Shown one piece after another: positions 1-64,000 of a stretch of 64,000 nucleotides of DNA; within the stretch, counting starts at the first letter, position 1, and the number at the start of each line of letters is the position of its first letter. Source of the DNA: Candidatus Bathyarchaeia archaeon. GTDB lineage: Archaea; Thermoproteota; Bathyarchaeia; Bathyarchaeales; Bathycorpusculaceae. The notes beneath the pieces are model-generated. The model made no database searches. It was not told where the DNA came from and saw only the letters and a program-made list of their open reading frames with translations. The stretch is taken from the NCBI GenBank assembly GCA_049512935.1, contig JBEKWR010000003.1:32001-96000 (forward strand). Direction: 5' to 3'. The translations under genes and the position numbers were made by a program.

Positions 1-633
1 AGCATAGGCGTCTACTCGCTGGCAACCGAGAACATAGTGATAATTCCGCGGATGGTTCCTAAGGAAAAAGCTCAAGAAGTCGCCGATTGGCTAAACGCCA
101 AACTCGTCTACACATCCATCGGCGGCTCAGTGCTGGCGGGCGCACTGGCATGCGCAAACTCAAACGGGATGCTGCTTCCCAGCTACGCCCGAGACGAAGA
201 ACTGGCAGACATCAAAACAGCCTTCAAAGGCAACATCACAATAATGGAAACCAAAAAGACGGCTTACGGCAACTTGGTCTTAGCCAACGACAAAGGGGCG
301 GTGATTGATCCACGCATCAAAACACCTGACATAAAAAAAATCAGCGAAACCCTCGGCGTCGAAGTTGTGCCCACTGAGATAGCTGGCTTACCGTACGTTG
401 GCTCTTTAGCCGTGGCAACCAACAAAGGCGTGCTTGCTCACCCGCTGCTGAAGGATGAGGAACGACGGGTTTTGGAAGACGTTTTTAAGGTTCCAGTTGA
501 CGTTGGCACAGTTAACTGCGGCGTCCCATATGTTGGGACAGGTTTGATTGCTAACTCACACGCTGCAGTGGCTGGCTCCATGACGACGGGACCCGAGATG
601 TTCATAATCGAGCATGCCTTAGGAACCCTATGA
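1..633 (+). CDS. eif6: Translation initiation factor 6 (5'-truncated by window edge)
   Basis: Open frame from position 1 (SIGVYSLATEN...); eIF6 repeats ANSNGMLLP, GNLVLANDKG, GTVNCG, GSMTTGPE; precedes rpl18a-pfdA-ftsY as in archaea. Confidence 0.95.
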   Translation, partial: SIGVYSLATENIVIIPRMVPKEKAQEVADWLNAKLVYTSIGGSVLAGALACANSNGMLLPSYARDEELADIKTAFKGNITIMETKKTAYGNLVLANDKGAVIDPRIKTPDIKKISETLGVEVVPTEIAGLPYVGSLAVATNKGVLAHPLLKDEERRVLEDVFKVPVDVGTVNCGVPYVGTGLIANSHAAVAGSMTTGPEMFIIEHALGTL

Positions 634-772
634 GATGAAACGCGAGAAATTGCCTAAGCTTTAGCCTTGTTCCTTGTGTCTCCGAAATTGAACAGCCTCT
701 ATTCATAGCGCGGTTTTTCCGTGAAACGTTTATTATTGGGAATGCGCTGGATGATGTGCGGAAAGATGAAAA

Positions 773-1000
773 ATGAAGGCTTTCAGAGTTACCGGCGAAA
801 TCAACAAGCCGAATTTAGCAACTCCATTCGTAAAGGAAGTGTTAGCTGACAAAGGTGAACATGCGGTGGAGAAGGTTTACGCGGAGATAGGCAGTAAGCA
901 CCGCGTTAAAAGGTGTCACATCAAAATCAGCGACGTTAAAGAAATCAGCGCTGACGAGATTGCGAATCCCATTCTTAAGAAGATAGTTATGGAGCTGTAG
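773..1000 (+). CDS. rpl18a: 50S ribosomal protein L18a/LX (eL20)
   Basis: MKAFRVTG...AVEKVYAEIGSKHRVKR motif; conserved context. Confidence 0.93.
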   Translation: MKAFRVTGEINKPNLATPFVKEVLADKGEHAVEKVYAEIGSKHRVKRCHIKISDVKEISADEIANPILKKIVMEL

Positions 1001-1012
1001 GAGAATAAGCGT

Positions 1013-1453
1013 TTGGCGCAAGCGGATAAGTCAGAGGAAGAGCTTCGAAAGCTCAGCGTTGAGATGCGGTATCTGGAGCAGACCGCGGATACCCTGCAGC
1101 AGCGCATCAGCATGGTGAACGCCGCTATAACGGATTTAACTTATGCCAACATGACTTTGGATGGAATCGAAAAGGAAAAGGAAAATGCTGAGCTTCTGGT
1201 TCCCATCGGCGGGAACTCTTACGTTAAGGCTAAAATTGCCGACACAAACAAGGTCATCGTCGGAATGGGCGCAGGCGTTTCCGTGGAGAAAACCTTGCCT
1301 GAAGCCAGAGTGACCCTTAAAGAGCGGCTGGATGATTTGGAAAAAACCATGAATGTGGCTCAGCAGCAGTTTGCCCAAGTTGCGGAGAGGATTAACTCGG
1401 GCAGAGGCAGGCTAGAAACTCTGCTCTCGTCAGCTAGAGAAGGGAAACCTTGA
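1013..1453 (+). CDS. pfdA: Prefoldin alpha subunit
   Basis: Coiled coils flanking LLVPIGGNSYVKA...VIVGMGAGVSVEK hairpins. Confidence 0.95.
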   Translation: MAQADKSEEELRKLSVEMRYLEQTADTLQQRISMVNAAITDLTYANMTLDGIEKEKENAELLVPIGGNSYVKAKIADTNKVIVGMGAGVSVEKTLPEARVTLKERLDDLEKTMNVAQQQFAQVAERINSGRGRLETLLSSAREGKP

Positions 1454-1457
1454 AGCG

Positions 1458-2363
1458 ATGTTTGAGAAACTCAAGTCGGGTTTTAAAGGCTTAGTCAACA
1501 AGGTAACCACGACAGAGTTTAAACCAGAAAACTTAACACCCATCTTATCAGACTTCAAGATGAGCCTGTGCCAGAACGACGTTGCTTTTCCAGTCGCCGA
1601 CAAAATCGGCGACGACCTTGAAAAACGCTTGGTCGGAGTCCAAGTGAAACGTCTGGATGACCGGAAAAAAATCGTTGAGGAAAACCTGAGGCAGGTTCTT
1701 TTGGAAGTCATGCTAACCAACGTCAGGCTTGACCTGCTGAAGCTGGCTGAGGAGAAACGCAAGAAAAACGAGCCGTTTGTCCTGATGTTCGTGGGCATCA
1801 ACGGCACGGGAAAAACCACTACCATCGCCAAGGTGGCGAAGTTCTTTAACGACAAACGGTACACTGTTGTTCTTGCAGGCGCAGACACTTACCGCGCTGG
1901 CTCAATAGAGCAGTTGGAGGAGCACGCCAAACGTTTAGGAATGCGCATAATCAAGAGCAACTACGGCGGCGACCCTGCGGCGGTCGCATACGACGCTGTC
2001 AACCATGCTAAGGCTCACGGAATCAACGTCGTCTTAATCGACACGGCAGGCAGAATGCAGACTAACCAGAACCTGATGAACGAACTCATCAAAGTCAAAC
2101 GCGTCGTCTGTCCCGACTTAACAATTTTAACCGTGGATTCACTTATTGGCAACGACGCGGTTATGCAGGCGGAGGAATTCAACAAGGCTGTCGGGATTGA
2201 CGCTACAATTTTGACGAAGGTGGATGCTGACGTAAAAGGCGGCTCAGCGCTCAGCGTAACGTACGTTACTCAGAAGCCGATACTCTTCATTGGCGTAGGC
2301 CAAACGTACAAGGATTTGGAGTTGTTCAACCCTGAGAAATTCGTTAACATGATGCTTAGGTAA
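1458..2363 (+). CDS. ftsY: SRP receptor GTPase FtsY
   Basis: GINGTGKTTT, DTYRAG, DTAGR, TKVDADVKGG, GVGQ motifs. Confidence 0.97.
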   Translation: MFEKLKSGFKGLVNKVTTTEFKPENLTPILSDFKMSLCQNDVAFPVADKIGDDLEKRLVGVQVKRLDDRKKIVEENLRQVLLEVMLTNVRLDLLKLAEEKRKKNEPFVLMFVGINGTGKTTTIAKVAKFFNDKRYTVVLAGADTYRAGSIEQLEEHAKRLGMRIIKSNYGGDPAAVAYDAVNHAKAHGINVVLIDTAGRMQTNQNLMNELIKVKRVVCPDLTILTVDSLIGNDAVMQAEEFNKAVGIDATILTKVDADVKGGSALSVTYVTQKPILFIGVGQTYKDLELFNPEKFVNMMLR

Positions 2364-2366
2364 CGC

Positions 2367-2726
2367 TTATGGCTCTTCCATTTCGATCAGTTCGAAACGG
2401 ATTTTGCTCGGGTAAATCCAGTAGGCTTTGATGAAGTCCTCAATGCTTTGGTCGATGTCTACGGCTTCAAAGAAGTTGATGAAGTCCGCCTCAACGCCCT
2501 CTATGTTCTTCGCCGTGTACACTCTTAAATCAACCAAATATTCCTTGTCAACGCCTAGCTCGCGCATCGAAATCATGTCTGGCACTTCAACAGCGAACAT
2601 CAAGTTGGTTAAAACGTCTAAAACAGCAACCTTACGGACGGCTTCATTTTTTGTTTTCACAGCAATTAACCTTTTTTCAAAAACCCTGAAGTTCCAGCCA
2701 CTTTCAATGTCTAAAGAAGCTGACAT
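2367..2726 (-). CDS. Hypothetical protein
   Basis: 119-aa ATG ORF with globular composition; AT-rich promoter-like region upstream; no family recognised. Confidence 0.7.
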   Translation of the reverse strand: MSASLDIESGWNFRVFEKRLIAVKTKNEAVRKVAVLDVLTNLMFAVEVPDMISMRELGVDKEYLVDLRVYTAKNIEGVEADFINFFEAVDIDQSIEDFIKAYWIYPSKIRFELIEMEEP

Positions 2727-2853
2727 AAACTCACAGTTGAACTATTAGATGCTTTCACCTTAAAAAACTTGAAGAAACCCCACTATTTAGTTTCTATAGA
2801 TTATTTGTGAAACTATTAAGAGCCTAAAAAAAGATTGTTTGTTTGCCGAAGAA

Positions 2854-2997
2854 CAATGCGTAGCCAATCGGGAAAACCAAAGCTTCGGCGAATCAGCGTT
2901 TAGCAAGCACCCCAGTAATCCCCAAGAGGAATTCCCAATCTTGCCCACCCGCTTGTTGAACGTTAGATTCGCTGAGCTAATCGCTTTTGGCTGATTG
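2854..2997 (+). ncRNA. Candidate structured ncRNA (long stem, C-rich loop)
   Basis: 2881-2908 pairs with 2951-2978 (27 bp including 4 G-U, one bulge per side); outer stem 2861-2867/2987-2993; TATA-like TATTAAG near 2814-2820. Confidence 0.5.
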
Positions 2998-3027
2998 CTG
3001 ATTTTCAGGTCTAGAAATCGTGGCGGG

Positions 3028-3237
3028 CTATTTTGTTCGTTTCCATTTGGAGGGGTCGCTTAGGTTTTGAACTGGCGAATCGTCAGTGTAGCCCAAGGCT
3101 GTTTGGGTTTTTTGCTTGTATTTTTCCTCTGAGACTTTGGCTTTGCTTTCTTTGGCACTAAGCTCCACGCTTTCCTCAAGCTTGCGTATTGTCCTGCCGA
3201 TCCTGCGTTGACCCTTCGTTACCGTGCATCTTCCCAT
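3028..3237 (-). CDS. Small basic hypothetical protein
   Basis: 69-aa ATG ORF, Lys/Arg-rich, fills an otherwise empty gap. Confidence 0.55.
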   Translation of the reverse strand: MGRCTVTKGQRRIGRTIRKLEESVELSAKESKAKVSEEKYKQKTQTALGYTDDSPVQNLSDPSKWKRTK

Positions 3238-3296
3238 TTTTGGTCAAATGGTAACTAAACAGTTAAAGTTAAAAAACCCTTCCACACTAGTCTTGG

Positions 3297-3740
3297 ATGG
3301 TGAAGCTTTTTATGAAAACAAAAGTCAGAACTATAAAACAAAAAGTGGTTATTCCCGCTTCTCCCAAAGAAGTTTACGACGCATACGTTGACCCGAAGAA
3401 ACACGGCAAATTTACAGGAAGCAAAGCCACAGGCAAAGCGGTGGTGGGTGGCAAATTCACTGCTTGGGACGGATACATCTTTGGGAAGTACCTTGAGCTT
3501 GAAGATGGAAAACGTGTGGTTCAAGAGTGGACATCCACCGATTTCCCAGAAGGCAATGGTCCTTCAAGGTTAGAGTTATGTTTCAATAAGGTGCCTGAGG
3601 GAACAGAGCTTGTCATGGTGCACTCGGACGTTCCAGAAGAGCAAGCAGATGAAACTGCCGAGGGCTGGACAGAGTGGTACTGGAACCCGCTGAAGGAGTA
3701 TTTCAGCAGCCAACCTAAAACGAAGACAAAGCCTTCTTGA
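3297..3740 (+). CDS. SRPBCC/Aha1-like (START-fold) protein; probable start ATG 3312
   Basis: IPASPKEVYDAY...GGKFTAWDG...VVQEW...GWTEWYWNPLKEY. Confidence 0.88.
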   Translation: MVKLFMKTKVRTIKQKVVIPASPKEVYDAYVDPKKHGKFTGSKATGKAVVGGKFTAWDGYIFGKYLELEDGKRVVQEWTSTDFPEGNGPSRLELCFNKVPEGTELVMVHSDVPEEQADETAEGWTEWYWNPLKEYFSSQPKTKTKPS

Positions 3741-3858
3741 AGAGAAAACGGCAATTAATGCGGATTCGAGGACGGAAGCGTCGGCAAGCAACCGAAAAGC
3801 ACCCCGCTAAGGCTTGACGCTGAAAAAGAGTTTTAAATGTGAATAGCCAAAGGTTTGG

Positions 3859-4578
3859 TTGGGTGCTCCTGTGACTAACGCGTTGTACCTTGTTGACAGT
3901 TACCTTAAAGAAGCCGACGCAAAAGTGGTCTCAGTCAAAGACGGCAAATACGTGGTTTTAGACCGAACAATCTTCTACCCGAATGGGGGCGGACAACCGT
4001 TTGACTGTGGAAAAATCGTTAGGGCTGGTGAAGATTTTGGCGTGGTCTACGTCGGCAAGTTTTCAGGAGAGATTTCCCACGAAGTCGACCATGTGGGTCT
4101 CCAACCAGGCGACAAGGTTCACTTGGTTTTGAACTGGGATAGAAGATACAAGCTTATGCGCAGCCACACTGCCGCCCATGTTGTTGCTTCACTGCTCAAT
4201 CAGGGCACAGGTGCTCTTATCACGGGCAACCAGCTTGACGTGGAACATATTCGATTTGACTTCAGCTTGGAAACGTTTGACCGACAAGTCTTGGAAGAAT
4301 ACCTGAAGAAGGCTAACAAGCTATTCGGCACCGACGTGCCTGTGAAATGGTATGAATTGCCCAGAGAGGAGGCGATGAAGATTCCCGGCGTTGTCAAGAT
4401 GGCAGGCGCGTTTCCACCAGACATTCCATTGCTAAGAATCGTGGAAATCGTGGGCGTCGACAAACAAGCAGATGGAGGCACGCACGTTAGAAACCTAAGG
4501 GAAGTCGGGCAAGTTCAGCTTTTAAAGACAGAAAACAAGGGAAAGAACAACAGGCGCATCTACTTTAAGCTGAACTAA
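3859..4578 (+). CDS. alaX: Alanyl-tRNA editing protein AlaX
   Basis: TIFYPNGGGQPFD, HTAAH and DGGTHV zinc-binding motifs. Confidence 0.93.
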   Translation: MGAPVTNALYLVDSYLKEADAKVVSVKDGKYVVLDRTIFYPNGGGQPFDCGKIVRAGEDFGVVYVGKFSGEISHEVDHVGLQPGDKVHLVLNWDRRYKLMRSHTAAHVVASLLNQGTGALITGNQLDVEHIRFDFSLETFDRQVLEEYLKKANKLFGTDVPVKWYELPREEAMKIPGVVKMAGAFPPDIPLLRIVEIVGVDKQADGGTHVRNLREVGQVQLLKTENKGKNNRRIYFKLN

Positions 4579-4614
4579 AAATTAAAAAAAAGAAAAAGCC
4601 TTAGATTTGAATTT

Positions 4615-6099
4615 CTAAGGTGATACTTCGTCGAGTCTTTTGTTGGCTGTTTTCGGTCCGAACTGGGCGATGATTGCGGAGATTATCTGGAACATCGATA
4701 TAATCACGAACAGTATGAGAATCGACTCAACCGAGCCAGATTTCAGAGTTGTAAGTAATGCTCCGACTATTATGAGTCCGATGCCTCCGCCTAGATGTCC
4801 CAAGCCGTCTGCCATCGCGAATCCAGTTGCTCTTGCACGCGTCGGGAAGCTTTCAGTGACCCACGTGTAAGTTATCGGAACAAAGAAGTCCATGCCGATG
4901 AAGATTAGCAATGCGCCTATGGATGCGAGTGCCAGGTTGCTGACGCCGAAGGCGATTAGTATGCCGCCTACGAATGTGATGGCCGCGGAAATGGGTAGCC
5001 ACCTTTTTCGTTCCATTTTGTCTCCGAGGAAAGAAGCCATGACACCTGCCACGACGAATCCGAAGATGCCTAGCGCGACGACCATGCCGTTTTCGGGGAA
5101 GCCAAATCCTGCGCCTGCAAGAATCGATGACAGGCCTGCCGCGTTAATGTAGACGGTCATGTATCCGAAGAACCACACGAAAAACAGCAGGATTGTTCGG
5201 TTGCGGTACATTTTGTTTTTGAGTATTTCCGTGTATGGAACTGGCTGTGGCTTCTGAACGATTGGAATTGACTCGGGTAAGGGTGGCAGCTCTTCCATAG
5301 ATTCCAAGGCGCGTGCTTCCATTTCCGACACAATTCTGTCGGCTTCTTTGGGACGACCATGCGTTATGAGCCAACGCGTTGACTCGGGCAAACCAAACCT
5401 GAGTAGCACGCCTACCAGCGCGAGGACGCCGCCTATCCCGTACATTACTCGCCAGCCGTTTGTGGCTAAGAATGTTCCAGCGTTCGCAAGCGCAAATGGA
5501 AGACCGTTGGGAAACGCGGTGGCCGGCGTAGTTAATATGAGGCCAACCCAAACCGCTAGAACGGTTCCGATTCCGGCTAGGACGAATAGGAAGGATGTGT
5601 ATTTTGCTCTGCCGTTCTTAGGAGCTACTTCATTAATGTACGAGTTGACGATGGCGAGGTCAGCACCAACACCTATGCCAGTAACGAATCTTGCCAGAGC
5701 GAATTCCCAATAATTTGTGACGACCGCGTTGAAAAGGGAGCCAATTCCCGTTATCAAAAGAGTTACTATTAGCATTTCTCTTCTTCCGAACCTGTCGGAA
5801 AATGGGCTGAGCGCCAAAGCGCCGATCACGTAGCCGATGAGATTCAAAAGAACAACTAACCCCTCAAGGCTTGTCACTGCTGAAGAAGTAGGCGACGTCA
5901 CCCAGCCAAGCGTCATGGCGGTCTGAATGAAAGACACGTTGATGTTGAAAATATCGAAGAAGATAAAGATGTATCCTATTCCCAGTATGCCCATGAAAAG
6001 GTAAGAGAGCGCCCAGATGGGAATCCTGTCTTGCCGCGCGATTATTTTTGCGCCGTCTATTTCTTCTTGAGTAGGCGCATTAGGCAATGCGTCAGCCAT
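4615..6099 (-). CDS. MFS transporter (sugar-porter/aromatic acid-like)
   Basis: About 12 TM segments; SDRFGRR, PESTRWL, ESFPTRARA motifs. Confidence 0.92.
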   Translation of the reverse strand: MADALPNAPTQEEIDGAKIIARQDRIPIWALSYLFMGILGIGYIFIFFDIFNINVSFIQTAMTLGWVTSPTSSAVTSLEGLVVLLNLIGYVIGALALSPFSDRFGRREMLIVTLLITGIGSLFNAVVTNYWEFALARFVTGIGVGADLAIVNSYINEVAPKNGRAKYTSFLFVLAGIGTVLAVWVGLILTTPATAFPNGLPFALANAGTFLATNGWRVMYGIGGVLALVGVLLRFGLPESTRWLITHGRPKEADRIVSEMEARALESMEELPPLPESIPIVQKPQPVPYTEILKNKMYRNRTILLFFVWFFGYMTVYINAAGLSSILAGAGFGFPENGMVVALGIFGFVVAGVMASFLGDKMERKRWLPISAAITFVGGILIAFGVSNLALASIGALLIFIGMDFFVPITYTWVTESFPTRARATGFAMADGLGHLGGGIGLIIVGALLTTLKSGSVESILILFVIISMFQIISAIIAQFGPKTANKRLDEVSP

Positions 6100-6210
6100 T
6101 TAGCTTGCCCCTCCAGACGATGCGGTTAGGCGATTCTTGTTCGAAAGTAGCGGAAAAGCAACCTGTTGGGCTAAGCCATCCCTGCTCGGATAGTTTATTT
6201 GATACAACAT
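6100..6210 (-). CDS. Candidate 36-aa upstream ORF abutting the MFS start
   Basis: ATG at 6210, MLYQINYPSRDGLAQQVAFPLLSNKNRLTASSGGAS*, TAA directly followed by the MFS ATG. Confidence 0.3.
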   Translation of the reverse strand: MLYQINYPSRDGLAQQVAFPLLSNKNRLTASSGGAS

Positions 6211-6261
6211 GATTCCAAAATTATTGTATTAATCAATATATAAGATTAACCCATTGACAGG

Positions 6262-6276
6262 TGTCTAGGCTAGACA
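6262..6276. promoter_or_regulatory. Palindromic operator upstream of the MFS promoter
   Basis: TGTCTAG-G-CTAGACA perfect 7-1-7 inverted repeat about 20 bp upstream of a TATA-like TTATATATT on the minus strand. Confidence 0.5.
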
Positions 6277-6354
6277 GCGCATGATTAATTCGAGCGAGAT
6301 TTAGCAGCTGGGCTGATTTTCTTGAATTTGCCATCGACGTAGAATTCACGGTTT

Positions 6355-7362
6355 TTAGATCCAGCCTTTTCTTCGGAAGACGCTGATCAGCCCTACTGCA
6401 ATGCTGATCATCACCGCAATCATGACCCAGAACCCGTCTATGCTGTTGCTTCCAGGCAGGAAGAATCCGCGTCCAAAGTCGGTTCCGTAAATGCCCGCTA
6501 TCAACGTTAGCGGTAGAAATATGGCTGAAATGATGGTGAGTACCCTGATTATGTTGTTGGTTGTCAACGTTTGAGCGTTAATGATGATGTCGACGATGTC
6601 TTGGATTTCTTCACGGTGAGTATCTACAACCTCGATCAGCGAGATTATTCTGTCGTATAGGTCTTCAAAGCGCGGCAGGGTGACGCTTGAAACAATGGCA
6701 AACTCGCCCCTCGCAGCTCTTCCCACAACCTCGCGGAGCGGCCCAATTGACTGCCTAAGAGCTAACACTTGCTCTCTCGACTTAGCAACTTCCAACCCGA
6801 GAGACCTGTTGGAATCCTTTGGTCTTTGCCTAAAGCGGCTTCCAGCTTCCTGGCTTAAACCCACAAGTTTTTCATGAACCAAGTCGGAAACCAAGAAGCA
6901 CTCGTTCAGAATTAAATCCAGAAAGATGTAAAGTAAAATGTCAGTGGAAGGCGTTAGAGAAAGGGCAAAGTAGCCGTGGGTGCTGATTTTCTTGTAGATT
7001 TCGCAGGTTATGTTAGAATGCCCCTTGTGAACCGAGACCATCCACCTGTCGCTGACCATTAAGGCAACCCATTTTGCTTTTGTTTCTGTAATGAATTGTT
7101 CGCTGCTGGGGAAACTGACAAAACAAGAGACGCGGTCTTCAATTTCCTCTATCTTTGATCGTAAGCCAGCTTCATCGAAGTCCTTTAGGTTGAAGTTTTC
7201 CAACGGAAAGTAACCTTTTAACTGTGCGATTTCAGCTTCGGTAGGGTCTTCAGCGTCAACCCAGAGGATAGAGTCTTCGCTGATTCTACTGGGCAGGGTT
7301 TCCAAGTTGTCTGAGCGCCATTGCCCGCCTTCGAACTTCCTAAGCTGAGTGACGGTTAACAC
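6355..7362 (-). CDS. corA: CorA-family Mg2+/Co2+ transporter
   Basis: WVDAEDPT, C-terminal LTIISAIFLPLTLIAGIYG + 2 TM + RRKGWI; signature GMN is GTD here. Confidence 0.9.
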   Translation of the reverse strand: MLTVTQLRKFEGGQWRSDNLETLPSRISEDSILWVDAEDPTEAEIAQLKGYFPLENFNLKDFDEAGLRSKIEEIEDRVSCFVSFPSSEQFITETKAKWVALMVSDRWMVSVHKGHSNITCEIYKKISTHGYFALSLTPSTDILLYIFLDLILNECFLVSDLVHEKLVGLSQEAGSRFRQRPKDSNRSLGLEVAKSREQVLALRQSIGPLREVVGRAARGEFAIVSSVTLPRFEDLYDRIISLIEVVDTHREEIQDIVDIIINAQTLTTNNIIRVLTIISAIFLPLTLIAGIYGTDFGRGFFLPGSNSIDGFWVMIAVMISIAVGLISVFRRKGWI

Positions 7363-7659
7363 TTTTCGTCTGTTGCTCCGTTTAATATTCTGGGGAACTT
7401 GTTTCTAAACTTATTCAGTGCTGTCCGCTTATTTTAAGAAATTGCCACGGTTCCAACCCGGCTTGACATCTTCACCTTGTGAACACCTATGGGCGGCATC
7501 AAAGATTTTGAAAGCCACCGATGTGTTCATCCCAGTTAAAATGAAGAGAGAAATTAGATTTGGGTTTGTTTTGGGAAAAATGGGTTAAGTAGGAGCGGTA
7601 GGGTTTATCTGTTAAGTGAGGATTAGCATGGCAGGAATCGGAACTGGAGGCAAGTAGGG

Positions 7660-9249
7660 CTGGCTGGCAAAGCTAATGAAATCGCTAAGGTTTCTGCAAG
7701 GGGTGGTTTTCACCTCTTCTGGGGCATTGTCTTATCGACCGTTGTCTTAGCGGTCGGCATGATTGTTTTAGCCAGAATCCTTCAGCCGCAGCAGTACGGT
7801 TTGTACACGATTGCGTTGGCAGCGCCAAACTTGATTGGCACGTTCCGCGATTGGGCCATGAACTCAGCCATGATCAAGTACTCTGCGCAGTACAGCGCTG
7901 AGGAAAAACCAGAGCGGGTGCGAAGCATTCTCATGGCAGGTTTAATTTTTGAGCTAATTTTAGGTCTGACGCTTACTTTTGTGTCGTTTCTGCTTTCAGG
8001 TTTCATTGCGGAAGACATTTTTAAGAGACCCATAACCGCCTTGATTCAAATATCGTCAATCAGCATATTGGCGAATGCTTTCCTGAACGCCGCTACAGCG
8101 ACTTTTACAGGCAGAGAACAGATGAAACCCAACAGCTTCACGCTCGTGTTGGGCGCTCTGTTTCGCTCGATTTTATGTCCAGTGCTCGTGTACGTGGGTT
8201 TCGGCGTTTCAGGCGCCGTTGTAGGTTACGCGGCGGGCAGTCTTGGCGGAGGCTTAGTTGGTTTCATCTTAATGATGGCTATCTATCGAAGCCTAAGGCA
8301 GAAGCCGGGTTTGGCGGAAAACTTGAAAATTTGGGAAACTATGAAGTTCATGTTCCGATATGCCCTGCCTCTGTCTTTCTCCAGCATCTTCAACAGTTTC
8401 CTCATTCAGTTTTACAATTTTATAATAGCCATCTACGCCTCAAACTTCCTCATAGGCAACTACGCTGTGGCTAACAACTTCACCGTTCTGCTCACTTTTT
8501 TTGCGACGCCCATAACAACCATGCTTTTTCCCGCCTTCTCAAAGCTGGACGCTCAACATGACAGAGAGACGTTGCAGATTATTTTTAAAAGTTCAATAAA
8601 GTATTCTTCGCTGCTTGTGATTCCTCCAACCGTGGCTGTAATGGCTTTGGCTCACCCCTTGGTTTCCGCTCTGTTCGGCGACAAGTACGCGTCCGCTCCC
8701 ATGTTTCTTGCCCTGCTCGCCATCAATTATCTGTTTACTGCTTTCGGACAGTTAAGCACGCTGAACCTTATCAGCGGTCAAGGGAAAACGAGGTTTTACT
8801 TTGAGCTCTTTGTCATTAACACGGCGTGGGGGATTGTCTTGGCGGTTCTGCTTGTTCCAACCTTCGGTGTGGTGGGGCTGATTATAACAACTATTTTCGA
8901 CGGGGTTCCAGGGCTCGCCATATCCCTTGAGTGGATCAAGAGGAATTACGGCGCGAGCGTGGATTGGGTTTCCTCAGCGAAGATACTGTTTTCCTCTTCC
9001 ATGTCGGGAGTAGTAACGTATGTCTTCCTTTCATTCGTGAGTTTAAGCAGTTGGCCCAAGTTAATACTTGGAGTTATAGTCTTTTTCGTGCTGCTGTTTT
9101 TAAGCCTGGTCTCTACCCGAACGTTTAGAAAACCCGACGTCGACAACCTCCGAACCATGACCAGCGGCTTGGGCCCGATAAGCGGCATAATCAACAAGGT
9201 TCTAGACGCTGTGGAAAGACTCGTGAACATATTGCTCTCAATTGCTTAG
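7660..9249 (+). CDS. Oligosaccharide/polysaccharide flippase (MOP/Wzx-like); likely CTG start
   Basis: Many TMs, LARILQPQQYGLY; frame open upstream of ATG 7759 to CTG 7660, preceded by GGAGG. Confidence 0.85.
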   Translation: MAGKANEIAKVSARGGFHLFWGIVLSTVVLAVGMIVLARILQPQQYGLYTIALAAPNLIGTFRDWAMNSAMIKYSAQYSAEEKPERVRSILMAGLIFELILGLTLTFVSFLLSGFIAEDIFKRPITALIQISSISILANAFLNAATATFTGREQMKPNSFTLVLGALFRSILCPVLVYVGFGVSGAVVGYAAGSLGGGLVGFILMMAIYRSLRQKPGLAENLKIWETMKFMFRYALPLSFSSIFNSFLIQFYNFIIAIYASNFLIGNYAVANNFTVLLTFFATPITTMLFPAFSKLDAQHDRETLQIIFKSSIKYSSLLVIPPTVAVMALAHPLVSALFGDKYASAPMFLALLAINYLFTAFGQLSTLNLISGQGKTRFYFELFVINTAWGIVLAVLLVPTFGVVGLIITTIFDGVPGLAISLEWIKRNYGASVDWVSSAKILFSSSMSGVVTYVFLSFVSLSSWPKLILGVIVFFVLLFLSLVSTRTFRKPDVDNLRTMTSGLGPISGIINKVLDAVERLVNILLSIA

Positions 9250-9333
9250 CTCGGAGGTCAAGGACTTTTGGCAAAATGGTTTCTGCTGGTTCCGTTAGAA
9301 TTGCATCTGGTCAAATGGTGTTTCGAAGTTTTG

Positions 9334-9963
9334 TCACTGAATTATTGTTACCTGTACTGGTGCTGTTTGAAATCCGTAAGTTGGGCTGCTTTCGCCGACG
9401 ATGAAGTATGTTCCCGGTGGCACTTGTGTGGCTTCTGTTGACGTTGAGATGTTGCTTGTCTGCGGCCAAACGTATGTTGCGGTTACGTTTTCACCGGGCT
9501 TTAGAGAAATTAATGTGACAAACTGGGGGAAGGCTTTGCCGATGGACCATATGTAGATGATGCTGTTTGAATCATTGTAGACAAGGAAGTTAAAGTCCAT
9601 TCCGGTATGCGTGAAGCTTACGGTCTGATCGCTGACGTTCGTAATAGTCAACGTCACGTTAACTGGTTCCCCAACGTTGTAGACGGTTTTTTCAAGAGAC
9701 AAAGTGAGCTCAAGGCTTTCGTTGCCAGTTTTCGTTGGCGCGGGGGTCGAGGTGGGAGTCTGCGTTGGAACAGGAGACGGCGAATTTGTGGCTGTTGGAA
9801 TCGGCGTTATAGGCGACGGACTTGTCTCCGACAAGTTTTCGGGAACGTTTGATTCTACTGTCCTGCTTGGCTGGAGCTTTGTTAACGCGAAACCTAAAGC
9901 GACACCGCTTAGTATAACGATCACGACTGCAATTGCCAGAAGCTTCAATTTATTAGGTGCCAT
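9334..9963 (-). CDS. Membrane-anchored protein with P/T/S linker and BsuPI-like Ig domain
   Basis: N-terminal TM, TPTSTPAPT linker, WSIGKAFPQFVT...LKPGE...VPPGTY. Confidence 0.7.
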   Translation of the reverse strand: MAPNKLKLLAIAVVIVILSGVALGFALTKLQPSRTVESNVPENLSETSPSPITPIPTATNSPSPVPTQTPTSTPAPTKTGNESLELTLSLEKTVYNVGEPVNVTLTITNVSDQTVSFTHTGMDFNFLVYNDSNSIIYIWSIGKAFPQFVTLISLKPGENVTATYVWPQTSNISTSTEATQVPPGTYFIVGESSPTYGFQTAPVQVTIIQ

Positions 9964-10034
9964 TACAGGTCAACCTTGCTTCCGACAAATCATATGTTTC
10001 TCTTGGTTCATAACTCTTTTCTTTAGAACATACC

Positions 10035-10081
10035 GCTGAGGCTGGCAATTGAACCCATATGTGACCGCTCTGCAGGCTATC
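10035..10081 (-). repeat. Degenerate tRNA-Cys fragment (att-like copy 5)
   Basis: 40/47 match to 14789-14835. Confidence 0.8.
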
Positions 10082-10089
10082 TATTGTGC

Positions 10090-10320
10090 TTACCTCTGGC
10101 TATTCACAAGCGCACCGCTGGAGAGAGTTTCAACGCCCATGTTTTCTGCAGCTTTAGCAAAATTTGTTGTCGTCGGTGACCAAGGTTTTGTTGTTTTTCT
10201 TTGCCTCTGCAAGGTAAGCAGAGTCATAAAATGTCAAGTTAAATTTGTGCGCTGTGTCCAGTATTTCGTTTCCTTTTTCATTACTCAGCAGGGCTACCTG
10301 CATGCGTGCATCTGACAGAG
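10090..10320 (-). pseudogene. VapC/PIN toxin C-terminal remnant, frameshifted
   Basis: EILDTAHKFNLTFYDSAYL...LVTDDNK, then shifts into AKAAENMGVETLS; N-terminal half absent. Confidence 0.75.
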
Positions 10321-10326
10321 AAAGCA

Positions 10327-10686
10327 CTAGTTTTTTCCGTGGCACAGAGGGGTAAGAACCTTGGTGAGTTGCTCGTATTTTGGGATCTTACCTTCGATGG
10401 TTTCAAACCTACATCTTTCCTTCCCGTCTTGGAAGACAAGTATGAAAGGCGTTTGCAGTCCGTTCAGTTTGGCGTTTCCGATGTACTTCTTCAGCTGGGC
10501 GTTTCTTTCTTGCAGGACTGCCTCGCAGATCTCCACCTCGGGAAACTGCTTATGCACTTGGGGGAGGACATTTTCCTTAAAATCGGCGCAGTGGGAGCAA
10601 CTTCTGAGGGTTACGACAAGGAGTGCGATTTTTTTCTGGTTGATGAATGCATCGTAATTCGCACTTGTTATTTGCTTAAGCTCCAT
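10327..10686 (-). CDS. Thioredoxin-like protein
   Basis: CSHC motif, cis-Pro TPFILVFQDGKE. Confidence 0.82.
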   Translation of the reverse strand: MELKQITSANYDAFINQKKIALLVVTLRSCSHCADFKENVLPQVHKQFPEVEICEAVLQERNAQLKKYIGNAKLNGLQTPFILVFQDGKERCRFETIEGKIPKYEQLTKVLTPLCHGKN

Positions 10687-10764
10687 ACTCTTATTCGCTT
10701 CGAGGGGGTTATTTAGACTATTCGTTCACTAAGAGAGTTTCTACCGCTTTGTGCTAAGGAGATA

Positions 10765-10813
10765 TGGAGTTGGGGATGGGCTTTTGAGTTGAGGTGCGAT
10801 TCCCTTCCCCGCT
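10765..10813. repeat. tRNA-Cys 3' fragment (copy 4, 10765-10780) plus an inverted degenerate copy (10793-10813)
   Basis: TGGAGTTGGGGATGGG 15/16 to the tRNA 3' end; GGTGCGATTCCCTTCCCCGCT resembles the tRNA 3' end in the opposite orientation. Confidence 0.6.
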
Positions 10814-10994
10814 TAGGGTACAAAGAAGCGGCTTGCATTTTCATTACATTCGGCACCCCAGATCGATAATCCTGTTTATAGAATAAGCCTCAGACTTAGT
10901 GCTGGCGTACACTTCGTTGGCAATCAACATGTCAAGAAAAGATTTAGATAGCAGTATTCAGTTAGCGCATTTGTGAAACGAAAGAAGGGGTAAA

Positions 10995-12377
10995 TTGCTC
11001 AGTAAGGTTAGTTTCACAAAATTGATAATTGAAGTCTTCCCCATCTTCATCATTCTAATTGGAGTTGCATTCGTTTCATTTTCACTGGGGCCATATCAAA
11101 CTTATGACACGCAACTGGAATTCGAAGCTGCGTCAAACGTGGTTAAAATGGGTATTCCCTTTGTGAAGGGTTTTGGTACAGTGATTGATCAGCCGCCGTT
11201 AGGATTCTACATTGAAGGGTTATTCTTTAGAATTTTTGGTTTGTCAATTAACACAGGTGTAACCTTAGTGACTCTTTTTGGGCTTGGATCTGTTGCCTTA
11301 GTATATATGATTGGAAAGCAATTGTACGGCAAAGCAACAGGACTTCTCGCAGCCGCTCTTTTCGGTTTGAACCCGTGGCAACTTGTTCTCTCAAGAAGCT
11401 TCCTTATTGATTCTCAATGCCTTTTCTTCAGCCTGCTCTGTTTGTACGTGGGCATTTTTGCTATCAACAGAAGTTCAGTTAAGCTCAGTTTGGTTGCAGG
11501 AGTGGTTTTTGCCGCTGCTATCCTAACAAAGTTTTTTGCTGCTTTCGTACTCATCCCACTGCTCTTATTCTACATTTATTCACGACCGAAAAAAACAAAG
11601 CAGATACTTGGCCAATTAGCGGCATTTTCAATACCAGCGTTCGTGTCTGCGCTTTTCTGGTATCAAATTTTCCTTGGTCGTTCGCTGCTTTCAATTTTTA
11701 ATAACAATAATATCGTCGTAATTCCCGCAAGTACTCACGTGGTTCCTTCTCCGTTTTTTGTAATCAATTTTCTTGTACATTATGGGGTGGGATGGTACTT
11801 TCTGGTTGCAACAGTTTTCTCCTTGATTTTGGTTCTGTCGCTTAAAAATTATTTTTCTAAAGTAATTATTGTTGATTTAGTATGCGTGGCGACAATTGCT
11901 TTTATTTTAAGCGTTAATGTTGTTATGGGCGCAGTTTTCAAGCTTAATGTGCCATATTTTAGCGCCATTAAATATGATTACCAAGCTTTGCCATTTCTTG
12001 TTTTATTAGTAGCGTCGTTAACAACAAAGAGCCTCGCAGCGTTTAGAGCAGCAAAATCAACTGTGCATCTGAAAAAACTTATGTTTTATTTGGCTGCTAT
12101 AGCAGCGGTGATACTGCTTGCTGCATCGTTGATTTCAAGCATGTTTTACACAAATGCGGTTTCCACACTCAGTTACCTGCAGTACAGAGTGGAGCCGCAA
12201 GTTAATTACGGATATGCACTCTCGACCCCTAACCCGTTAACGGCTAGCAGCCCGTTAATGGCGCTTCAATATTTGGGCTTCGCAGTTGCGTTATCTGGAC
12301 TTTTGTTTGGACTATTTTGCGTGACTAGGCATAAGATTCGGTGGTTATTCAAGCGAGAAAACGCTCAAAAGGCTTAA
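10995..12377 (+). CDS. GT-C membrane glycosyltransferase (GT39/ArnT/PMT-2-like)
   Basis: DQPPLGFY, SRSFLIDS, AILTKF motifs; multi-TM; AT-rich. Confidence 0.85.
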   Translation: MLSKVSFTKLIIEVFPIFIILIGVAFVSFSLGPYQTYDTQLEFEAASNVVKMGIPFVKGFGTVIDQPPLGFYIEGLFFRIFGLSINTGVTLVTLFGLGSVALVYMIGKQLYGKATGLLAAALFGLNPWQLVLSRSFLIDSQCLFFSLLCLYVGIFAINRSSVKLSLVAGVVFAAAILTKFFAAFVLIPLLLFYIYSRPKKTKQILGQLAAFSIPAFVSALFWYQIFLGRSLLSIFNNNNIVVIPASTHVVPSPFFVINFLVHYGVGWYFLVATVFSLILVLSLKNYFSKVIIVDLVCVATIAFILSVNVVMGAVFKLNVPYFSAIKYDYQALPFLVLLVASLTTKSLAAFRAAKSTVHLKKLMFYLAAIAAVILLAASLISSMFYTNAVSTLSYLQYRVEPQVNYGYALSTPNPLTASSPLMALQYLGFAVALSGLLFGLFCVTRHKIRWLFKRENAQKA

Positions 12378-12510
12378 TCTATATTTTAAAATAAGTTACT
12401 CAGCGGCAGACCTTAACCCTTGAAAAGTCATAGTCACCGCTCTCTCTAAAATCCAAGCGTAAGCATGACCAGAGCACGTAATGAAAAACTAAGGCACCAA
12501 AGCTGGACTA

Positions 12511-12542
12511 TGAAGCTGGGGGGAATGGGAATTGAACCCATA
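12511..12542 (-). repeat. Degenerate tRNA-Cys 3' fragment (copy 3)
   Basis: TGAAGCTGGGGGGAATGGGAATTGAACCCATA; small insertion and one mismatch versus the tRNA. Confidence 0.8.
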
Positions 12543-12560
12543 ACCGTCAAGGATGCGAGT

Positions 12561-12956
12561 CTATTTAATGTCGTCTAACGTGGAAACGTTTGCCACTGTT
12601 GTTATTTTTTTGATTAGCCGCAGGTCTTCCGTTATCAGTTTTAGTTCTTTTGCCTTAGCAAAATAAACGTATGAAGCGTCATAAAAAGTAATTTTTAGCT
12701 TGATTGCAGTATCTAATATTTCCTCTTCGCTGTCGGTTATTTCTATTACATTCATTATGTTTAAGGTGTGCTTGATTGACTTTGCCAGCATTTTTGCTTC
12801 TTGCTCTGAAACCTTTGCTTGTAAGGCATAATCTTTCCATATGATGTTTCCCAGTTCGTATCTCGCTAGTTCTAATGTGTAGTTTCCAGTCAAAAAATCA
12901 ATTTTGTTTTCTTTAATTGCTCTAAATATGGCTGATGAATCAAAAAGACACTTCAT
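12561..12956 (-). CDS. vapC: VapC PIN-domain toxin
   Basis: FDSSA, YELGN, TFYDASY, ITEDL acidic PIN residues. Confidence 0.92.
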   Translation of the reverse strand: MKCLFDSSAIFRAIKENKIDFLTGNYTLELARYELGNIIWKDYALQAKVSEQEAKMLAKSIKHTLNIMNVIEITDSEEEILDTAIKLKITFYDASYVYFAKAKELKLITEDLRLIKKITTVANVSTLDDIK

Positions 12957-13195
12957 CGGCTATCACGGTCTTCTCTTATGCTTTTCACTACATCTTCAAC
13001 GCTGATTTTCTCAAGTATCGGCTTTAGCCTCTCTATCTCTTCTTTTAGCTCTTCTACCTCTCTTTTTTTCACTTCATCTTCAAGGGCTTTTCGCAGAATC
13101 TTAGACGGCTTGATTTTGAACTTCTGAATTTTTTCTTTGAGTTGCTTGGGGATTTTTGTAGAAACTGTACATTGCTGCACCATTATTCTCACCAC
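12953..13195 (-). CDS. vapB: VapB-like antitoxin (RHH)
   Basis: TVSTKIPKQLKE...LRKALEDEV...IREDRDSR; ATGA overlap with vapC. Confidence 0.85.
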   Translation of the reverse strand: MVRIMVQQCTVSTKIPKQLKEKIQKFKIKPSKILRKALEDEVKKREVEELKEEIERLKPILEKISVEDVVKSIREDRDSR

Positions 13196-13258
13196 AAATT
13201 ACTACTTTAAAGTAAGATAAAACAGTTTCCGTAATATGCATAGAAAAAAAGTAACGTA

Positions 13259-13281
13259 TGGAGCTGGGGATGGGAATTGAA
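13259..13281 (-). repeat. tRNA-Cys 3' fragment (copy 2)
   Basis: TGGAGCTGGGGATGGGAATTGAA, 23/23 identical to 14785-14807. Confidence 0.9.
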
Positions 13282-13401
13282 ACAGGTTTTTTTATGCCTT
13301 CTATAGATTAGCAAACCCGCGCTTATGCCAATAACTAATGCCGCCGTTAAAGCAATAGCCGTGATTACTGGAGTTAAAACTAGTTTGGCTAACGGGCGCA
13401 A
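13282..13401 (-). pseudogene. Remnant C-terminal membrane anchor of a surface protein
   Basis: TPVITAIALTAALVIGISAGLLIYRRHKKT (TM + basic tail) running directly into the tRNA fragment. Confidence 0.45.
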
Positions 13402-13746
13402 GATGCACGATTATTTTTATTTAACCGCTTGCATTAGAGCATGCTGCCTGTGAAGATAAACACGTCAGTCGGAGAAAGGATTGGTAGTCCTATCGATGAT
13501 GTCAGTTAACGAATTCTGAGGCACACGAAAACAATAAACAAAGAGCGCCTTGACTTGATCAGCAATTCACAGAAAATTGAAAGCCGAATGAATCAGATTC
13601 TCTGTGAGAAACTCGGTTAAGAATGTTGTATAAACTGGTAATGCCATGGATGGTCCAATCCTCGAATTCTCTTAATAAATGTCTCAGAAGTGCATTCCCC
13701 TAATATGCTGTCTAAGTTAGAGTTGAAACTCGATGTTTGCAGACGT

Positions 13747-13791
13747 TGGAGCTGGGGATGGGAATTGAACCCATATATAACAGCTCTGCAG
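13747..13791 (-). repeat. tRNA-Cys 3' half (att-like copy 1)
   Basis: 45/45 identical to 14785-14829, ending in the anticodon loop. Confidence 0.95.
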
Positions 13792-13858
13792 ACGCTACAA
13801 TAAAACAAGAGAGATTAGCATATACGCAGGTGTTAACAACAAATATCCCAGAGCTCGG

Positions 13859-14344
13859 ATGAACATGAAACCCGTACGGCAAGTTTATCTTGATACAAAT
13901 ATTTACTGTCGCCCGCTGGATGATCAAAAAGATAGACGCATCAATGCCGAAACCCAAGCCTTGCTGAAAATTGTTGATGCGAATGAAAAAGGAGAAATAG
14001 CGATAATAAGCTCGGAATATGTGAAGTTTGAAATCGAGAAAGTAAAATACCCGCTAAAAAGGAAAAATATCCGAGGCTTCGAGAAAATCCTAAGCAAAGC
14101 CAACGTAACTAGCAGTAAAAGACTAATCACACTAGCCAAAGAAATCAACGCGAAATGCAACCTCAATTCCTTAGACGCCCTCCACTTGGCAGCAGCCTGC
14201 ACAGGCAAAGCAAATTTTTTTCTAACCTGCGATGATGAAATTTTAAACGACAGAAATTGTATTGAAACATTAGTGGCAAATAAAGGGTATGAGTTAAAAG
14301 TTAGGAATCCAATAAATTATATAAGAGAACATGAGGAAGAGTGA
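13859..14344 (+). CDS. PIN-domain toxin
   Basis: YLDTNIYCRPLDDQ...LDALHLAAA...FLTCDDEIL. Confidence 0.9.
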   Translation: MNMKPVRQVYLDTNIYCRPLDDQKDRRINAETQALLKIVDANEKGEIAIISSEYVKFEIEKVKYPLKRKNIRGFEKILSKANVTSSKRLITLAKEINAKCNLNSLDALHLAAACTGKANFFLTCDDEILNDRNCIETLVANKGYELKVRNPINYIREHEEE

Positions 14345-14573
14345 CATAAGAATGACTACGTCGCATATAGCCACTGTGGAAGTCCCCTTTGAAGCCCTAG
14401 CCAAAGAGCTTGGAACAAAAAGAGCAATAGAGTTCATCAGCGAAATAAAAGAGTGCTATGGCGACTCTGTTGTTGAATTAAGAAAAGCCACCGAAACACT
14501 TACCATTGAACAAATAGAAGAAGAAATAAAAAAATCTAAAAAAGCAAAAATCGATAATTTTGAAAAAGAGTAA
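14331..14573 (+). CDS. Putative antitoxin downstream of the PIN toxin
   Basis: Small ORF overlapping the PIN stop; EALAKELG..RAIEFI...GDSV pattern. Confidence 0.7.
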   Translation: MRKSDIRMTTSHIATVEVPFEALAKELGTKRAIEFISEIKECYGDSVVELRKATETLTIEQIEEEIKKSKKAKIDNFEKE

Positions 14574-14784
14574 CTTACCACTTTAAATTTTGTTGTTAGT
14601 AGTCAAGAAATTTTTAGCGAATTTCTGACCTCTTACTTCCAATTTCCTGCCCTAAAAACGCTCTGTACAAATAAAATTTTAATTGCTTTATTATTTATGT
14701 TCAATGAAGCATTCCTCAGCAAAACGTTTGTCACGCAAAAAATGAAAGCTGCCCAAAGAGTTTGAAGCTCCAAACTTTATGCAG

Positions 14785-14860
14785 TGGAGCTGGGGATGGG
14801 AATTGAACCCATATATAACAGCTCTGCAGGCTGTCGCCTGAACCATTCGGCCACCCCAGC
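14785..14860 (-). tRNA. tRNA-Cys(GCA), encoded CCA, no intron
   Basis: GCTGGGG acceptor stem, ACAGC-CTGCAGA-GCTGT anticodon arm, ATGGG-TTCAATT-CCCAT T arm, TCCA end. Confidence 0.96.
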
Positions 14861-14952
14861 ATCCTAAGTCTAGGATTTTGTCTCACATAAAAGTATTGTT
14901 GGCTTGGTTCGGTTTTTTGTTGTTAACGCTAACTTGCTTTTAGCATGGGTTG

Positions 14953-15315
14953 CTATTTCTTGAACGCTAACCCTGAGAAGAGCGCCACCATCTTTTCTCC
15001 GCTCTTCACCGTGACCTGGTAGAGACCCGTCGTTTTTCCGTCGGAAACCCGCGTTGCCTCCGCCACTAAAACGTCGCCTTCAACCGACGGTCTCAAGTAG
15101 TTGATGCTTACCTGTACCGCGACTGCGACGTTGTCGCCGTAGTTGCATGCGTGTGCGAAGGCGTAGTCCGCCAGCGAGAAGACTGCGCCGCCGTGCGTGA
15201 AGCCAAGCGCGTTGGTGTGGTTTTTCTCAACTTTCATGCATACCCGTGCGTAGCCGTCTCTGGATTCTTCAAGGTGAATGCCGAGTGCTTCTGCAAAATG
15301 GTCTTTTCCCTTCAT
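14953..15315 (-). CDS. paaI: PaaI-family thioesterase
   Basis: HGGAVFSLADYAFAHACN; near paaK. Confidence 0.9.
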   Translation of the reverse strand: MKGKDHFAEALGIHLEESRDGYARVCMKVEKNHTNALGFTHGGAVFSLADYAFAHACNYGDNVAVAVQVSINYLRPSVEGDVLVAEATRVSDGKTTGLYQVTVKSGEKMVALFSGLAFKK

Positions 15316-15902
15316 GCCTGTGCGCCCATGAACCGTGCATATAGCGCGTTACTCTAAATAAAACTAGCTGTGCACACGGCGGCTGCCTCCCTGTTCCCAG
15401 ACGTGCCTATCCAAGAAAAACGCGCTTGGACGCCTGTATTTGGGTCCTGCAGATGCGCCCAAAAGGCGTTTTGTGCAGAATTGCCCGTTTTTCCTTGAAG
15501 AGTCAGCTGCAAAAAACCATGAATTAAGCCCTAAAGCTAAAAAGCAGTCTGAAACAAGCCCTGATTGTACGAGAAAGTGGAGGGAAACAGGTATCAATGG
15601 GTTTATACCTGAAAAATTGGCTGAAAGTTTGTTTTTCGCGTCGGAGAACACGGATTTGATCTGCTTGGTTTAGGCTCTAAACCAAAAAAGCAACATGAAT
15701 CAAGCCCTGACCTACCAGATAGGGAGGGGGGAGGGGGTCTAGTATTTGTGACCAAAAACCAACACAAAAAAGACGTATGTTGACTCTCAGCTTAATTAAA
15801 CCCATTATTGCGACCCTATAGGGTAGGCTACTATTTGTGACAAAATTCCATCACAAAAAGCGCTTCAACCACCGGCATCCTACGACAAAACCGCAGCCCA
15901 AA

Positions 15903-16493
15903 TCAGCCTTGCAGGACGCTGTCTCTGCCCTGCTGGAAGGCTTTGAGGTTTATGTTGATGTATTTTTCTTTAAGCCTGCCCGCGATGGCCCTCTGAAACG
16001 ACTCCGCATTAACAGGAACCTCGGGAAGGGCAGAGAGCGCGCCGAGCAGAACGGTGTTCACCACAAGCGGGTTCCCAAGCTTTGCAGCTATGCCTGCCCC
16101 GTCAACCTCATGAACCCTCGCCTTATCCCTCAGAATCTGCATCAACTCCCCCATCTTCTTAGGCCTCACAGCTGAGCCGACAACGCACGGCGGAATATAC
16201 TTCGTGTTCACAACAACATCGCCGCCTCGCCTAAGCATCGGCAGCGCCCTCGCCGTCTCAAGAACCTCAAAACCCACCAGAACATCCGCCCGCCCAGCCT
16301 CAATCAGCGGCGACTCAACCTTATCACCGATCCTCGCGTAAGCCACGATCGAACCGCCCCGCTGAGCCATCCCGTGAACTTCAGCCTTGGCAACGTCGAA
16401 ACCGTCCAGTATCGCCGCTTCACAGTAGATGTCGCTTAGGACCACGACTCCCTGTCCGCCGACACCGCTGAAAACCATGTCAAGCCGCCTCAC
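15903..16493 (-). CDS. iorB: Indolepyruvate:ferredoxin oxidoreductase beta subunit (GTG start overlapping the iorA stop)
   Basis: GVGGQG, EVHGMAQRGGS, NTVLLGAL, NLKAF. Confidence 0.93.
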   Translation of the reverse strand: MRRLDMVFSGVGGQGVVVLSDIYCEAAILDGFDVAKAEVHGMAQRGGSIVAYARIGDKVESPLIEAGRADVLVGFEVLETARALPMLRRGGDVVVNTKYIPPCVVGSAVRPKKMGELMQILRDKARVHEVDGAGIAAKLGNPLVVNTVLLGALSALPEVPVNAESFQRAIAGRLKEKYININLKAFQQGRDSVLQG

Positions 16494-18682
16494 TTCTCCC
16501 GCCTCCTTATCGCTTGGGAGGGACAGACGACGTCGCAGACGCCGCATCCACTGCACAATGTCGCATCAACCTCAACATGACCGCTAGCCTTAGAAATGGC
16601 TGGGCAACCGAACGCTTTGATGCAGACCTCGCAATCGTTACATTTCTCCGTGACCTCTCTCGGCTCGCCCCTCTCAATCAGAAGCGGGCAAGGCCTCTTC
16701 GAAATAACAACTGAAGGACCCCTGTAATCAAAAATCTTCCTAAGAGCAGCGATCGTGCCCTCAACGTCATACGGGTCAACAACCTCAACCCTGTCTATCC
16801 CAAGACCCCTAGCAACATCCTCAAGCTTCAAAATCTTAGAATCCAAGCCCATAGCCGTCTTCCCCGACCCAGGCGTCGGCTGATGCCCAGTCATCGCCAC
16901 TGTGCTGTTATCCAGAATGACCACGCACACGTCAGCCCTGTTGTACACGATGTTCATCAGCCCAGGCATTCCCGCATGGAAAAACGTTGAGTCCCCGATA
17001 ACCGCGAACACTTTATCCTTCACGCCAGCATGAACCATCCCCGCAGCCTGCGAAATCCCCGCCCCCATGCACAGGCAGGTTTGAACCGCGTTGACAGGCG
17101 GCAGAACACCCAGCGTGTAGCAACCGATGTCGCCCGTCACGATCTTGTCGCTTGAATTCCCCGCCAAGCTCAAAGCTCCCTCAGGGCAGAAACCGACACA
17201 TTTCGGGTCACCACCGCACATGTCGCAAATCATGGCTTTATGCGTGCCAGGATTCACCGTGATTGCCCCGTACTCGCAGGCTTCAATGCACCAAGGGCAA
17301 CCCTTGCACTTCTCATCGTCAACCAGCAGCGCACCAGTTTCAGGTGATCGCCCTATTGCTTTTTCAGGACAAGCCTTGATGCACGCGGCGTCAACGCAGG
17401 CTTTGCAAGTTATCGCCGTGTTGAAAGTCTGACCGATCCTCACCGACCGTATTCGAGATTTAAGCGGGTTGAAGACTCTCTCTTTCTCAAAAGAGCAAGC
17501 GTACTCGCAGATGCTGCAGCCCACGCATTTATCGTTGTCACAGCTAACATGCTGATTAACCATGTTCAACGCATAGTAAAACGCCCTGTGGGGACAGCCT
17601 GGACAAAGCGTCGGCGGCCTCGGCTGCAAATCCAAAACCTCCGGTGCCTCCGCCTTGTCAGCCAATCTTAAACTTGCGAAGGCTTGGCGTACTTTATCGG
17701 GCGTTAACTCGCCAATTTCCTCCAAACCCAGCTCGTTCTTTCCCAGGAACTGCAAACCTAACCCGCGGATGTTCTCCTCCAAATAAGGCCTCAGCTCCTC
17801 AACTACTATGAGCTTCTTAACTTTGAGCGCAAATCTTTCAACAATTTCCTTAGGAAAAGGATAAACAAGACCCAGCTTCAACCAAGAAAACTTTTTCGTA
17901 TCAAGCACCGATCGAGCATAGTAGTAACCAACACCGCTTCCTACAATTCCAATCTCGCTCGCATTGTCTTCAATCACGTTAAACTTCGAATGATTGACAA
18001 GCGTCTTTGCCTCTGCCATCTTTACCTCCAAAACTCTACGCTGCCGAATAGCGTTTGCCGGCACCATCACCCATTTTGAACCTTGCTTATCAAAATCGGC
18101 CTTGCGACTCAAGTTGTGCATCCGCCCGAGTTTCACCCTGGCTTTCCCATGAGCCACCCGCGTCGTCAAACGCAATATGACCGGCAAGTGCAGTTTTTCA
18201 CTTAATTCAAACGCCTCTCTAGCCATATCCAAGGCTTCCTGAGGGTTACCTGCATCCAGCAAAGGCAACTTCGAATGAACCGCAAAGTATCTTGTATCCT
18301 GCTCATTTTGGCTGCTATGCAATGACGGGTCGTCGCACACGGCGATAACCATTCCACCCTCGATGCCCGTGTACGCCAACGTCATAGCAGCGTCAGCAGC
18401 AACATTTAACCCAACATGCTTCATAGAAACAATAGAGCGAACCCCCGCCATCGAAGCACCCGCAGCCACCTCCGTCGCAACAACCTCGTTGGTGCTCCAT
18501 TCGGCGTAAACGCCAAATTCTTTTGAAACCTCGGCGAGCGTTTCCAAAATTTCAGTGGCAGGTGTTCCAGGGTAGGAAGCTGCGACCTTGACGGTTGCTT
18601 CAATCGCGCCTCGCGCCACTGCCTCATCGCCGTTAAGCAAAGCAAAGAAGCCTGGCTTATCTGCCGCAATTTTGGAAGTCAT
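16490..18682 (-). CDS. iorA: Indolepyruvate:ferredoxin oxidoreductase alpha subunit with an inserted 4x[4Fe-4S] domain
   Basis: YPGTPATE, MKHVGLNVAAD, SSQNEQD, CPGCPHR, GDIGCYTLG, GDSTFFH, C-terminal ferredoxin. Confidence 0.94.
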   Translation of the reverse strand: MTSKIAADKPGFFALLNGDEAVARGAIEATVKVAASYPGTPATEILETLAEVSKEFGVYAEWSTNEVVATEVAAGASMAGVRSIVSMKHVGLNVAADAAMTLAYTGIEGGMVIAVCDDPSLHSSQNEQDTRYFAVHSKLPLLDAGNPQEALDMAREAFELSEKLHLPVILRLTTRVAHGKARVKLGRMHNLSRKADFDKQGSKWVMVPANAIRQRRVLEVKMAEAKTLVNHSKFNVIEDNASEIGIVGSGVGYYYARSVLDTKKFSWLKLGLVYPFPKEIVERFALKVKKLIVVEELRPYLEENIRGLGLQFLGKNELGLEEIGELTPDKVRQAFASLRLADKAEAPEVLDLQPRPPTLCPGCPHRAFYYALNMVNQHVSCDNDKCVGCSICEYACSFEKERVFNPLKSRIRSVRIGQTFNTAITCKACVDAACIKACPEKAIGRSPETGALLVDDEKCKGCPWCIEACEYGAITVNPGTHKAMICDMCGGDPKCVGFCPEGALSLAGNSSDKIVTGDIGCYTLGVLPPVNAVQTCLCMGAGISQAAGMVHAGVKDKVFAVIGDSTFFHAGMPGLMNIVYNRADVCVVILDNSTVAMTGHQPTPGSGKTAMGLDSKILKLEDVARGLGIDRVEVVDPYDVEGTIAALRKIFDYRGPSVVISKRPCPLLIERGEPREVTEKCNDCEVCIKAFGCPAISKASGHVEVDATLCSGCGVCDVVCPSQAIRRREK

Positions 18683-18694
18683 AGGTTTTGTCCT

Positions 18695-20014
18695 TTACAT
18701 TTTGCCCTTGCGTAAGTCCAGTACTCTTTTCGCTTTTCCTTCGGTTCTCGGAAGCTCGCCCGGTTTAACGATTTCTACGTCGGCATTTATGCCCGTTACG
18801 ATTTGGATTTGTTTTCCTATTCCCTTTTTCAGCGCTTCCTTGTCCATTTTCGGGTCCTTGGCGGCTTTCTCAGACAATTCAACCTTGACCGCAAACGTGT
18901 CTAATGCTCCTGGTCTATCGACCACAATCAGGTATTGAGTAGCAAGCTCCGAGAAGCACATGACCGCAAATTCCACCTGTGATGGGAACACGTTTACTCC
19001 GCGAATAATCAGCATGTCGTCTGATCTGCCGTGAATCCGCATCATTCTGGCATGGGTACGTCCGCAGGCGCATTTTTCCGTTTCTATTTTGGAGATGTCG
19101 CGGGTTCTGTACCTCAGCATCGGAAGCCCCATCTTCGTTAAGCCTGTGAATACTAATTCGCCTTCTTCGCCTGCAGGCAAAACCTCGCCTGTTTCAGAGT
19201 CGATTGTTTCAACGATGAAATGGTCTTCCCAAACGTGCAGTCCCTTATGCTCTGGGCATTCGACGGCGACTCCTGGACCGCAAAGCTCGGTTAACCCGTA
19301 AACGTCAAAAGCCTTAATCCCTAAATCCGCCTCTATTCTTTCCCGAATCTTGTCAGACCATGGTTCCGCCCCAAACATCCCTATTTTGAGTTTAAGGTCT
19401 TTTCTTGGGTCAACACCTTCCTGAACCATGGTTTCCCCAAGATAAACCGCGAAACTTGGAGTGCAAGCCAGAATCGTCACGCCTAAATCCTTCATGAGCT
19501 TGATTTGTCGCTGGGTCATTCCGCCGCTTGCTGGTACAATTTTGGCTCCGACTTTTTGGGCGCCGTAATGGAAACCGAAGCCGCCTGTGAATAAGCCGTA
19601 GCCGTATGCGATGTGTATTGTGTCTTGTTGTCTTCCGCCTGCGGTGTAGATTGATCGTGCCATAAGCTCTTGCCAAACGTCGATGTCATGCTGGGTGTAG
19701 GCTCCGACTATCGGGTTCCCAGTTGTGCCGCTTGAGGCGTGAATCTCCACGATTTCGTCGGGTTTGGCGGCAAGCATCCCGAAGGGGTAATTCTCTTTCA
19801 AATCATTCTTGACGGTGAACGGGATCTTTTTGAGGTCGTTGAGTGTGCGGATGGTTTCGGGTTTTACGTTTGCAGCGTCAAGTTTCTTCTTGTAAAACGC
19901 GCTGTTCTCGTAACAATGCTTTACCATTGTTTTCAACAATTTGAGTTGAAGGTTTTTCAGTTCTTTTTGAGGCATTGTTTCGATTTTTTGGTTCCAGTAT
20001 GTTCCGTCTGCCAT
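18695..20014 (-). CDS. paaK: Phenylacetate-CoA ligase
   Basis: HASSGTTGNP, YGYGLFTGG, GAEPWS, YGLTE, RYRTRD, GRSDDM. Confidence 0.95.
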   Translation of the reverse strand: MADGTYWNQKIETMPQKELKNLQLKLLKTMVKHCYENSAFYKKKLDAANVKPETIRTLNDLKKIPFTVKNDLKENYPFGMLAAKPDEIVEIHASSGTTGNPIVGAYTQHDIDVWQELMARSIYTAGGRQQDTIHIAYGYGLFTGGFGFHYGAQKVGAKIVPASGGMTQRQIKLMKDLGVTILACTPSFAVYLGETMVQEGVDPRKDLKLKIGMFGAEPWSDKIRERIEADLGIKAFDVYGLTELCGPGVAVECPEHKGLHVWEDHFIVETIDSETGEVLPAGEEGELVFTGLTKMGLPMLRYRTRDISKIETEKCACGRTHARMMRIHGRSDDMLIIRGVNVFPSQVEFAVMCFSELATQYLIVVDRPGALDTFAVKVELSEKAAKDPKMDKEALKKGIGKQIQIVTGINADVEIVKPGELPRTEGKAKRVLDLRKGKM

Positions 20015-20173
20015 TATGCAAACCCCTTTTTCTGGGTTCTTTGAGTACACCATTTCGTTTGACTATTAGATAAAAGTTCCCCAGTTTCCTCGGTTGAAAC
20101 GAATCTGCTGCATGAAGGAAAAGCTTCCGAAAAGGCGGTTTTTTCCGTTTTTTTGGCGTGAATAATTTTTTAA

Positions 20174-20301
20174 GTTGCGACTTTTGCTACGGGAAAGTTG
20201 CGACTTTCCGCCCCAGTTCTTTGTGTTTCGGGTTGCTTTTTTGGTTTGGAGCTTGAAGGCGTTTGAGCGTTGCGACTTTGGGATGGGCGGGTTGCGACTT
20301 T
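20174..20301. promoter_or_regulatory. Four GTTGCGACTTT direct repeats in a divergent intergenic region
   Basis: Copies at 20174, 20197, 20269 and 20291; AAAGTTGCGACTTT is quasi-palindromic. Confidence 0.65.
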
Positions 20302-20438
20302 CAATGTTGACCCAATGTTGACGGCATTGTCGGATATGGGCGCGGCGGGTTTTCCCGGCGGCAAGTTTCAGAATGTTACCTGCAATTCATAATTAATATA
20401 AATATTGTAACCGCTAATACAGCAAAGGCAAGGTTAGG

Positions 20439-21383
20439 ATGGCTATGAGCATTCAACAGATGATGCCCCAGTGTCCAGTGTGCGGTTCATCCAGCGGGTT
20501 TGAGCTTTCAGGGATGGTTGGAAAATTCGCGAAGTGCCCTCAGTGCCAGAGCAAATGGAAAATCCACACGGAAAAAGAGAAAATAATCGGCTTAACACTT
20601 CATGAACTGCCCAAAAACGGCTTTGCGCTCTACAAGGTTGAATCCACAAGCACGCCGCTGTTCCTTCAGATCGGCAAACCCATAGCCATAGGCTTCTGGC
20701 AAAACCTCAAGCTGGACGGCAAAATCGACTGGGACTTCATGTCAAAGTTGGTGGATCCAGCCATCTTAAACTGCGTGATACTTGACAAGGCGGAACTCGT
20801 CCTAAACAATTGGACGGGCACCCGCTTGATGCCAAACGACAAACGCTACGGTCCCGCAAGAAGTCAACCATACATCTTACAAAACGGCGAGCTTCTGCTA
20901 ACCAGTCGCAGGCTTATCTGGCTGGAAAGGCGGCAAATAGGCGTGTGGAAGCCGCAAATCAACTACCAAGTCGCCGTCGACATGCCGCTTGAAACCGTGA
21001 AAAGCGTGTCAGCGGAAATGGGGGACAGCGGAGACTGGGAGAAGATGAGAAAGGTTTCGATTGTAAGTGATGAGGGCGAAAAAACGTTCAACCTGCAAAA
21101 CGCCTTCCAAGAGCTGGTTAGGCCGATGGTTGAAAACGCCATTAAACAGCGCAGAGACGAGATGGAGGCAGAGAAGAAACGCGACAAGGTTCATGTGATG
21201 CTGGACTTCTCTTTTCTTAAGTCAGTCATGGAGAAGGGCGGCATGGTGATGCAGGTGCTCAAGTGCCCCGAATGCGGAGCCACAGTTGACTTCCCCAAGA
21301 GCGGCAACCAAACCGTTTGCACCCACTGCGGAAAAACCATCTACGCCCAAGACGTCTTCGAAAAAATAAAAGGGCTAATTTAG
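20439..21383 (+). CDS. Double zinc-ribbon protein with a central PH-like domain
   Basis: CPVCG/CPQC at the N-terminus, CPECG/CTHCG at the C-terminus, GELLLTSRRLIW. Confidence 0.75.
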   Translation: MAMSIQQMMPQCPVCGSSSGFELSGMVGKFAKCPQCQSKWKIHTEKEKIIGLTLHELPKNGFALYKVESTSTPLFLQIGKPIAIGFWQNLKLDGKIDWDFMSKLVDPAILNCVILDKAELVLNNWTGTRLMPNDKRYGPARSQPYILQNGELLLTSRRLIWLERRQIGVWKPQINYQVAVDMPLETVKSVSAEMGDSGDWEKMRKVSIVSDEGEKTFNLQNAFQELVRPMVENAIKQRRDEMEAEKKRDKVHVMLDFSFLKSVMEKGGMVMQVLKCPECGATVDFPKSGNQTVCTHCGKTIYAQDVFEKIKGLI

Positions 21384-21425
21384 CAGCTGCCGATGAAATA
21401 ATGCGGTGAGCAAGAAAATTGGTTC

Positions 21426-22088
21426 TTAAGGTCGGGCGGAACGGAAGATTCTCCGTTTTATGAGTCTGTATTGGCGTTGCAGAGTCAACGTGAAGGGTAT
21501 AGGTTGACCTAGAGGCTGGCAGCGCCCGTTTACGATTGCTTTAATTATCGCGTCAACCGATGGCTCACAATCTACTGCCGTGTAGCCGTAACCGATTGTT
21601 GGACCGTAGTGCGCGTCAGTTCCGCCTACACAGGGCAGGTTGAGCTTCTGCGCTATTTCCGTTGCCTTGCGTTTGCAACGGTTAAACGGGAAAGCATTAG
21701 CATTCAGCGTTTCCACGGCGTCAAATTTTGCTTCTTCAACGTGGCTTTTTAAGCTGCCTTTAAACCAAGCGTAAGGGTGAACTGCAACGGCGATTCCTCC
21801 TGCCGCATGGATTCGCTCAACCGTTTCCTTGGCGCTCAAGCCCCGGGGAATTAGCTCTTTAAGGTTTAATGCGACAATATGGCCGTCTCCGCTGGAAACC
21901 TCCATGCCTGGAATAATCAGAAAATCAGCTTCCTTGGCAATTTTCAGGCTGCCTTCAATCTGGTTATGATCTGTCACGGCGACAGCAGTTAAACCGCGTT
22001 TTTTGGCGTAGTAAACGAGGTCTTTGGGGGTTATCAGGGAATCTTTTGAGTAGTTGCTGTGAACGTGAAGGTCAGCGTTTACTTGCAT
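21426..22088 (-). CDS. PHP-domain phosphoesterase
   Basis: DLHVHS, TDHN, PGMEV, HPY, GGTDAH. Confidence 0.92.
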   Translation of the reverse strand: MQVNADLHVHSNYSKDSLITPKDLVYYAKKRGLTAVAVTDHNQIEGSLKIAKEADFLIIPGMEVSSGDGHIVALNLKELIPRGLSAKETVERIHAAGGIAVAVHPYAWFKGSLKSHVEEAKFDAVETLNANAFPFNRCKRKATEIAQKLNLPCVGGTDAHYGPTIGYGYTAVDCEPSVDAIIKAIVNGRCQPLGQPIPFTLTLQRQYRLIKRRIFRSARP

Positions 22089-22102
22089 GGGTTTAGCCTC
22101 AC

Positions 22103-23803
22103 TTATTTCGGCTGACTCGCCAGTTTCTTTCGAACCTCAGACAACTGTTCTTCCAGCTTTGACTCATCAGCGTCTATTTTGTGGAACAAGGGTTTAGGTT
22201 TGGCTATTTTGTGTCCAGCTTCAATGGGTTTTGAGGCTTCACTCCAGCTGCTTTTGCTTACGTTTCCGGGAAGGTTGAGTGTTTGCCAAAGTTGCTCTGC
22301 CGTATCCGGGATAAATGGCGCTGAAACAACTGCGGCGGCTTTAACCACTTGGGCGGCAACGTAAAAGATGGTTCCAGCCTTTTCCCTGTCGGTTTTCATC
22401 AGGTTCCATGGTTCCTTATCGTTGAGGTACTGGTTTCCGATTCGGCTTATCGCGATAAGCGTGTTTGCTGCGGATAGGAGTTTTGAGGCTTCGATTTCTT
22501 GGGCGGCGGCATCCACTTTTTCCCCGATTGCCTGCAGAATTGCCTGGTCGTCTTTGTCAAGCTTTGTCGGCGCTGGGACTGTGGAGTCGAATTTTGAGGC
22601 GATGAAGCTTAGGGTTCGGTGGATGAAGTTGCCGAAGGTGTCGTTTAGGTCGGCGTTGATTTTGTCGGTGAAGGCGCCCCACGTGAAGTTAGTGTCTTTG
22701 CTTTCGGGTCTTGTGGCGATGAGGAAGAAGCGCCAGTAATCAACTGGAAACATGTCTAAGGCTTCGTCTATCCAGATGCCTACGCGCTGGCTTTTTGACG
22801 CTTTTTGCCCTTTGAACTGGAGGAACTCGGTGGCGGAGACGTTCCACGGCAGGTTGTAGTCTTCGCCTGAAGCCAGCAGCAGCGCGGGGAGGATTATCGT
22901 GTGGAAGGGGATGTTGTCTTTGCCGACGAAGTACAGGGTTTTGGCTTGCTTGTCGAACCAGAACTCCCGCCATTTCTCAGGCTGCCCCAGACGTTGGCAT
23001 TGTTCGATTGTCGCTGAGATGTAGCCTAAGACCGCGTCGACCCAGACGTAGATTGTTTTGCCTTCCGCCCCCTTGAACGGCGCGGGTATGCCCCATTCGA
23101 CGTCGCGGGTGACGGCTCGGGGTTTCAAGCCTTCGCGTATCCAGTTCAGGCTGAAGGTTTTGACGTTGCTTGGAAGCTGCTGGTTGCCCTGCAGGTACTC
23201 TGTGAGGGGTTTGGCAAGTTTCGAGAGGTCGATGTACCAGTGCTTGGTGGTTTTCACGGTTGGCTTGTTCTTGCAGATAACGCAGTACGGGTCCACAAGC
23301 ATGGTTGGCTCCAGCAGCCTGCCGCACATGTCGCATTGGTCGCCGCGGGCTTTTTCGCAGCCGCAGTATGGGCATTTGCCTTCCACGAAGCGGTCAGGCA
23401 GGAAGCGCTGGTCATGCTCGCAGTAGAGCATCTGGGTTTCCTGCTCGAAGATGTACCCGTTTTTTTGGATTTCAAGCAGGGTCTTCTGAACGAACTCCTT
23501 GTGCACGGGGCTCTCTGTGCTTGTGTAATTGTCAAACGACGCGTTCCAGCGGCGGAACAGCTCGGCGACGCGGGCGTGGTTGCGGTCGGTCAGCTCCTTG
23601 GGCGTGATGCCCTGCCTTATGGCTTCAACCTCTATGGGTGTGCCGTGCGTGTCGGAGCCGCTGACCATCAGCACATCGTCGCCTTTTAGCCTGTAGTAGC
23701 GGGCTGTAACGTCAGCGGAAAGGATTGACCCGACGAGGTTGCCAAGGTGTGGCGTCACGTTGATGTACGGCCAAGCCGAAGTAACTAAGACGTTCTGGGG
23801 CAA
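22103..23803 (-). CDS. metG: Methionine-tRNA ligase (no C-terminal tRNA-binding domain)
   Basis: PYIN..PHLGN, Zn knuckles, YVWVDA, GKDNIPFH, KASKS. Confidence 0.97.
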   Translation of the reverse strand: MPQNVLVTSAWPYINVTPHLGNLVGSILSADVTARYYRLKGDDVLMVSGSDTHGTPIEVEAIRQGITPKELTDRNHARVAELFRRWNASFDNYTSTESPVHKEFVQKTLLEIQKNGYIFEQETQMLYCEHDQRFLPDRFVEGKCPYCGCEKARGDQCDMCGRLLEPTMLVDPYCVICKNKPTVKTTKHWYIDLSKLAKPLTEYLQGNQQLPSNVKTFSLNWIREGLKPRAVTRDVEWGIPAPFKGAEGKTIYVWVDAVLGYISATIEQCQRLGQPEKWREFWFDKQAKTLYFVGKDNIPFHTIILPALLLASGEDYNLPWNVSATEFLQFKGQKASKSQRVGIWIDEALDMFPVDYWRFFLIATRPESKDTNFTWGAFTDKINADLNDTFGNFIHRTLSFIASKFDSTVPAPTKLDKDDQAILQAIGEKVDAAAQEIEASKLLSAANTLIAISRIGNQYLNDKEPWNLMKTDREKAGTIFYVAAQVVKAAAVVSAPFIPDTAEQLWQTLNLPGNVSKSSWSEASKPIEAGHKIAKPKPLFHKIDADESKLEEQLSEVRKKLASQPK

Positions 23804-23938
23804 ATCATATCACAACAAACCGTTTAGACGCGTCCCTAATTAAAATTGCTAACCCTTAAGCAACGGCGGGTCAGGAGAGAGAACGCTTTAAAATCGTTAA
23901 CAAAAACGGCTGCTGCGAAATTGACGATAATCATTAGT

Positions 23939-24257
23939 AGCGGTGGACCGCTGTGGTTTGACGTCTAGACTCCGCCTGTCGCTTCAAACCCTACGCTCTT
24001 ACCCGCATCCCCTTGAGCGCACGGCGTCCAAACTTAGGTTGCTCTCTCCCGAGCCTAGCCGGGTTCGCCTGGTGAACAATGAAACAGCTCCCCTACGGAA
24101 GCTGCCCACAGACCGCCAGCCCCAAAGGACGGATAGTCAATGTTTCGGAAAGGAAGATCCAAGCGGCCTTTTACGCCTCATCCACAGGTGTCAGCCCGTC
24201 GTATAGAGGGTTTACGGTTTCAATGGACCCCTACCCCACCGCCTAAGATCCACCGCC
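23939..24257 (-). ncRNA. ffs: Archaeal SRP RNA
   Basis: About 320 nt; 5' GCGGTGGA pairs with 3' TCCACCGC; helix-6-like CAGCTTCC-GTAG-GGGAGCTG; helix 8 GGCTAGGCTC-GGGA-GAGAGCAACC (24037-24060). Confidence 0.88.
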
Positions 24258-24395
24258 GAAGGGTTAATGGCGCATGATGATGTTTAAAAGTTTCGCAGTG
24301 GAGGGCTGGTTTTGGCGGGTGCTGGCGGGGTGGATTTTGGTTTTTTGTGTTTTGGGTTGTTTTTTTGGTTTGGGGTTTGAGGTGTTGGTGGGTTG

Positions 24396-24451
24396 CGACC
24401 CAATACGACCCATTTCGACCCATTTCGACCCTTAGCGACCCTGCGCGACCC
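24396..24451 (+). repeat. Six CGACCC hexamers at 10-bp period
   Basis: Copies at 24396, 24406, 24416, 24426, 24436 and 24446. Confidence 0.85.
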
Positions 24452-24508
24452 AAGCCGTCTTTTTCCGACTCTAAACGCTTAAGTGCCTGGGCGGCAGCAA
24501 CAGTCTAT

Positions 24509-24787
24509 ATGCCGCTGACTGAGAAAGTGACTTTTACAGCGCCTCTTCAAAGCGGCCGCAAAGTTCAGGTTCCCAAGCTGATTCGATGGCGCTTCAAAAT
24601 GGACAGCAGCCAAGCGCTCAAAGTCGGCGTGAACTTTCTGGACCTGCACAAAGGCTGGCAGTTCTTCTACGCAAAAATCCGCAGCGACGGACGCCTAACC
24701 ATCCCCAAACTCGTGCTCAACCTTTACGGGAACGAAGGGGCAAGCCTGACAGGCTACGTGCTGGAAATAACGCTTGAACCCGCATAA
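24509..24787 (+). CDS. Tandem AbrB/SpoVT-like small DNA-binding protein
   Basis: ATG 24509; two swapped-hairpin motifs LQSGRKVQVPKLIR and IRSDGRLTIPKLV. Confidence 0.7.
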   Translation: MPLTEKVTFTAPLQSGRKVQVPKLIRWRFKMDSSQALKVGVNFLDLHKGWQFFYAKIRSDGRLTIPKLVLNLYGNEGASLTGYVLEITLEPA

Positions 24788-24957
24788 ACTGTGATGCGAT
24801 AACATGAAAAGCGATCATTATTGGGTGCGCTGTTCAAAATTGCCGAATTATTTAAGAGCAAAAAGGTTCACCAAAAGGTTATGAAAACCCTTACTTGCAT
24901 CCATGCTGCGAGCATGTCGGCTAACATCGGCGGGCAGTTTAATGGTGAGGTGAAAGA

Positions 24958-26085
24958 ATGAAGTACGGAACAACAAGGAATTTGAAAGTTGTCTGTATCT
25001 TTCTATCCCTCTTCTTCCTGTTCTGTGCTTTCGCGTTAACTCAGCCAGTTCGAGCTATGGCGGTGACGGCGACGGTAGCCGTCGGAAGCGAGCCGTACGG
25101 TGTTGCTGTAACTCCCAACGGTGCATATGCATATGTGACAAATATTAACGGCGGTTCGGTCTCGGTGATGAGCACTTCTTCGAATACGGTGACGGCGACG
25201 ATAACCGTTGGAGAGGGTCCGTGCGGTGTGGCTGTAACTCCTAATGGTGCATATGTTTACGTCACAAATAACGTCGCGGATTCGGTGTCGGTTATCAGCA
25301 CTTCTTCTAACAATGTGACAGCGACGATAACCGTGGGGAGCCTGCCTTACGATGTGGCTTTTACGCCTAACGGCGAATACGCCTATGTCACAAATAGCGG
25401 CGGTAATTCGGTTTCGGTGATAAACACTTCTTCGAACACTGTGACGACGAATGTAACCGTTGGAAACTCTCCTCAGGATGTAGCTATAACGCCCAACGGA
25501 GCATACGCCTACGTTACAAATAATGTTCCCCACGGAACGGTCTCAGTGATTAGCACGTCTTCTAACACTGTGATTGCAACAGTACCTGTTGGAAATAATC
25601 CTTACGGTGTTGCCATAACGCCCAGCGGCGCCTACGCCTATGTAACAAATAACCTCGGCGAATCGGTTTCGGTGATAAACACCTCTTCTAACACCGTGAC
25701 GGCAACAGTTCCCGTTGGAAGCTATCCTGAGAGTGTGGCTATTACACCTGACGGCACATATGCCTACGTTGCAAACTACGCCAGCAGTACGGTCTCGGTG
25801 ATAAACACAGCTACAAACACGGTGACAGCGACTGTAACCGTTGGCAAAAGTCCTTACGTTGGAAGTGCCCCCGAGGGCGTGGCTGTAACGCCTAACGGCG
25901 CCTCTGCCTACGTTACAGTTGCAGGCAACGATTCAGTCTCGGTAATAAGCACGGCTACGAAAACGGGCTTTAGTTTAGTCGACTGGACCTTATTGATAAT
26001 TGTTATCGCCATAGCGCTATTCCTCATAATCCTATCGTGGTACAGACGCCTCAAGAAAAAGACTCAACAAACCCAAACAACGTAA
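24958..26085 (+). CDS. Surface YVTN/YncE beta-propeller protein
   Basis: Signal peptide, seven ~42-aa VG..PYGVAVTPNGAYAYVTN repeats, C-terminal TM + basic tail. Confidence 0.92.
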   Translation: MKYGTTRNLKVVCIFLSLFFLFCAFALTQPVRAMAVTATVAVGSEPYGVAVTPNGAYAYVTNINGGSVSVMSTSSNTVTATITVGEGPCGVAVTPNGAYVYVTNNVADSVSVISTSSNNVTATITVGSLPYDVAFTPNGEYAYVTNSGGNSVSVINTSSNTVTTNVTVGNSPQDVAITPNGAYAYVTNNVPHGTVSVISTSSNTVIATVPVGNNPYGVAITPSGAYAYVTNNLGESVSVINTSSNTVTATVPVGSYPESVAITPDGTYAYVANYASSTVSVINTATNTVTATVTVGKSPYVGSAPEGVAVTPNGASAYVTVAGNDSVSVISTATKTGFSLVDWTLLIIVIAIALFLIILSWYRRLKKKTQQTQTT

Positions 26086-26369
26086 AAGTATAATCAGCCA
26101 TTCCCTTTTTTAACTCACACGATTCCCTTTAAAGCCCCACGGAGAAAACTGGAAAAGAGATATGAGCTTCGCTGAGGGTTTTAGTAGATCTAATCCATTT
26201 CCAGTTTCTGTTTTCCACACTCTCAACTAAGGTTAGGAATGTGTAGTGCTCTTCAAAGCCAGAGCTGTTTGGGGTTGTGCTTTTTTGGTTTAGTGCTTGC
26301 TGCTTTTGCAGTTTTGAACCAGGCTGGCCATTGAAACTGTGAGCTGCTTAGTCAACGGCAAGTTTTTAA

Positions 26370-26960
26370 TTGCTACCCAATCAAATAGGCTTGAAGGCTC
26401 CAGAGTTGCCCGTCCGCATCATAATCGTTGGTCCACCCCATTCAGGCAAAAGCACTCTCGCAGAAAACCTAGCAAAGGCAATGCTGAAGCTTGGCGTCGA
26501 CGCCTACGCCGAAGACTTGGATTTAGCAAGCCCCACACTTGACTTCATACGGGGCAAAGTGGGGTGGGAGCGGCGGCTAACCGCGAAGAAGCCGTGGACC
26601 ATGGATTTAGCTAAAGAGGCGGCATCCATCTTCCTGAAAGCTTCAGAAAAACACACGGTTGTCATCGGCGACGCTCCTGGAAAAATATCCGCTGAATCAG
26701 AGGAAATCGCGAAAGCCGCAACACATGGCATAATTCTCTGTCGAGAGGACTCAACGGCTGAAATCGCAAAATGGAGGGAGCTACTCACAAAGCTTGGGGT
26801 GGAAACCGTTTGCGTTGCTGTCTCAAAAATCAGCGGCGACGGCAACGTGAAATCCAACGGGTTAATTGAGGCAACCCTTGCTGGCTTAGACAGAAAGACC
26901 CGAGATGACCCCGCCATCACCAGCCTTGCTCTGCTGCTTAAAGGAAAACTTGGCGTCTAA
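26370..26960 (+). CDS. Small P-loop NTPase resembling the Csx3-associated ATPase domain
   Basis: IIIVGPPHSGKST, VIGDAPGKIS, ATHGIIL, KW..L. Confidence 0.7.
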   Translation: MLPNQIGLKAPELPVRIIIVGPPHSGKSTLAENLAKAMLKLGVDAYAEDLDLASPTLDFIRGKVGWERRLTAKKPWTMDLAKEAASIFLKASEKHTVVIGDAPGKISAESEEIAKAATHGIILCREDSTAEIAKWRELLTKLGVETVCVAVSKISGDGNVKSNGLIEATLAGLDRKTRDDPAITSLALLLKGKLGV

Positions 26961-27592
26961 TGCTTGAGTTCTTCTACCGCTAACTTTACTTGGTCCAGGT
27001 CATTTTCCCGATTGTCAAGCCTAACAGTAATTGTGAAATCCAGTTTTCTTCCCGTCTCAGCAAGCACCTCAACAGCTTCCGCATTATCTTTTAACCCATG
27101 TCTCGTAGGCGCCTTAAAGACGCCCAGGGAATCCAAATCGCCTTCTGCATCAATGTAGGCGTCCAAGTGCTGGCTCTTCAGCTTTCCTGCGGCTTTAACC
27201 AGTCTCTCATAATCTAATTTTGAGTTGATGTCGGTGAAGCGGCGGGAAACAGTTACGTACGCTGGCTCCAGACCCTGCGTTGACTGAGTGCAACCTAACG
27301 TAAGGCTGCCTAAAACCGCGTTTAGTACCCGAATGCCCCCAACAACTTTGTCGTACTCGACTTCCAGACTTTTTTTTGCAAACTCCTGTATGCCCTCACA
27401 GGTGAAGTTGAAGAGGTTCTTGGTTAAAACGGCTACGAGGTTTCCTTTTTGGTCTACTTCTAACTCAAAATTGACTTTTTCGCCGGGCTTGAAGTATTTG
27501 CTGGGCAAATAGAGGATCGGCGAGTTTCCTCCTTTGCTGATGCAACGTTCTTCTTTCTGGATTATTGAAGCTGTTTTCGCCATTTTGCTCAA
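26957..27592 (-). CDS. Hypothetical protein with an N-terminal AbrB-like domain
   Basis: ISKGGNSPILYLPSKYFKPGEKVNF swapped-hairpin pattern; stop overlaps the NTPase stop. Confidence 0.65.
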   Translation of the reverse strand: MSKMAKTASIIQKEERCISKGGNSPILYLPSKYFKPGEKVNFELEVDQKGNLVAVLTKNLFNFTCEGIQEFAKKSLEVEYDKVVGGIRVLNAVLGSLTLGCTQSTQGLEPAYVTVSRRFTDINSKLDYERLVKAAGKLKSQHLDAYIDAEGDLDSLGVFKAPTRHGLKDNAEAVEVLAETGRKLDFTITVRLDNRENDLDQVKLAVEELKH

Positions 27593-27611
27593 ACTCCCAC
27601 ACTACCACAAT

Positions 27612-27632
27612 TCACTACTCATCAAGTAGTGA
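27612..27632. promoter_or_regulatory. Inverted-repeat operator upstream of the AbrB-like gene
   Basis: TCACTACT-CATCA-AGTAGTGA, adjacent to minus-strand TATA-like TTAAATAT. Confidence 0.55.
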
Positions 27633-27961
27633 TATTTAACTGTTTAGCACCCTCTTAAAGATTGTCGCCACAAGATAATCATCTTGGTATTCTGCAGAAA
27701 TAATGTGCATGAAAATGCAAGTTGAAAATCATCCAACTGTCCTACAATCTACTGTTCTTACTCTTGGCTTCCATAGTTGCAAGCCGTCTGCCCCAGCAAA
27801 CAATGTTCGTTCTTTCTATGGTATCGGTGGGTAAGATAATGTATGTGTTAATTGAAAGATTAAAACGTACATTTCATTTGGATTACAAGCCTGCATTTTG
27901 AGACATCACTTACGCAAAGCTATAATATTGTGTATAATACACCTTATTGGGCTGATTGAAC

Positions 27962-28063
27962 TTGGAAAAAAAGGTTGATAGTACAGATTTATGTCCTTAC
28001 TGCGGAAAAAAACTATGTAACAGTAAATGGTTTTGCCCACACTGCGGGAAAAAAATATCTTAA
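27962..28063 (+). CDS. 33-aa CPxCG zinc-finger microprotein
   Basis: TTG start; MEKKVDSTDLCPYCGKKLCNSKWFCPHCGKKIS*; below the ORF-track cutoff. Confidence 0.6.
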   Translation: MEKKVDSTDLCPYCGKKLCNSKWFCPHCGKKIS

Positions 28064-28208
28064 CTCTGTAAGTTATCGACCTTTAAAATTTAGTCCAACC
28101 GAACATAAGAATTAGAAAAAATTAGACCTTTTGAAGAAGATAAAGAACAAACGTTAACGCCAGCCTTGAACACCCAGCGCACACTCATTTCTTTTCTGCT
28201 GATAGCTA

Positions 28209-28556
28209 TCACTTTTCTTGCTCTTTCAAAATGGCTTGAATAGATTTTTTTAACGGCGAAATATCTTGAGTAGCTGCTTTCCAAAGTGTTTCTACATCTA
28301 GTCCGAAGTAGGCATGGATTAGTTTGTCGCGCATTCCAGCCATCTGCTTCCATGGGAGCTCTTTATATTTTGTCTTTATTCTTTCAGGGATATTCTTGGA
28401 TGCTTCACCGATTATTTCGATACTTCTTACTACAGCATTCATTGTTTTTCTATCTTTGGCAAATTCTTCGTATGTCATTTTGCCAACAAAGCATTCGATA
28501 TCATCTATTGCATCCAAAATGTCTTGTAAGTAATCCCTGTAGTCACGAATTTTCAT
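28209..28556 (-). CDS. HEPN/DUF86 (HepT-like) RNase toxin
   Basis: IEIIGEASK, PWKQMAGMRDKLIHAYF (RX4H). Confidence 0.93.
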   Translation of the reverse strand: MKIRDYRDYLQDILDAIDDIECFVGKMTYEEFAKDRKTMNAVVRSIEIIGEASKNIPERIKTKYKELPWKQMAGMRDKLIHAYFGLDVETLWKAATQDISPLKKSIQAILKEQEK

Positions 28557-28846
28557 ACCATAATAACTTCCTTGAGGATTTGCTCGCCAATGTGAGGCTT
28601 AAGTGCTTTCTTTGATACCAAGTCAACTTTGACACCTAAAAGCTTAGATAGGTACATTTCAAGATCCATAAATTCAAACAAGCCGATTGGTTCTTCAAAC
28701 TCTACCAGTACATCCACATCGCTTTTCCGTTTTTGCTCCCCACGAACATAAGAACCAAAAACTCCGATAGTTTTCACTTTGAAGTTCTTTCTCAATTCTG
28801 CCTTATGCTGTGAAAGCTTGAGTTTAATGTCTTCAACATTTTGCAT
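28553..28846 (-). CDS. Minimal nucleotidyltransferase (MntA-like) antitoxin
   Basis: FGSYVRGEQ...SDVDVLV, KVDLV; ATGA overlap with the HEPN gene. Confidence 0.93.
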   Translation of the reverse strand: MQNVEDIKLKLSQHKAELRKNFKVKTIGVFGSYVRGEQKRKSDVDVLVEFEEPIGLFEFMDLEMYLSKLLGVKVDLVSKKALKPHIGEQILKEVIMV

Positions 28847-29006
28847 ACTTCAAACACCGAGAACTTTACATTTAAGGCTTTTCAAAAGCACTTGCCTAGT
28901 CTCGGGAAAGAACAATCTTATTCACGGTTTTTCTTATGTCGCTCAATGTTGTTGGCGGCATCCAGAATTTTTTGGGCTTGCTTTGGGTTCAAACTAAACT
29001 TCACTT

Positions 29007-29315
29007 TTATTCTCCGTAGTTTTCCTTCATGTACTCTTTGATGCTTCCTGCATTCCAGTTGAATGAAACGCCCTTCAGCTCAAGTAACTCCAAAAACTCG
29101 CGAAGGGAAATACCCAAAATCTCTGCCCCTCGTCCCGAACTTATCTTGCCCTTCTCGTAGAGGCGTACGACACGCTCTTGCAACCCATCTTCTATGAACT
29201 CTCTGAACAAAGTTGAGCGATCTACGTTTTCAAGTGCCCTAACAGCCTCTACCCTGCGCAGGTTACGCTTTGATAAGCGAAAGGTGACAACTGTGCTTTT
29301 TTCTTCTTTGCTCAT
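29007..29315 (-). CDS. UPF0175-family antitoxin-like protein (no cognate PIN gene seen)
   Basis: RHH N-terminus plus LYEKGKISSGRGAEILGISLREFLELL. Confidence 0.8.
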   Translation of the reverse strand: MSKEEKSTVVTFRLSKRNLRRVEAVRALENVDRSTLFREFIEDGLQERVVRLYEKGKISSGRGAEILGISLREFLELLELKGVSFNWNAGSIKEYMKENYGE

Positions 29316-29454
29316 CCTTTGTTACTCAGCATCAGAGAATAAATGTGACACATAAAAAGTTACGGCAACACTAACCCAAGAAACAGATTTGACCCTTTTT
29401 AGCTATTTCGGGACAATGCGGCGGGCGATGAGGTAAACATAAAAAGCAGCAGAT

Positions 29455-29766
29455 GTGTTGGAGTTACTAGCGGGGATGAGTTATTTGACGAACGTTCAAG
29501 CAAGCACATGGGAACCTGAGAAAAGAACAGAGCCAGAAGCCCGAACTGAACCAGCCCCAAGATCGGAGCCAGCCGCCAGAACTGAAACAGAACCTAGGAC
29601 CGAAACTGAGCCAAGGACAGAAGTAGCTGCTAGAACGGAACCAGCGAACAATGAGGTAAAATCAGTCAAGTGCCCTTCTTGCGGTCATCTTTTGGTATTT
29701 TCAAAGGGACCTGGGAAGCTAAGTCTCAGATGCACAAAATGTGGAAAAGACTTCCAAGTAGAGTAG
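29455..29766 (+). CDS. Small protein with hexapeptide repeats and a C-terminal Zn ribbon
   Basis: About seven R(T/S)E-containing 6-mers, then CPSCG...CTKCG; start may be 29476. Confidence 0.65.
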   Translation: MLELLAGMSYLTNVQASTWEPEKRTEPEARTEPAPRSEPAARTETEPRTETEPRTEVAARTEPANNEVKSVKCPSCGHLLVFSKGPGKLSLRCTKCGKDFQVE

Positions 29767-29796
29767 ATCGCGCGATTCTTTCAGCAAAACATCAAT

Positions 29797-30606
29797 TTAC
29801 TGCTTTGCCGCATTCTTGAGTTCCAACGCCGTTGACCGCAACTCTTTCAAGAGAACGTCAATGTTTTCTCGGCGTTTCTTGATTATGTTGATGAAAGCGC
29901 TCCCAACGATGACACCGTCCGCTCCTGCCTCAACGATGCGTTTTACGTGCTCTGGTTTGGAGATTCCGAACCCGACCGCCAACGGAATCTTGCCAGACGT
30001 GAAAGGCAGAACCCGTTTGACAAGTTGAATGGTTGAGTCTTCTATGGCTGCTTGTGCCCCAGTGACTCCGAAATGCGAAACGAGATACAGAAACCCTGAA
30101 GAACAATCAACTATGCGTGCCAGCCGCTCGTTTGAGGTGGAAGGCGCGGCTAAGAAAATTGTGTCTACACCAAATTTTCTTGCGGTTTTCTTGTAATCTG
30201 CTGCTTCTTCCACGGGCAAATCGGGAACTATGACACCGTCAACCACGCAGTTACTGGCTGACTCGAAAAACTTTTCAAGCCCCATCCTGAAAACGGGATT
30301 ATAGTAAGTCATTATTACAATGGGCACGTTTTGGCTTTGCCGAATCTCCTTAGCGATTTGCAGCACTTTAGCGGGTGTTGTTCCAGCGCTTAGGGCGCGC
30401 ACGCCTGCGGCTTGAATTGTTGGTCCGTCAGCGATGGGGTCAGAAAAAGGCAATCCCACCTCTAAAATGTCTACGCCTCCCTTAATCAGGGCGTCAGCGA
30501 TTTTAGGTGTTAGTTCGGGTTTTGGGTCTCCCGCCATAATGTAGCCGACGAGCGCCCCGCTGCCTTGAGCTTTGGTTCTTTGGAATGCTTCAGTTATCGC
30601 GGTCAT
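29797..30606 (-). CDS. trpA: Tryptophan synthase alpha
   Basis: [30 protein letters not shown]. Confidence 0.97.
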
Positions 30607-31799
30607 ATTTTCACGCCTATGTAATCCGCTATTGTTTCCACGTCTTTGTCTCCCCTTCCCGAAAGGGTCACGACGATTGACTGGGTCTTCTTCATCTTCG
30701 GCGCAAGCTTCATGGCGTATGCCACCGCATGAGCGGATTCCAAGGCAGGCAGGATTCCTTCCTCTTTGCTTAGGGCGAGGAAAGCGTCTACTGCCTCCTT
30801 GTCTGTGGCTGAAACGTACTGTGCCCGCTTCAGAGTTTTGAGGAAGGAGTGTTCGGGTCCAACGCCCGGGTAATCTAACCCAGCGGAGATGCTGCTTGTG
30901 TTCAGGATTTGCCCGTTGCTGTCCTGCAACACGTAGGTTAACATGCCGTGGAAGACCCCTTCCGCGCCTGCGCCAAGCGACGCCGCGTGTTTGCCCGACT
31001 CTAAGCCTTCGCCCGCCGCTTCCACACCGTAAAACGCAACTTCAGCGTCGTCCTCGAACGGGAAGAACGTGCCAATCGCGTTACTTCCGCCGCCCACGCA
31101 GGCAACCAGCGCGTCAGGAAGCCACCCCTCCTTCTGCTGGAACTGCAGTTTGACCTCTACGCCGATTACGCTCTGGAAGTCCCGAACGATCATCGGGTAA
31201 GGATGCGGTCCGACGACGCTGCCGATCAGGTAGTACGTGTTTTCAAGGTTGGTTACCCAGTCGCGGAACGCTTCGTTGATCGAGTCTTTGAGCGTTTTTG
31301 AGCCTGTTTCGACGGGGTGCACTTCGGCGCCGAGGAGTTTCATGCGGAAAACGTTCAGCCGCTGCCGCTCGCAGTCCTCCGTTCCCATGTAAACCTCAGC
31401 CTTCAAACCTAACGCTGCGCACGCAATCGCGGTTGCTACGCCGTGCTGTCCCGCCCCTGTTTCAGCGATCACTCGGGTCTTGCCCATTCGCTTGGCGAGT
31501 AGCGCCTGTCCGATGGTGTTGTTGATTTTGTGTGCTCCGCCGTGGGCGAGGTCTTCCCGTTTAAGGTAGATTTTGGCGCCGCCCAGCCTGCGCGTCAAGT
31601 TCTCGGCGAGGTAGAGCGGGGTTGGTCTGCCTACGAATTCGAAGAGGTAATCGTCCAGCTGTTTCTGGAAGGCAGGGTCTTTTCTGGCTTGCGTGTAAGC
31701 TTCTTCCAACTCGTTGATCGCGGTCATCAGGACTTCGGGAACGAAGCGTCCGCCGTACTTGCCGTATTTGCCGTCGACAGGGTAGCTGCTCAGTTTCAT
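30603..31799 (-). CDS. trpB: Tryptophan synthase beta (TrpB1)
   Basis: [43 protein letters not shown]. Confidence 0.98.
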
Positions 31800-32575
31800 T
31801 TTGCGTTCACGAACTCCCTGACCGCTTCTTCAACGTTGCCGCTCTGCATGAGGGCGGAACCGATGAGGAACGCCTTTGCGCCGCTTTCACGGAGGAACCG
31901 CACGTCCATAGCCGTTTTTATTCCGCTTTCACTCACGACCACTTTGCCCTTCGGATTGTTTCTTGACAGGATTTCTTTGGTCACGTTCAAATCCACCTTT
32001 AAGGTTCCAAGGTTACGGTTGTTTATCCCGATCAAGTCAGCTTCAGACTTCACCGCTTCGCGGAACTCGGCTTCGGTGTGGGTTTCAAGCAGAACCTCAA
32101 GACCCAGCACGTGGGCGCCAGCCACCATTTCGTCAAGGGTTTTTTCAGTGTAACCCCTGTCAAAGAGCGTTTTAATCAGCAGAACCGCGTCGGCGCCCAT
32201 TTTTTTTGCGGCGTAAACCTGCACGGGGCTAAGCACGATGTCTTTCATGATGACGGGAACATCCACCGCTTCTCGAGCCGCCGCTAAAGCCTCCAGTGAA
32301 CCGTTGAACTGTTTCGGCTCAGTCAACACGGACACGGCTACTGCCCCGCCCCTCTGCATTTCCCGCGCAACCTCCCCCGCGTTAACGTTTTCACGTATGA
32401 CGCCTGCCGATGGAGAAGCCGATTTAATTTCGCCAATGATTGCCGCGGCTTTGCACTCTAAGATTGCCTTGCGCAGGCTGAGGCGCTTGCTCTCCGCTGC
32501 TTTTGCCGCTTCGTAGTATTCGCTTTCGATGGTTATTTGCGCGACGCGCGCCAAAACGTCAAAGTAGTCACTCAT
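31796..32575 (-). CDS. trpC: Indole-3-glycerol phosphate synthase
   Basis: [29 protein letters not shown]; ATG 32575. Confidence 0.96.
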
Positions 32576-33629
32576 ACTTGGCTTCCAACTCCTCAAGCTT
32601 CGCTAGGCTTCCGCCTGAAGCCGCAACCAACGCTTTAAGCTTCCCATACGCCGCCCCGCTTTCGATTGATTCACGGGCTAACTCCATGCCCCCCAAGAAA
32701 TCCTCCGCTTTCCCGCCAACGATTATTCCCGCGGCGCTGTTGACGAGCACAAACTCGGTTTTCAGGTCATCAACCGCAAGGTTGCCGCTCAGAATTCTGA
32801 AGAAGGTTTCAACGCCTTCATCAACGGTTGCCACTTTCAAGTCGGCGACTCGTGCGCGCTTAACTCCAAAGTCGCTGGGCGCGGCTTCGAACTCCACGAC
32901 TTCGCCGTCCTTTAGCCACGCAATCAGGGTCTTTCCAACGGTTGAAACCTCGTCTAACCCATCTAAGCCGTGGACAACCATGGCTTCCTCGCAGCCCAGC
33001 CGACGCAGCGCATAAGCCAGCGGGGCGGTTAGTTTGGGGTCGTAGACGCCGAGCAGCTGCGCGTTGGCTGACGCGGGGTTGGTTAACGGTCCGAGGACGT
33101 TGAATACGGTGCGTATGCCTATTTCCCGTCTGGTTTCAGCTGCGAACTTCATTGCTGGGTGGAACGATGGCGCAAACATGAAGCCTACCCCGACCTTCTC
33201 AATCATGCACTTAACCGCCTCAGGCTCCAGATACAGGTTGAAACCGAGTTTTTCCAGCACATCCGCGCTTCCACTCTTGCTGGTCACCGACCTGTTCCCG
33301 TGCTTGGCAACCGCGACGCCTGCTCCCGCGACGACGAAGGCGGCTGCCGTGCTCACGTTGAAGGTTTTTATTTTGTCTCCGCCTGTCCCGCACGTGTCAA
33401 CGAGGCGACCTTTCACGTGGGGGTGAATTTGGCTGCTGTGCTCGCGCATTACCGCGGCGAAGGCGATAAGCTCCTCGACTGCTTCGCCCTTCATTCTCAG
33501 CGCGGTCAGGAAAGCGGCTGTCTGCGAGTTTGTCGCTTTTCCCGACATGACTTCACGCATGATTTCGCCCGACTCGCTGCTGGTGAGGCTGCAGCCTTCA
33601 ATGAGTTTCTGGATGCCTTCCCGAATCAA
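32568..33629 (-). CDS. trpD: Anthranilate phosphoribosyltransferase
   Basis: DTCGTGGD, NVST, KHGNRSVTSKSGSAD. Confidence 0.97.
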   Translation of the reverse strand: MIREGIQKLIEGCSLTSSESGEIMREVMSGKATNSQTAAFLTALRMKGEAVEELIAFAAVMREHSSQIHPHVKGRLVDTCGTGGDKIKTFNVSTAAAFVVAGAGVAVAKHGNRSVTSKSGSADVLEKLGFNLYLEPEAVKCMIEKVGVGFMFAPSFHPAMKFAAETRREIGIRTVFNVLGPLTNPASANAQLLGVYDPKLTAPLAYALRRLGCEEAMVVHGLDGLDEVSTVGKTLIAWLKDGEVVEFEAAPSDFGVKRARVADLKVATVDEGVETFFRILSGNLAVDDLKTEFVLVNSAAGIIVGGKAEDFLGGMELARESIESGAAYGKLKALVAASGGSLAKLEELEAKYE

Positions 33630-34213
33630 AGCCGCCTAGCCTCCAAAAAGTTCCTGATTATGAGTTTGCCGTCTTCGCAGAGGATGGATTCAGGATGGAA
33701 CTGCACGCCGTCAATCGGGTACTTAACGTGGCGGACGCCCATGATTTCTCCGTCGTCAAGGCACTCAGCTGAGATTTCAAGGCATTTAGGAATCGAGCAT
33801 CGTTCTCCAGCAAGCGAGTGGTACCGCGTTGCAGTGAACGGGTTGCGCACGCCTGCGAAGATGCCTTTCTGGTCGTGTTTTATCGTGCAGGTTTTTCCAT
33901 GCATGAGCCTTTGCGCGTGGACGATTTTTCCGCCGTAAGCGTAGATTATTCCTTGGTGACCAAGGCAAACTCCCAAAGTTGGAATCGTGTGGCTCATGGT
34001 CTGAAGGATCCTTGTGCAGACGCCAAAGTACCGCTCGTCCTCAGGCGTGCCTGGACCGGGAGAAATCACAATCCTCTCGGGTTTAAGCTCCGCCAGCTGC
34101 GCCAACGACACCTTGTCGTTTCGGAAAACCACGGGTTCCCCACCAAGTTCACCTATGTACTGGGCAAGGTTGTAGACGAACGAGTCGTAATTGTCGATGA
34201 CGAGCACCTTCAC
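33626..34213 (-). CDS. trpG: Anthranilate synthase glutamine amidotransferase subunit
   Basis: IDNYDSF, SPGPG, GVCLGHQ, FHPES. Confidence 0.96.
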   Translation of the reverse strand: MKVLVIDNYDSFVYNLAQYIGELGGEPVVFRNDKVSLAQLAELKPERIVISPGPGTPEDERYFGVCTRILQTMSHTIPTLGVCLGHQGIIYAYGGKIVHAQRLMHGKTCTIKHDQKGIFAGVRNPFTATRYHSLAGERCSIPKCLEISAECLDDGEIMGVRHVKYPIDGVQFHPESILCEDGKLIIRNFLEARRL

Positions 34214-35655
34214 TGCTGTGCGCCTCCAGCCTTCTCCAGCGCCTGCATCAACGCCTTCGCCTTATGCTCGGTTTCAAACCACTCTTGCTCAGGCACCGAA
34301 TCAGCCACAATGCCGCCGCCCGCCTGAATGTAAGCTTGGTTCTTGTCAGCGAACAACGTGCGAATTGTTATGGCAAAGTCCGCGTTGCCGTTGTAGGAAA
34401 AATACCCCACGGCGCCAGCGTAAGGCCCCCGCCTGACAGGTTCCAGTTCATCGATGATTTCCATGGCACGCACCTTCGGCGCTCCAGAAACGGTTCCCGC
34501 TGGAAAAACAGCCCGCAACGCGTCGTAGCTTTGAAGGTCGTCTCTCAGTTCGCCCACGACTCGGGACACGATGTGCTGAACGTGGCTGTACTGGTGAACC
34601 TTCATGAACTCAGGCACGTGAACGCTTCCGTACTTGCTGATTCTTCCCACGTCGTTGCGTGCCAAATCAACAAGCATCACGTGCTCGGCGCGCTCCTTAG
34701 GGTCGGCAAGCAACTCGCAAACTAACCTGCCGTTTTCATTGGGGTCTTCAGCCACGGGTCTTGTGCCCGCGATCGGGAAGGTTTCCACGGTTCTGTTTTC
34801 AACCCTGACAAGCATCTCGGGGCTGGCTCCGACGATCTGCCTTTCGCCCGACTTGTAAAAAAACATGTATGGCGAAGGGTTGATGGCTCTCAAAGCCTGA
34901 TAGAACGGGATCAGGTTGCCTTTAACTTGGAACTGGAACCGTTTGGACGGGACAACCTGGAAAATGTCCCCTGCCGTTATGTACTTCTTCGCCTTTTCAA
35001 CCGCCGCCTCATAAGCTTCTTTCTTAATGTTCACCTTAGGCTGCGTGAAAGAAAAATGCTCCGCGTCGGCTGGCTGCCTGAGAAGGTTTTCAACTTCGGG
35101 GAGACGGTTCTCGCCGCGGTAGTAGTAGAACGCCTGCTTTTTTACGTGGTTGAAGATGAAGCCATCGTCGAAAATGCCCATTTCCAAGTCGGGGAAGCAA
35201 AGGTCGTCCCTGCTGTTCTGCGGCAGCTGCTCCCAGTAGCGGACAGAGTCGTAGGAAACGTATCCGACTGCTCCGCCGACGAATCTGAACTCGCTGTTTG
35301 GAACCGCTTGGTCTTTGAGTAGGCGCTCTAAGGTTTGGAGGGGGTCGCATGTTTCTTCAGTGTCTGTCTCGTGGGTTTGTTCGTTTCTGATTTTGGCTTT
35401 CCCGTTTTTCACGGTGAAGGTTACTTTTGGGTCGTACCCGATGAACGAGTATTGTGCGAGTTTTTTTGGTCCTTCGATTGATTCTAGAAGGTAGGCTGTT
35501 TGGTGGTTTTTTTGTAGTTTTGAGAAGATTTCGAGGGGTTGCGCATTCAGGGTGATTTTCTTGATTTTTAGGGGATTATCTGGCTTGGTTTGTGTGGCTG
35601 TTATGCCAAAGGCAATTCCCCATTGCGATTCGTGCTCCGTACGGTTCAGAAGCAT
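34210..35655 (-). CDS. trpE: Anthranilate synthase component I (start uncertain)
   Basis: LLES, GDIFQVV, NPSPYM, PIAGTR, EHVMLVDLARND. Confidence 0.96.
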   Translation of the reverse strand: MLLNRTEHESQWGIAFGITATQTKPDNPLKIKKITLNAQPLEIFSKLQKNHQTAYLLESIEGPKKLAQYSFIGYDPKVTFTVKNGKAKIRNEQTHETDTEETCDPLQTLERLLKDQAVPNSEFRFVGGAVGYVSYDSVRYWEQLPQNSRDDLCFPDLEMGIFDDGFIFNHVKKQAFYYYRGENRLPEVENLLRQPADAEHFSFTQPKVNIKKEAYEAAVEKAKKYITAGDIFQVVPSKRFQFQVKGNLIPFYQALRAINPSPYMFFYKSGERQIVGASPEMLVRVENRTVETFPIAGTRPVAEDPNENGRLVCELLADPKERAEHVMLVDLARNDVGRISKYGSVHVPEFMKVHQYSHVQHIVSRVVGELRDDLQSYDALRAVFPAGTVSGAPKVRAMEIIDELEPVRRGPYAGAVGYFSYNGNADFAITIRTLFADKNQAYIQAGGGIVADSVPEQEWFETEHKAKALMQALEKAGGAQQ

Positions 35656-35698
35656 ACGTTGATGTATTATTTAAGGCTTATCTGCACAAAAACGTACA

Positions 35699-36028
35699 TT
35701 AAGGCTTGGGCTTAAGCACAGCACTCATCCACTCCAAATACGCCTTCGACCCGTCAACAATCGGCAGCGCCAAAACCTCAGGAACCTCGTAGCTATGCAA
35801 ACGCTTAACCCGTTCAGCAACCTCCCCAAACAGGTCCATCCGCGACTTCATAACCACCAAGCATTCCGCAGCCCTCTCCGTCTGACCACCCCAGTGAAAA
35901 AACGACGTAACTGGACTAACGATGTTAGCGCAGGCGATAAGGCGTTCCTTCAAAAGCATCTGCGAAATTCTTTCCGCCTCTTCCTTATCCTTCGCCGTAA
36001 CAAGAATGACTATGTATTCACTCAACAC
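35699..36028 (-). CDS. cutA: CutA divalent-cation tolerance protein
   Basis: LIACANI, HSYEVPEVLALP, YLEW. Confidence 0.94.
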   Translation of the reverse strand: MLSEYIVILVTAKDKEEAERISQMLLKERLIACANIVSPVTSFFHWGGQTERAAECLVVMKSRMDLFGEVAERVKRLHSYEVPEVLALPIVDGSKAYLEWMSAVLKPKP

Positions 36029-36158
36029 TTTTCACCAAGTCAAAGTTGGTTTTTACCAATAAAAACTTGCATGTTTTCCAAAAATTCAGTTTTTCCCGTA
36101 GCGGGTGCTTAAGACATTTAAATTCCCGTTAAGTATTACTTGCAGTGAGGGAACGCTT

Positions 36159-36659
36159 TTGAAAGAGGAGCAGTTTAAAGTTTTAAAGACGTTAAGTGAA
36201 GCCACAAGCCGCATGGATCTGAATGCGTTTGCTGAAAAAGTCGGCCTGACCCCGAACCAGGCAATACTTCAGATTCAAGAACTGGCAAAAGAGGGCTTTC
36301 TGCAGAGGGTCGGAGGCGGGTACGGCATAACTCAGAAGGGGAAAGCAGCCCTTAAAGCCTTCACGCCTGTTCCGAGGGAGAACGGGTTCCATTTTTACTA
36401 CGGTATCGATCAGCCATCGGAGTTCATCGCTGAGTCGCCTGAACAGTTTTACAACTTTATCAAACAAGTCAGAGTCGAATCTATTGAATTCCACCTTTAC
36501 CGGGGCGACTTCAAAAACTGGCTCAACGACGTCCTAAAAGATACTGAGGTTGCCAGCGAATTCGAGCGCGCTAGGGCTGCCGATTTGGAGGGTGAAACTC
36601 TTAGATCGGAACTCTTGAAGCTGCTTGACGCAAAGTACGGGATAGAAGGGTTGGCTTAG
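36159..36659 (+). CDS. Winged-helix + DUF5752-like protein
   Basis: wHTH (LAKEGFL...YGITQKG), then FHFY...SIEFHLYRGDFKNW; TTG 36159 likely start. Confidence 0.7.
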   Translation: MKEEQFKVLKTLSEATSRMDLNAFAEKVGLTPNQAILQIQELAKEGFLQRVGGGYGITQKGKAALKAFTPVPRENGFHFYYGIDQPSEFIAESPEQFYNFIKQVRVESIEFHLYRGDFKNWLNDVLKDTEVASEFERARAADLEGETLRSELLKLLDAKYGIEGLA

Positions 36660-36665
36660 CTTCGG

Positions 36666-37115
36666 TTACTGGTTAAGCTTAATCCACCATTCGGGAACGC
36701 GGGCGTCTTTGGCGCTATCCCAAGAGTCAAAGGGCTTTATGTCTAAGACTGGCGTGCCATTGTAAGCGTCTAAACCGCGGACAGTTAGAATGTTGCCTTC
36801 AACCTTTAGCAGCTCAACAAGCGTTAAGCCGATGGGGTTCGGTCGCAGGTTGGTTCTAAGCGCGAAAACCCCCAGCAAAGGCATGTCCATTCTGCCTCTA
36901 GGATGCAACTTTAGAGCCCGATGCTGGCTGGTTACTTCGTTGAGCCAGAAAAGCACAAACACGTGCGAAAAGCCTTCGACGCCGTCCAAGGCTTCAACCA
37001 GCTCGGAATTAAGAATTATTTTTGAAATTCTTGACTTGTCTTTAACCTCGTTGCCGACCGCGTCGGTTTTAACGTGACCGATTGGGCTTAAAACGATCTG
37101 CTGTTGAGAAGACAT
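36666..37115 (-). CDS. tsaA: tRNA m6t6A37 methyltransferase TrmO/TsaA
   Basis: GVFALRTNLRPNPIGLT, GLDAYNGTPVLDIKP. Confidence 0.92.
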   Translation of the reverse strand: MSSQQQIVLSPIGHVKTDAVGNEVKDKSRISKIILNSELVEALDGVEGFSHVFVLFWLNEVTSQHRALKLHPRGRMDMPLLGVFALRTNLRPNPIGLTLVELLKVEGNILTVRGLDAYNGTPVLDIKPFDSWDSAKDARVPEWWIKLNQ

Positions 37116-37196
37116 CGGTTGCTCCGCTCAATAATCCAGTGAAGCCGAAACTATATAAGCGTTCGATGGGTAGGACGGAACGGTGGCGTCGGCGCT

Positions 37197-37448
37197 TTGC
37201 CCTTCGTCGAAGACCTTTCGAGGCTTCCAAGCTTCGTAATTGTGGTATGCATGGTAGCTTTCTTTCTCTCGTTTGGTTTACTCTCAAACATCATCGACAA
37301 TGAGGGCGTCCTGTATAACCTCGGGCAGGGCGCATTCATTTCGGTAGTGACTGGCGCAGCATTGTACTTTGCAAGGTATCTAAGCAGGCGAAGAGCCGCT
37401 AATAGGGTTAAATTGCAACCGATAACTCCCAAAGAAACTTCAATCTAA
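37197..37448 (+). CDS. Small 2-TM membrane protein
   Basis: Two hydrophobic segments and a basic tail. Confidence 0.55.
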   Translation: MPFVEDLSRLPSFVIVVCMVAFFLSFGLLSNIIDNEGVLYNLGQGAFISVVTGAALYFARYLSRRRAANRVKLQPITPKETSI

Positions 37449-37473
37449 ACCTGCAAAACGTATTATTCTTTCG

Positions 37474-38178
37474 TTGAGTAACAAGTTTACTATGTTGCGT
37501 ATTGGTCACAGAGGCGCTCGGGCTTACGCGCCAGAAAACACGATTGCAAGTTTTAGGAAAGCGCTGGAAATCGGCGCTGACGCGGTTGAACTGGACGTGA
37601 GGAAAACCAAAGACAACCAGCTTGTTGTCATTCACGACGCGGATGTTAAGCGGACAACTGACGGCGAAGGCTTGGTAAGTGAGCTTACGCTCAAAGAAAT
37701 CAAGGGTTTTAACGCTGAGGGCGGCGAGAAAATTCCGACGTTTGAGGAAGCGCTGGATTTTCTGGATAAGAAGGTCAAGGTTTTTGTTGAGTTGAAGGAA
37801 GACGGGCTTGAAAAGCAGATGCTCGATGTCATTTGTGATATGGGTTTGGAGAAGAACGTTGTACTCGTTTCTTTCTTGGAGGATGCGCTCAGGAAAGTCC
37901 GAGAGCTCAATGCTGAAGTAGAGACGGGGTTAATTTACGCGAAGCATAAGAACCCGCTGAAAGCCGCGCTCGAATTGAAAGCCAACTACTTGGTTGCTCT
38001 CTACAGGTTCATGCACACGGCTAACGTTGAGAAAGCTCACGAGAACGGGTTAAAAGTGGTAGTTTGGACCATAAACACCTTGGAGGAAGCCGAGCAGTAC
38101 GCCGCAAAAGGCGTTGACGGCATAACAAGCGACAAGCCAGACATACTCGCGCATATCAAGCCAAAGCCTAGTGCATAG
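37474..38178 (+). CDS. Glycerophosphodiester phosphodiesterase
   Basis: GHRGARAYAPENT, ELDV, IHD, ELK, WTIN, GITSDKP. Confidence 0.94.
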   Translation: MSNKFTMLRIGHRGARAYAPENTIASFRKALEIGADAVELDVRKTKDNQLVVIHDADVKRTTDGEGLVSELTLKEIKGFNAEGGEKIPTFEEALDFLDKKVKVFVELKEDGLEKQMLDVICDMGLEKNVVLVSFLEDALRKVRELNAEVETGLIYAKHKNPLKAALELKANYLVALYRFMHTANVEKAHENGLKVVVWTINTLEEAEQYAAKGVDGITSDKPDILAHIKPKPSA

Positions 38179-39094
38179 CCAGCGACGCTTTCAAAACCCG
38201 CTCAATCTTCTCCGTTTCAACGCGGCTGTCATCGTTCAGCGGCGTCAAACGTATTTCAGCGGCTGATTTCACCCCGAAACCCAGCTCTGCCGCCCGCTTG
38301 AGTTGGTCTTGCTCAAAAATTTCTGCTTCGCCCACTTTGCCTTTGGCACCGTACATTTTGAGAATCGCGACTCCAACCGCGTCGATGGCTACCCGGTCTC
38401 GGCTTGCAAGCAGAAGGTTCGGCTCAACCAAATTTCCCTTGTCGGGACCGCCCGTCACGAAGGCTTTTATCCCGTCCATCAGAACGAAATCCAGGTTGTA
38501 GTTGTTGTTTATTTCCGCAATCATCTTGCGCTGGTTCGGCGAGCCGTGCAGTTCCCACATGTAATCGTAAATGCCGCCTGGAACCCTTTTAGCGACCAAG
38601 CCCACAGAATTCTTCAGCGACATGGTGAAGTGACCGCCGAACCTATGCGTTTTCAAGCAGCACGTCTGCACCACCTTGTCAGCGTCATGAAAGACTTTAG
38701 CCATGTAAAACCCCCTAATCCAATGGGTCCCTTCCTTCTCGACTTTTACCCAGTCGTCCTTGCCTGCGTCGTTTAAGACGACCGCCTTGAATCCCAGCTC
38801 ATTTGAAAGGGCCAAAACGCCCATTTCCTGGAGAACCCGTTCGGTGTCGCCCATGCCGCTGCGTTCAGCCAAAGTTACGCCGCTCGCCCCCGCTTTCTTT
38901 AAGCCTTGCACAATGGCTCTTAACGTGTCAAGATGCGTCGAGGCTGGGAACGGGTCGGCACTGTTGTAGTTAGCCTTCAAAGCCACCGCCCTGCCCGAGT
39001 AGTCGCCTAAATCAAACTTCTCAAGCAGCGCGGAAACGCCCGTTGCTCTATCCGTGGTTTTTAGAACAAAAACTTCGCCCGAAGAATTAGCCAT
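38168..39094 (-). CDS. DUF362-family protein
   Basis: LKANYNSAD, LKTHRFGGHFTMSLKNSVG, DRVAIDA. Confidence 0.88.
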   Translation of the reverse strand: MANSSGEVFVLKTTDRATGVSALLEKFDLGDYSGRAVALKANYNSADPFPASTHLDTLRAIVQGLKKAGASGVTLAERSGMGDTERVLQEMGVLALSNELGFKAVVLNDAGKDDWVKVEKEGTHWIRGFYMAKVFHDADKVVQTCCLKTHRFGGHFTMSLKNSVGLVAKRVPGGIYDYMWELHGSPNQRKMIAEINNNYNLDFVLMDGIKAFVTGGPDKGNLVEPNLLLASRDRVAIDAVGVAILKMYGAKGKVGEAEIFEQDQLKRAAELGFGVKSAAEIRLTPLNDDSRVETEKIERVLKASLAMH

Positions 39095-39219
39095 AAAACC
39101 CGCTCCATAAAAACATAAAAGGGCTGGTCAGTTATTAGTTTTTCATTGCTTCAGGCTGCAACAACAAGACCGCAAGCTCTATATTATCCTGTGAAGCCAT
39201 TTTCAAAAGCAAACCGTGC

Positions 39220-39297
39220 GGGTCCGTAGCTCAGTCAGGCTAGAGCATCGGACTCTTAATCCGAGGGTCGCGGGTTCAATTCCCGTCGGACCCGCCA
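39220..39297 (+). tRNA. tRNA-Lys(CTT), encoded CCA
   Basis: GGGTCCG acceptor stem, TCGGA-CTCTTAA-TCCGA, GGTTCAATTCC, GCCA end. Confidence 0.96.
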
Positions 39298-39438
39298 TCA
39301 TATGTACAAAGAAATACTAGCCTTTTTTCTATTCTGTCTTTTTTCCTCAGCGGATGCTTGCGTTATAGTTTGTCGCTTAGGCAGGAAGAGAAGCCTTTCC
39401 TGAATGTGGTTCGACGTTGACATCCTTTGTATCTACGG

Positions 39439-41004
39439 CTATGCTGTAATGTTCTGCTTTAGCAAAATTAATCTACCTTTAAGTGTTCCAGCAGTGGTCA
39501 TAAAAAGTAATACAATGCTACCATCTTTACCACATGTGACCGCTGTTTTGATTGCTTCTTTCAGGTCACTTGTACCTAACCAAGTACTCTTTAAATTGGG
39601 AATTTCTCTTTGCTTAAGGCTGTCAACTTTTATTGCGATTATGTCGGGATGCCGTTTCATACCATCGTTTATTGGGTTTGAAAGACTGTATGAGCTTAAG
39701 TTCTTTACTTCCACTGTCTTGGCATTAATGATTAAATCTGGATTTTTTCCAGGTTTTCCAAACTGTACTTTAAATCCATAATTGTTTGCTATTCTTGCAA
39801 GTCTACACTCCCAAGATACATTCGAAAGATATTCTCTTAGACTCTCAAGTTTGATGATGCCTTTCCACGGATTTTTGTCTTTTAGTTTTTCAAATTCTCT
39901 CAAATTGCCTCTAATTTCACGTCCGAATTCTTCAGTTTTAGGTATTGTATCAATTCCACTTAAATCGAGTTGATGCAGGTCAACAATTAGAGAAAAAAAG
40001 AATACATCTTTGCCTCTTTCAATTCCCGATGCTAGTAGTACAGATAATGAACAGGCTTCAAGTGCCATCTGTAAATCTACCTCACTGACGTTTATCTTTT
40101 TTAGTAGCCAATTCCATGAATCCAAAACATCTTGGACATTTTTTGCACCAAAAAAGGAAGGGCTATACAGAATGTGACTTAAGCCGACGAAATTGCCATC
40201 TGTCTTTAAGCCGAATGAACCAAAGTTTACACGAATGCTTCCCTCTTCAATTCTGAAAAGTTTTCCGATACTAAATTTAGCTACTTCTTTCCCCTCATCA
40301 TCTAGAATGATATCTGGAAAGGTTTGATTCATCGCTTTCAAAATATTCTCCCGAAGTTGCTCTTCTGCTTTCCAACCTTCACTAGATTTTTGTAAGAAAC
40401 TTAGTTTAAAATTTTGTGGGTCTGTCCCAATTAAAGCCAAGAATCTTAACAGTATCATATTTTCAATAATGCCATCATCCGCAATTTCTTTTCTAAAATG
40501 CCCAAGTCTAAACAGATAGATGCCTATCAACTCTTTGACCAGCATAGCTAGCATTGTGAAGTCAATTGCAATGGTTGCTGTTTTGCCAGATTGATTCAAT
40601 TGTTCGACTGCTTCCTTGAAAAGTTCTTCAGTCTTTCTTTCACTCATCAAAATAACGTTGTCAAACCCAATGAATCCTTCTAAAATATTCATTCTTTCTG
40701 TTTCTGGAAACCGTTCCAAAATCGCTTTCTTTCTAAAAGTCTCTCTAACATAGACATTTAAATAGTTAATTTCTGGCGATTCAGCTTTTGTCTCATTTGA
40801 TTTGAGACTAACAGGGTCTAATAGAGTTATTATTTCCGAATATTTGTTCCATTCGTCATCATTTAGAAGTAGCCATCTAATTGCGGGCTCATCAAAAACC
40901 TCAGATGTGATTGAATCATTATTCACATATTCCAAGGTTATCAATTCACTCCCAATAAAATGCCACAATCCTGCAGGGATGAATATGCTTTTTACCATGT
41001 GCAC
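39439..41004 (-). CDS. AT-rich 521-aa protein with a C-terminal PD-(D/E)xK-like motif
   Basis: SWECRLA...KNPDLIINAKTVEVKN; low GC versus flanks. Confidence 0.7.
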   Translation of the reverse strand: MHMVKSIFIPAGLWHFIGSELITLEYVNNDSITSEVFDEPAIRWLLLNDDEWNKYSEIITLLDPVSLKSNETKAESPEINYLNVYVRETFRKKAILERFPETERMNILEGFIGFDNVILMSERKTEELFKEAVEQLNQSGKTATIAIDFTMLAMLVKELIGIYLFRLGHFRKEIADDGIIENMILLRFLALIGTDPQNFKLSFLQKSSEGWKAEEQLRENILKAMNQTFPDIILDDEGKEVAKFSIGKLFRIEEGSIRVNFGSFGLKTDGNFVGLSHILYSPSFFGAKNVQDVLDSWNWLLKKINVSEVDLQMALEACSLSVLLASGIERGKDVFFFSLIVDLHQLDLSGIDTIPKTEEFGREIRGNLREFEKLKDKNPWKGIIKLESLREYLSNVSWECRLARIANNYGFKVQFGKPGKNPDLIINAKTVEVKNLSSYSLSNPINDGMKRHPDIIAIKVDSLKQREIPNLKSTWLGTSDLKEAIKTAVTCGKDGSIVLLFMTTAGTLKGRLILLKQNITA

Positions 41005-41180
41005 ACCTTATGGATTCTATAACTCTGTTTCAGCTATAAATTTTGAGCTAGTGCGTTATATTTAAGAAACCTGTCGCGTTCGCTAATAATTTAATTTTTA
41101 TAAAGTGTTCTTGTTGATAGGATTGTATTTCGTTTAGGCAACTCTGGGGAAAGGGGTAAGCTTACTTCACCCCACCCAGG

Positions 41181-41401
41181 GCTGCTGGGCTTGCCATCAG
41201 ACCCAAAACACAAGTAAACCGCATCGAACAAATCAAAGAAATCATACGGGCATGGGGAGCAAACCCTGAAGAAATCCCTATCCAAAGACGCAGTAATCAG
41301 AGGCAAAATCACAGAAACAACGACCCAGACGCAAAACCATTAGCTCTCGATTCTTGCAAAAACAACTCAAACAGATTATCCGTAAGGCGGCTTCGGGATG
41401 A
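41181..41401 (+). pseudogene. Probable C-terminal remnant of an archaeal site-specific integrase
   Basis: AAGLAIRPKTQVNRIEQIKEIIRAWGANPEEI/LSKDAVIRG...NH*LSILAK/QLKQIIRK with two frameshifts and a stop; resembles (from memory) bathyarchaeal integrase tails; next to the att copy. Confidence 0.5.
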
Positions 41402-41507
41402 CCCAACTACCTAGTACCTTTTCGCATATATGTAGACTAGTCCCGTCGAACCCGCCAATCCAAAAAATTGTGAAACCTTAAACCAGACAATATGTTTAAC
41501 AAAGTGT

Positions 41508-41729
41508 ATGACAAAAACGGTTTGCGTTCGAATCTCCGAAGAAGAAAAGCGTCAACTTCAGAAGTATGGCAAGCTCTCAGACGTGTTAAGGGAAGCTGTA
41601 GAGCTTTATCTAAACGCCAAGAAGTCCGACGGGTTACTCCAGAAACTAGCAGATTTGCAAGCAAAGAATCCAATAAAAACCACAATTGAGGAAGAAGTGA
41701 GCTTAATCAGAGAAGATAGAAACCGCTAA
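41508..41729 (+). CDS. Orphan VapB-like RHH antitoxin
   Basis: TVCVRISEEEK...SDVLREAVELYL...IREDRNR; tail like the 12953 antitoxin; no PIN gene follows. Confidence 0.7.
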   Translation: MTKTVCVRISEEEKRQLQKYGKLSDVLREAVELYLNAKKSDGLLQKLADLQAKNPIKTTIEEEVSLIREDRNR

Positions 41730-41775
41730 TCTGAAAAGAAAAAGAGCGGATAACCTTGGCGTGTTGAAGCTTTTT

Positions 41776-42705
41776 CTAAAGTCGACGTGGTTTTTGTGGA
41801 GGTTGGCTTCTCGGCGCGTTTGGGTTGGTTTTGGTTTCGGTGTTTAGGAGCTGCTTTAGTCGCCAGACTAATACATCTCTGTCGTTGGGTTGCTGTGTCC
41901 ACAGTTCACGGTATTCTCTGAATTGTTGCCCCGTGATTTTCCCTTTTGACTGCAGTTCGCCCAGCAGCCTCACGAATCCTCTTAGCTCCGTTTGCTCGTT
42001 GGTTTCCACGTTAACCGTTTTTCCCTCGTCTGTTTGGGTTGCGGCTGGTTCTTTATCAGGCGGCGGATAGGTGTTGTAGAGGAAACGAGTGAAATACGTG
42101 ATTTCCCAAGACCTCGTTATTGGCAAGTTGTCCTTGGCTTGTAACAGTTCAGCCGTGTAAAATGCGTATTCCGCTCCAAGTGAGTAGTATTTGGCTCCGC
42201 TGCTCGGGGCATCGGTCGTTCGGTTAACGAAATGCTTTAGGTGTTGGGTGCTAAAGATCGGCACGACGGTTTTGCTTTCGTAGTTGAAGCAAAATATGGT
42301 TTTTTTGGCTAGGTGCTTATCGTTGCCTAAACCGTTTATTTTTTCCCAGGGCGCATCCACTTTCTGAGCTAAAGACTTGTTTTTATCCACAGCGACATGG
42401 AGCAAACTCTTGAAGTCGCCGAGTTGCAGCCTGATATTTCGGTAAACATTAGCGTTCTGGATTGTAAGGTGCCCAATTGGGTTGAGGAAATACACTAAGT
42501 AACGGAAGAATTCGCCTATTTCGTTTGAATCAGGCTTGAAGATTTTGTCAGGGTCCAGCCAATCTATTGACTGCGGGTTTTCGGCGAAGGGGAATTTTAC
42601 TCTAAACTCCTTGAGCGACTCAAGCGCGTTACCGACTTCACGCTTGATTAACCCGTTTTTGTCGTAGGCGTTTGCCCGTTCAAGCATTAAGTTACTTCGA
42701 GACAT
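41776..42705 (-). CDS. Hypothetical protein, possible McrB/NucS-associated DNA-recognition-like domain
   Basis: 309 aa; WEKINGLGNDKHLAKKTIF...VPIFSTQHL HhH-like segment. Confidence 0.65.
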   Translation of the reverse strand: MSRSNLMLERANAYDKNGLIKREVGNALESLKEFRVKFPFAENPQSIDWLDPDKIFKPDSNEIGEFFRYLVYFLNPIGHLTIQNANVYRNIRLQLGDFKSLLHVAVDKNKSLAQKVDAPWEKINGLGNDKHLAKKTIFCFNYESKTVVPIFSTQHLKHFVNRTTDAPSSGAKYYSLGAEYAFYTAELLQAKDNLPITRSWEITYFTRFLYNTYPPPDKEPAATQTDEGKTVNVETNEQTELRGFVRLLGELQSKGKITGQQFREYRELWTQQPNDRDVLVWRLKQLLNTETKTNPNAPRSQPPQKPRRL

Positions 42706-42831
42706 TTTTAGCCATACCTTATTGCTAAATGGCTAATAAGAACGTTGCAGCCTCGAAGGCAATATCACTTCTTAGAAGGAGAATAAGACCCGCTGAACCT
42801 GAATGCTTTCTTGCAGTCAAATGGCTTGCTT

Positions 42832-43455
42832 TCAAGTTATGTTGCTTTGTCTCTCCCATATCCGTCGGATAAAGTGCAGAAACAAGGGCACCATCCAGAG
42901 TATGAACCTGAGGGGGATGCTTGTTTCGCTGTTTATCGGTACCGCCCAACTCCAAAAGAACGGTATGACTGAGATAAAAAAGAATGCTGCTCCGACTATC
43001 TGCGAATTTCTCATCGCTGCATAGTGGTGAAGCAGCTCTTCTGGTCTTTTCTTGTCTGATAAAATGGAGTTGGCAAGCAGCGAAAGGATTACAAATAGCC
43101 CTCCGAGGTCTACAGCATAAAGCGTCGAAACGTCCATTGTCGGAATCTTGGAAAAAAGTTCGTTAAACAGGAAGGGTTCAATGGAAACCAAGAATAGGAG
43201 CACAAGGTTGAGTTGAACTTGTATTCGTTTTTCGATGCGTACGTTTGACATGGTGCTGGTGTACGTGTACCAGACGCTTATGAGTATGAAAAAACTAAAC
43301 GCAAAATATCCTATAGACTTGAGCAAGTCCGAAAAGTTGCTTGGAGCATTCCCGATCAAGGTGAGCGCGCCTATGGAGAGGGCTAACCCGAAAATCAAGT
43401 CGGAGAGCGTTTCTATGCGGGATTTCGGAGTTGATCGTTCTTTTTCCTCAGCCAA
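42832..43455 (-). CDS. TMEM175-family K+ channel-like protein
   Basis: RIETLSDLIFGLALSI signature, 6 TM. Confidence 0.85.
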   Translation of the reverse strand: MAEEKERSTPKSRIETLSDLIFGLALSIGALTLIGNAPSNFSDLLKSIGYFAFSFFILISVWYTYTSTMSNVRIEKRIQVQLNLVLLFLVSIEPFLFNELFSKIPTMDVSTLYAVDLGGLFVILSLLANSILSDKKRPEELLHHYAAMRNSQIVGAAFFFISVIPFFWSWAVPINSETSIPLRFILWMVPLFLHFIRRIWERQSNIT

Positions 43456-43552
43456 AGCGTTAACCTCACGTTGCAGGTATAATTTGTTTTAAGCAGAATA
43501 TAGCTTTAAGCATTCAAGCGCTAACACAAATGCACAAGTTTTTTAGAAAAAG

Positions 43553-43945
43553 TTAATGAAGCGCCAAACTTAGCGTCAAGACAACGAGGACAAAGAGCGT
43601 TATGAAAACGTACTTACGGTTCTTTTCCAGCGCGAAATAGACGACGGACGTTATTGCTCGGATGTAGGGTGTCAACATCAGGATTATGAGCCCCAGCGTC
43701 ATGAACAGGATGGCGTTTTGTGCCCCGAACAAGTGTTGGGTTTGGTAGATTATGAAGGCGAAAAAGTCTTTTCCGTTGATAAAAACGGTTGGGTTCTGTG
43801 AAATCTGCACGTTGCCGTGGGTTCCGTAGTAGAGGGTTATCCCTATGGCTTCCAGGATGACGCTTACGACGACGCCCACTATCAACAGGTAGCTTATGGC
43901 GGTTTCCAGCTTGTTTTCGCCGCTGCCTACGTCCTGCTGACTCAT
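43553..43945 (-). CDS. DUF1634 membrane protein
   Basis: GLIILMLTPYIRA; coupled to the TauE gene. Confidence 0.8.
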   Translation of the reverse strand: MSQQDVGSGENKLETAISYLLIVGVVVSVILEAIGITLYYGTHGNVQISQNPTVFINGKDFFAFIIYQTQHLFGAQNAILFMTLGLIILMLTPYIRAITSVVYFALEKNRKYVFITLFVLVVLTLSLALH

Positions 43946-44769
43946 AGAGCGGTCACTCCTTTGTAGAGCATCTGAATAATCAGCAGGACGACAATCACAA
44001 GGAACAGGATTTTTAGGTTTCTGTCGTGAATCCGATTCAGCATTCTTCCGCCGGCCACGGCGCCGATTGTTACGCCTACTGCCATGGGCGCCATCAACGT
44101 CAGGTTTAGCAGTCCTGAAAAAAGGTAGACGCTTACGCCTGCCAGCGCGGTCATGCCTATGATGAAGTTGCTGGTGGCGGTTGACACTTTTGCGGGTACC
44201 TTGAGGACTTTTTCGTGGACGATGACTTTGAAGGCTCCCGCCCCGATCCCAAGCATCCCCGCCGCTATCCCAGCCACAAACATTCCCAAGCCGCCCAGCA
44301 GCGAATTTGTGCCCTTGTACTTTACCACTTTGTCATGTGCCTGATCATAGTAGCTTCCCTCAAGCCCAAGCCACTTGGAAAGCCCATCCTGCTTTTCAGG
44401 CGGCACATACTTGTTGAAGCTGCTTCTGATGTTGATGAAAGAAGTGAGGAGGAAAGCGGCGAACAAGAAATAGAGGAAAACAGGCGCGATAAGCACGGTT
44501 ATGGTTGCTCCCACTATGGCGCCGATGATGGTGAACATTTCAAGGTACATGGCAAGCTTGATGTTGGCGATTCGTTCCTTCACGTAAGTTGAGGCTGAAC
44601 CGCTCGACGTGGCTATGATAGCCACCATGCCGCATGCCACTGCCTCCTTAACGGGGAAACCCGCGAAAACCAAGATAGGTGTCAGGATGCTGGCGCCGCC
44701 TAGACCCGTCAGCGAGCCGACTAAGCCGACAGCGACGGATATCAACAGCAGAGTAACCATGTCAAGCAA
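43942..44769 (-). CDS. TauE/SafE (TSUP) transporter
   Basis: GSLTGLGGA, AGMLGIGAG, KVSTATSNF. Confidence 0.9.
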   Translation of the reverse strand: MLDMVTLLLISVAVGLVGSLTGLGGASILTPILVFAGFPVKEAVACGMVAIIATSSGSASTYVKERIANIKLAMYLEMFTIIGAIVGATITVLIAPVFLYFLFAAFLLTSFINIRSSFNKYVPPEKQDGLSKWLGLEGSYYDQAHDKVVKYKGTNSLLGGLGMFVAGIAAGMLGIGAGAFKVIVHEKVLKVPAKVSTATSNFIIGMTALAGVSVYLFSGLLNLTLMAPMAVGVTIGAVAGGRMLNRIHDRNLKILFLVIVVLLIIQMLYKGVTAL

Positions 44770-44931
44770 CGTTTCTTCCCGCCTTTAATTCTGAGGATTC
44801 GAGTAATTAAATGCATACAATTCGGGTTGCACAGCCCGCGGCAACAAAATCTTTTGGCGATATTGCAGGGTTATTTTGCTGCTTGAATTCTTGATTCGGC
44901 TATTCTTGACGAAGACCCTTTGTATCGACCG

Positions 44932-45225
44932 TTATTCGATCATTTTAGGCTCTTTTCTGGCTGTTGATAGATTATTCTTATCCCAAAGCTGGTTGCTTAA
45001 ATGCTGAAGGGTGACGGAGTCAATGTCGACATCTTTAAGCAATCCTTCGATACCTTTGATTGGATCCCCTTCAAAAGTTGGGGTCTCCTTCTGGCAGGTG
45101 ACCCAGTTTAGTATGGCTTCTTCTGCAGCCTTGCTTAATGCTCCCTTTCCACAACCGAACTTTTTCAAGGCGGTTTCTCTGAATCTGCGCTCAAGCTTCG
45201 GGTCAATCTGGACTCTAAGCGACAT
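44932..45225 (-). CDS. Orphan RHH antitoxin-like protein
   Basis: LRVQIDPKLERRFR...GALSKAAEEAILNW...DSVTLQH; no toxin follows. Confidence 0.65.
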   Translation of the reverse strand: MSLRVQIDPKLERRFRETALKKFGCGKGALSKAAEEAILNWVTCQKETPTFEGDPIKGIEGLLKDVDIDSVTLQHLSNQLWDKNNLSTARKEPKMIE

Positions 45226-45281
45226 CGCTATATTACCCTGCTATTAAATTGCTGAATTGCCATAAATCTCTTTTTGGCGAA

Positions 45282-46892
45282 TTAAGTTTTGATTTGTTTG
45301 AATTCTTCTCTTGTCTTCATTTGCCGCCGCTTCAGGTTGTAGCCGAGCGAGAAGTCATGCGCTGCGTCACGGATTTTTCTAAGCAGAAGCATCATTCGGC
45401 TGTTCTTGTCGAAGATTCTCGGCGTTGAGTCGTCTGGCAAATAAATCTCTTCGTGCTCCTTCGCTAACCCGATGACGGGTAGGTTTAAGCCGAGGGTTTG
45501 CAGAGCCGTTTTTGCCGCTCCAACTTGTCCAGGTCCGCCGTCGATGAGAACCATGTCGGGCAGCGGGCTTTTTTCTTCAACTAGCCGCTTGTATCTGCGT
45601 GCCACTACCTCGTTGACGGCTGCGAAGTCGTCCTGTCCCGTGAAGGTTTTAATTTTGAATCGGCGGTAGTTTTTCTTGTCTGGCTTCGCGTCGCGGAAGC
45701 TGACCATGCCTGAAACCACGTGCTCCTGCCCCAGGTTTGAAACGTCGAAGCACTCGATTGTACGCGGCAGCGCTGGGAGGTTGAGTTCGTTTTGTAAATC
45801 GACCAGTGCGCTGTCAACTTCCAACGTTGATTCAAGGTTTTTCTCTGCCAGCTGGACCAACGCGAGTTTGTCGGCTTTTCTGGGAATGATCAACGAGACT
45901 GGGGCATACCGTTTTGTCGATAGGAATTCTTCAAGAGCCTTTTTTTCCTGTGGTTCTTGCCAGACGGGCTTGTTCAGGAGGATTTCTCGGGGTATTCGGT
46001 TGCTTGTGTAGTAGGCTTTGAGGAATTCCTGTTCAACCTGTGGCTGAAGGTCGACGGTGAACTGTTTTTTCCCCAGCAAAACGCCTTTGCGAACCCCCAT
46101 TTGTACAGCGAGCATTTTGTCGCCGACCTGCTTGAACGCCAAGATGTCTTGGTCGAACCGCCGCTCGTTATCCACGATCTGGTGTTCCGTTACAAGCCTG
46201 ATGGAAGCCATTTGATTGCGTAGCTCCAGAGCGGTCTCATATTTCTGTTCTTGGGCGGCTTGCTGCATCTGGGCGTCGAGCTGTTTTATCGTTTGCTGGT
46301 AGTTTCCGTTTAGGAAAGACCGTGCCTGCTTGATTTGCTCGGCGTATTGTTCGGCGGTGACTTTTCCTATGCATGGGGCGGTGCAGAGGTGGATGTGGTA
46401 GTTTAGGCAGGCGCGTTTGTGCATGGTTTTGCAGGTGCGCAGCTTGAACACGCGGACGACGAGGCGTTGAAGGTCTTGCCGTATGAAGCCCTCGGTGTAG
46501 GGTCCGAACGATTCGAGTTTGCGTGAGACTTTGCGGCTGGTCATTATCCTCGGGTAAGGCTCCCGTGTAAGCGAGATGTACGCGAAGGTTTTTGCGTCTT
46601 TGAGGTCGATGTTGTACTTGGGCGTGTGCTGCTTAACCAGCTTGTTCTCTAAAAGCAGGGCTTCAACCTCGTTGTTGACGATTATCCAGTCGATGCCTCG
46701 GATTCTGGAAACCAGCTGCCGTGTTTTCGCGGGTTGGTCTTTATTTAAGAAGTAGCTTTTGACGCGGGAACGAAGGCTCTTCGCTTTGCCGATGTAGAGA
46801 ATTTCGCCCTGATCATCTTTGAACAGGTAGACTCCAGGGTTAGTCGGCATGTCGGAGGCTTTGAAATCTGACGGGGATTTTATTTGAATCAT
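45282..46892 (-). CDS. uvrC: Excinuclease ABC subunit C (lacks C-terminal HhH)
   Basis: GIY-YIG (GVYLF, YIGKAK), ECFDVSN, IDGGPGQ. Confidence 0.95.
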   Translation of the reverse strand: MIQIKSPSDFKASDMPTNPGVYLFKDDQGEILYIGKAKSLRSRVKSYFLNKDQPAKTRQLVSRIRGIDWIIVNNEVEALLLENKLVKQHTPKYNIDLKDAKTFAYISLTREPYPRIMTSRKVSRKLESFGPYTEGFIRQDLQRLVVRVFKLRTCKTMHKRACLNYHIHLCTAPCIGKVTAEQYAEQIKQARSFLNGNYQQTIKQLDAQMQQAAQEQKYETALELRNQMASIRLVTEHQIVDNERRFDQDILAFKQVGDKMLAVQMGVRKGVLLGKKQFTVDLQPQVEQEFLKAYYTSNRIPREILLNKPVWQEPQEKKALEEFLSTKRYAPVSLIIPRKADKLALVQLAEKNLESTLEVDSALVDLQNELNLPALPRTIECFDVSNLGQEHVVSGMVSFRDAKPDKKNYRRFKIKTFTGQDDFAAVNEVVARRYKRLVEEKSPLPDMVLIDGGPGQVGAAKTALQTLGLNLPVIGLAKEHEEIYLPDDSTPRIFDKNSRMMLLLRKIRDAAHDFSLGYNLKRRQMKTREEFKQIKT

Positions 46893-49786
46893 GCAGGCTG
46901 CTTCACTGCCAACCCTATTTCTTCCCGCGGGCGGTTAAGAATTTTCTGCAAAAACCTTCCAGTGTGGCACCCCTCGACCTGCGCGACTTCTTCAGGGGTT
47001 CCCTGCGCAAGAAGTTCCCCTCCCGCAGCTCCGCCTTCAGGACCCAAATCGATGAGGTAATCGCAGCTTTTTATCACATCGAGGTTGTGTTCGATGATGT
47101 AGACGGTGTTGCCGTTGCCAACCAGCCGATTCAGCACCCTGATGAGGCGCTTCGTATCGTCGAAATGCAGCCCCGTGGTCGGCTCGTCAAGCATGTAAAC
47201 GACGTGTCCCGTCTTGTTTTTGCTAAGTTCACGCGTGATTTTGATGCGTTGGCTTTCTCCGCCTGACAGTGTGGTTGAGCTTTGCCCAAGTTTAATGTAG
47301 CCTAAACCTACGTCTAGAAGTGTGGTCAGTTTGCGTGAGAGTCGTGGCGTGTTCTCGAAGAACTTGGCTGCTTCCTCAACCGTCATATCCAACACTTCAG
47401 CGATGTTCTTGCCTTTGAAGAGGACGCTTAGGGTTTCCTTGTTGTACCGTTTGCCTTTGCAGTCGCTGCATTGCACGTAGACATCGGGCAGAAAGTTCAT
47501 TTCTATGCGTAGGACGCCGTCGCCCTGGCAGGTTTCGCATCTGCCGCCTTTCACGTTGAAGCTGAAGCGTCCCTCTTTGTAGCCGCGGGCTTTCGCCTCT
47601 TTGGTTGACGCGAAGATGCGTCTTATTTCGTCGAAGAGCTTGGTGTAGGTGGCTGGGTTGCTTCTCGGTGTCCTGCCAATTGGGTCTTGGTCGATGACTA
47701 TGACGTTGTGGACCATCGGCGGAATGTCGATTGACTCGTGTTTGCCGACTTTATCGATTTTCTCCCCAAAGATCTGCCGAAGCTTGGGAATCACGGTTAA
47801 ATTCATCAGCGTGCTTTTGCCCGAGCCTGAAACCCCTGTGACTCCGCAGAGCACGCCCAGCGGCAGTTGCAGGTTGAGGCATTTTAGGTTGTTTTCTTCT
47901 GCGCCTTTCACGGTGATGTAGCCGACGGGTTTGCGCCTTGACTCGGGCACATCGATTTTGAGTTCGCCTGACAGGTACTTGCCCGTGAGGCTTCGCTTGT
48001 TAGCCATGATTTCTTCAGGCGGTCCTTCAGCGACGACGTGTCCTCCGTGGACTCCTGCGCCGGGTCCCATGTCAATGATGTAGTCGGCTTTCCGTATGGT
48101 TTCCTCGTCATGCTCGACGACGATTAGCGTGTTGCCCAGGTCGCGCAGCCGATGAAGCGTGCTGATGAGTTTAGCGTTGTCCCGCTGGTGCAAGCCGATG
48201 CTGGGTTCATCAAGAATGTAGAGGACGCCCATGAGATTGCTGCCTATCTGCGTGGCTAAGCGGATTCTCTGCGCTTCGCCGCCGCTAAGTGTCCGCGCCG
48301 CACGGCTAAGCGACAGGTAGCCTAAACCAACGTTCTTCAAGAAACCCAGCCGCTCATTGACTTCCTTGAGCACCTGTTTGGCAATTGCTAGTTCTTTTTC
48401 GGTGAGTTGCGCTGGCAGGTTGTGGAAGAATTCAACCGCCTCTTCAATCGACAGGTCAGTTGCGTCGATTATGCTTTTATCCATAATTTTTACTGCGAGA
48501 ACGACGGGCTGCAGTTTCTTTCCTTTGCAGGCGTTGCAGGGTCGGGATGTCATGAATTTTTCGATGTCTTCTTTTCGCCATTCGCTCTCAGTCTGGCGAT
48601 AGAGCCTTGCCGTCTGCGGGATTATGCCTTCCCAGCCTTCGCGCATCCACATGTTAGCGCCGTTTGACCAGTGACCGTTGAGGGGTTCTCTGTCGCCGTA
48701 AAGGAGCACGTGCAGCTGCTGCTCTGTGAAATCTTTTATCGGTGTGAAAACGTCGAATCCGTGTTTTTTACCGACCGTTGCTATCTGCTGCGCGCGCCAG
48801 CTAAGGTCCATGCTGCCGTAAATCGCTAAAGCGCCATCCATGATGGATAAGTCTTTGTTTGGGATAACTTTGTCTGGGGATATTTCGGTTATTTCGCCTA
48901 AGCCGTGGCAGGTTGGGCAGGCGCCGAAAGGCGAGTTGAAGCTGAACATTCGCGGCTCAAGGCTTTCAAAAACGATTTCGGGGTGATTTGGGCATGCTCC
49001 GAAGGTGCTGTACATCGTTTCATCTTCGAACCGTTCAAGCTCTTTTTTCTCTGTTTGAGCCTTTTCGGCGTCGATGACAATCATTGTTCCCTTGCCCACC
49101 TGAAGAGCCTGCTCCACCGCTTCAGAAATTCGAGAATGCTCCTCATCAACAATTTTTACTGTGTCGATGACGGCTTCAATCCAGTGCTTCTCGTACCGCA
49201 CCAGCTTAACTTCTTCCTTTATGGCGTCGGAATCGTAGATTTTCTGGTCTACCCGTATCTTGGTGTACCCCTGCTTCTTGAGGTCGTCGAAAACCTGCTC
49301 GTGCGTGCCTTTTATACCGCGGATGACTGGGGCAAGGAAAGTCAAGGTTTTCTTTTTTTCAACCATGATAAGGCTGGTGATGTTTTCTGGGCTCTGCGGG
49401 TGAATTGAACTGCCGCAGATGGGGCAGTGATGTGTGCCGATGCGGGCGAAAAGAAGCCTCAGGTAATCGTAGATTTCCGTGACGGTTCCAACGGTTGAAC
49501 GGGGGTTTTTGCTGGTGCTTTTCTGCTCAATTGAGATGGCTGGAGACAATCCTTCGATGGAGTCAACATCGGGTTTATCCATCAAGCCGAGGAACTGCCG
49601 TGCGTAAGCGGATAGGCTCTCAACGTACCTGCGCTGTCCCTCCGCGTAGATGGTGTCGAAGGCAAGAGTGGATTTTCCTGAGCCAGAAAGCCCAGTGATA
49701 ACTATGAACTTGTTTCTGGGCAATTCCACGTCGATGTTTTTGAGGTTATGCTCTCTTGCACCCTTAACTGAGATGCTGTCTCTCAT
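46889..49786 (-). CDS. uvrA: Excinuclease ABC subunit A
   Basis: GAREHNLK, two ABC modules (GLSGSGKS, GVSGSGKS, LSGGE), Zn fingers. Confidence 0.98.
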   Translation of the reverse strand: MRDSISVKGAREHNLKNIDVELPRNKFIVITGLSGSGKSTLAFDTIYAEGQRRYVESLSAYARQFLGLMDKPDVDSIEGLSPAISIEQKSTSKNPRSTVGTVTEIYDYLRLLFARIGTHHCPICGSSIHPQSPENITSLIMVEKKKTLTFLAPVIRGIKGTHEQVFDDLKKQGYTKIRVDQKIYDSDAIKEEVKLVRYEKHWIEAVIDTVKIVDEEHSRISEAVEQALQVGKGTMIVIDAEKAQTEKKELERFEDETMYSTFGACPNHPEIVFESLEPRMFSFNSPFGACPTCHGLGEITEISPDKVIPNKDLSIMDGALAIYGSMDLSWRAQQIATVGKKHGFDVFTPIKDFTEQQLHVLLYGDREPLNGHWSNGANMWMREGWEGIIPQTARLYRQTESEWRKEDIEKFMTSRPCNACKGKKLQPVVLAVKIMDKSIIDATDLSIEEAVEFFHNLPAQLTEKELAIAKQVLKEVNERLGFLKNVGLGYLSLSRAARTLSGGEAQRIRLATQIGSNLMGVLYILDEPSIGLHQRDNAKLISTLHRLRDLGNTLIVVEHDEETIRKADYIIDMGPGAGVHGGHVVAEGPPEEIMANKRSLTGKYLSGELKIDVPESRRKPVGYITVKGAEENNLKCLNLQLPLGVLCGVTGVSGSGKSTLMNLTVIPKLRQIFGEKIDKVGKHESIDIPPMVHNVIVIDQDPIGRTPRSNPATYTKLFDEIRRIFASTKEAKARGYKEGRFSFNVKGGRCETCQGDGVLRIEMNFLPDVYVQCSDCKGKRYNKETLSVLFKGKNIAEVLDMTVEEAAKFFENTPRLSRKLTTLLDVGLGYIKLGQSSTTLSGGESQRIKITRELSKNKTGHVVYMLDEPTTGLHFDDTKRLIRVLNRLVGNGNTVYIIEHNLDVIKSCDYLIDLGPEGGAAGGELLAQGTPEEVAQVEGCHTGRFLQKILNRPREEIGLAVKQPA

Positions 49787-49861
49787 AACGAAACCAGTTT
49801 CCTTCTCCGCTTCTCGTAAACTTAACCTGTTTAGGCAGGATGGATTAGAACCTTTTTGCTC

Positions 49862-51826
49862 CTAACTCCAAGTTTTCTGGGTTTCACCCTCGTTTTCCAC
49901 CTTCTTTGTCAACGCCAGATTCAGCTCCGCAATCGTGTCCCTAAGTTCAATGGCGCGTTCGAAGTCAAGTTTCTCGGCGGCTTTCCTCATCTGCGCGTCA
50001 AGCTCAATTATCTGGCGCTGAATGTCTGACTTCGGCAGGTGCTTTACACCCTTAATCTTGCCCTCCTTAAGCGACACGCTCTTCACTATCGTCTTAGGCG
50101 TGATGCCGTGGATTTGGTTGTAGCGTTTCTGGAAGGCGCGCCTGTAATTCGTAATTTCCATCGCCCGCTTGATCGACGCTGTCTCCACGTCGGCGTAAAG
50201 GAAGACTTTGCCGTTGACGTTTCTTGCTGCTCGCCCGATGGTTTGGATGAGGCTTCGCTCGTCCCGCAGAAAACCCTCCTTGTCAGCGTCCAAAATGAAG
50301 ATGGTGGCGACCTCTGGGATGTCTAAGCCTTCACGCAGCAGGTTTATGCCTACTAAAATGTCGAAGTCGCCCACGCGCAGTTGCCGCACAAGTTCTATGC
50401 GGTCTAAGCTTTCGATGTCTGAGTGCATGTATCTTACGCGGAAGCCTTCTTTGACAAGGTAATCCGCAAGGTCTTCAGCCATCCGTTTCGTAAGCGTCGT
50501 GATTAGGATGCGGTCGCCGCGCTCGATGGTTTTCTTAGCTTCAGCCATCAGGTGCTGCATCTGCCCAGCGATCGGGTGAAGCTCCACTTCAGGGTCTAAA
50601 AGACCCGTTGGACGCGTGATGAGTTCGACGGGTGGGCCGCTCTTTTCCAGCTCGTACTCGGCTGGGGTCGCGGAGGCGAAGAGGACTTTGCCCATTTTTC
50701 CCTCAAACTCCTCAAACCTTAAGGGTCTGTTGTCGAGGGCGCTGGGAAGTCGGAAGCCGAAGTCTACGAGGTTCTTTTTTCTTGAGTAGTCACCGTTGTA
50801 CATCGCGTGTGCCTGCGGAATCGTCTGGTGGCTCTCGTCGATGATGAGCAGGTAATCTTTGGGGAAGTAATCCATCAGTGTGAACGGCGGCTCGCCTGGT
50901 CTGCGCCCGTCAAAGTGCCTGCTGTAGTTCTCCATGCCTGCGCAGAAGCCGATTTCCCGTATCATCTCCAAATCGTAGTTTGTCCGTTGCTTTAGCCTTT
51001 GAGCCTCAAGCGGCGGCAGATCGGGAAGCCTCTGCTCTAACTCCTGCTTGATATGCTCAAGCGCGAGTGCATGCTTCTCTTCGGGAACAACGTACTGGCG
51101 TGCAGGGTAAAGAGTAAGCTTGTCAACTGTGACTTTGACGTCGCCTGTTATGTGGTTGACTTCTTTAAGTTTGCCAACCGTGTTTGCGTCGAGTTCAACC
51201 CGTAAAATATCGTTCTCGTAGGAGGGCACGATGTCCACTGAGTTGCCTCGCACGCGGAACCTGCCAGGCTCAAGCACCATGTCACATCGTTCGTACTGCA
51301 TGTCAACCAGCGCATGGATCAGGTCTTGCCTTGAAATTTGCTTTCCAACCGCCAAGTCCAGCGCCATTTTTCTGAAGTCGTCCGGGTTTCCAAGGCTGTA
51401 GATGCAGCTTATGCTGGCGACTATTATGGTGTCGTTTCGGCTGACCAGGCTGGAGACAGCGTGCATACGCATCTTCTCGATTTCCTCGTTCACGTCAGAG
51501 TCTTTTTCAATGTACATGTCCTGCGCTGGCAAGTACGATTCAGGCTGATAGAAATCGTAGAAGCTGATGAAGTATTCAACGCGGTTGTTCGGGAAGTAGG
51601 ATTTCAACTCGGCATAGAGCTGCGCTGCCAAAATCTTGTTGTGCGAGATTATCAGGGTTGGCTTTTGCAGGCGGTTGATCACGTTAGCCATGACAAACGT
51701 CTTTCCTGAACCAGTCAAGCCCAGAAGCGTCTGCTTATCCTTCGTTGCGAAGTTGCTTACGAGTTGGTCGACGGCTTTTTCCTGACCGGGAGAAATCTTA
51801 AAAGGCGCATTTAGCTCGAACTGCAT
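49862..51826 (-). CDS. uvrB: Excinuclease ABC subunit B
   Basis: GLTGSGKT, FYDFYQPE, IDESH, GRAARN, C-terminal UVR domain; ATG 51826. Confidence 0.98.
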   Translation of the reverse strand: MQFELNAPFKISPGQEKAVDQLVSNFATKDKQTLLGLTGSGKTFVMANVINRLQKPTLIISHNKILAAQLYAELKSYFPNNRVEYFISFYDFYQPESYLPAQDMYIEKDSDVNEEIEKMRMHAVSSLVSRNDTIIVASISCIYSLGNPDDFRKMALDLAVGKQISRQDLIHALVDMQYERCDMVLEPGRFRVRGNSVDIVPSYENDILRVELDANTVGKLKEVNHITGDVKVTVDKLTLYPARQYVVPEEKHALALEHIKQELEQRLPDLPPLEAQRLKQRTNYDLEMIREIGFCAGMENYSRHFDGRRPGEPPFTLMDYFPKDYLLIIDESHQTIPQAHAMYNGDYSRKKNLVDFGFRLPSALDNRPLRFEEFEGKMGKVLFASATPAEYELEKSGPPVELITRPTGLLDPEVELHPIAGQMQHLMAEAKKTIERGDRILITTLTKRMAEDLADYLVKEGFRVRYMHSDIESLDRIELVRQLRVGDFDILVGINLLREGLDIPEVATIFILDADKEGFLRDERSLIQTIGRAARNVNGKVFLYADVETASIKRAMEITNYRRAFQKRYNQIHGITPKTIVKSVSLKEGKIKGVKHLPKSDIQRQIIELDAQMRKAAEKLDFERAIELRDTIAELNLALTKKVENEGETQKTWS

Positions 51827-51936
51827 TGTTTCTCTCCACAAACTGACAAGAAATGACCCTACAAGTTGAACTAATAAGGCTTTTTCTAAAACCACTCCTT
51901 ATCTCCAAGATGACTCAGTCTTCTGATAACAAGAAT

Positions 51937-52587
51937 TTACGGTAGAGGGATTCCGCCAATCCACACTGGGACAATCTGGAAACTTGTTATCTCCATTTTA
52001 CTTGTTGTTGCTAAATAAATAGAAATAGTTGCCGTCTCCCCGCCGTTTAGGCCCGCAAATGACAATGAGTCTGGTGGGAGTCCCACCTGAGTTAAATCAG
52101 TTGCGTTAATTTCATTGTTGCCGCTAAATATTTTTGCGGTCAAGAAAACATAGGCGAAAGCTGGAGTTGGATTATTCAGGAACTGGGCGGGCGGTGGGTA
52201 CTGTGCCGAGTAATCGTTGCGTACGGTGACGTTTATGATGACGCATGGTTCCCCTTTTTCAACAACTGGCGGACCACCTTGTTGACCCATGGCGCTGCGG
52301 GTGGGGTAAGGATAGAAACCGGAACTTAAGTTTGTGGAAACGACAAAAATTCTGGTGATGTTGCCCCTGAATGATAGGTAGTAGCCAGATGCGGGTTGAA
52401 CTTTTCCAATAACTGGTTTTACGGCTTGAGGCAGCGAATTACGCGAGATTTCGGGTATGACCCAGAATGCAGACAACAATATTGTTGCAACTGCTATTAA
52501 TGCCGCTAAGACTACGAGTTTTTTCTTTAGGCTAAAATGATTCAAACTGTTTTCTGGGTTCTTCATCACTGAATCCTTATTTTTCAA
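51937..52587 (-). CDS. Membrane-anchored hypothetical protein
   Basis: N-terminal TM followed by a beta-rich extracellular domain. Confidence 0.65.
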   Translation of the reverse strand: MKNKDSVMKNPENSLNHFSLKKKLVVLAALIAVATILLSAFWVIPEISRNSLPQAVKPVIGKVQPASGYYLSFRGNITRIFVVSTNLSSGFYPYPTRSAMGQQGGPPVVEKGEPCVIINVTVRNDYSAQYPPPAQFLNNPTPAFAYVFLTAKIFSGNNEINATDLTQVGLPPDSLSFAGLNGGETATISIYLATTSKMEITSFQIVPVWIGGIPLP

Positions 52588-52697
52588 ATCTTTTAAGGCT
52601 ATACATTAGAACAGCGCGTTCAAGCGAGATACTAAAGTTGAAATTTTTCTGTGAAGGCAGTTTACCAAAGATCGATGAACTTCTGCAAAAGCTGGAC

Positions 52698-52907
52698 CTA
52701 AAAAGGCCGCGTCTTTTCAGGGCGTCTTCCGGAAAGCAAGACAAAAACAAGACCCAACACCACTAGAACGATGCTGAGTACGTCGAAAATTATCAGTCTG
52801 TTAGTACTTTTTATGTAGTTAAAATGGTAAAGCAGGGACGAAAGAGTCAGAAAGAACACTCCGATAATTATGATTATTAATCCCTGCAAGAGCGACTTTG
52901 TCGGCAT
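52698..52907 (-). CDS. Small 2-TM membrane protein
   Basis: ATG 52907 after GGTGA; two hydrophobic helices. Confidence 0.55.
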   Translation of the reverse strand: MPTKSLLQGLIIIIIGVFFLTLSSLLYHFNYIKSTNRLIIFDVLSIVLVVLGLVFVLLSGRRPEKTRPF

Positions 52908-53064
52908 CTTAACATCACCAAGCCATAACAGCAATTATTCCTGCTTAGAATTGAATGAATCCCTTCCGTTTTAGCTTTTCGAAACCGCTGTTTTTGCCGC
53001 CGATCCCTTTCATTTACCCGATATTGAACGAAGAAGCCGTTGACTGGGTACTCGGCCTTTTTTC

Positions 53065-53358
53065 TTACACGACTTTTAGTGTGCCGAATTTGCCTGCGTT
53101 TAGCTGGATTTCGCCTTTGAAGCTGGTTATGTAGCCGTTGTCGATTTTTATGTTGTCGCCAACGTTAACCATGTCGATCTGCTCGTTCCACAGTGTCAGC
53201 TTGATGCTGCCCGTCTCGTCCGCAACCACGGCGTCGACGATGCGGTAAGTTTCATCTTTAAAACGTGATTTGACTTCTCTCGGGTCGCCTTTTTCAACAA
53301 CTTTCGCTTCAACGCTAACCCGTTTCATCCCATTCTGCAAATCCTTAATAGCTGTCAA
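53065..53358 (-). CDS. ssb: Single OB-fold ssDNA-binding protein
   Basis: VADETGSIKLTLWNEQ...GYITSFKGEIQLNAGKFG. Confidence 0.88.
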   Translation of the reverse strand: MTAIKDLQNGMKRVSVEAKVVEKGDPREVKSRFKDETYRIVDAVVADETGSIKLTLWNEQIDMVNVGDNIKIDNGYITSFKGEIQLNAGKFGTLKVV

Positions 53359-53497
53359 TTTGAGTCACCCTAAACAGTAAATTTCCCGCTTCAGATTTTC
53401 ACTTCCAGAATTTGTGCCCTTCAATCATATAAATCTTGCCTTAACCCCGCTTAAGCGCGTGGAAAAAGGGGAAAAAAGGGTGAAGCGGCGGCTTATC

Positions 53498-54778
53498 TTA
53501 GATTGGGATGCTGAACAGCAGCAGCAAGAATATTGTGAGGCCGACGCTGACGCCTGCGATCCCAATTCTCTTCGTCATCGAGAACGCCGGGTTAATGTGG
53601 CCTATTATGACGGTGCATAAGTAACCCAGCCAGACGTACGAAATGACGAACAGCGCCAAGACGAGGGTGCTGAAGCCAGAGGTCGCCGAAAGGACAGCGT
53701 TAACAGCCGCTTGGGACTGTGCTGACAGTAAACCCACCATCTGCGACGGGTAGGATATTGCGCCGAGGATGGTTGGTGCACTGCCAATCGACGCGTCATA
53801 GGGAAAGTAAAGATTGTTCAGCGTGAACGTGGCGAGGAAACCGACCAAGGCTCGGACAACCATCACAAACATTGCGAAAGCCACGGCAACGAACAGCGGC
53901 TTCCACGTGAGCGGCGCTTTGAACGCTTTAAACAGCAGGTAGATTAGTCCTGTCAAGAGCAGCCAAGTGAAAATGAACTGCAGAGAATATGCCTCCAGGA
54001 AGCTTGCTGAAGCCACGGCGCCTTCAAATGACAGGGGCGACTCGTACTGCCCGCGGAAGAACAACCCGCCTATGCGGATTGTTATGTTCGAGTCGGCTGG
54101 GTAGGTGAAGTCCAGTTTTATAGCCGTGATGTTTCCCCAGTTTGGAGCGCCGTTGGTTGTCCAGCCTTGGCTTGCGGGTCCAAGCGGGATGGTTAGGTTT
54201 TGCCAGACGTTGATTAAAGACGTGGTCGACAGGGAAGAGGTTAACTGGTAATTGTAATAGTTTGAGTCGTTAAGCGAGTACAGGGTTAAAGTTGCGCTCT
54301 GAGGAACCGTCTGAGGCGACACCAACTTTAGGGTCATGGAAAGGTTCTCAAAACCGTTGGGGGCGCAGTTAACGTTAAAGAGGTCCTGCAGGGTGGCAGA
54401 GGCGCTGTTTGCGTTCGGCGCGTCGATTTCTAAGCTGCTGGGACCCTTAGTGTTAGTGTAGTTTGTGAACAGATTGTAGTATCCTATGCTTGACCCAGCG
54501 TAAACTGTGTAGTTGAAGTAGTCTGCGTAATTGTTGCTTAAGCTGACGCCTGTGCTGTTGGTCCACAACGTAGCGTTGGTGTACTGTGCCAACTCGCCGA
54601 TGGACGGCGTTGTGTTTTCCACTTGGGTTTTGGCAAACTGAACGTATTCAAAGCCGAACTGCAAGCCGAGGAACAGTACGAAAACGAGAAGCACTCCAAG
54701 ATACTTGGGGTTCTCAATTATCTTTTTGAAGGCTTTCACGGGTGTGTAAAGTACTTGCGCCATGTCGTCTAGAATCAA
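53498..54778 (-). CDS. Yip1-like membrane protein with an inserted extracellular beta-sandwich
   Basis: VLYTPVKAFKKI Yip1-type start, ~200-aa N/T/S-rich insert, C-terminal TMs. Confidence 0.7.
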   Translation of the reverse strand: MILDDMAQVLYTPVKAFKKIIENPKYLGVLLVFVLFLGLQFGFEYVQFAKTQVENTTPSIGELAQYTNATLWTNSTGVSLSNNYADYFNYTVYAGSSIGYYNLFTNYTNTKGPSSLEIDAPNANSASATLQDLFNVNCAPNGFENLSMTLKLVSPQTVPQSATLTLYSLNDSNYYNYQLTSSLSTTSLINVWQNLTIPLGPASQGWTTNGAPNWGNITAIKLDFTYPADSNITIRIGGLFFRGQYESPLSFEGAVASASFLEAYSLQFIFTWLLLTGLIYLLFKAFKAPLTWKPLFVAVAFAMFVMVVRALVGFLATFTLNNLYFPYDASIGSAPTILGAISYPSQMVGLLSAQSQAAVNAVLSATSGFSTLVLALFVISYVWLGYLCTVIIGHINPAFSMTKRIGIAGVSVGLTIFLLLLFSIPI

Positions 54779-54830
54779 TCTTTTGACTTCCTCGCTATGT
54801 CAGTTCCGTGGTGATTTATTTAAGTATTTG

Positions 54831-56339
54831 TCACATTCCCATTTTGAGCCGTCGATACGTCGTGTAATCCACGTACTCTATGAACGGGTTCTCAGCTTGG
54901 AATTTAACATTGACCTTCTGGTGCTTTCGCTTGTCGATAAGCTGGCTTGTGGTTCTAAGCAGGTACGCGTCGCTTCCAGCGCCTGAACCGTAGCTGCCGA
55001 CCAAGATAAGTTCTTCAGGCTTTGCAACGTCAAGCACCGACGCTAAACCCACGGGCACGCAGCCGGAGTAGGTGTTGCCGAACTTGTTAATCTGAAGCGC
55101 GGGCAAGTACTGCTCTTCCTTAAACCCAAGCTCCTTAGCCATCCTGACTGGGAACACTGGGTTAGGCTGATGAGCAACGAAGTAGGCTAAGTCGCTTGCT
55201 TTAAGGTTGAAACGCTCCATAAGCTTGCAGGTTGCCTTGCGAACATGCTTAAAATACGCGGGGTCACCAGTGAATCTTCCGCCATGACTCGGGAACTGTT
55301 CGCCGTCTCTGCGCCAGAAATCAGGCGTGTCAGACGTGCAGCTGTACCATCCCTCCACCTGAGCGATCACGTCGTTTTTCCCGAAAATGAAGGCGGCGCC
55401 GCCGTAGCCGACAAACGTGTCCAGTTCGCCGCCTGGGCAGCCTCTGGGCGCAGCTTGCGCGTTATCCGCGCCGATAGCCATGGCGTATTCTATGCCCGAG
55501 CGTGGGTAACTAACAAGGGAACAGGCGTCCTTATACATGCTTGTAGCCGCCTTGCAGGCAAACTCGGTGTCGACCGCGTCGACGCCTTGGACGTCGCCGT
55601 CTTCTTCGCCGAGCTTAAGAACCTGAGCTACCTTCGCCGCGATAGGCTTAACTGAGTACGGGTTGGATTCTGAGCCGACGTAGACTTTTCCGATCAGTTT
55701 GCTGTCGACGCCTGAGTGGACCAGCGCCATTTTTCCAGCCTCCACCGACGCGGTCACTGAGTCTTCGTCGAGGAAGGGGACGGCTCGCTCCAGCTCGGCT
55801 TCTTTTATTCTGAACCTTGAAATGTAAACGCCATAGCCCACGACTCCTGGCACGTCGTACTCCTTGGTGGGTGCCACAACCTTGTACTCTTGATGCGGGT
55901 AATACTCGTCGGCTAAAGTGAAAGCCAAGGAGATCGTTGGGATAACATCGCTTTTGCTCACGGAGTAGCGCCTGCGGAAGCGGGGAACAACCTCTCTTCC
56001 CTCAAGGTTCGACAAGTCAACCTCTTTGCCGTCGCAGATTAACTGGTCAGTCAGCCTTGCTGGCACGCGGATTTTGCCGTCGTGAAAAGAAACAATCCCG
56101 TAAACGAAGTTCGAGAGCTTCATGAACTTGTTGGTGGGTTCGTTGACGAAGGTGCATAACTCCAGTTTTCCCTTGTCATAAAACAGGTCGATGCTGTCCA
56201 TTTTTCCGTAGCTTTTTCTGCCGCAGTTGCTGCAGTAATCGCGGACTTCAAAGTATTCTTTGCCGCAGCATTGGCATCGGCTTGCCCGTAACCTGTCACC
56301 TAAATAAGAAACCCGCCGCTCTATCGGTTCACTGCTCAA
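54831..56339 (-). CDS. DUF35 (Zn-ribbon/OB)-HMG-CoA synthase fusion
   Basis: CQCCG..CSNCG + OB domain, then GSESNPY, EFACKA, DTPDFWRR, HQPN, GNTYSG, SYGSGAGSD. Confidence 0.9.
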   Translation of the reverse strand: MSSEPIERRVSYLGDRLRASRCQCCGKEYFEVRDYCSNCGRKSYGKMDSIDLFYDKGKLELCTFVNEPTNKFMKLSNFVYGIVSFHDGKIRVPARLTDQLICDGKEVDLSNLEGREVVPRFRRRYSVSKSDVIPTISLAFTLADEYYPHQEYKVVAPTKEYDVPGVVGYGVYISRFRIKEAELERAVPFLDEDSVTASVEAGKMALVHSGVDSKLIGKVYVGSESNPYSVKPIAAKVAQVLKLGEEDGDVQGVDAVDTEFACKAATSMYKDACSLVSYPRSGIEYAMAIGADNAQAAPRGCPGGELDTFVGYGGAAFIFGKNDVIAQVEGWYSCTSDTPDFWRRDGEQFPSHGGRFTGDPAYFKHVRKATCKLMERFNLKASDLAYFVAHQPNPVFPVRMAKELGFKEEQYLPALQINKFGNTYSGCVPVGLASVLDVAKPEELILVGSYGSGAGSDAYLLRTTSQLIDKRKHQKVNVKFQAENPFIEYVDYTTYRRLKMGM

Positions 56340-57556
56340 TCTTTCCTCTCTCCTAAAATAGTGACGTAAGCCTTAGTTCCGAAGCCTTCAAACTCCGAAA
56401 CGCAGCCGCTCTTCGGTAAGCCGCCGTCAACGTTGACTTGACGCGTCCCAGCTTGCCCTTTCAGTTGGCGGTAAATCTCAAAAATCTGAGCCCCGCCAGT
56501 GGCGCCAAACGGGTTCCCATCCGCTTTTAACCCGCCGTCAGTGTTAACGTAAAGTTGCCTACCGTTCACTTCATAGAAGTGCTTGTTGCCCAGGTAGCTT
56601 TCGTAAATGCTTTTCCAAGCCTCTCCAGGCTTGCAGAAGCCCAAGTCCTCAAGGGAAACAAGCTCCATCACTGTTGACTGATCGTTTATTTCGATGACTT
56701 GAATGTCAGACAGGGCGGTCTTCGCCATCTGCGCGGCGTTCTTCATCGCGATTTCAGCCGCGACAAAACGAGACAGGTCCTCCCTTGCAGTGTAGTTCAG
56801 ATAGTCAGTTGCTGAAGTGCAGGCGAGAACGTGAACTGGGCTGTCGCACAGCTTTTTGGCTGCCGCCTCACTCATGAGAACCAACGCGGAAGCGCCGTCA
56901 GAAATCGGGGCGAAATCGAACATGCCCAAGGGCTTCTGCGCGGTTTTCCTCGCGTTTAGAACTTGCTGAACCGTGATTGCCCTCTGGTACTGCGCGTACT
57001 TGTTTTTGGTTGCGTTCGCGTGGTTCTTAACCGAAACCTGCGCCAAGGCAATGTTGAGTTTGTCAAGATTTTCGCCCGTTACATGATGCGCTTTAATGTA
57101 GGCTCTCAGCATCAACTCATGGTTGGATTCAGGCGTGCCGCCTGCATAGTAACTCCATGGATCCTCCAGAAGCATGAGGTCGTCGCGTATTTTGTCCCAG
57201 CGATCCGTCATTTTTTCTATGCCGCCGACCAGAACGGTGTCGTAGACTCCAGCCTGAATCGCGTGGCAAGCCGTCAACAAGGCAGCGCTGAAAGATCGGG
57301 TTGTCTCCATGGGCACATGAAGCTCAGTGAGCTCCGAGAGAAAACCCTCTTCCAAACCCAGCTTGTTCGTGATTGGGAGAAAACAGTCTGACATGTAGCA
57401 GGCTTCAAGGTCTTTGCGTTCGATGCCGCACTCGTTTGAAGCGGCAAGCCAAGCTTCCTCAATGAGCTTCTCAGGTTCTTTGCCGTAGTGCTCCCCAAAC
57501 TTGGTTCTGCCCACAGCAACTATGACCGGTCGGTTTTGCAAGACAAGACCTTCCAT
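56336..57556 (-). CDS. Thiolase-fold protein lacking catalytic residues (start 57556 or TTG 57541)
   Basis: GRTKFGE, GGIEKMTD, PISDGASA, GGLKADGNPFGATG. Confidence 0.88.
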   Translation of the reverse strand: MEGLVLQNRPVIVAVGRTKFGEHYGKEPEKLIEEAWLAASNECGIERKDLEACYMSDCFLPITNKLGLEEGFLSELTELHVPMETTRSFSAALLTACHAIQAGVYDTVLVGGIEKMTDRWDKIRDDLMLLEDPWSYYAGGTPESNHELMLRAYIKAHHVTGENLDKLNIALAQVSVKNHANATKNKYAQYQRAITVQQVLNARKTAQKPLGMFDFAPISDGASALVLMSEAAAKKLCDSPVHVLACTSATDYLNYTAREDLSRFVAAEIAMKNAAQMAKTALSDIQVIEINDQSTVMELVSLEDLGFCKPGEAWKSIYESYLGNKHFYEVNGRQLYVNTDGGLKADGNPFGATGGAQIFEIYRQLKGQAGTRQVNVDGGLPKSGCVSEFEGFGTKAYVTILGERKD

Positions 57557-57671
57557 TTTACAGTAGCACTTAACATTTTCTGGAAAGGCTATTAAGGGTT
57601 TGCCATTTCTCGCACAAAATACGCCTGAAAGGCGATTAACCAATATACCGAGCGAGGCAACTCTCATCAGC

Positions 57672-57902
57672 TTGCGATTGCTTGGGGAAAGTAAAGGCTT
57701 GTTCGCTGGTCTTCCGCAGCGGGTAGACGGCGTGTTTTACAGGTGCGAGTACATAAACCAATGCGGCAAGGTCACGCGTCAATGTTGGCAAGGCGGAAAC
57801 AGCTACTGCAGCGAATACAAAAAGAGTGTCAGCCAAAAAAAGAAGAAAAAACTAAGCAGCCGCAAGAAATTGGGTATGTTCCGCAACTGGGAACTTTTTT
57901 AA
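57672..57902 (+). CDS. Possible small Cys4 basic protein
   Basis: CEYINQCGKVTRQCWQGGNSYC followed by a Lys-rich tail. Confidence 0.35.
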   Translation: MRLLGESKGLFAGLPQRVDGVFYRCEYINQCGKVTRQCWQGGNSYCSEYKKSVSQKKKKKLSSRKKLGMFRNWELF

Positions 57903-57936
57903 GCAAATCACAACATATTCCCTTCGAGGCTGAGAA

Positions 57937-58935
57937 ATGTTCGTAGACTCAATCGACATCAAAGAATTCAGAGGCATAGAACACTGCAAAACTCCGCTTT
58001 CACTTTCCAAATTCACAGTATTAATCGGCAGAAACAACTCGGGAAAATCTTCAGTTCTGGAAGCGCTCTCTCTTCTTCCTCATCCATCGAATACACTTGC
58101 TTATACCAGTCAAAATAGATTGGGCTTTGTCGAAAAGCTGCACGGCGGAAGAACATCGATGGTTTACGGATATTCTGGCACTTCAACAATCACATATAAT
58201 CTCAAAGGTAAAATTTGGACGCTACATGTCAGCGATAATGAAAATTCTAGTGCCAGTTTAGAAATCGATGGCGTTTCTACCAGCGATATTTATGGACAAA
58301 TCGCAAACGCTCTCAATATAACCAAACTGGGTGATTTTATTTCAAAAATAAATGATGAAGTTTTCTTTATTCCTACAGATAGTACTTTTGTTGATTCGAT
58401 GTTTTCTAAGCTTAACACAGAACAATACCGTAATATTGTTACAAAAAGTGGTGCTAACGTTAATGTCGCAAAAGAACTTGTTAACAAATGTGTAGATGAT
58501 AAGTACACGGAAATCCTATTTGCACCTGACTTAAGTGCTAGGAAAGAACGAGGTGAAGGAAGGTCACCACTGTACGTGAAGGTTAAAGACTTGGGCGCCG
58601 GGATTGAGAAAACGGTGATAATAACACTTTGGCTTGAAGCACAAAAACCTTCTCTTGTTCTTTGGGACGATTTCGAGGGTTCAGCTCACCCAGCTCTGAT
58701 TAAAGTTCTGCTTGAATGGCTTAGCAAAAAACCGTGGCAGGTGGTTATGTCAACGCATAGTATTGACGTTTTAACCAGTTTACTTGAAGTCCGCCCAAAA
58801 GAAACAAAAGTTATCCAACTAAAGAAGACTGATTCTGATGTTTTGCTTCATGAGGATTTGACTTTAGAGCAATTGGAAGATGTAGTAGAAACCAGCCAAG
58901 ACCCACGAAAACTCGTCGATTTCTTAAAACTCTAG
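57937..58935 (+). CDS. ABC/AAA_15-type ATPase (OLD/AbiEii-like)
   Basis: IKEFRGI, GRNNSGKSS, DLGAG signature, LWDDFEGSAHP, MSTHS. Confidence 0.88.
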   Translation: MFVDSIDIKEFRGIEHCKTPLSLSKFTVLIGRNNSGKSSVLEALSLLPHPSNTLAYTSQNRLGFVEKLHGGRTSMVYGYSGTSTITYNLKGKIWTLHVSDNENSSASLEIDGVSTSDIYGQIANALNITKLGDFISKINDEVFFIPTDSTFVDSMFSKLNTEQYRNIVTKSGANVNVAKELVNKCVDDKYTEILFAPDLSARKERGEGRSPLYVKVKDLGAGIEKTVIITLWLEAQKPSLVLWDDFEGSAHPALIKVLLEWLSKKPWQVVMSTHSIDVLTSLLEVRPKETKVIQLKKTDSDVLLHEDLTLEQLEDVVETSQDPRKLVDFLKL

Positions 58936-58949
58936 TTCAAAGTGATAAA

Positions 58950-59602
58950 ATGCGCCCAATCAACGATTTCGGAAGAACAATGCGTGCCGAATTAGTCACT
59001 GTGGCGTTGACTGGGGACGGAAAGACTGAAGCCAACATATTGAGAGCGATGGCTGAAAGGTACAATGGTGCAGAGCATGCATTAAAACTCCCTGAAAACA
59101 TAGCCCTTCTTGGGCATGGAAATAGAAAAACCGAACACTTGACAGGCTACTCAACACTTCGAGCCGTCCAAACCTACGTAACCAAATTTGGTTTTGCCAA
59201 GTTTGTATTTCTTATGGATGTTGAACACGTTGAAACACCAAAAAATATGTGCTCTGAAATATCTGAACGGTTAAAGGCGTTGGGTTTTAGCTCGCCTAAT
59301 ATTGAAATTTTAACTAGCCAAGCTTTTTTGGTATCATGTAACCTCGGATCTAATGAAGTCTCAATTCATGTGGTAATTGCGGGAAAAAGAAGTGTGTCGA
59401 GGAAAATATAGCGGTGTTAATTCGTCTTGAATACGGAGTTCAGGTTTCACCTCGCGAGCATGATGTTCATGTTTTTCTAAAAGAGCACAGAATAGACCTC
59501 TATGGGCTAATCAAAAACTCAAACATCAACAACCTAAGAACAGCCTTCAAAGATTTAATCTCAGTATTTGAAAAAATCGAAGAGCTAAATTTAAAGAACT
59601 AG
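58950..59602 (+). CDS. TOPRIM/DUF3226-like ATPase partner split by a -1 frameshift at 59381-59387
   Basis: GDGKTE, FLMDVE; frame -1 continues GKKKCVEENIAVLIRLEY to the stop at 59602. Confidence 0.65.
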
Positions 59603-59609
59603 TAAATTC

Positions 59610-61004
59610 CTATGACCCATGGTTTATTTCGCTTATCGTTAGCTGACGCTTGAGGGTTTTGACGAGGTTTAGCAGGTTTCTGCTTAACTCGATTGGGTAA
59701 ACAGGCGCGTCCGTTAGAGCCTTGTACTCCTCTGGGAACTCGGACAGGTTCTTGGCGGCGTTAGCTCGAATTTGCTCAAGCGAAGGAAGAGCATATGTTA
59801 ATTTGCCTTTTTCCATTACTTTAACCAGCAGCGGTTCAGCCTCAAATTTTTCATCTGCCAAAGTAATCATGTCTTTCTCAAGCTTTCCCTCGGCGTCCCT
59901 GAAACGGTAAACTTGTTTTCTGCCTGGAAGCGTGATTTTGTCCTTGCTGAGCTTCATAATGGGCGTAAAATCGCCGTCAGCTCTCATGGTTTCGCAGAGC
60001 TTGTAGATCACGTCAAGGTAGGGTCTGTCGGCTGATGTGCCCATTTTGGTGCCTACTCCGAACGAATCGATCCGCGCGCCCTTGCCAAGCAGCTCTTCTA
60101 TTTTGAACTCATCTAGGTCGCCGCTGGCAAAGATTTTAACGTAATCCAAGCCTTGAGCGTCAAGGAGCTTTCGGATTCTTTTGCTCGTTTTGGTCATGTC
60201 GCCGCTGTCCAAACGAACGCCGCCCAGCTTGCAACCCTTCTTCTCAAGCTCTTTGGCTATGACGGCGGCTTTTTCCGCGCCTGAAATGTCGTCGTAAGTG
60301 TCTATCAGCAGCGTTGACTTGTCGGGGAACGTTTCGGTGAAAGCTCGGAACGCGTCGATCTCCTTCGGGTACGACATGATGAAAGAGTGCGCCATGGTTC
60401 CGAAAACTGGGATGCCGTAAACCTTCCCTGCCAAAACGTTGCTTGTGCCCTGGCAACCTGCGATGTAGCTGCTACGCGCCACCTTCATCCCAGCGTCGAT
60501 GCCTTGCTCCCTTCTCAACCCAAACTCAATCACCGGCTTACCCTTAGCCGCATGAACTACCCGCGAGGCTTTAGTGGCTATCATGGTTTGTAGATTGACG
60601 GTGTTAAGCAGGAAAGTCTCCATGAGCTGCGCCTCAATTATGGGGGCGGTAACTCGGATTAAGGGTTCATTGGGAAAAGCCAGCGAGCCTTCTGGGACAG
60701 CCCACACTTCACCCGTAAACCTAAAGCCGCGCATGTAATCCAGAAAATCCCTGTTGAAACCCTGCGTTTTAAGGTAACCCAGATGTTCCTCGGTGAACTT
60801 GATGTTTTGGAGGTACTGGAGACTCTGCTCGAGACCCGCGAAGAGGAAGTATGAGCGGTTTTCGGGCAGTCGCCTGATGAAAAGGTCAAAGGTGGCTGGT
60901 TCAAAGTTTTTGTTGTCAAAGTAGCTTGCGCACATGGTTAACTCGTAAAAATCCGTGAACAAGCTCATGTTTTCCTCTTTTAGAAAGTTAAGAAAAGAGT
61001 TCAT
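59610..61004 (-). CDS. pncB: Nicotinate phosphoribosyltransferase
   Basis: LFTDFYELTM, EFGLRR, GTMAHS, LIDTYD, VRLDSGD. Confidence 0.96.
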   Translation of the reverse strand: MNSFLNFLKEENMSLFTDFYELTMCASYFDNKNFEPATFDLFIRRLPENRSYFLFAGLEQSLQYLQNIKFTEEHLGYLKTQGFNRDFLDYMRGFRFTGEVWAVPEGSLAFPNEPLIRVTAPIIEAQLMETFLLNTVNLQTMIATKASRVVHAAKGKPVIEFGLRREQGIDAGMKVARSSYIAGCQGTSNVLAGKVYGIPVFGTMAHSFIMSYPKEIDAFRAFTETFPDKSTLLIDTYDDISGAEKAAVIAKELEKKGCKLGGVRLDSGDMTKTSKRIRKLLDAQGLDYVKIFASGDLDEFKIEELLGKGARIDSFGVGTKMGTSADRPYLDVIYKLCETMRADGDFTPIMKLSKDKITLPGRKQVYRFRDAEGKLEKDMITLADEKFEAEPLLVKVMEKGKLTYALPSLEQIRANAAKNLSEFPEEYKALTDAPVYPIELSRNLLNLVKTLKRQLTISEINHGS

Positions 61005-61334
61005 GCGTTATTAGAGAATAGGCTTGCGATTTAATTCTTTCTAGCAACGCCATCTTCTGAACGCTTAGCAAAAGCTTTAACCGTTTTAGCGGCAGCCTCA
61101 AAGAAGAACTCTCAAGAATGGGCGTAATCCCTTAAGGCAGACTTAATTCCCTTCTGCGCCTATTGCAGGTTCCTCACAAAGAAGAACAGAGACAGCCTAA
61201 TTTACGTCGATTGTTGTTGATGTTGTTGTTGATGAAACAATATTTTTCTGGAAATCATCTAACAGAGATGACCGTACAACTTCTCTCTTCTTAAAACACC
61301 TTCATAAATGAAGCACAAAACCCAAAAAAGAGGT

Positions 61335-62183
61335 CTATAAGCCAAGAACTAAGTATATCAGGCCGCTGGCTATCGCTATTATTCCCAGCGCCGCCGTCAA
61401 GTAAGTAATCTTTTGTTTTCCAGCAAATTTGATTAGGAAATCGATGAGGAACAGGCTGATAATGGTGGAAGTGACTATCGCCACGATTAAGCCTATCACA
61501 CCTATTGGAGCGATGGAAGCAGCCACGTTCGCTTTGCTCGCAACTAAAGTTAATCCGAAAGCACCCGCCGCCGCGAAAATCCCAGCGGTAAACGACAGCC
61601 TGAACGCTTCATCTGGCTCAATGCCAAGCAGAAGCATTGCGCTGGTCGTGATTCCAGACCTGCTGACGCCTGGCAACGCCGATATGCCCTGAGTTACCCC
61701 GACGATCACGTAGTCTTTTATGGTAAGGTTCTGCAGTTTTCGGGCAGTGACCCCCTTCTCAAGCCTCTTCTTCGAGTACCTTATGAGCGCCGCGTCGCCT
61801 ATGAGGACTAAGCCTATTATGAGCATGGGCACACCAACGGCAATCCCCGTGATCGAATCCGCGATAAGGTACAGTGGAGCGGCGATGACGGCGGTAATCA
61901 CTGTGACGACTAGAATGTAAAAGAAAAGTTTGCGTTTCATCTCGTCCTTAGAGCCTGCCAGCACCTGCACAAGCTTGAGCATGTCTTTCCTGAAATAGAT
62001 TATCGCAGCCGCCAACGTGCCGATTTCCATGAACAGGCCGAAAGTGTAGGCCTGCTGAAACGTCAGCTTCAGAAGGTAAGTTGAAGAAACGATTATCTGG
62101 GTTTTGCTGCTTATGGGAAGCCACTCTGAGACACCCTGAATGATCCCTAATATTATCGAATAGAGCAGTTGGATAAGAGTCAT
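61335..62183 (-). CDS. uppP: Undecaprenyl-diphosphate phosphatase (BacA/UppP)
   Basis: QGVSEWLPISS, PGVSRSG, AFRLSF. Confidence 0.93.
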   Translation of the reverse strand: MTLIQLLYSIILGIIQGVSEWLPISSKTQIIVSSTYLLKLTFQQAYTFGLFMEIGTLAAAIIYFRKDMLKLVQVLAGSKDEMKRKLFFYILVVTVITAVIAAPLYLIADSITGIAVGVPMLIIGLVLIGDAALIRYSKKRLEKGVTARKLQNLTIKDYVIVGVTQGISALPGVSRSGITTSAMLLLGIEPDEAFRLSFTAGIFAAAGAFGLTLVASKANVAASIAPIGVIGLIVAIVTSTIISLFLIDFLIKFAGKQKITYLTAALGIIAIASGLIYLVLGL

Positions 62184-62268
62184 GGCAGTTCAGCTTAGAA
62201 CTTCAGGAAAGGGCTCGGTGTAATAAAAGTTTTAGGGTTAAATCCCAAGCTAGCTTATTGCAGAGCTT

Positions 62269-63465
62269 TCAAAGCAAAGAAAATATTCCAAGTAGTCCGC
62301 CTGCAACTACTATGAGTGCTGCTGCCCAGAAGGCTATTTTCTCGTATTTTTTGAATTGGTTTCCGTTCATGACTTCTTTTTTCGTTACGAGCCTGCCCAG
62401 AAAGTACAGGGAAGGTATGAGGACCAGTGGAAAGATGAACATCATGTTAAGCATAAGCTGGATGTAACCGCTAACAACAGCCACGATGACTATGGCAGGA
62501 ACAGCTTCAAGGGCGTATATCTCGAGGAAGTTTGCTCTTGAATTAGGTCCAGATGAACGTCCTGTTGCTTCCAAAACTCCCCAAGCTGAGCCAAGGGACA
62601 CCACCACGAGGGCTAAGAAACCTGCGAATATGAATCCCAACCCCATTATGGGTTCAGCGTAGCTGCCGAAAACAGGCAGTGCCTTCGTTAACTCGCTGAC
62701 GTTGATCAGTTTGTCTCCGCTGAAAACGTTTAGCCCGACCACGACAAGTATAATCATTAGTATTTCGGAAACCACGGCACCGATCAAGGTCTCCAACCGC
62801 TCGTTTTTGAGGTCTTTAACCTGCTTGTGCCGTCGGGAATCCGCGCCTGAGTGGAAGTAAAGCATCCAGGGCATGATGACTGCGCCGACGCTGGCTGCAA
62901 GCAGGTACGCGAAGGATGGGTTGCCGTAAGGCTGAAGGGGCGAAAGACCGAGCGAAACAAACAACCCGAAGTTTACGTGGAAGACAAACGTTGAGCTTAC
63001 GATCGCGATCATGAGCAGGAAGCTTACTGGTATGAGCATTTTTTCAGCTTGGTGATATTGCCGCCCAAAAATTATCAGCGTGTGGATTCCGAAAACGATG
63101 ATAAGGCCCAGGATTACTGGGAAGCCTATGAGGGCGAAGCCGATGGCGATTCCCGCGTACTGAGCAACATACTCCAAAAAATCGCTTAAACCCATCGGAA
63201 TCGCAGCCATCACCGCGGCTTTCTTCCCAAAATTGTTCCTAATCTGCTCCCCAAGCCCCTTTCCTGACGCAATTCCCAAACGTCCCGCAGCATCCTGAAT
63301 TATAAAAAGCGGGAAAATGAGGACTGTGAGAATGAAGATCATTCGGTAACCCCAAGTTGCGCCCGCCTGGAGACCAGTGATGATGGAGGCGACGTCCACG
63401 TCAGCTATCATAACTATCCATGCAGGTCCAAAGTTTCTTAGCCAATCGCTGACTTTCTGGTTCAT
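62269..63465 (-). CDS. NRAMP-family divalent metal transporter (non-canonical motifs)
   Basis: GPAWIVMIADVDVAS, AGATWGY, RLGIASGKGL, GAVIMPW. Confidence 0.88.
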   Translation of the reverse strand: MNQKVSDWLRNFGPAWIVMIADVDVASIITGLQAGATWGYRMIFILTVLIFPLFIIQDAAGRLGIASGKGLGEQIRNNFGKKAAVMAAIPMGLSDFLEYVAQYAGIAIGFALIGFPVILGLIIVFGIHTLIIFGRQYHQAEKMLIPVSFLLMIAIVSSTFVFHVNFGLFVSLGLSPLQPYGNPSFAYLLAASVGAVIMPWMLYFHSGADSRRHKQVKDLKNERLETLIGAVVSEILMIILVVVGLNVFSGDKLINVSELTKALPVFGSYAEPIMGLGFIFAGFLALVVVSLGSAWGVLEATGRSSGPNSRANFLEIYALEAVPAIVIVAVVSGYIQLMLNMMFIFPLVLIPSLYFLGRLVTKKEVMNGNQFKKYEKIAFWAAALIVVAGGLLGIFSLL

Positions 63466-63479
63466 GACTCCTGTCTCAC

Positions 63480-63529
63480 TTAGGAGTACCTAAATTGTAA
63501 CTAGAATATAATCATTTAGGTGTGCCTAA
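63480..63529. promoter_or_regulatory. Two DtxR-family operators
   Basis: TTAGG-AGTA-CCTAA (63480-63493) and TTAGG-TGTG-CCTAA (63516-63529) between the transporter and the divergent DtxR gene. Confidence 0.75.
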
Positions 63530-63613
63530 GTCTCTTACTTCAAAAAACCAAATCAGCAAAGCCAAATCGCGAAGTCAAAACTTATATGACAATCAACAAT
63601 AATCTATTAAGTG

Positions 63614-64000
63614 ATGCTAATGTGCATCTCAGAAAGCGTTGAAGAATACTTAGAGACCCTCTGGAAGTCAGAGGAACACGGCGAAAAACTTGCGCACCTA
63701 ACCTGGATAGCAGATCATTTGGGAATAGCCGCGCCGAGCGCTCTGGAAATGCTGAAAAAGCTGGAAAAAGAAGGGCTCGTAGTTTACAAGGTACGGCAAG
63801 GTATTGAACTTACCGACAATGGAAGAGCAATAGCCAGAAGGATCGTTCGGGCTCACAGATTAACTGAGGTGCTGATGAAGGAAACGCTGAAAACCGACAT
63901 TCGTGAGGAAACGGTCTGCGGAATGGAGCACCACATGGACGAAGAATTCATGGATGCCCTGTGCACACTGCTGAAGCATCCGACAAAATGTCCGCATGGA
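63614..64000 (+). CDS. DtxR/MntR-family metal-dependent regulator (3'-truncated)
   Basis: SESVEEYLE...IADHLGIAAPSALEML...RAHRLTE...CGMEHH...CPHG; absent from the ORF track because there is no stop in the window. Confidence 0.93.
   Translation, partial: MLMCISESVEEYLETLWKSEEHGEKLAHLTWIADHLGIAAPSALEMLKKLEKEGLVVYKVRQGIELTDNGRAIARRIVRAHRLTEVLMKETLKTDIREETVCGMEHHMDEEFMDALCTLLKHPTKCPHG

Follow-up and report, generated by a model that had tools for sequence, protein, structure and literature searches.

How did five partial copies of a tRNA gene come to separate a set of small gene modules that carry no integrase? The locus lies within a stretch of 64,000 nt (the window) from the genome of a peat Bathyarchaeia archaeon (G000, a 93% complete assembly); like it, the genomes compared here are metagenome bins. 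With a probability of roughly 0.6, we read the region as an array built up by accretion at tRNA-Cys, an integration hot spot, in which integrase-less modules are mobilised via their attachment sites. Comparison with relatives shows that such modules are left by integrating mobile elements, with which they probably also moved around. The general kind of system is already known, and the array is not an integron.

The target of integration and the conserved edge of the hot spot are as follows.

14785-14860, minus strand: tRNA-Cys(GCA) gene, the integration target (ARAGORN; Rfam tRNA, 64.2 bits)
14785-14829: proximal attachment site, the 3' 45 nt of tRNA-Cys
14953-15315, minus strand: 4HBT thioesterase gene (Pfam), conserved neighbour 5' of tRNA-Cys and fixed edge of the hot spot

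The tRNA-Cys gene was identical (76/76) in G013 and G016, and the thioesterase gene adjoined it at 11 of 12 congener loci. At the other end, AlaX-AHSA1-FtsY constitutes a conserved flank that maps to positions 1-4578. Because this flank ends at 4578, and because the tRNA was found 20 nt or less from the AHSA1 homolog in three metagenome contigs, the DNA between the flank and the array is non-ancestral. A scan for further attachment-site copies detected none in this interval, which contains the following genes.

4579-10034: non-ancestral interval separating the conserved flank from the array (genes assigned by Pfam)
4615-6099: MFS transporter
6355-7362: CorA
7759-9249: flippase
9334-9963: BsuPI-like protein

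The G+C content was 0.35-0.43 at about 10.8-14.7 kb, compared with 0.51-0.58 beyond the tRNA.

Five copies of the 3' part of tRNA-Cys were located downstream of the gene, all in the tRNA sense.

13747-13791, minus strand: f1, long-class copy, 45/45 to tRNA positions 32-76
13259-13281, minus strand: f2, 23/23 to tRNA positions 54-76
12511-12542, minus strand: f3, degenerate site, tRNA positions 48-76 (one mismatch, 3 nt inserted)
10765-10780, minus strand: f4, short copy, 15/16 to tRNA positions 61-76
10035-10081, minus strand: f5, long-class copy, 40/47 to tRNA positions 26-72

A 23-mer search allowing up to three mismatches gave three matches, compared with 0.00 expected from 100 shuffles, and a 31-mer search gave two, compared with 0 expected. 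Site f3 corresponds to a long-class site minus 12 nt (alignment A1). Scanned by gapped local alignment over 20 kb, f4 scored 14, a value that alone is not above chance since shuffled sequence attained 12-15. We nevertheless retained f4 because its register ends on CCA, because it has the flank TATGGAG in common with f2 (family D2), and because G004 carries an attachment-site fragment at the junction homologous to f4. The sequence-only reading had listed the same five copies, which are thus borne out, and had seen an age gradient in them; the gradient holds as a description but not as a simple clock, because cassettes c2 and c3 arrived as one block (see below).

The intervals between the sites contain five cassettes.

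13792-14784, plus strand: c1 (993 bp), PIN toxin and partner
13859-14344: PIN toxin gene of c1 (Pfam PIN, 31.2 bits; cut-off, 23.6)
14331-14573: 80-aa partner of c1, overlapping the PIN gene, no family match
13282-13746: c2 (465 bp), no intact gene
12543-13258, minus strand: c3 (716 bp), vapBC pair
12953-13195, minus strand: VapB-like 80-aa gene of c3 (NCBIfam VapB, E 2.6e-9, below cut-off)
12561-12956, minus strand: PIN/VapC gene of c3 (Pfam PIN, 19.9 bits, below cut-off)
10781-12510, plus strand: c4 (1,730 bp), GT-C glycosyltransferase
10995-12377: GT-C glycosyltransferase gene of c4 (Pfam PMT_2, E 4e-20)
10082-10764, minus strand: c5 (683 bp), truncated vapBC cassette
10327-10686: thioredoxin-like gene of c5 (Pfam)
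10154-10345: 63-aa C-terminal PIN remnant of c5 (Pfam)

Each module has attachment sites on both sides and measures 0.5-1.7 kb, and most are toxin-antitoxin (TA) pairs. No integrase was found in the array by tblastn with both integrase families described below, the sole match being the peptide encoded by the attachment site; the earlier statement to this effect was therefore correct. Its account of the module contents was confirmed for c1, c3, c4 and c5 but not for c2, in which the supposed surface-protein tail is a 64-aa ORF without a family match. The 211-nt AT-rich arm of c1 beside the tRNA retains only the start codon of an integrase. The ATG at 14780-14782 and the attachment site read MQWSWGWELNPYITALQ, the N terminus of an SSV-type integrase by comparison with the integrase ORF of G069. 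A homolog of c1 in G093 (84.8% over 715 nt) lies between attachment sites, with its ORFs broken. Cassette c2 derives from a 2.7-kb module by an internal deletion, both arms being kept and the junction lying near 13546: at locus L021 of G016, positions 9971-10187 align with window positions 13762-13545 (83%), and positions 12446-12601 align with 13548-13395 (91%). The two genes of c3 overlap by 4 nt, leaving margins of 63 and 18 nt to the attachment sites. For c4, homology was confined to its 103-nt edge (10781-10883), found in G004 beside an attachment-site fragment. Positions 10035-10310, including part of c5, match an intact vapBC cassette in G094 (82%) and G044 (74%). Judging by these alignments, at least two of the five modules, c2 and c5, are evident deletion derivatives.

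The hot spot extends across the genus. The 23-nt pattern of the tRNA-Cys 3' end was present in 112 of 120 genus genomes (reversed control, 0 matches), many of which had two to six same-strand copies 0.5-42 kb apart. The exact 45-nt site occurred in 48 metagenome contigs, with many different sequences directly after the tRNA. In G000, at least 10 of 37 tRNA genes had a downstream 3' repeat, and the first interval contained a TA-like pair at 6 of these 10; the pattern was also found at loci without a tRNA. Among intervals of 1.1 kb or less, a complete two-gene TA-like pair was present in 8 of 16, and TA remnants in a further 3.

In relatives, 5 of the 35 site-to-site intervals examined carried an intact integrase, with sizes of 5.9-15.7 kb.

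G005: element of 5,989 bp
G069: elements of 7,036 and 5,884 bp
G073: element of 15,660 bp
G067: element of 7,340 bp

Two tyrosine integrase families were found in the tRNA-Cys elements of the genus and, as the relatives show, insert circular elements in the 3' part of tRNA-Cys. Members of the first are unsplit, 383-418 aa long, and use a site of about 25 nt. SSV-type enzymes make up the second; their site of 45-55 nt covers the tRNA from its anticodon stem-loop through its 3' end, and their ORFs start a few codons outside this site and run on across it. The family matches were to PF16795 (28.3 and 25.3 bits; cut-off, 27) and phrog_5127. The SSV-type family was present in 53 of 120 genus genomes. 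In the 93% complete G000 assembly, neither an SSV-type member nor an intact integrase of either family was found, and C-terminal remnants at C21, C16, C27 and C9 were the only traces. Integration was also seen between two strains in metagenomes. Over the 2,545 nt that lead to the site's inner end, contigs L122 and L129 were 99.92% identical; past that point L122 had the tRNA and L129 had a 320-aa SSV-type integrase 68% identical to that of G067. In this pair, the one such case (n = 1) from population data, the difference is a fresh insertion that carries an integrase and lies precisely at the attachment site.

These elements bear on the strongest alternative, namely that full elements inserted serially and were whittled down in situ by deletion, their pieces never moving again. 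Similarity between species would then stem from vertical inheritance and differential loss and, at times, from homologous recombination between repeats. Intact elements at the same site, the strain pair, the derivatives c2 and c5, the remnants in G000 and an integrase remnant adjoining an attachment site in G002 all favour this explanation. A single ancestral order (C6-type, c3, c4, c5, 134-aa ORF) also fits several of the arrangements. Among close homologs of the c3 type, the distal site was recognisable in 9 of 22 and the proximal site in 4 of 22, so many such cassettes have decaying sites or none, which counts against a mobile cassette. The locus of a tRNA-Met cassette is shared with G016 and G119, where the cassette has 66-74% identity, compared with 75-77% for its flanks; it is older than these flanks suggest, and some tRNA-linked TA cassettes accordingly look old and vertically inherited by sequence. 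The identity of the c5 type to G094 (82%) equals the core identity.

Several observations, however, argue against decay alone, which we consider unlikely though a serious contender. The c2-c3 block (12539-13578) was 94.5% identical to G093 over 1,043 nt, non-coding DNA included, whereas the adjacent core genes, of which few were used for the estimate, gave 74-82% (77% as a single figure). Individually, c2 was 93.9% identical to G093 over 312 nt, and c3 was 94.9% identical to G093 and 84.4% to G096, with homologs at 40 loci in Bathyarchaeia and other archaea. Likewise, the C6 cassette of G000 was 88% identical to its G004 homolog, compared with 72-82% for core genes (again few). In G096 the match covered window positions 12509-13281 and was delimited exactly by the two sites; the c3-type cassette adjoins a C6-type cassette in that genome. 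Cassette order varied among species, with breaks at attachment sites: L113 has tRNA-c3-c2, and the window has tRNA-c1-c2-c3. Integrase-less homologs were present in many species in other orders and with other neighbours, homology stopping at the sites, and the junction of vapC stop, 8-10 nt and site recurred at 8 of 12 aligned c3-type loci in different contexts. The 5' ends of site fragments in relatives clustered at tRNA positions 47-52 (21/39) and 22-35 (12/39; elsewhere, 6/39), and 35 of 39 3' ends fell at positions 73-76. The boundaries therefore look made by recombination rather than eroded, and random erosion predicts neither feature. Finally, f1 is perfect (45/45) although the interior of c1 is 15% apart from its G093 homolog.

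As the relatives show, each integration duplicates the site and shifts older inserts away from the tRNA. The five modules of the window have lost, or never had, an integrase while keeping the sites on both sides. Under the accretion reading, because any direct site pair would remain a lasting substrate for an integrase from a co-resident or incoming element, an integrase-less module could be excised, travel with the autonomous element, re-integrate, and stay when the element departs. The dominance of TA pairs among the small modules would follow from the poisoning of cells that lose them, which would let such pairs survive deletion and excision alike. We infer this movement of integrase-less modules from sequence comparison; if true, the route would explain the exchange between species, the reordering at sites and the perfect 45-nt repeat around an old cassette. 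Homologous recombination at individual sites or differential deletion could account for much of the reshuffling without any integrase. The sequence-only reading had offered two origins, and each was partly right. Serial eroded insertions were directly supported by the large elements in relatives, the strain pair and the deletion derivatives. For att-bounded cassettes moved in trans the evidence is indirect, consisting of homologs that end at sites in varied order and company, some far above core identity, and, under the refuting condition that the reading itself had named, the integrase-bearing elements between the repeats count against a pure mini-cassette system. The comparison of tRNA-Cys loci that it had called for revealed the reordering; contigs, which cannot reveal rare forms, yielded neither an excision product nor a circle of this array, nor a cassette-less variant of it.

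The proposed route is accretion-mobilisation as known for bacterial CIMEs, which, in the part of the source available, are att-flanked modules without integration genes in the accretion-mobilisation model of streptococcal ICEs and IMEs (PMC5704250). Within that part, both systems have modules flanked by attL/attR-type sites, without integration genes and in tandem at a tRNA 3' end; newcomers enter at the site beside decayed residents, and composite transfer is proposed for both (PMC5704250). The array differs in its archaeal host without conjugation genes, in its partner integrases, among which is an SSV-type enzyme encoded by a gene that overlaps the site, and in far smaller modules (0.5-1.7 kb, mostly TA pairs), for which we infer cis-mobilisation (comparison limited to the same part of PMC5704250). 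Tycheposon islands of Prochlorococcus, in the sections accessible, are similarly tRNA-anchored, with elements parted only by partial tRNA copies, newcomers pushing older elements inward, and fragmented integrases and partial tRNAs scattered about (10.1101/2020.12.28.424599). They differ in their bacterial host, other integrase lineages and nutrient-uptake cargo, and those sections describe no predominance of TA mini-cassettes (10.1101/2020.12.28.424599).

For archaeal SSV-type 'suicidal' integrases, the portions available of four reports describe a site inside the ORF matching the tRNA 3' part, traces left at the tRNA by captured elements as these degenerate, tandem arrays for non-suicidal integrases, and proposed excision by a trans-supplied integrase (PMC7253208, PMC8371274, PMC6563490, PMC3119797). 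The site in the integrase ORF and the degenerate captured elements are shared with this genus. Tandem insertion was never observed among 73 suicidal integrases in the portion of one report available (PMC7253208), whereas here long-class (SSV-type) sites stand in tandem. In this genus the site is at the extreme 5' end of the gene (about codons 3-20), so that integration leaves the gene almost complete (294-326 aa). The archaeal SSV-type systems have hyperthermophile hosts, in contrast to the mesophilic peat Bathyarchaeia.

Chromosomal integrons also consist of small cassettes bounded by recombination sites, and TA cassettes are thought to stabilise their arrays. The tRNA could thus be an attI-type capture site served by a specialised integrase in trans, the array being a gene reservoir, as the label of an integron-like platform implied. 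The cassettes are indeed small, mostly one module with margins of 15-110 nt, the TA cassettes recall those arrays, and in both the window and G093 the cassette nearest the tRNA is small and has no integrase. However, the array lacks IntI, attI and attC, its boundaries being plain tRNA 3' copies, and the integrases at these sites belong to ordinary, autonomous integrative elements that also carry replication genes of the MCM or D5 type. TA operons occur in both orientations relative to the site, which leaves no common promoter logic, and the same pattern recurs at many tRNA genes and away from any tRNA. We therefore dropped the label and regard this explanation as very improbable.

The array is not an assembly artefact, and the chance that mis-assembly of the bin created the repeats or their order is negligible: the 45-nt repeat exceeds the 31-mers of the graph and contigs break there, but the layout recurs in independent contigs of four runs, those of X4, X5 and X6 bridge f2-f5 with 0 differences, and a colinear array is present in G093. 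In run X1, one Logan contig spans 9000-13776 with 0 differences and further contigs span 13762-14814 and 14834-15614, the breaks falling only at the 45-nt repeat and the depths being equal (10.2, 11.6 and 10.4). The sole joint in these contigs, 13792 to 14787 in X1 with 27 nt on its shorter side, is most likely due to the paralogous C6 cassette.

The tRNA-Cys(GCA) gene of the window, called by ARAGORN and scoring 64.2 bits against Rfam, is followed at lower coordinates by five same-sense copies of its 3' part (f1 to f5), all of which had been reported by the sequence-only reading and all of which were present.

14785-14860, minus strand: intact tRNA-Cys(GCA) gene
13747-13791, same sense: f1, 45/45 identical, tRNA positions 32-76
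13259-13281, same sense: f2, 23/23 identical, tRNA positions 54-76
12511-12542, same sense: f3, with a 3-nt insertion and 1 mismatch, tRNA positions 48-76
10765-10780, same sense: f4, 15/16 identical, tRNA positions 61-76
10035-10081, same sense: f5, 40/47 identical, tRNA positions 26-72

A 23-mer of the site had three matches against 0 in shuffled sequence, and a 31-mer had two against 0. The score of f4 in a gapped scan, 14, was within the range of shuffles (12 to 15) and thus alone not above chance; f4 lies in register, and a site fragment occupies the homologous junction in the relative G004. The layout was reproduced with 0 differences in independent Logan contigs from four sequencing runs, which broke only at the 45-nt repeat, and the three contigs of run X1 from the array had equal depths (10.2, 11.6, and 10.4). 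The G+C content was 0.35 to 0.43 at about 10.8 to 14.7 kb, compared with 0.51 to 0.58 beyond tRNA-Cys. No Rfam family other than tRNA reached its threshold within 9000-16500, and a local-alignment scan of 4579-10030, beyond the array, gave no site copy above the shuffled range.

The cassettes between successive copies (c1 to c5, c1 being nearest to tRNA-Cys) were each bounded on both sides by tRNA 3' copies, as in a cis-mobilizable element (CIME), an attachment-site-bounded module without an integrase. The gene content read from the sequence alone was borne out, with a PIN gene and an 80-aa partner in c1, a VapB-like gene and a PIN gene in c3, a GT-C glycosyltransferase in c4, and a thioredoxin-like gene with a 63-aa PIN remnant in c5; no recognizable gene was found in c2. 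The PIN protein of c1 scored 31.2 bits (cut-off, 23.6), and its gene has a 14-nt overlap with that of the partner. The PIN protein of c3 scored 19.9 bits, below the cut-off, with homologs in the relatives G044 and G094 at 28.9 and 26.2 bits; its VapB-like partner (E value of 2.6e-9) was also below the cut-off, and the two genes overlap by 4 nt. With a PIN toxin and an adjacent small partner in one operon, c1 and c3 have the VapBC/PIN type II layout and are predicted toxin-antitoxin (TA) pairs. That the array contains neither an integrase nor an integrase remnant was confirmed by Pfam searches of all main ORFs and by tblastn with the two integrase families that occur at tRNA-Cys in relatives. 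Genes for excision or transfer were likewise absent. When the integrase of G005, an integrase remnant of G002, MCM, and four element ORFs were searched by tblastn against 9000-15500, the best E value was 0.12, and MCM found nothing in the array; SSV-type integrases matched only the peptide encoded by the site.

The locus is an integration hot spot used by both integrase families; its array grows at the tRNA, and its modules decay by deletion. The genome of the window (G000), in which the window is contig C3:32001-96000, comprises 2.30 Mb in 49 contigs and is 93% complete, and its close relatives are bins of Candidatus Bathyarchaeia/Bathyarchaeota from peat and bog. A 4HBT thioesterase gene adjoined tRNA-Cys in 11 of the 12 congener loci fetched, and the genes that are conserved on the other side (AlaX, AHSA1, FtsY, prefoldin, and eIF6) correspond to 1-4578 of the window. 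In three metagenome contigs, the tRNA lies at most 20 nt from an AHSA1 homolog. These conserved flanks, together with the adjacency of tRNA and AHSA1 elsewhere, indicate inserted DNA amounting to about 10 kb (4579-14784); the array makes up its tRNA-proximal half, and the distal half has no detectable site copy. The gene set in the gap between tRNA-Cys and the conserved flank differs in each species, and 48 metagenome contigs with the exact 45-nt site had many different sequences directly after the tRNA; the strain of the window was absent from these 48 contigs, whose thioesterases were 71 to 84% identical to that of the window. The 23-nt 3' end was matched in 112 of 120 genus genomes (reversed control, 0), many of which had 2 to 6 same-strand site copies spaced 0.5 to 42 kb apart. 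A search of viral contigs for the exact 28-nt tRNA 3' end gave 0 matches.

An intact integrase was found in 5 of 35 site-to-site intervals in relatives, all five being 5.9 to 15.7 kb long. Site-specific integrases at this tRNA were of an unsplit type in G005, G069, and G073 and of an SSV type, whose gene reads through the site, in G067, G069, and the metagenome locus L129. The unsplit integrases (383 to 418 aa) match PF00589, and the three copies are mutually 54 to 66% identical; that of G005 belongs to an element with an MCM-like helicase, and the type also occurs in G069 and in G073 (with methylases and a DUF5906 primase-helicase). Its gene lies on the opposite strand, directly against the tRNA-proximal site; the distal site begins at about tRNA position 51. 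The SSV-type ORFs of G067 (326 aa) and G069 (294 aa), which are 29% identical (E value of 1e-31), begin a few codons before they enter the distal site, cross it antisense, and run on into the element; ORFs reading through a site were located at L045 9451-10431, L046 12518-13402, and L129 2500-3462. Against PF16795 (Archaeal phage integrase), G069 scored 28.3 bits and G067 25.3 bits (cut-off, 27), and both matched phrog_5127 (E values of 4e-12 and 4e-5); the only PDB sequence matches were 4dks, 3vcf, and 3uxu (Probable integrase), at E values of 0.16 to 0.79. The family was found in 53 of the 120 genus genomes and not in G000, and its sites extend from about tRNA position 22-33 to the 3' end. 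Among 39 site fragments in relatives, 5' starts fell at positions 47-52 (21 fragments), 22-35 (12), or elsewhere (6), and 35 of the 39 had 3' ends at positions 73-76. Because the starts cluster and the 3' ends are complete, the boundaries look set by recombination rather than randomly eroded. In the window, f1 and f5 are long-class sites, as was f3 before a 12-nt loss.

The ATG at 14780, a CAG, and the site encode MQWSWGWELNPYITALQ, the N terminus of the G069-type SSV integrase. The c1 arm beside the tRNA therefore keeps the start codon of an integrase, with no integrase body. Identities of 45/45 for f1 and 43/44 for its counterpart in the relative G093, at cassette interiors 15% apart, suggest that the sites have been renewed or conserved. 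In G000 itself, PF00589 gave two matches, neither near the array, no intact integrase matched the tRNA-Cys families, and C-terminal integrase remnants were found on contigs C21, C16, C27, and C9. Elsewhere in the genome, contig C2 has an intact 511-aa integrase with PF00589 and a SAM-like N-terminal domain (about 123053-124588; L063 2053-3588) that directly adjoins a tRNA-Gln 3' fragment; the fragment itself lies 4.6 kb downstream from tRNA-Gln(CTG), and the locus looks like another stacked site, with a putatively live integrase.

Growth at the tRNA was seen by comparing metagenome loci of another species, not of the strain of the window. Over 2545 nt, as far as the inner end of the site, L122 matches L129 at 99.92% identity (L116 and L129, 99.85%). 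Past that end, L122 runs into the intact tRNA, and in L129 and L116 a gene for a 320-aa SSV-type integrase leads out of the site; this enzyme shares 68% identity with the G067 integrase. The resident module next to the insertion is a PIN/UPF0175 cassette like the one on G000 contig C6. Insertion at the tRNA means that newcomers enter there and older modules are pushed outward. Decay was visible in c2, which keeps both arms of a 2733-bp module of the relative G016: in L021, 9971-10187 is 83% identical to 13762-13545 of the window and 12446-12601 is 91% identical to 13548-13395, which puts the deletion junction near 13546. The G093 version is 1621 bp long, and the longer, 2.7-kb parent-like module also lacks an integrase. 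Over its distal 276 nt, f5 included, c5 resembles intact vapBC cassettes of G094 (82% identity) and G044 (74%), and this likeness marks c5 as a vapBC cassette that has been truncated and fused to a thioredoxin gene. In G002, a 163-aa remnant of an integrase adjoins a site. A complete parent element was found for none of the cassettes. Part of c2 (13404-13524) also has a copy of about 90% identity on another contig, of 648 nt, in runs X1, X4, and X5, which fits the homology of the c2 arms to G016 and G093.

Some integrase-less modules were more alike between genomes than their surroundings, and some were differently arranged. In the G093 array, the tRNA is followed by an additional module of 1.36 kb, a homolog of c1 (84.8% identity over 715 nt, with broken ORFs), a longer c2, and c3; window 12539-13578, comprising part of c2, f2, and c3, was 94.5% identical to G093 over 1043 nt, noncoding DNA included, compared with 76.8% for the adjacent thioesterase and 74 to 82% for other core stretches. 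On G000 contig C6, two site fragments of the window type, with no tRNA beside them, flank the PIN/UPF0175 pair, and this cassette is 88% identical to its G004 homolog versus 72 to 82% for core genes. On contig C45 of G004, five site fragments themselves form an array with cassettes of 1 kb, including two PIN/UPF0175 pairs. In G096, the match to 12509-13281 (84.4% identity) covers exactly the interval between and including f3 and f2, and the cassette there has a C6-type cassette as its neighbor. The order tRNA, c1, c2, c3 of the window becomes tRNA, c3-type, degenerate site, c2-like in L113, and a c3-type cassette is likewise next to the tRNA in L110. Loci related to the c3-type vapC numbered 40, with an amino acid identity of at least 66% at 22, and the DNA homology of the cassette (73 to 95%) ended at about 12509-12562 and 13228-13281. 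In 8 of 12 aligned c3-type loci, the same junction was found, namely, the vapC stop, 8 to 10 nt, and the site from position 27, so the integrase-less unit predates its spread. These comparisons favor, at a rough probability of 0.6, a reading in which integrase-less, site-bounded modules were moved with or by autonomous elements, along the CIME route set out in the available text of PMC5704250.

On the C6 contig, the PIN/UPF0175 cassette is at 44023-45054 (L004 13017-14055), between the two window-type tRNA-Cys fragments. The CBS-domain gene beside it has the opposite orientation to that in most congeners, in which the CBS and Fer4 genes adjoin each other and diverge. A 134-aa ORF of no known family (L004 12536-12940) has a short dispersed repeat upstream (L004 12367-12527; copies in G000, G004, G013, G016, and G031), and copies of its tail lie immediately distal to site fragments, at two places each in G000 and G004 and also in G094.

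Same-sense 3' repeats within 5 kb were found at 10 of the 37 tRNA genes of G000. At 6 of these 10, the first interval (0.7 to 1.0 kb) held a two-gene TA-like pair, with no family represented twice; the DUF pairs are ones that we take to be TA systems.

TA-like pairs in the first interval at tRNA genes of G000
tRNA-Met: DUF5615/DUF433
tRNA-Leu(GAG): DUF4258/DUF2283
tRNA-Thr: ParE/DUF2683
tRNA-Gly(TCC): MazE/PIN
tRNA-Leu(CAG): Asp-protease-like protein and DUF5678
tRNA-Cys: PIN and 80-aa partner

An MNT/HEPN pair was found in the tRNA-Pro array, and a paralog of the c3 PIN gene (64% amino acid identity) lies between two tRNA-Leu fragments. Among 16 intervals of up to 1.1 kb examined, 8 had intact pairs and 3 more had remnants. 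At least 7 TA families occur as minimal attachment-site-bounded cassettes at many tRNA genes. The intervals on C1, C4, C5, C12, C23, C27, and C3:144588-145479 (L054-L062) have TA pairs of different families in 0.7 to 1.1 kb, running from a tRNA gene (Met, Leu, Thr, Gly, or Pro) to its own 3' copy or between two tRNA-Leu fragments. The pairs would be kept in the modules because cells that lose one would be penalized. Tentatively, and at lower odds than movement by the CIME route as such, the 0.7- to 1-kb TA modules may be minimal nonautonomous elements, one tRNA-derived site plus one addiction module, that parasitize SSV-type or other integrases, ride in, stay behind, spread between species and tRNA loci, and build integron-like arrays. 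If so, the horizontal mobility of archaeal TA pairs, which has been noted for a long time, would have a concrete mechanism. In the portions available to a full-text literature search, which did not cover subscription journals, no attachment-site-bounded TA cassettes at archaeal tRNA genes were found.

The main rival, pure decay of inserted elements with no further movement, seems unlikely to us, and several observations speak for it and against ongoing mobility. Contigs of four runs, which cannot show rare variants, contained no deleted or circular form over 9000-16000. Nor does G000 have an intact integrase of the tRNA-Cys families. The one joint seen (13792 to 14787; X1 only; 27 nt on the shorter side; depth of 11.8) is probably the paralogous C6 cassette, whose site fragments are about 976 nt apart, aligned to the window at 90% likeness. 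G016 and G119 have the tRNA-Met cassette in the same position, with an identity (66 to 74%) below that of its flanks (75 to 77%); the cassette looks old and vertically inherited. Among the 22 close c3-type homologs, a recognizable distal site was retained in 9 and a proximal one in 4; the likeness of the c5-type cassette to G094 was no higher than that of core genes, and several arrangements are compatible with one ancestral order and differential loss. If the cassettes were only wreckage, the locus would be an ordinary, well-documented example of island decay. If they were moved in trans or in cis, as we favor, this would explain how addiction modules and small accessory genes (glycosyltransferase and thioredoxin) are shuffled in genomes without a matching integrase, and two 45-nt sites and one integrase would make a simple in vitro system.

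Two further candidates were rejected. The small cassettes are not SSV-type elements, since in silico circular junctions of the c1, c3, C6, G094, and G096 cassettes had no long ORF across the site, unlike those of the G067 and G069 elements (333 and 355 aa). An integron-like platform, as the sequence-only reading had put forward, was abandoned because the array has no IntI nearby (the PF00589 matches lie away from it, and 9000-15500 holds no integrase remnant) and no attC, its boundaries being tRNA-Cys 3' copies.

Bathyarchaeia, uncultured archaea that abound in peat and sediments, have mobile elements that to our knowledge are almost undescribed; SSV-type integrases are known mainly from hyperthermophiles. 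Our results show that tRNA 3' ends are busy integration sites in Bathyarchaeia and that SSV-type integrases are common in a mesophilic peat genus. Stacks of decayed elements anchored at tRNA genes are known in bacteria and archaea, according to the accessible parts of PMC5704250, 10.1101/2020.12.28.424599, PMC7253208, PMC8371274, PMC6563490, and PMC3119797; growth by newcomers at the tRNA has also been described for archaeal tandem integrations, and the second of these papers describes tycheposon islands in which newcomers push older elements inward. In the available text of a Thermococcales survey of 73 integrases (PMC7253208), tandem integration was never seen, whereas SSV-type sites occur in tandem in Bathyarchaeia. 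New here are the archaeal host group, the tandem SSV-type sites, a site placed right where the integrase gene begins, and the regular 0.7- to 1-kb TA cassettes at many tRNA genes.

Other repeats and tRNA genes were noted in passing. The spacer between the thioesterase and POR-gamma genes (15524-15860) is a multicopy dispersed repeat with many 73 to 88% matches on C1, C4, C11, C21, C30, C31, and C44 and in G004, and its summed contig depth in the runs is very high. Another short dispersed repeat, at about 20135-20367 (query 5275-5507), has many 76 to 89% copies in G093 and G094. G000 has three further tRNA-Cys(GCA) genes, at C6 36095-36169 and 39655-39729 (L004 5096-5170 and 8656-8730) and at C49 755-827. 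The two on C6, which are 92% alike, unlike the gene of the window, and 3.5 kb apart, sit in a low-GC island of glycosyl- and acetyltransferases. Also on C6, an 84-nt sequence some 1 kb upstream of tRNA-Sec is 95% identical to that gene and received no ARAGORN call (50388-50471 and 51427-51510).
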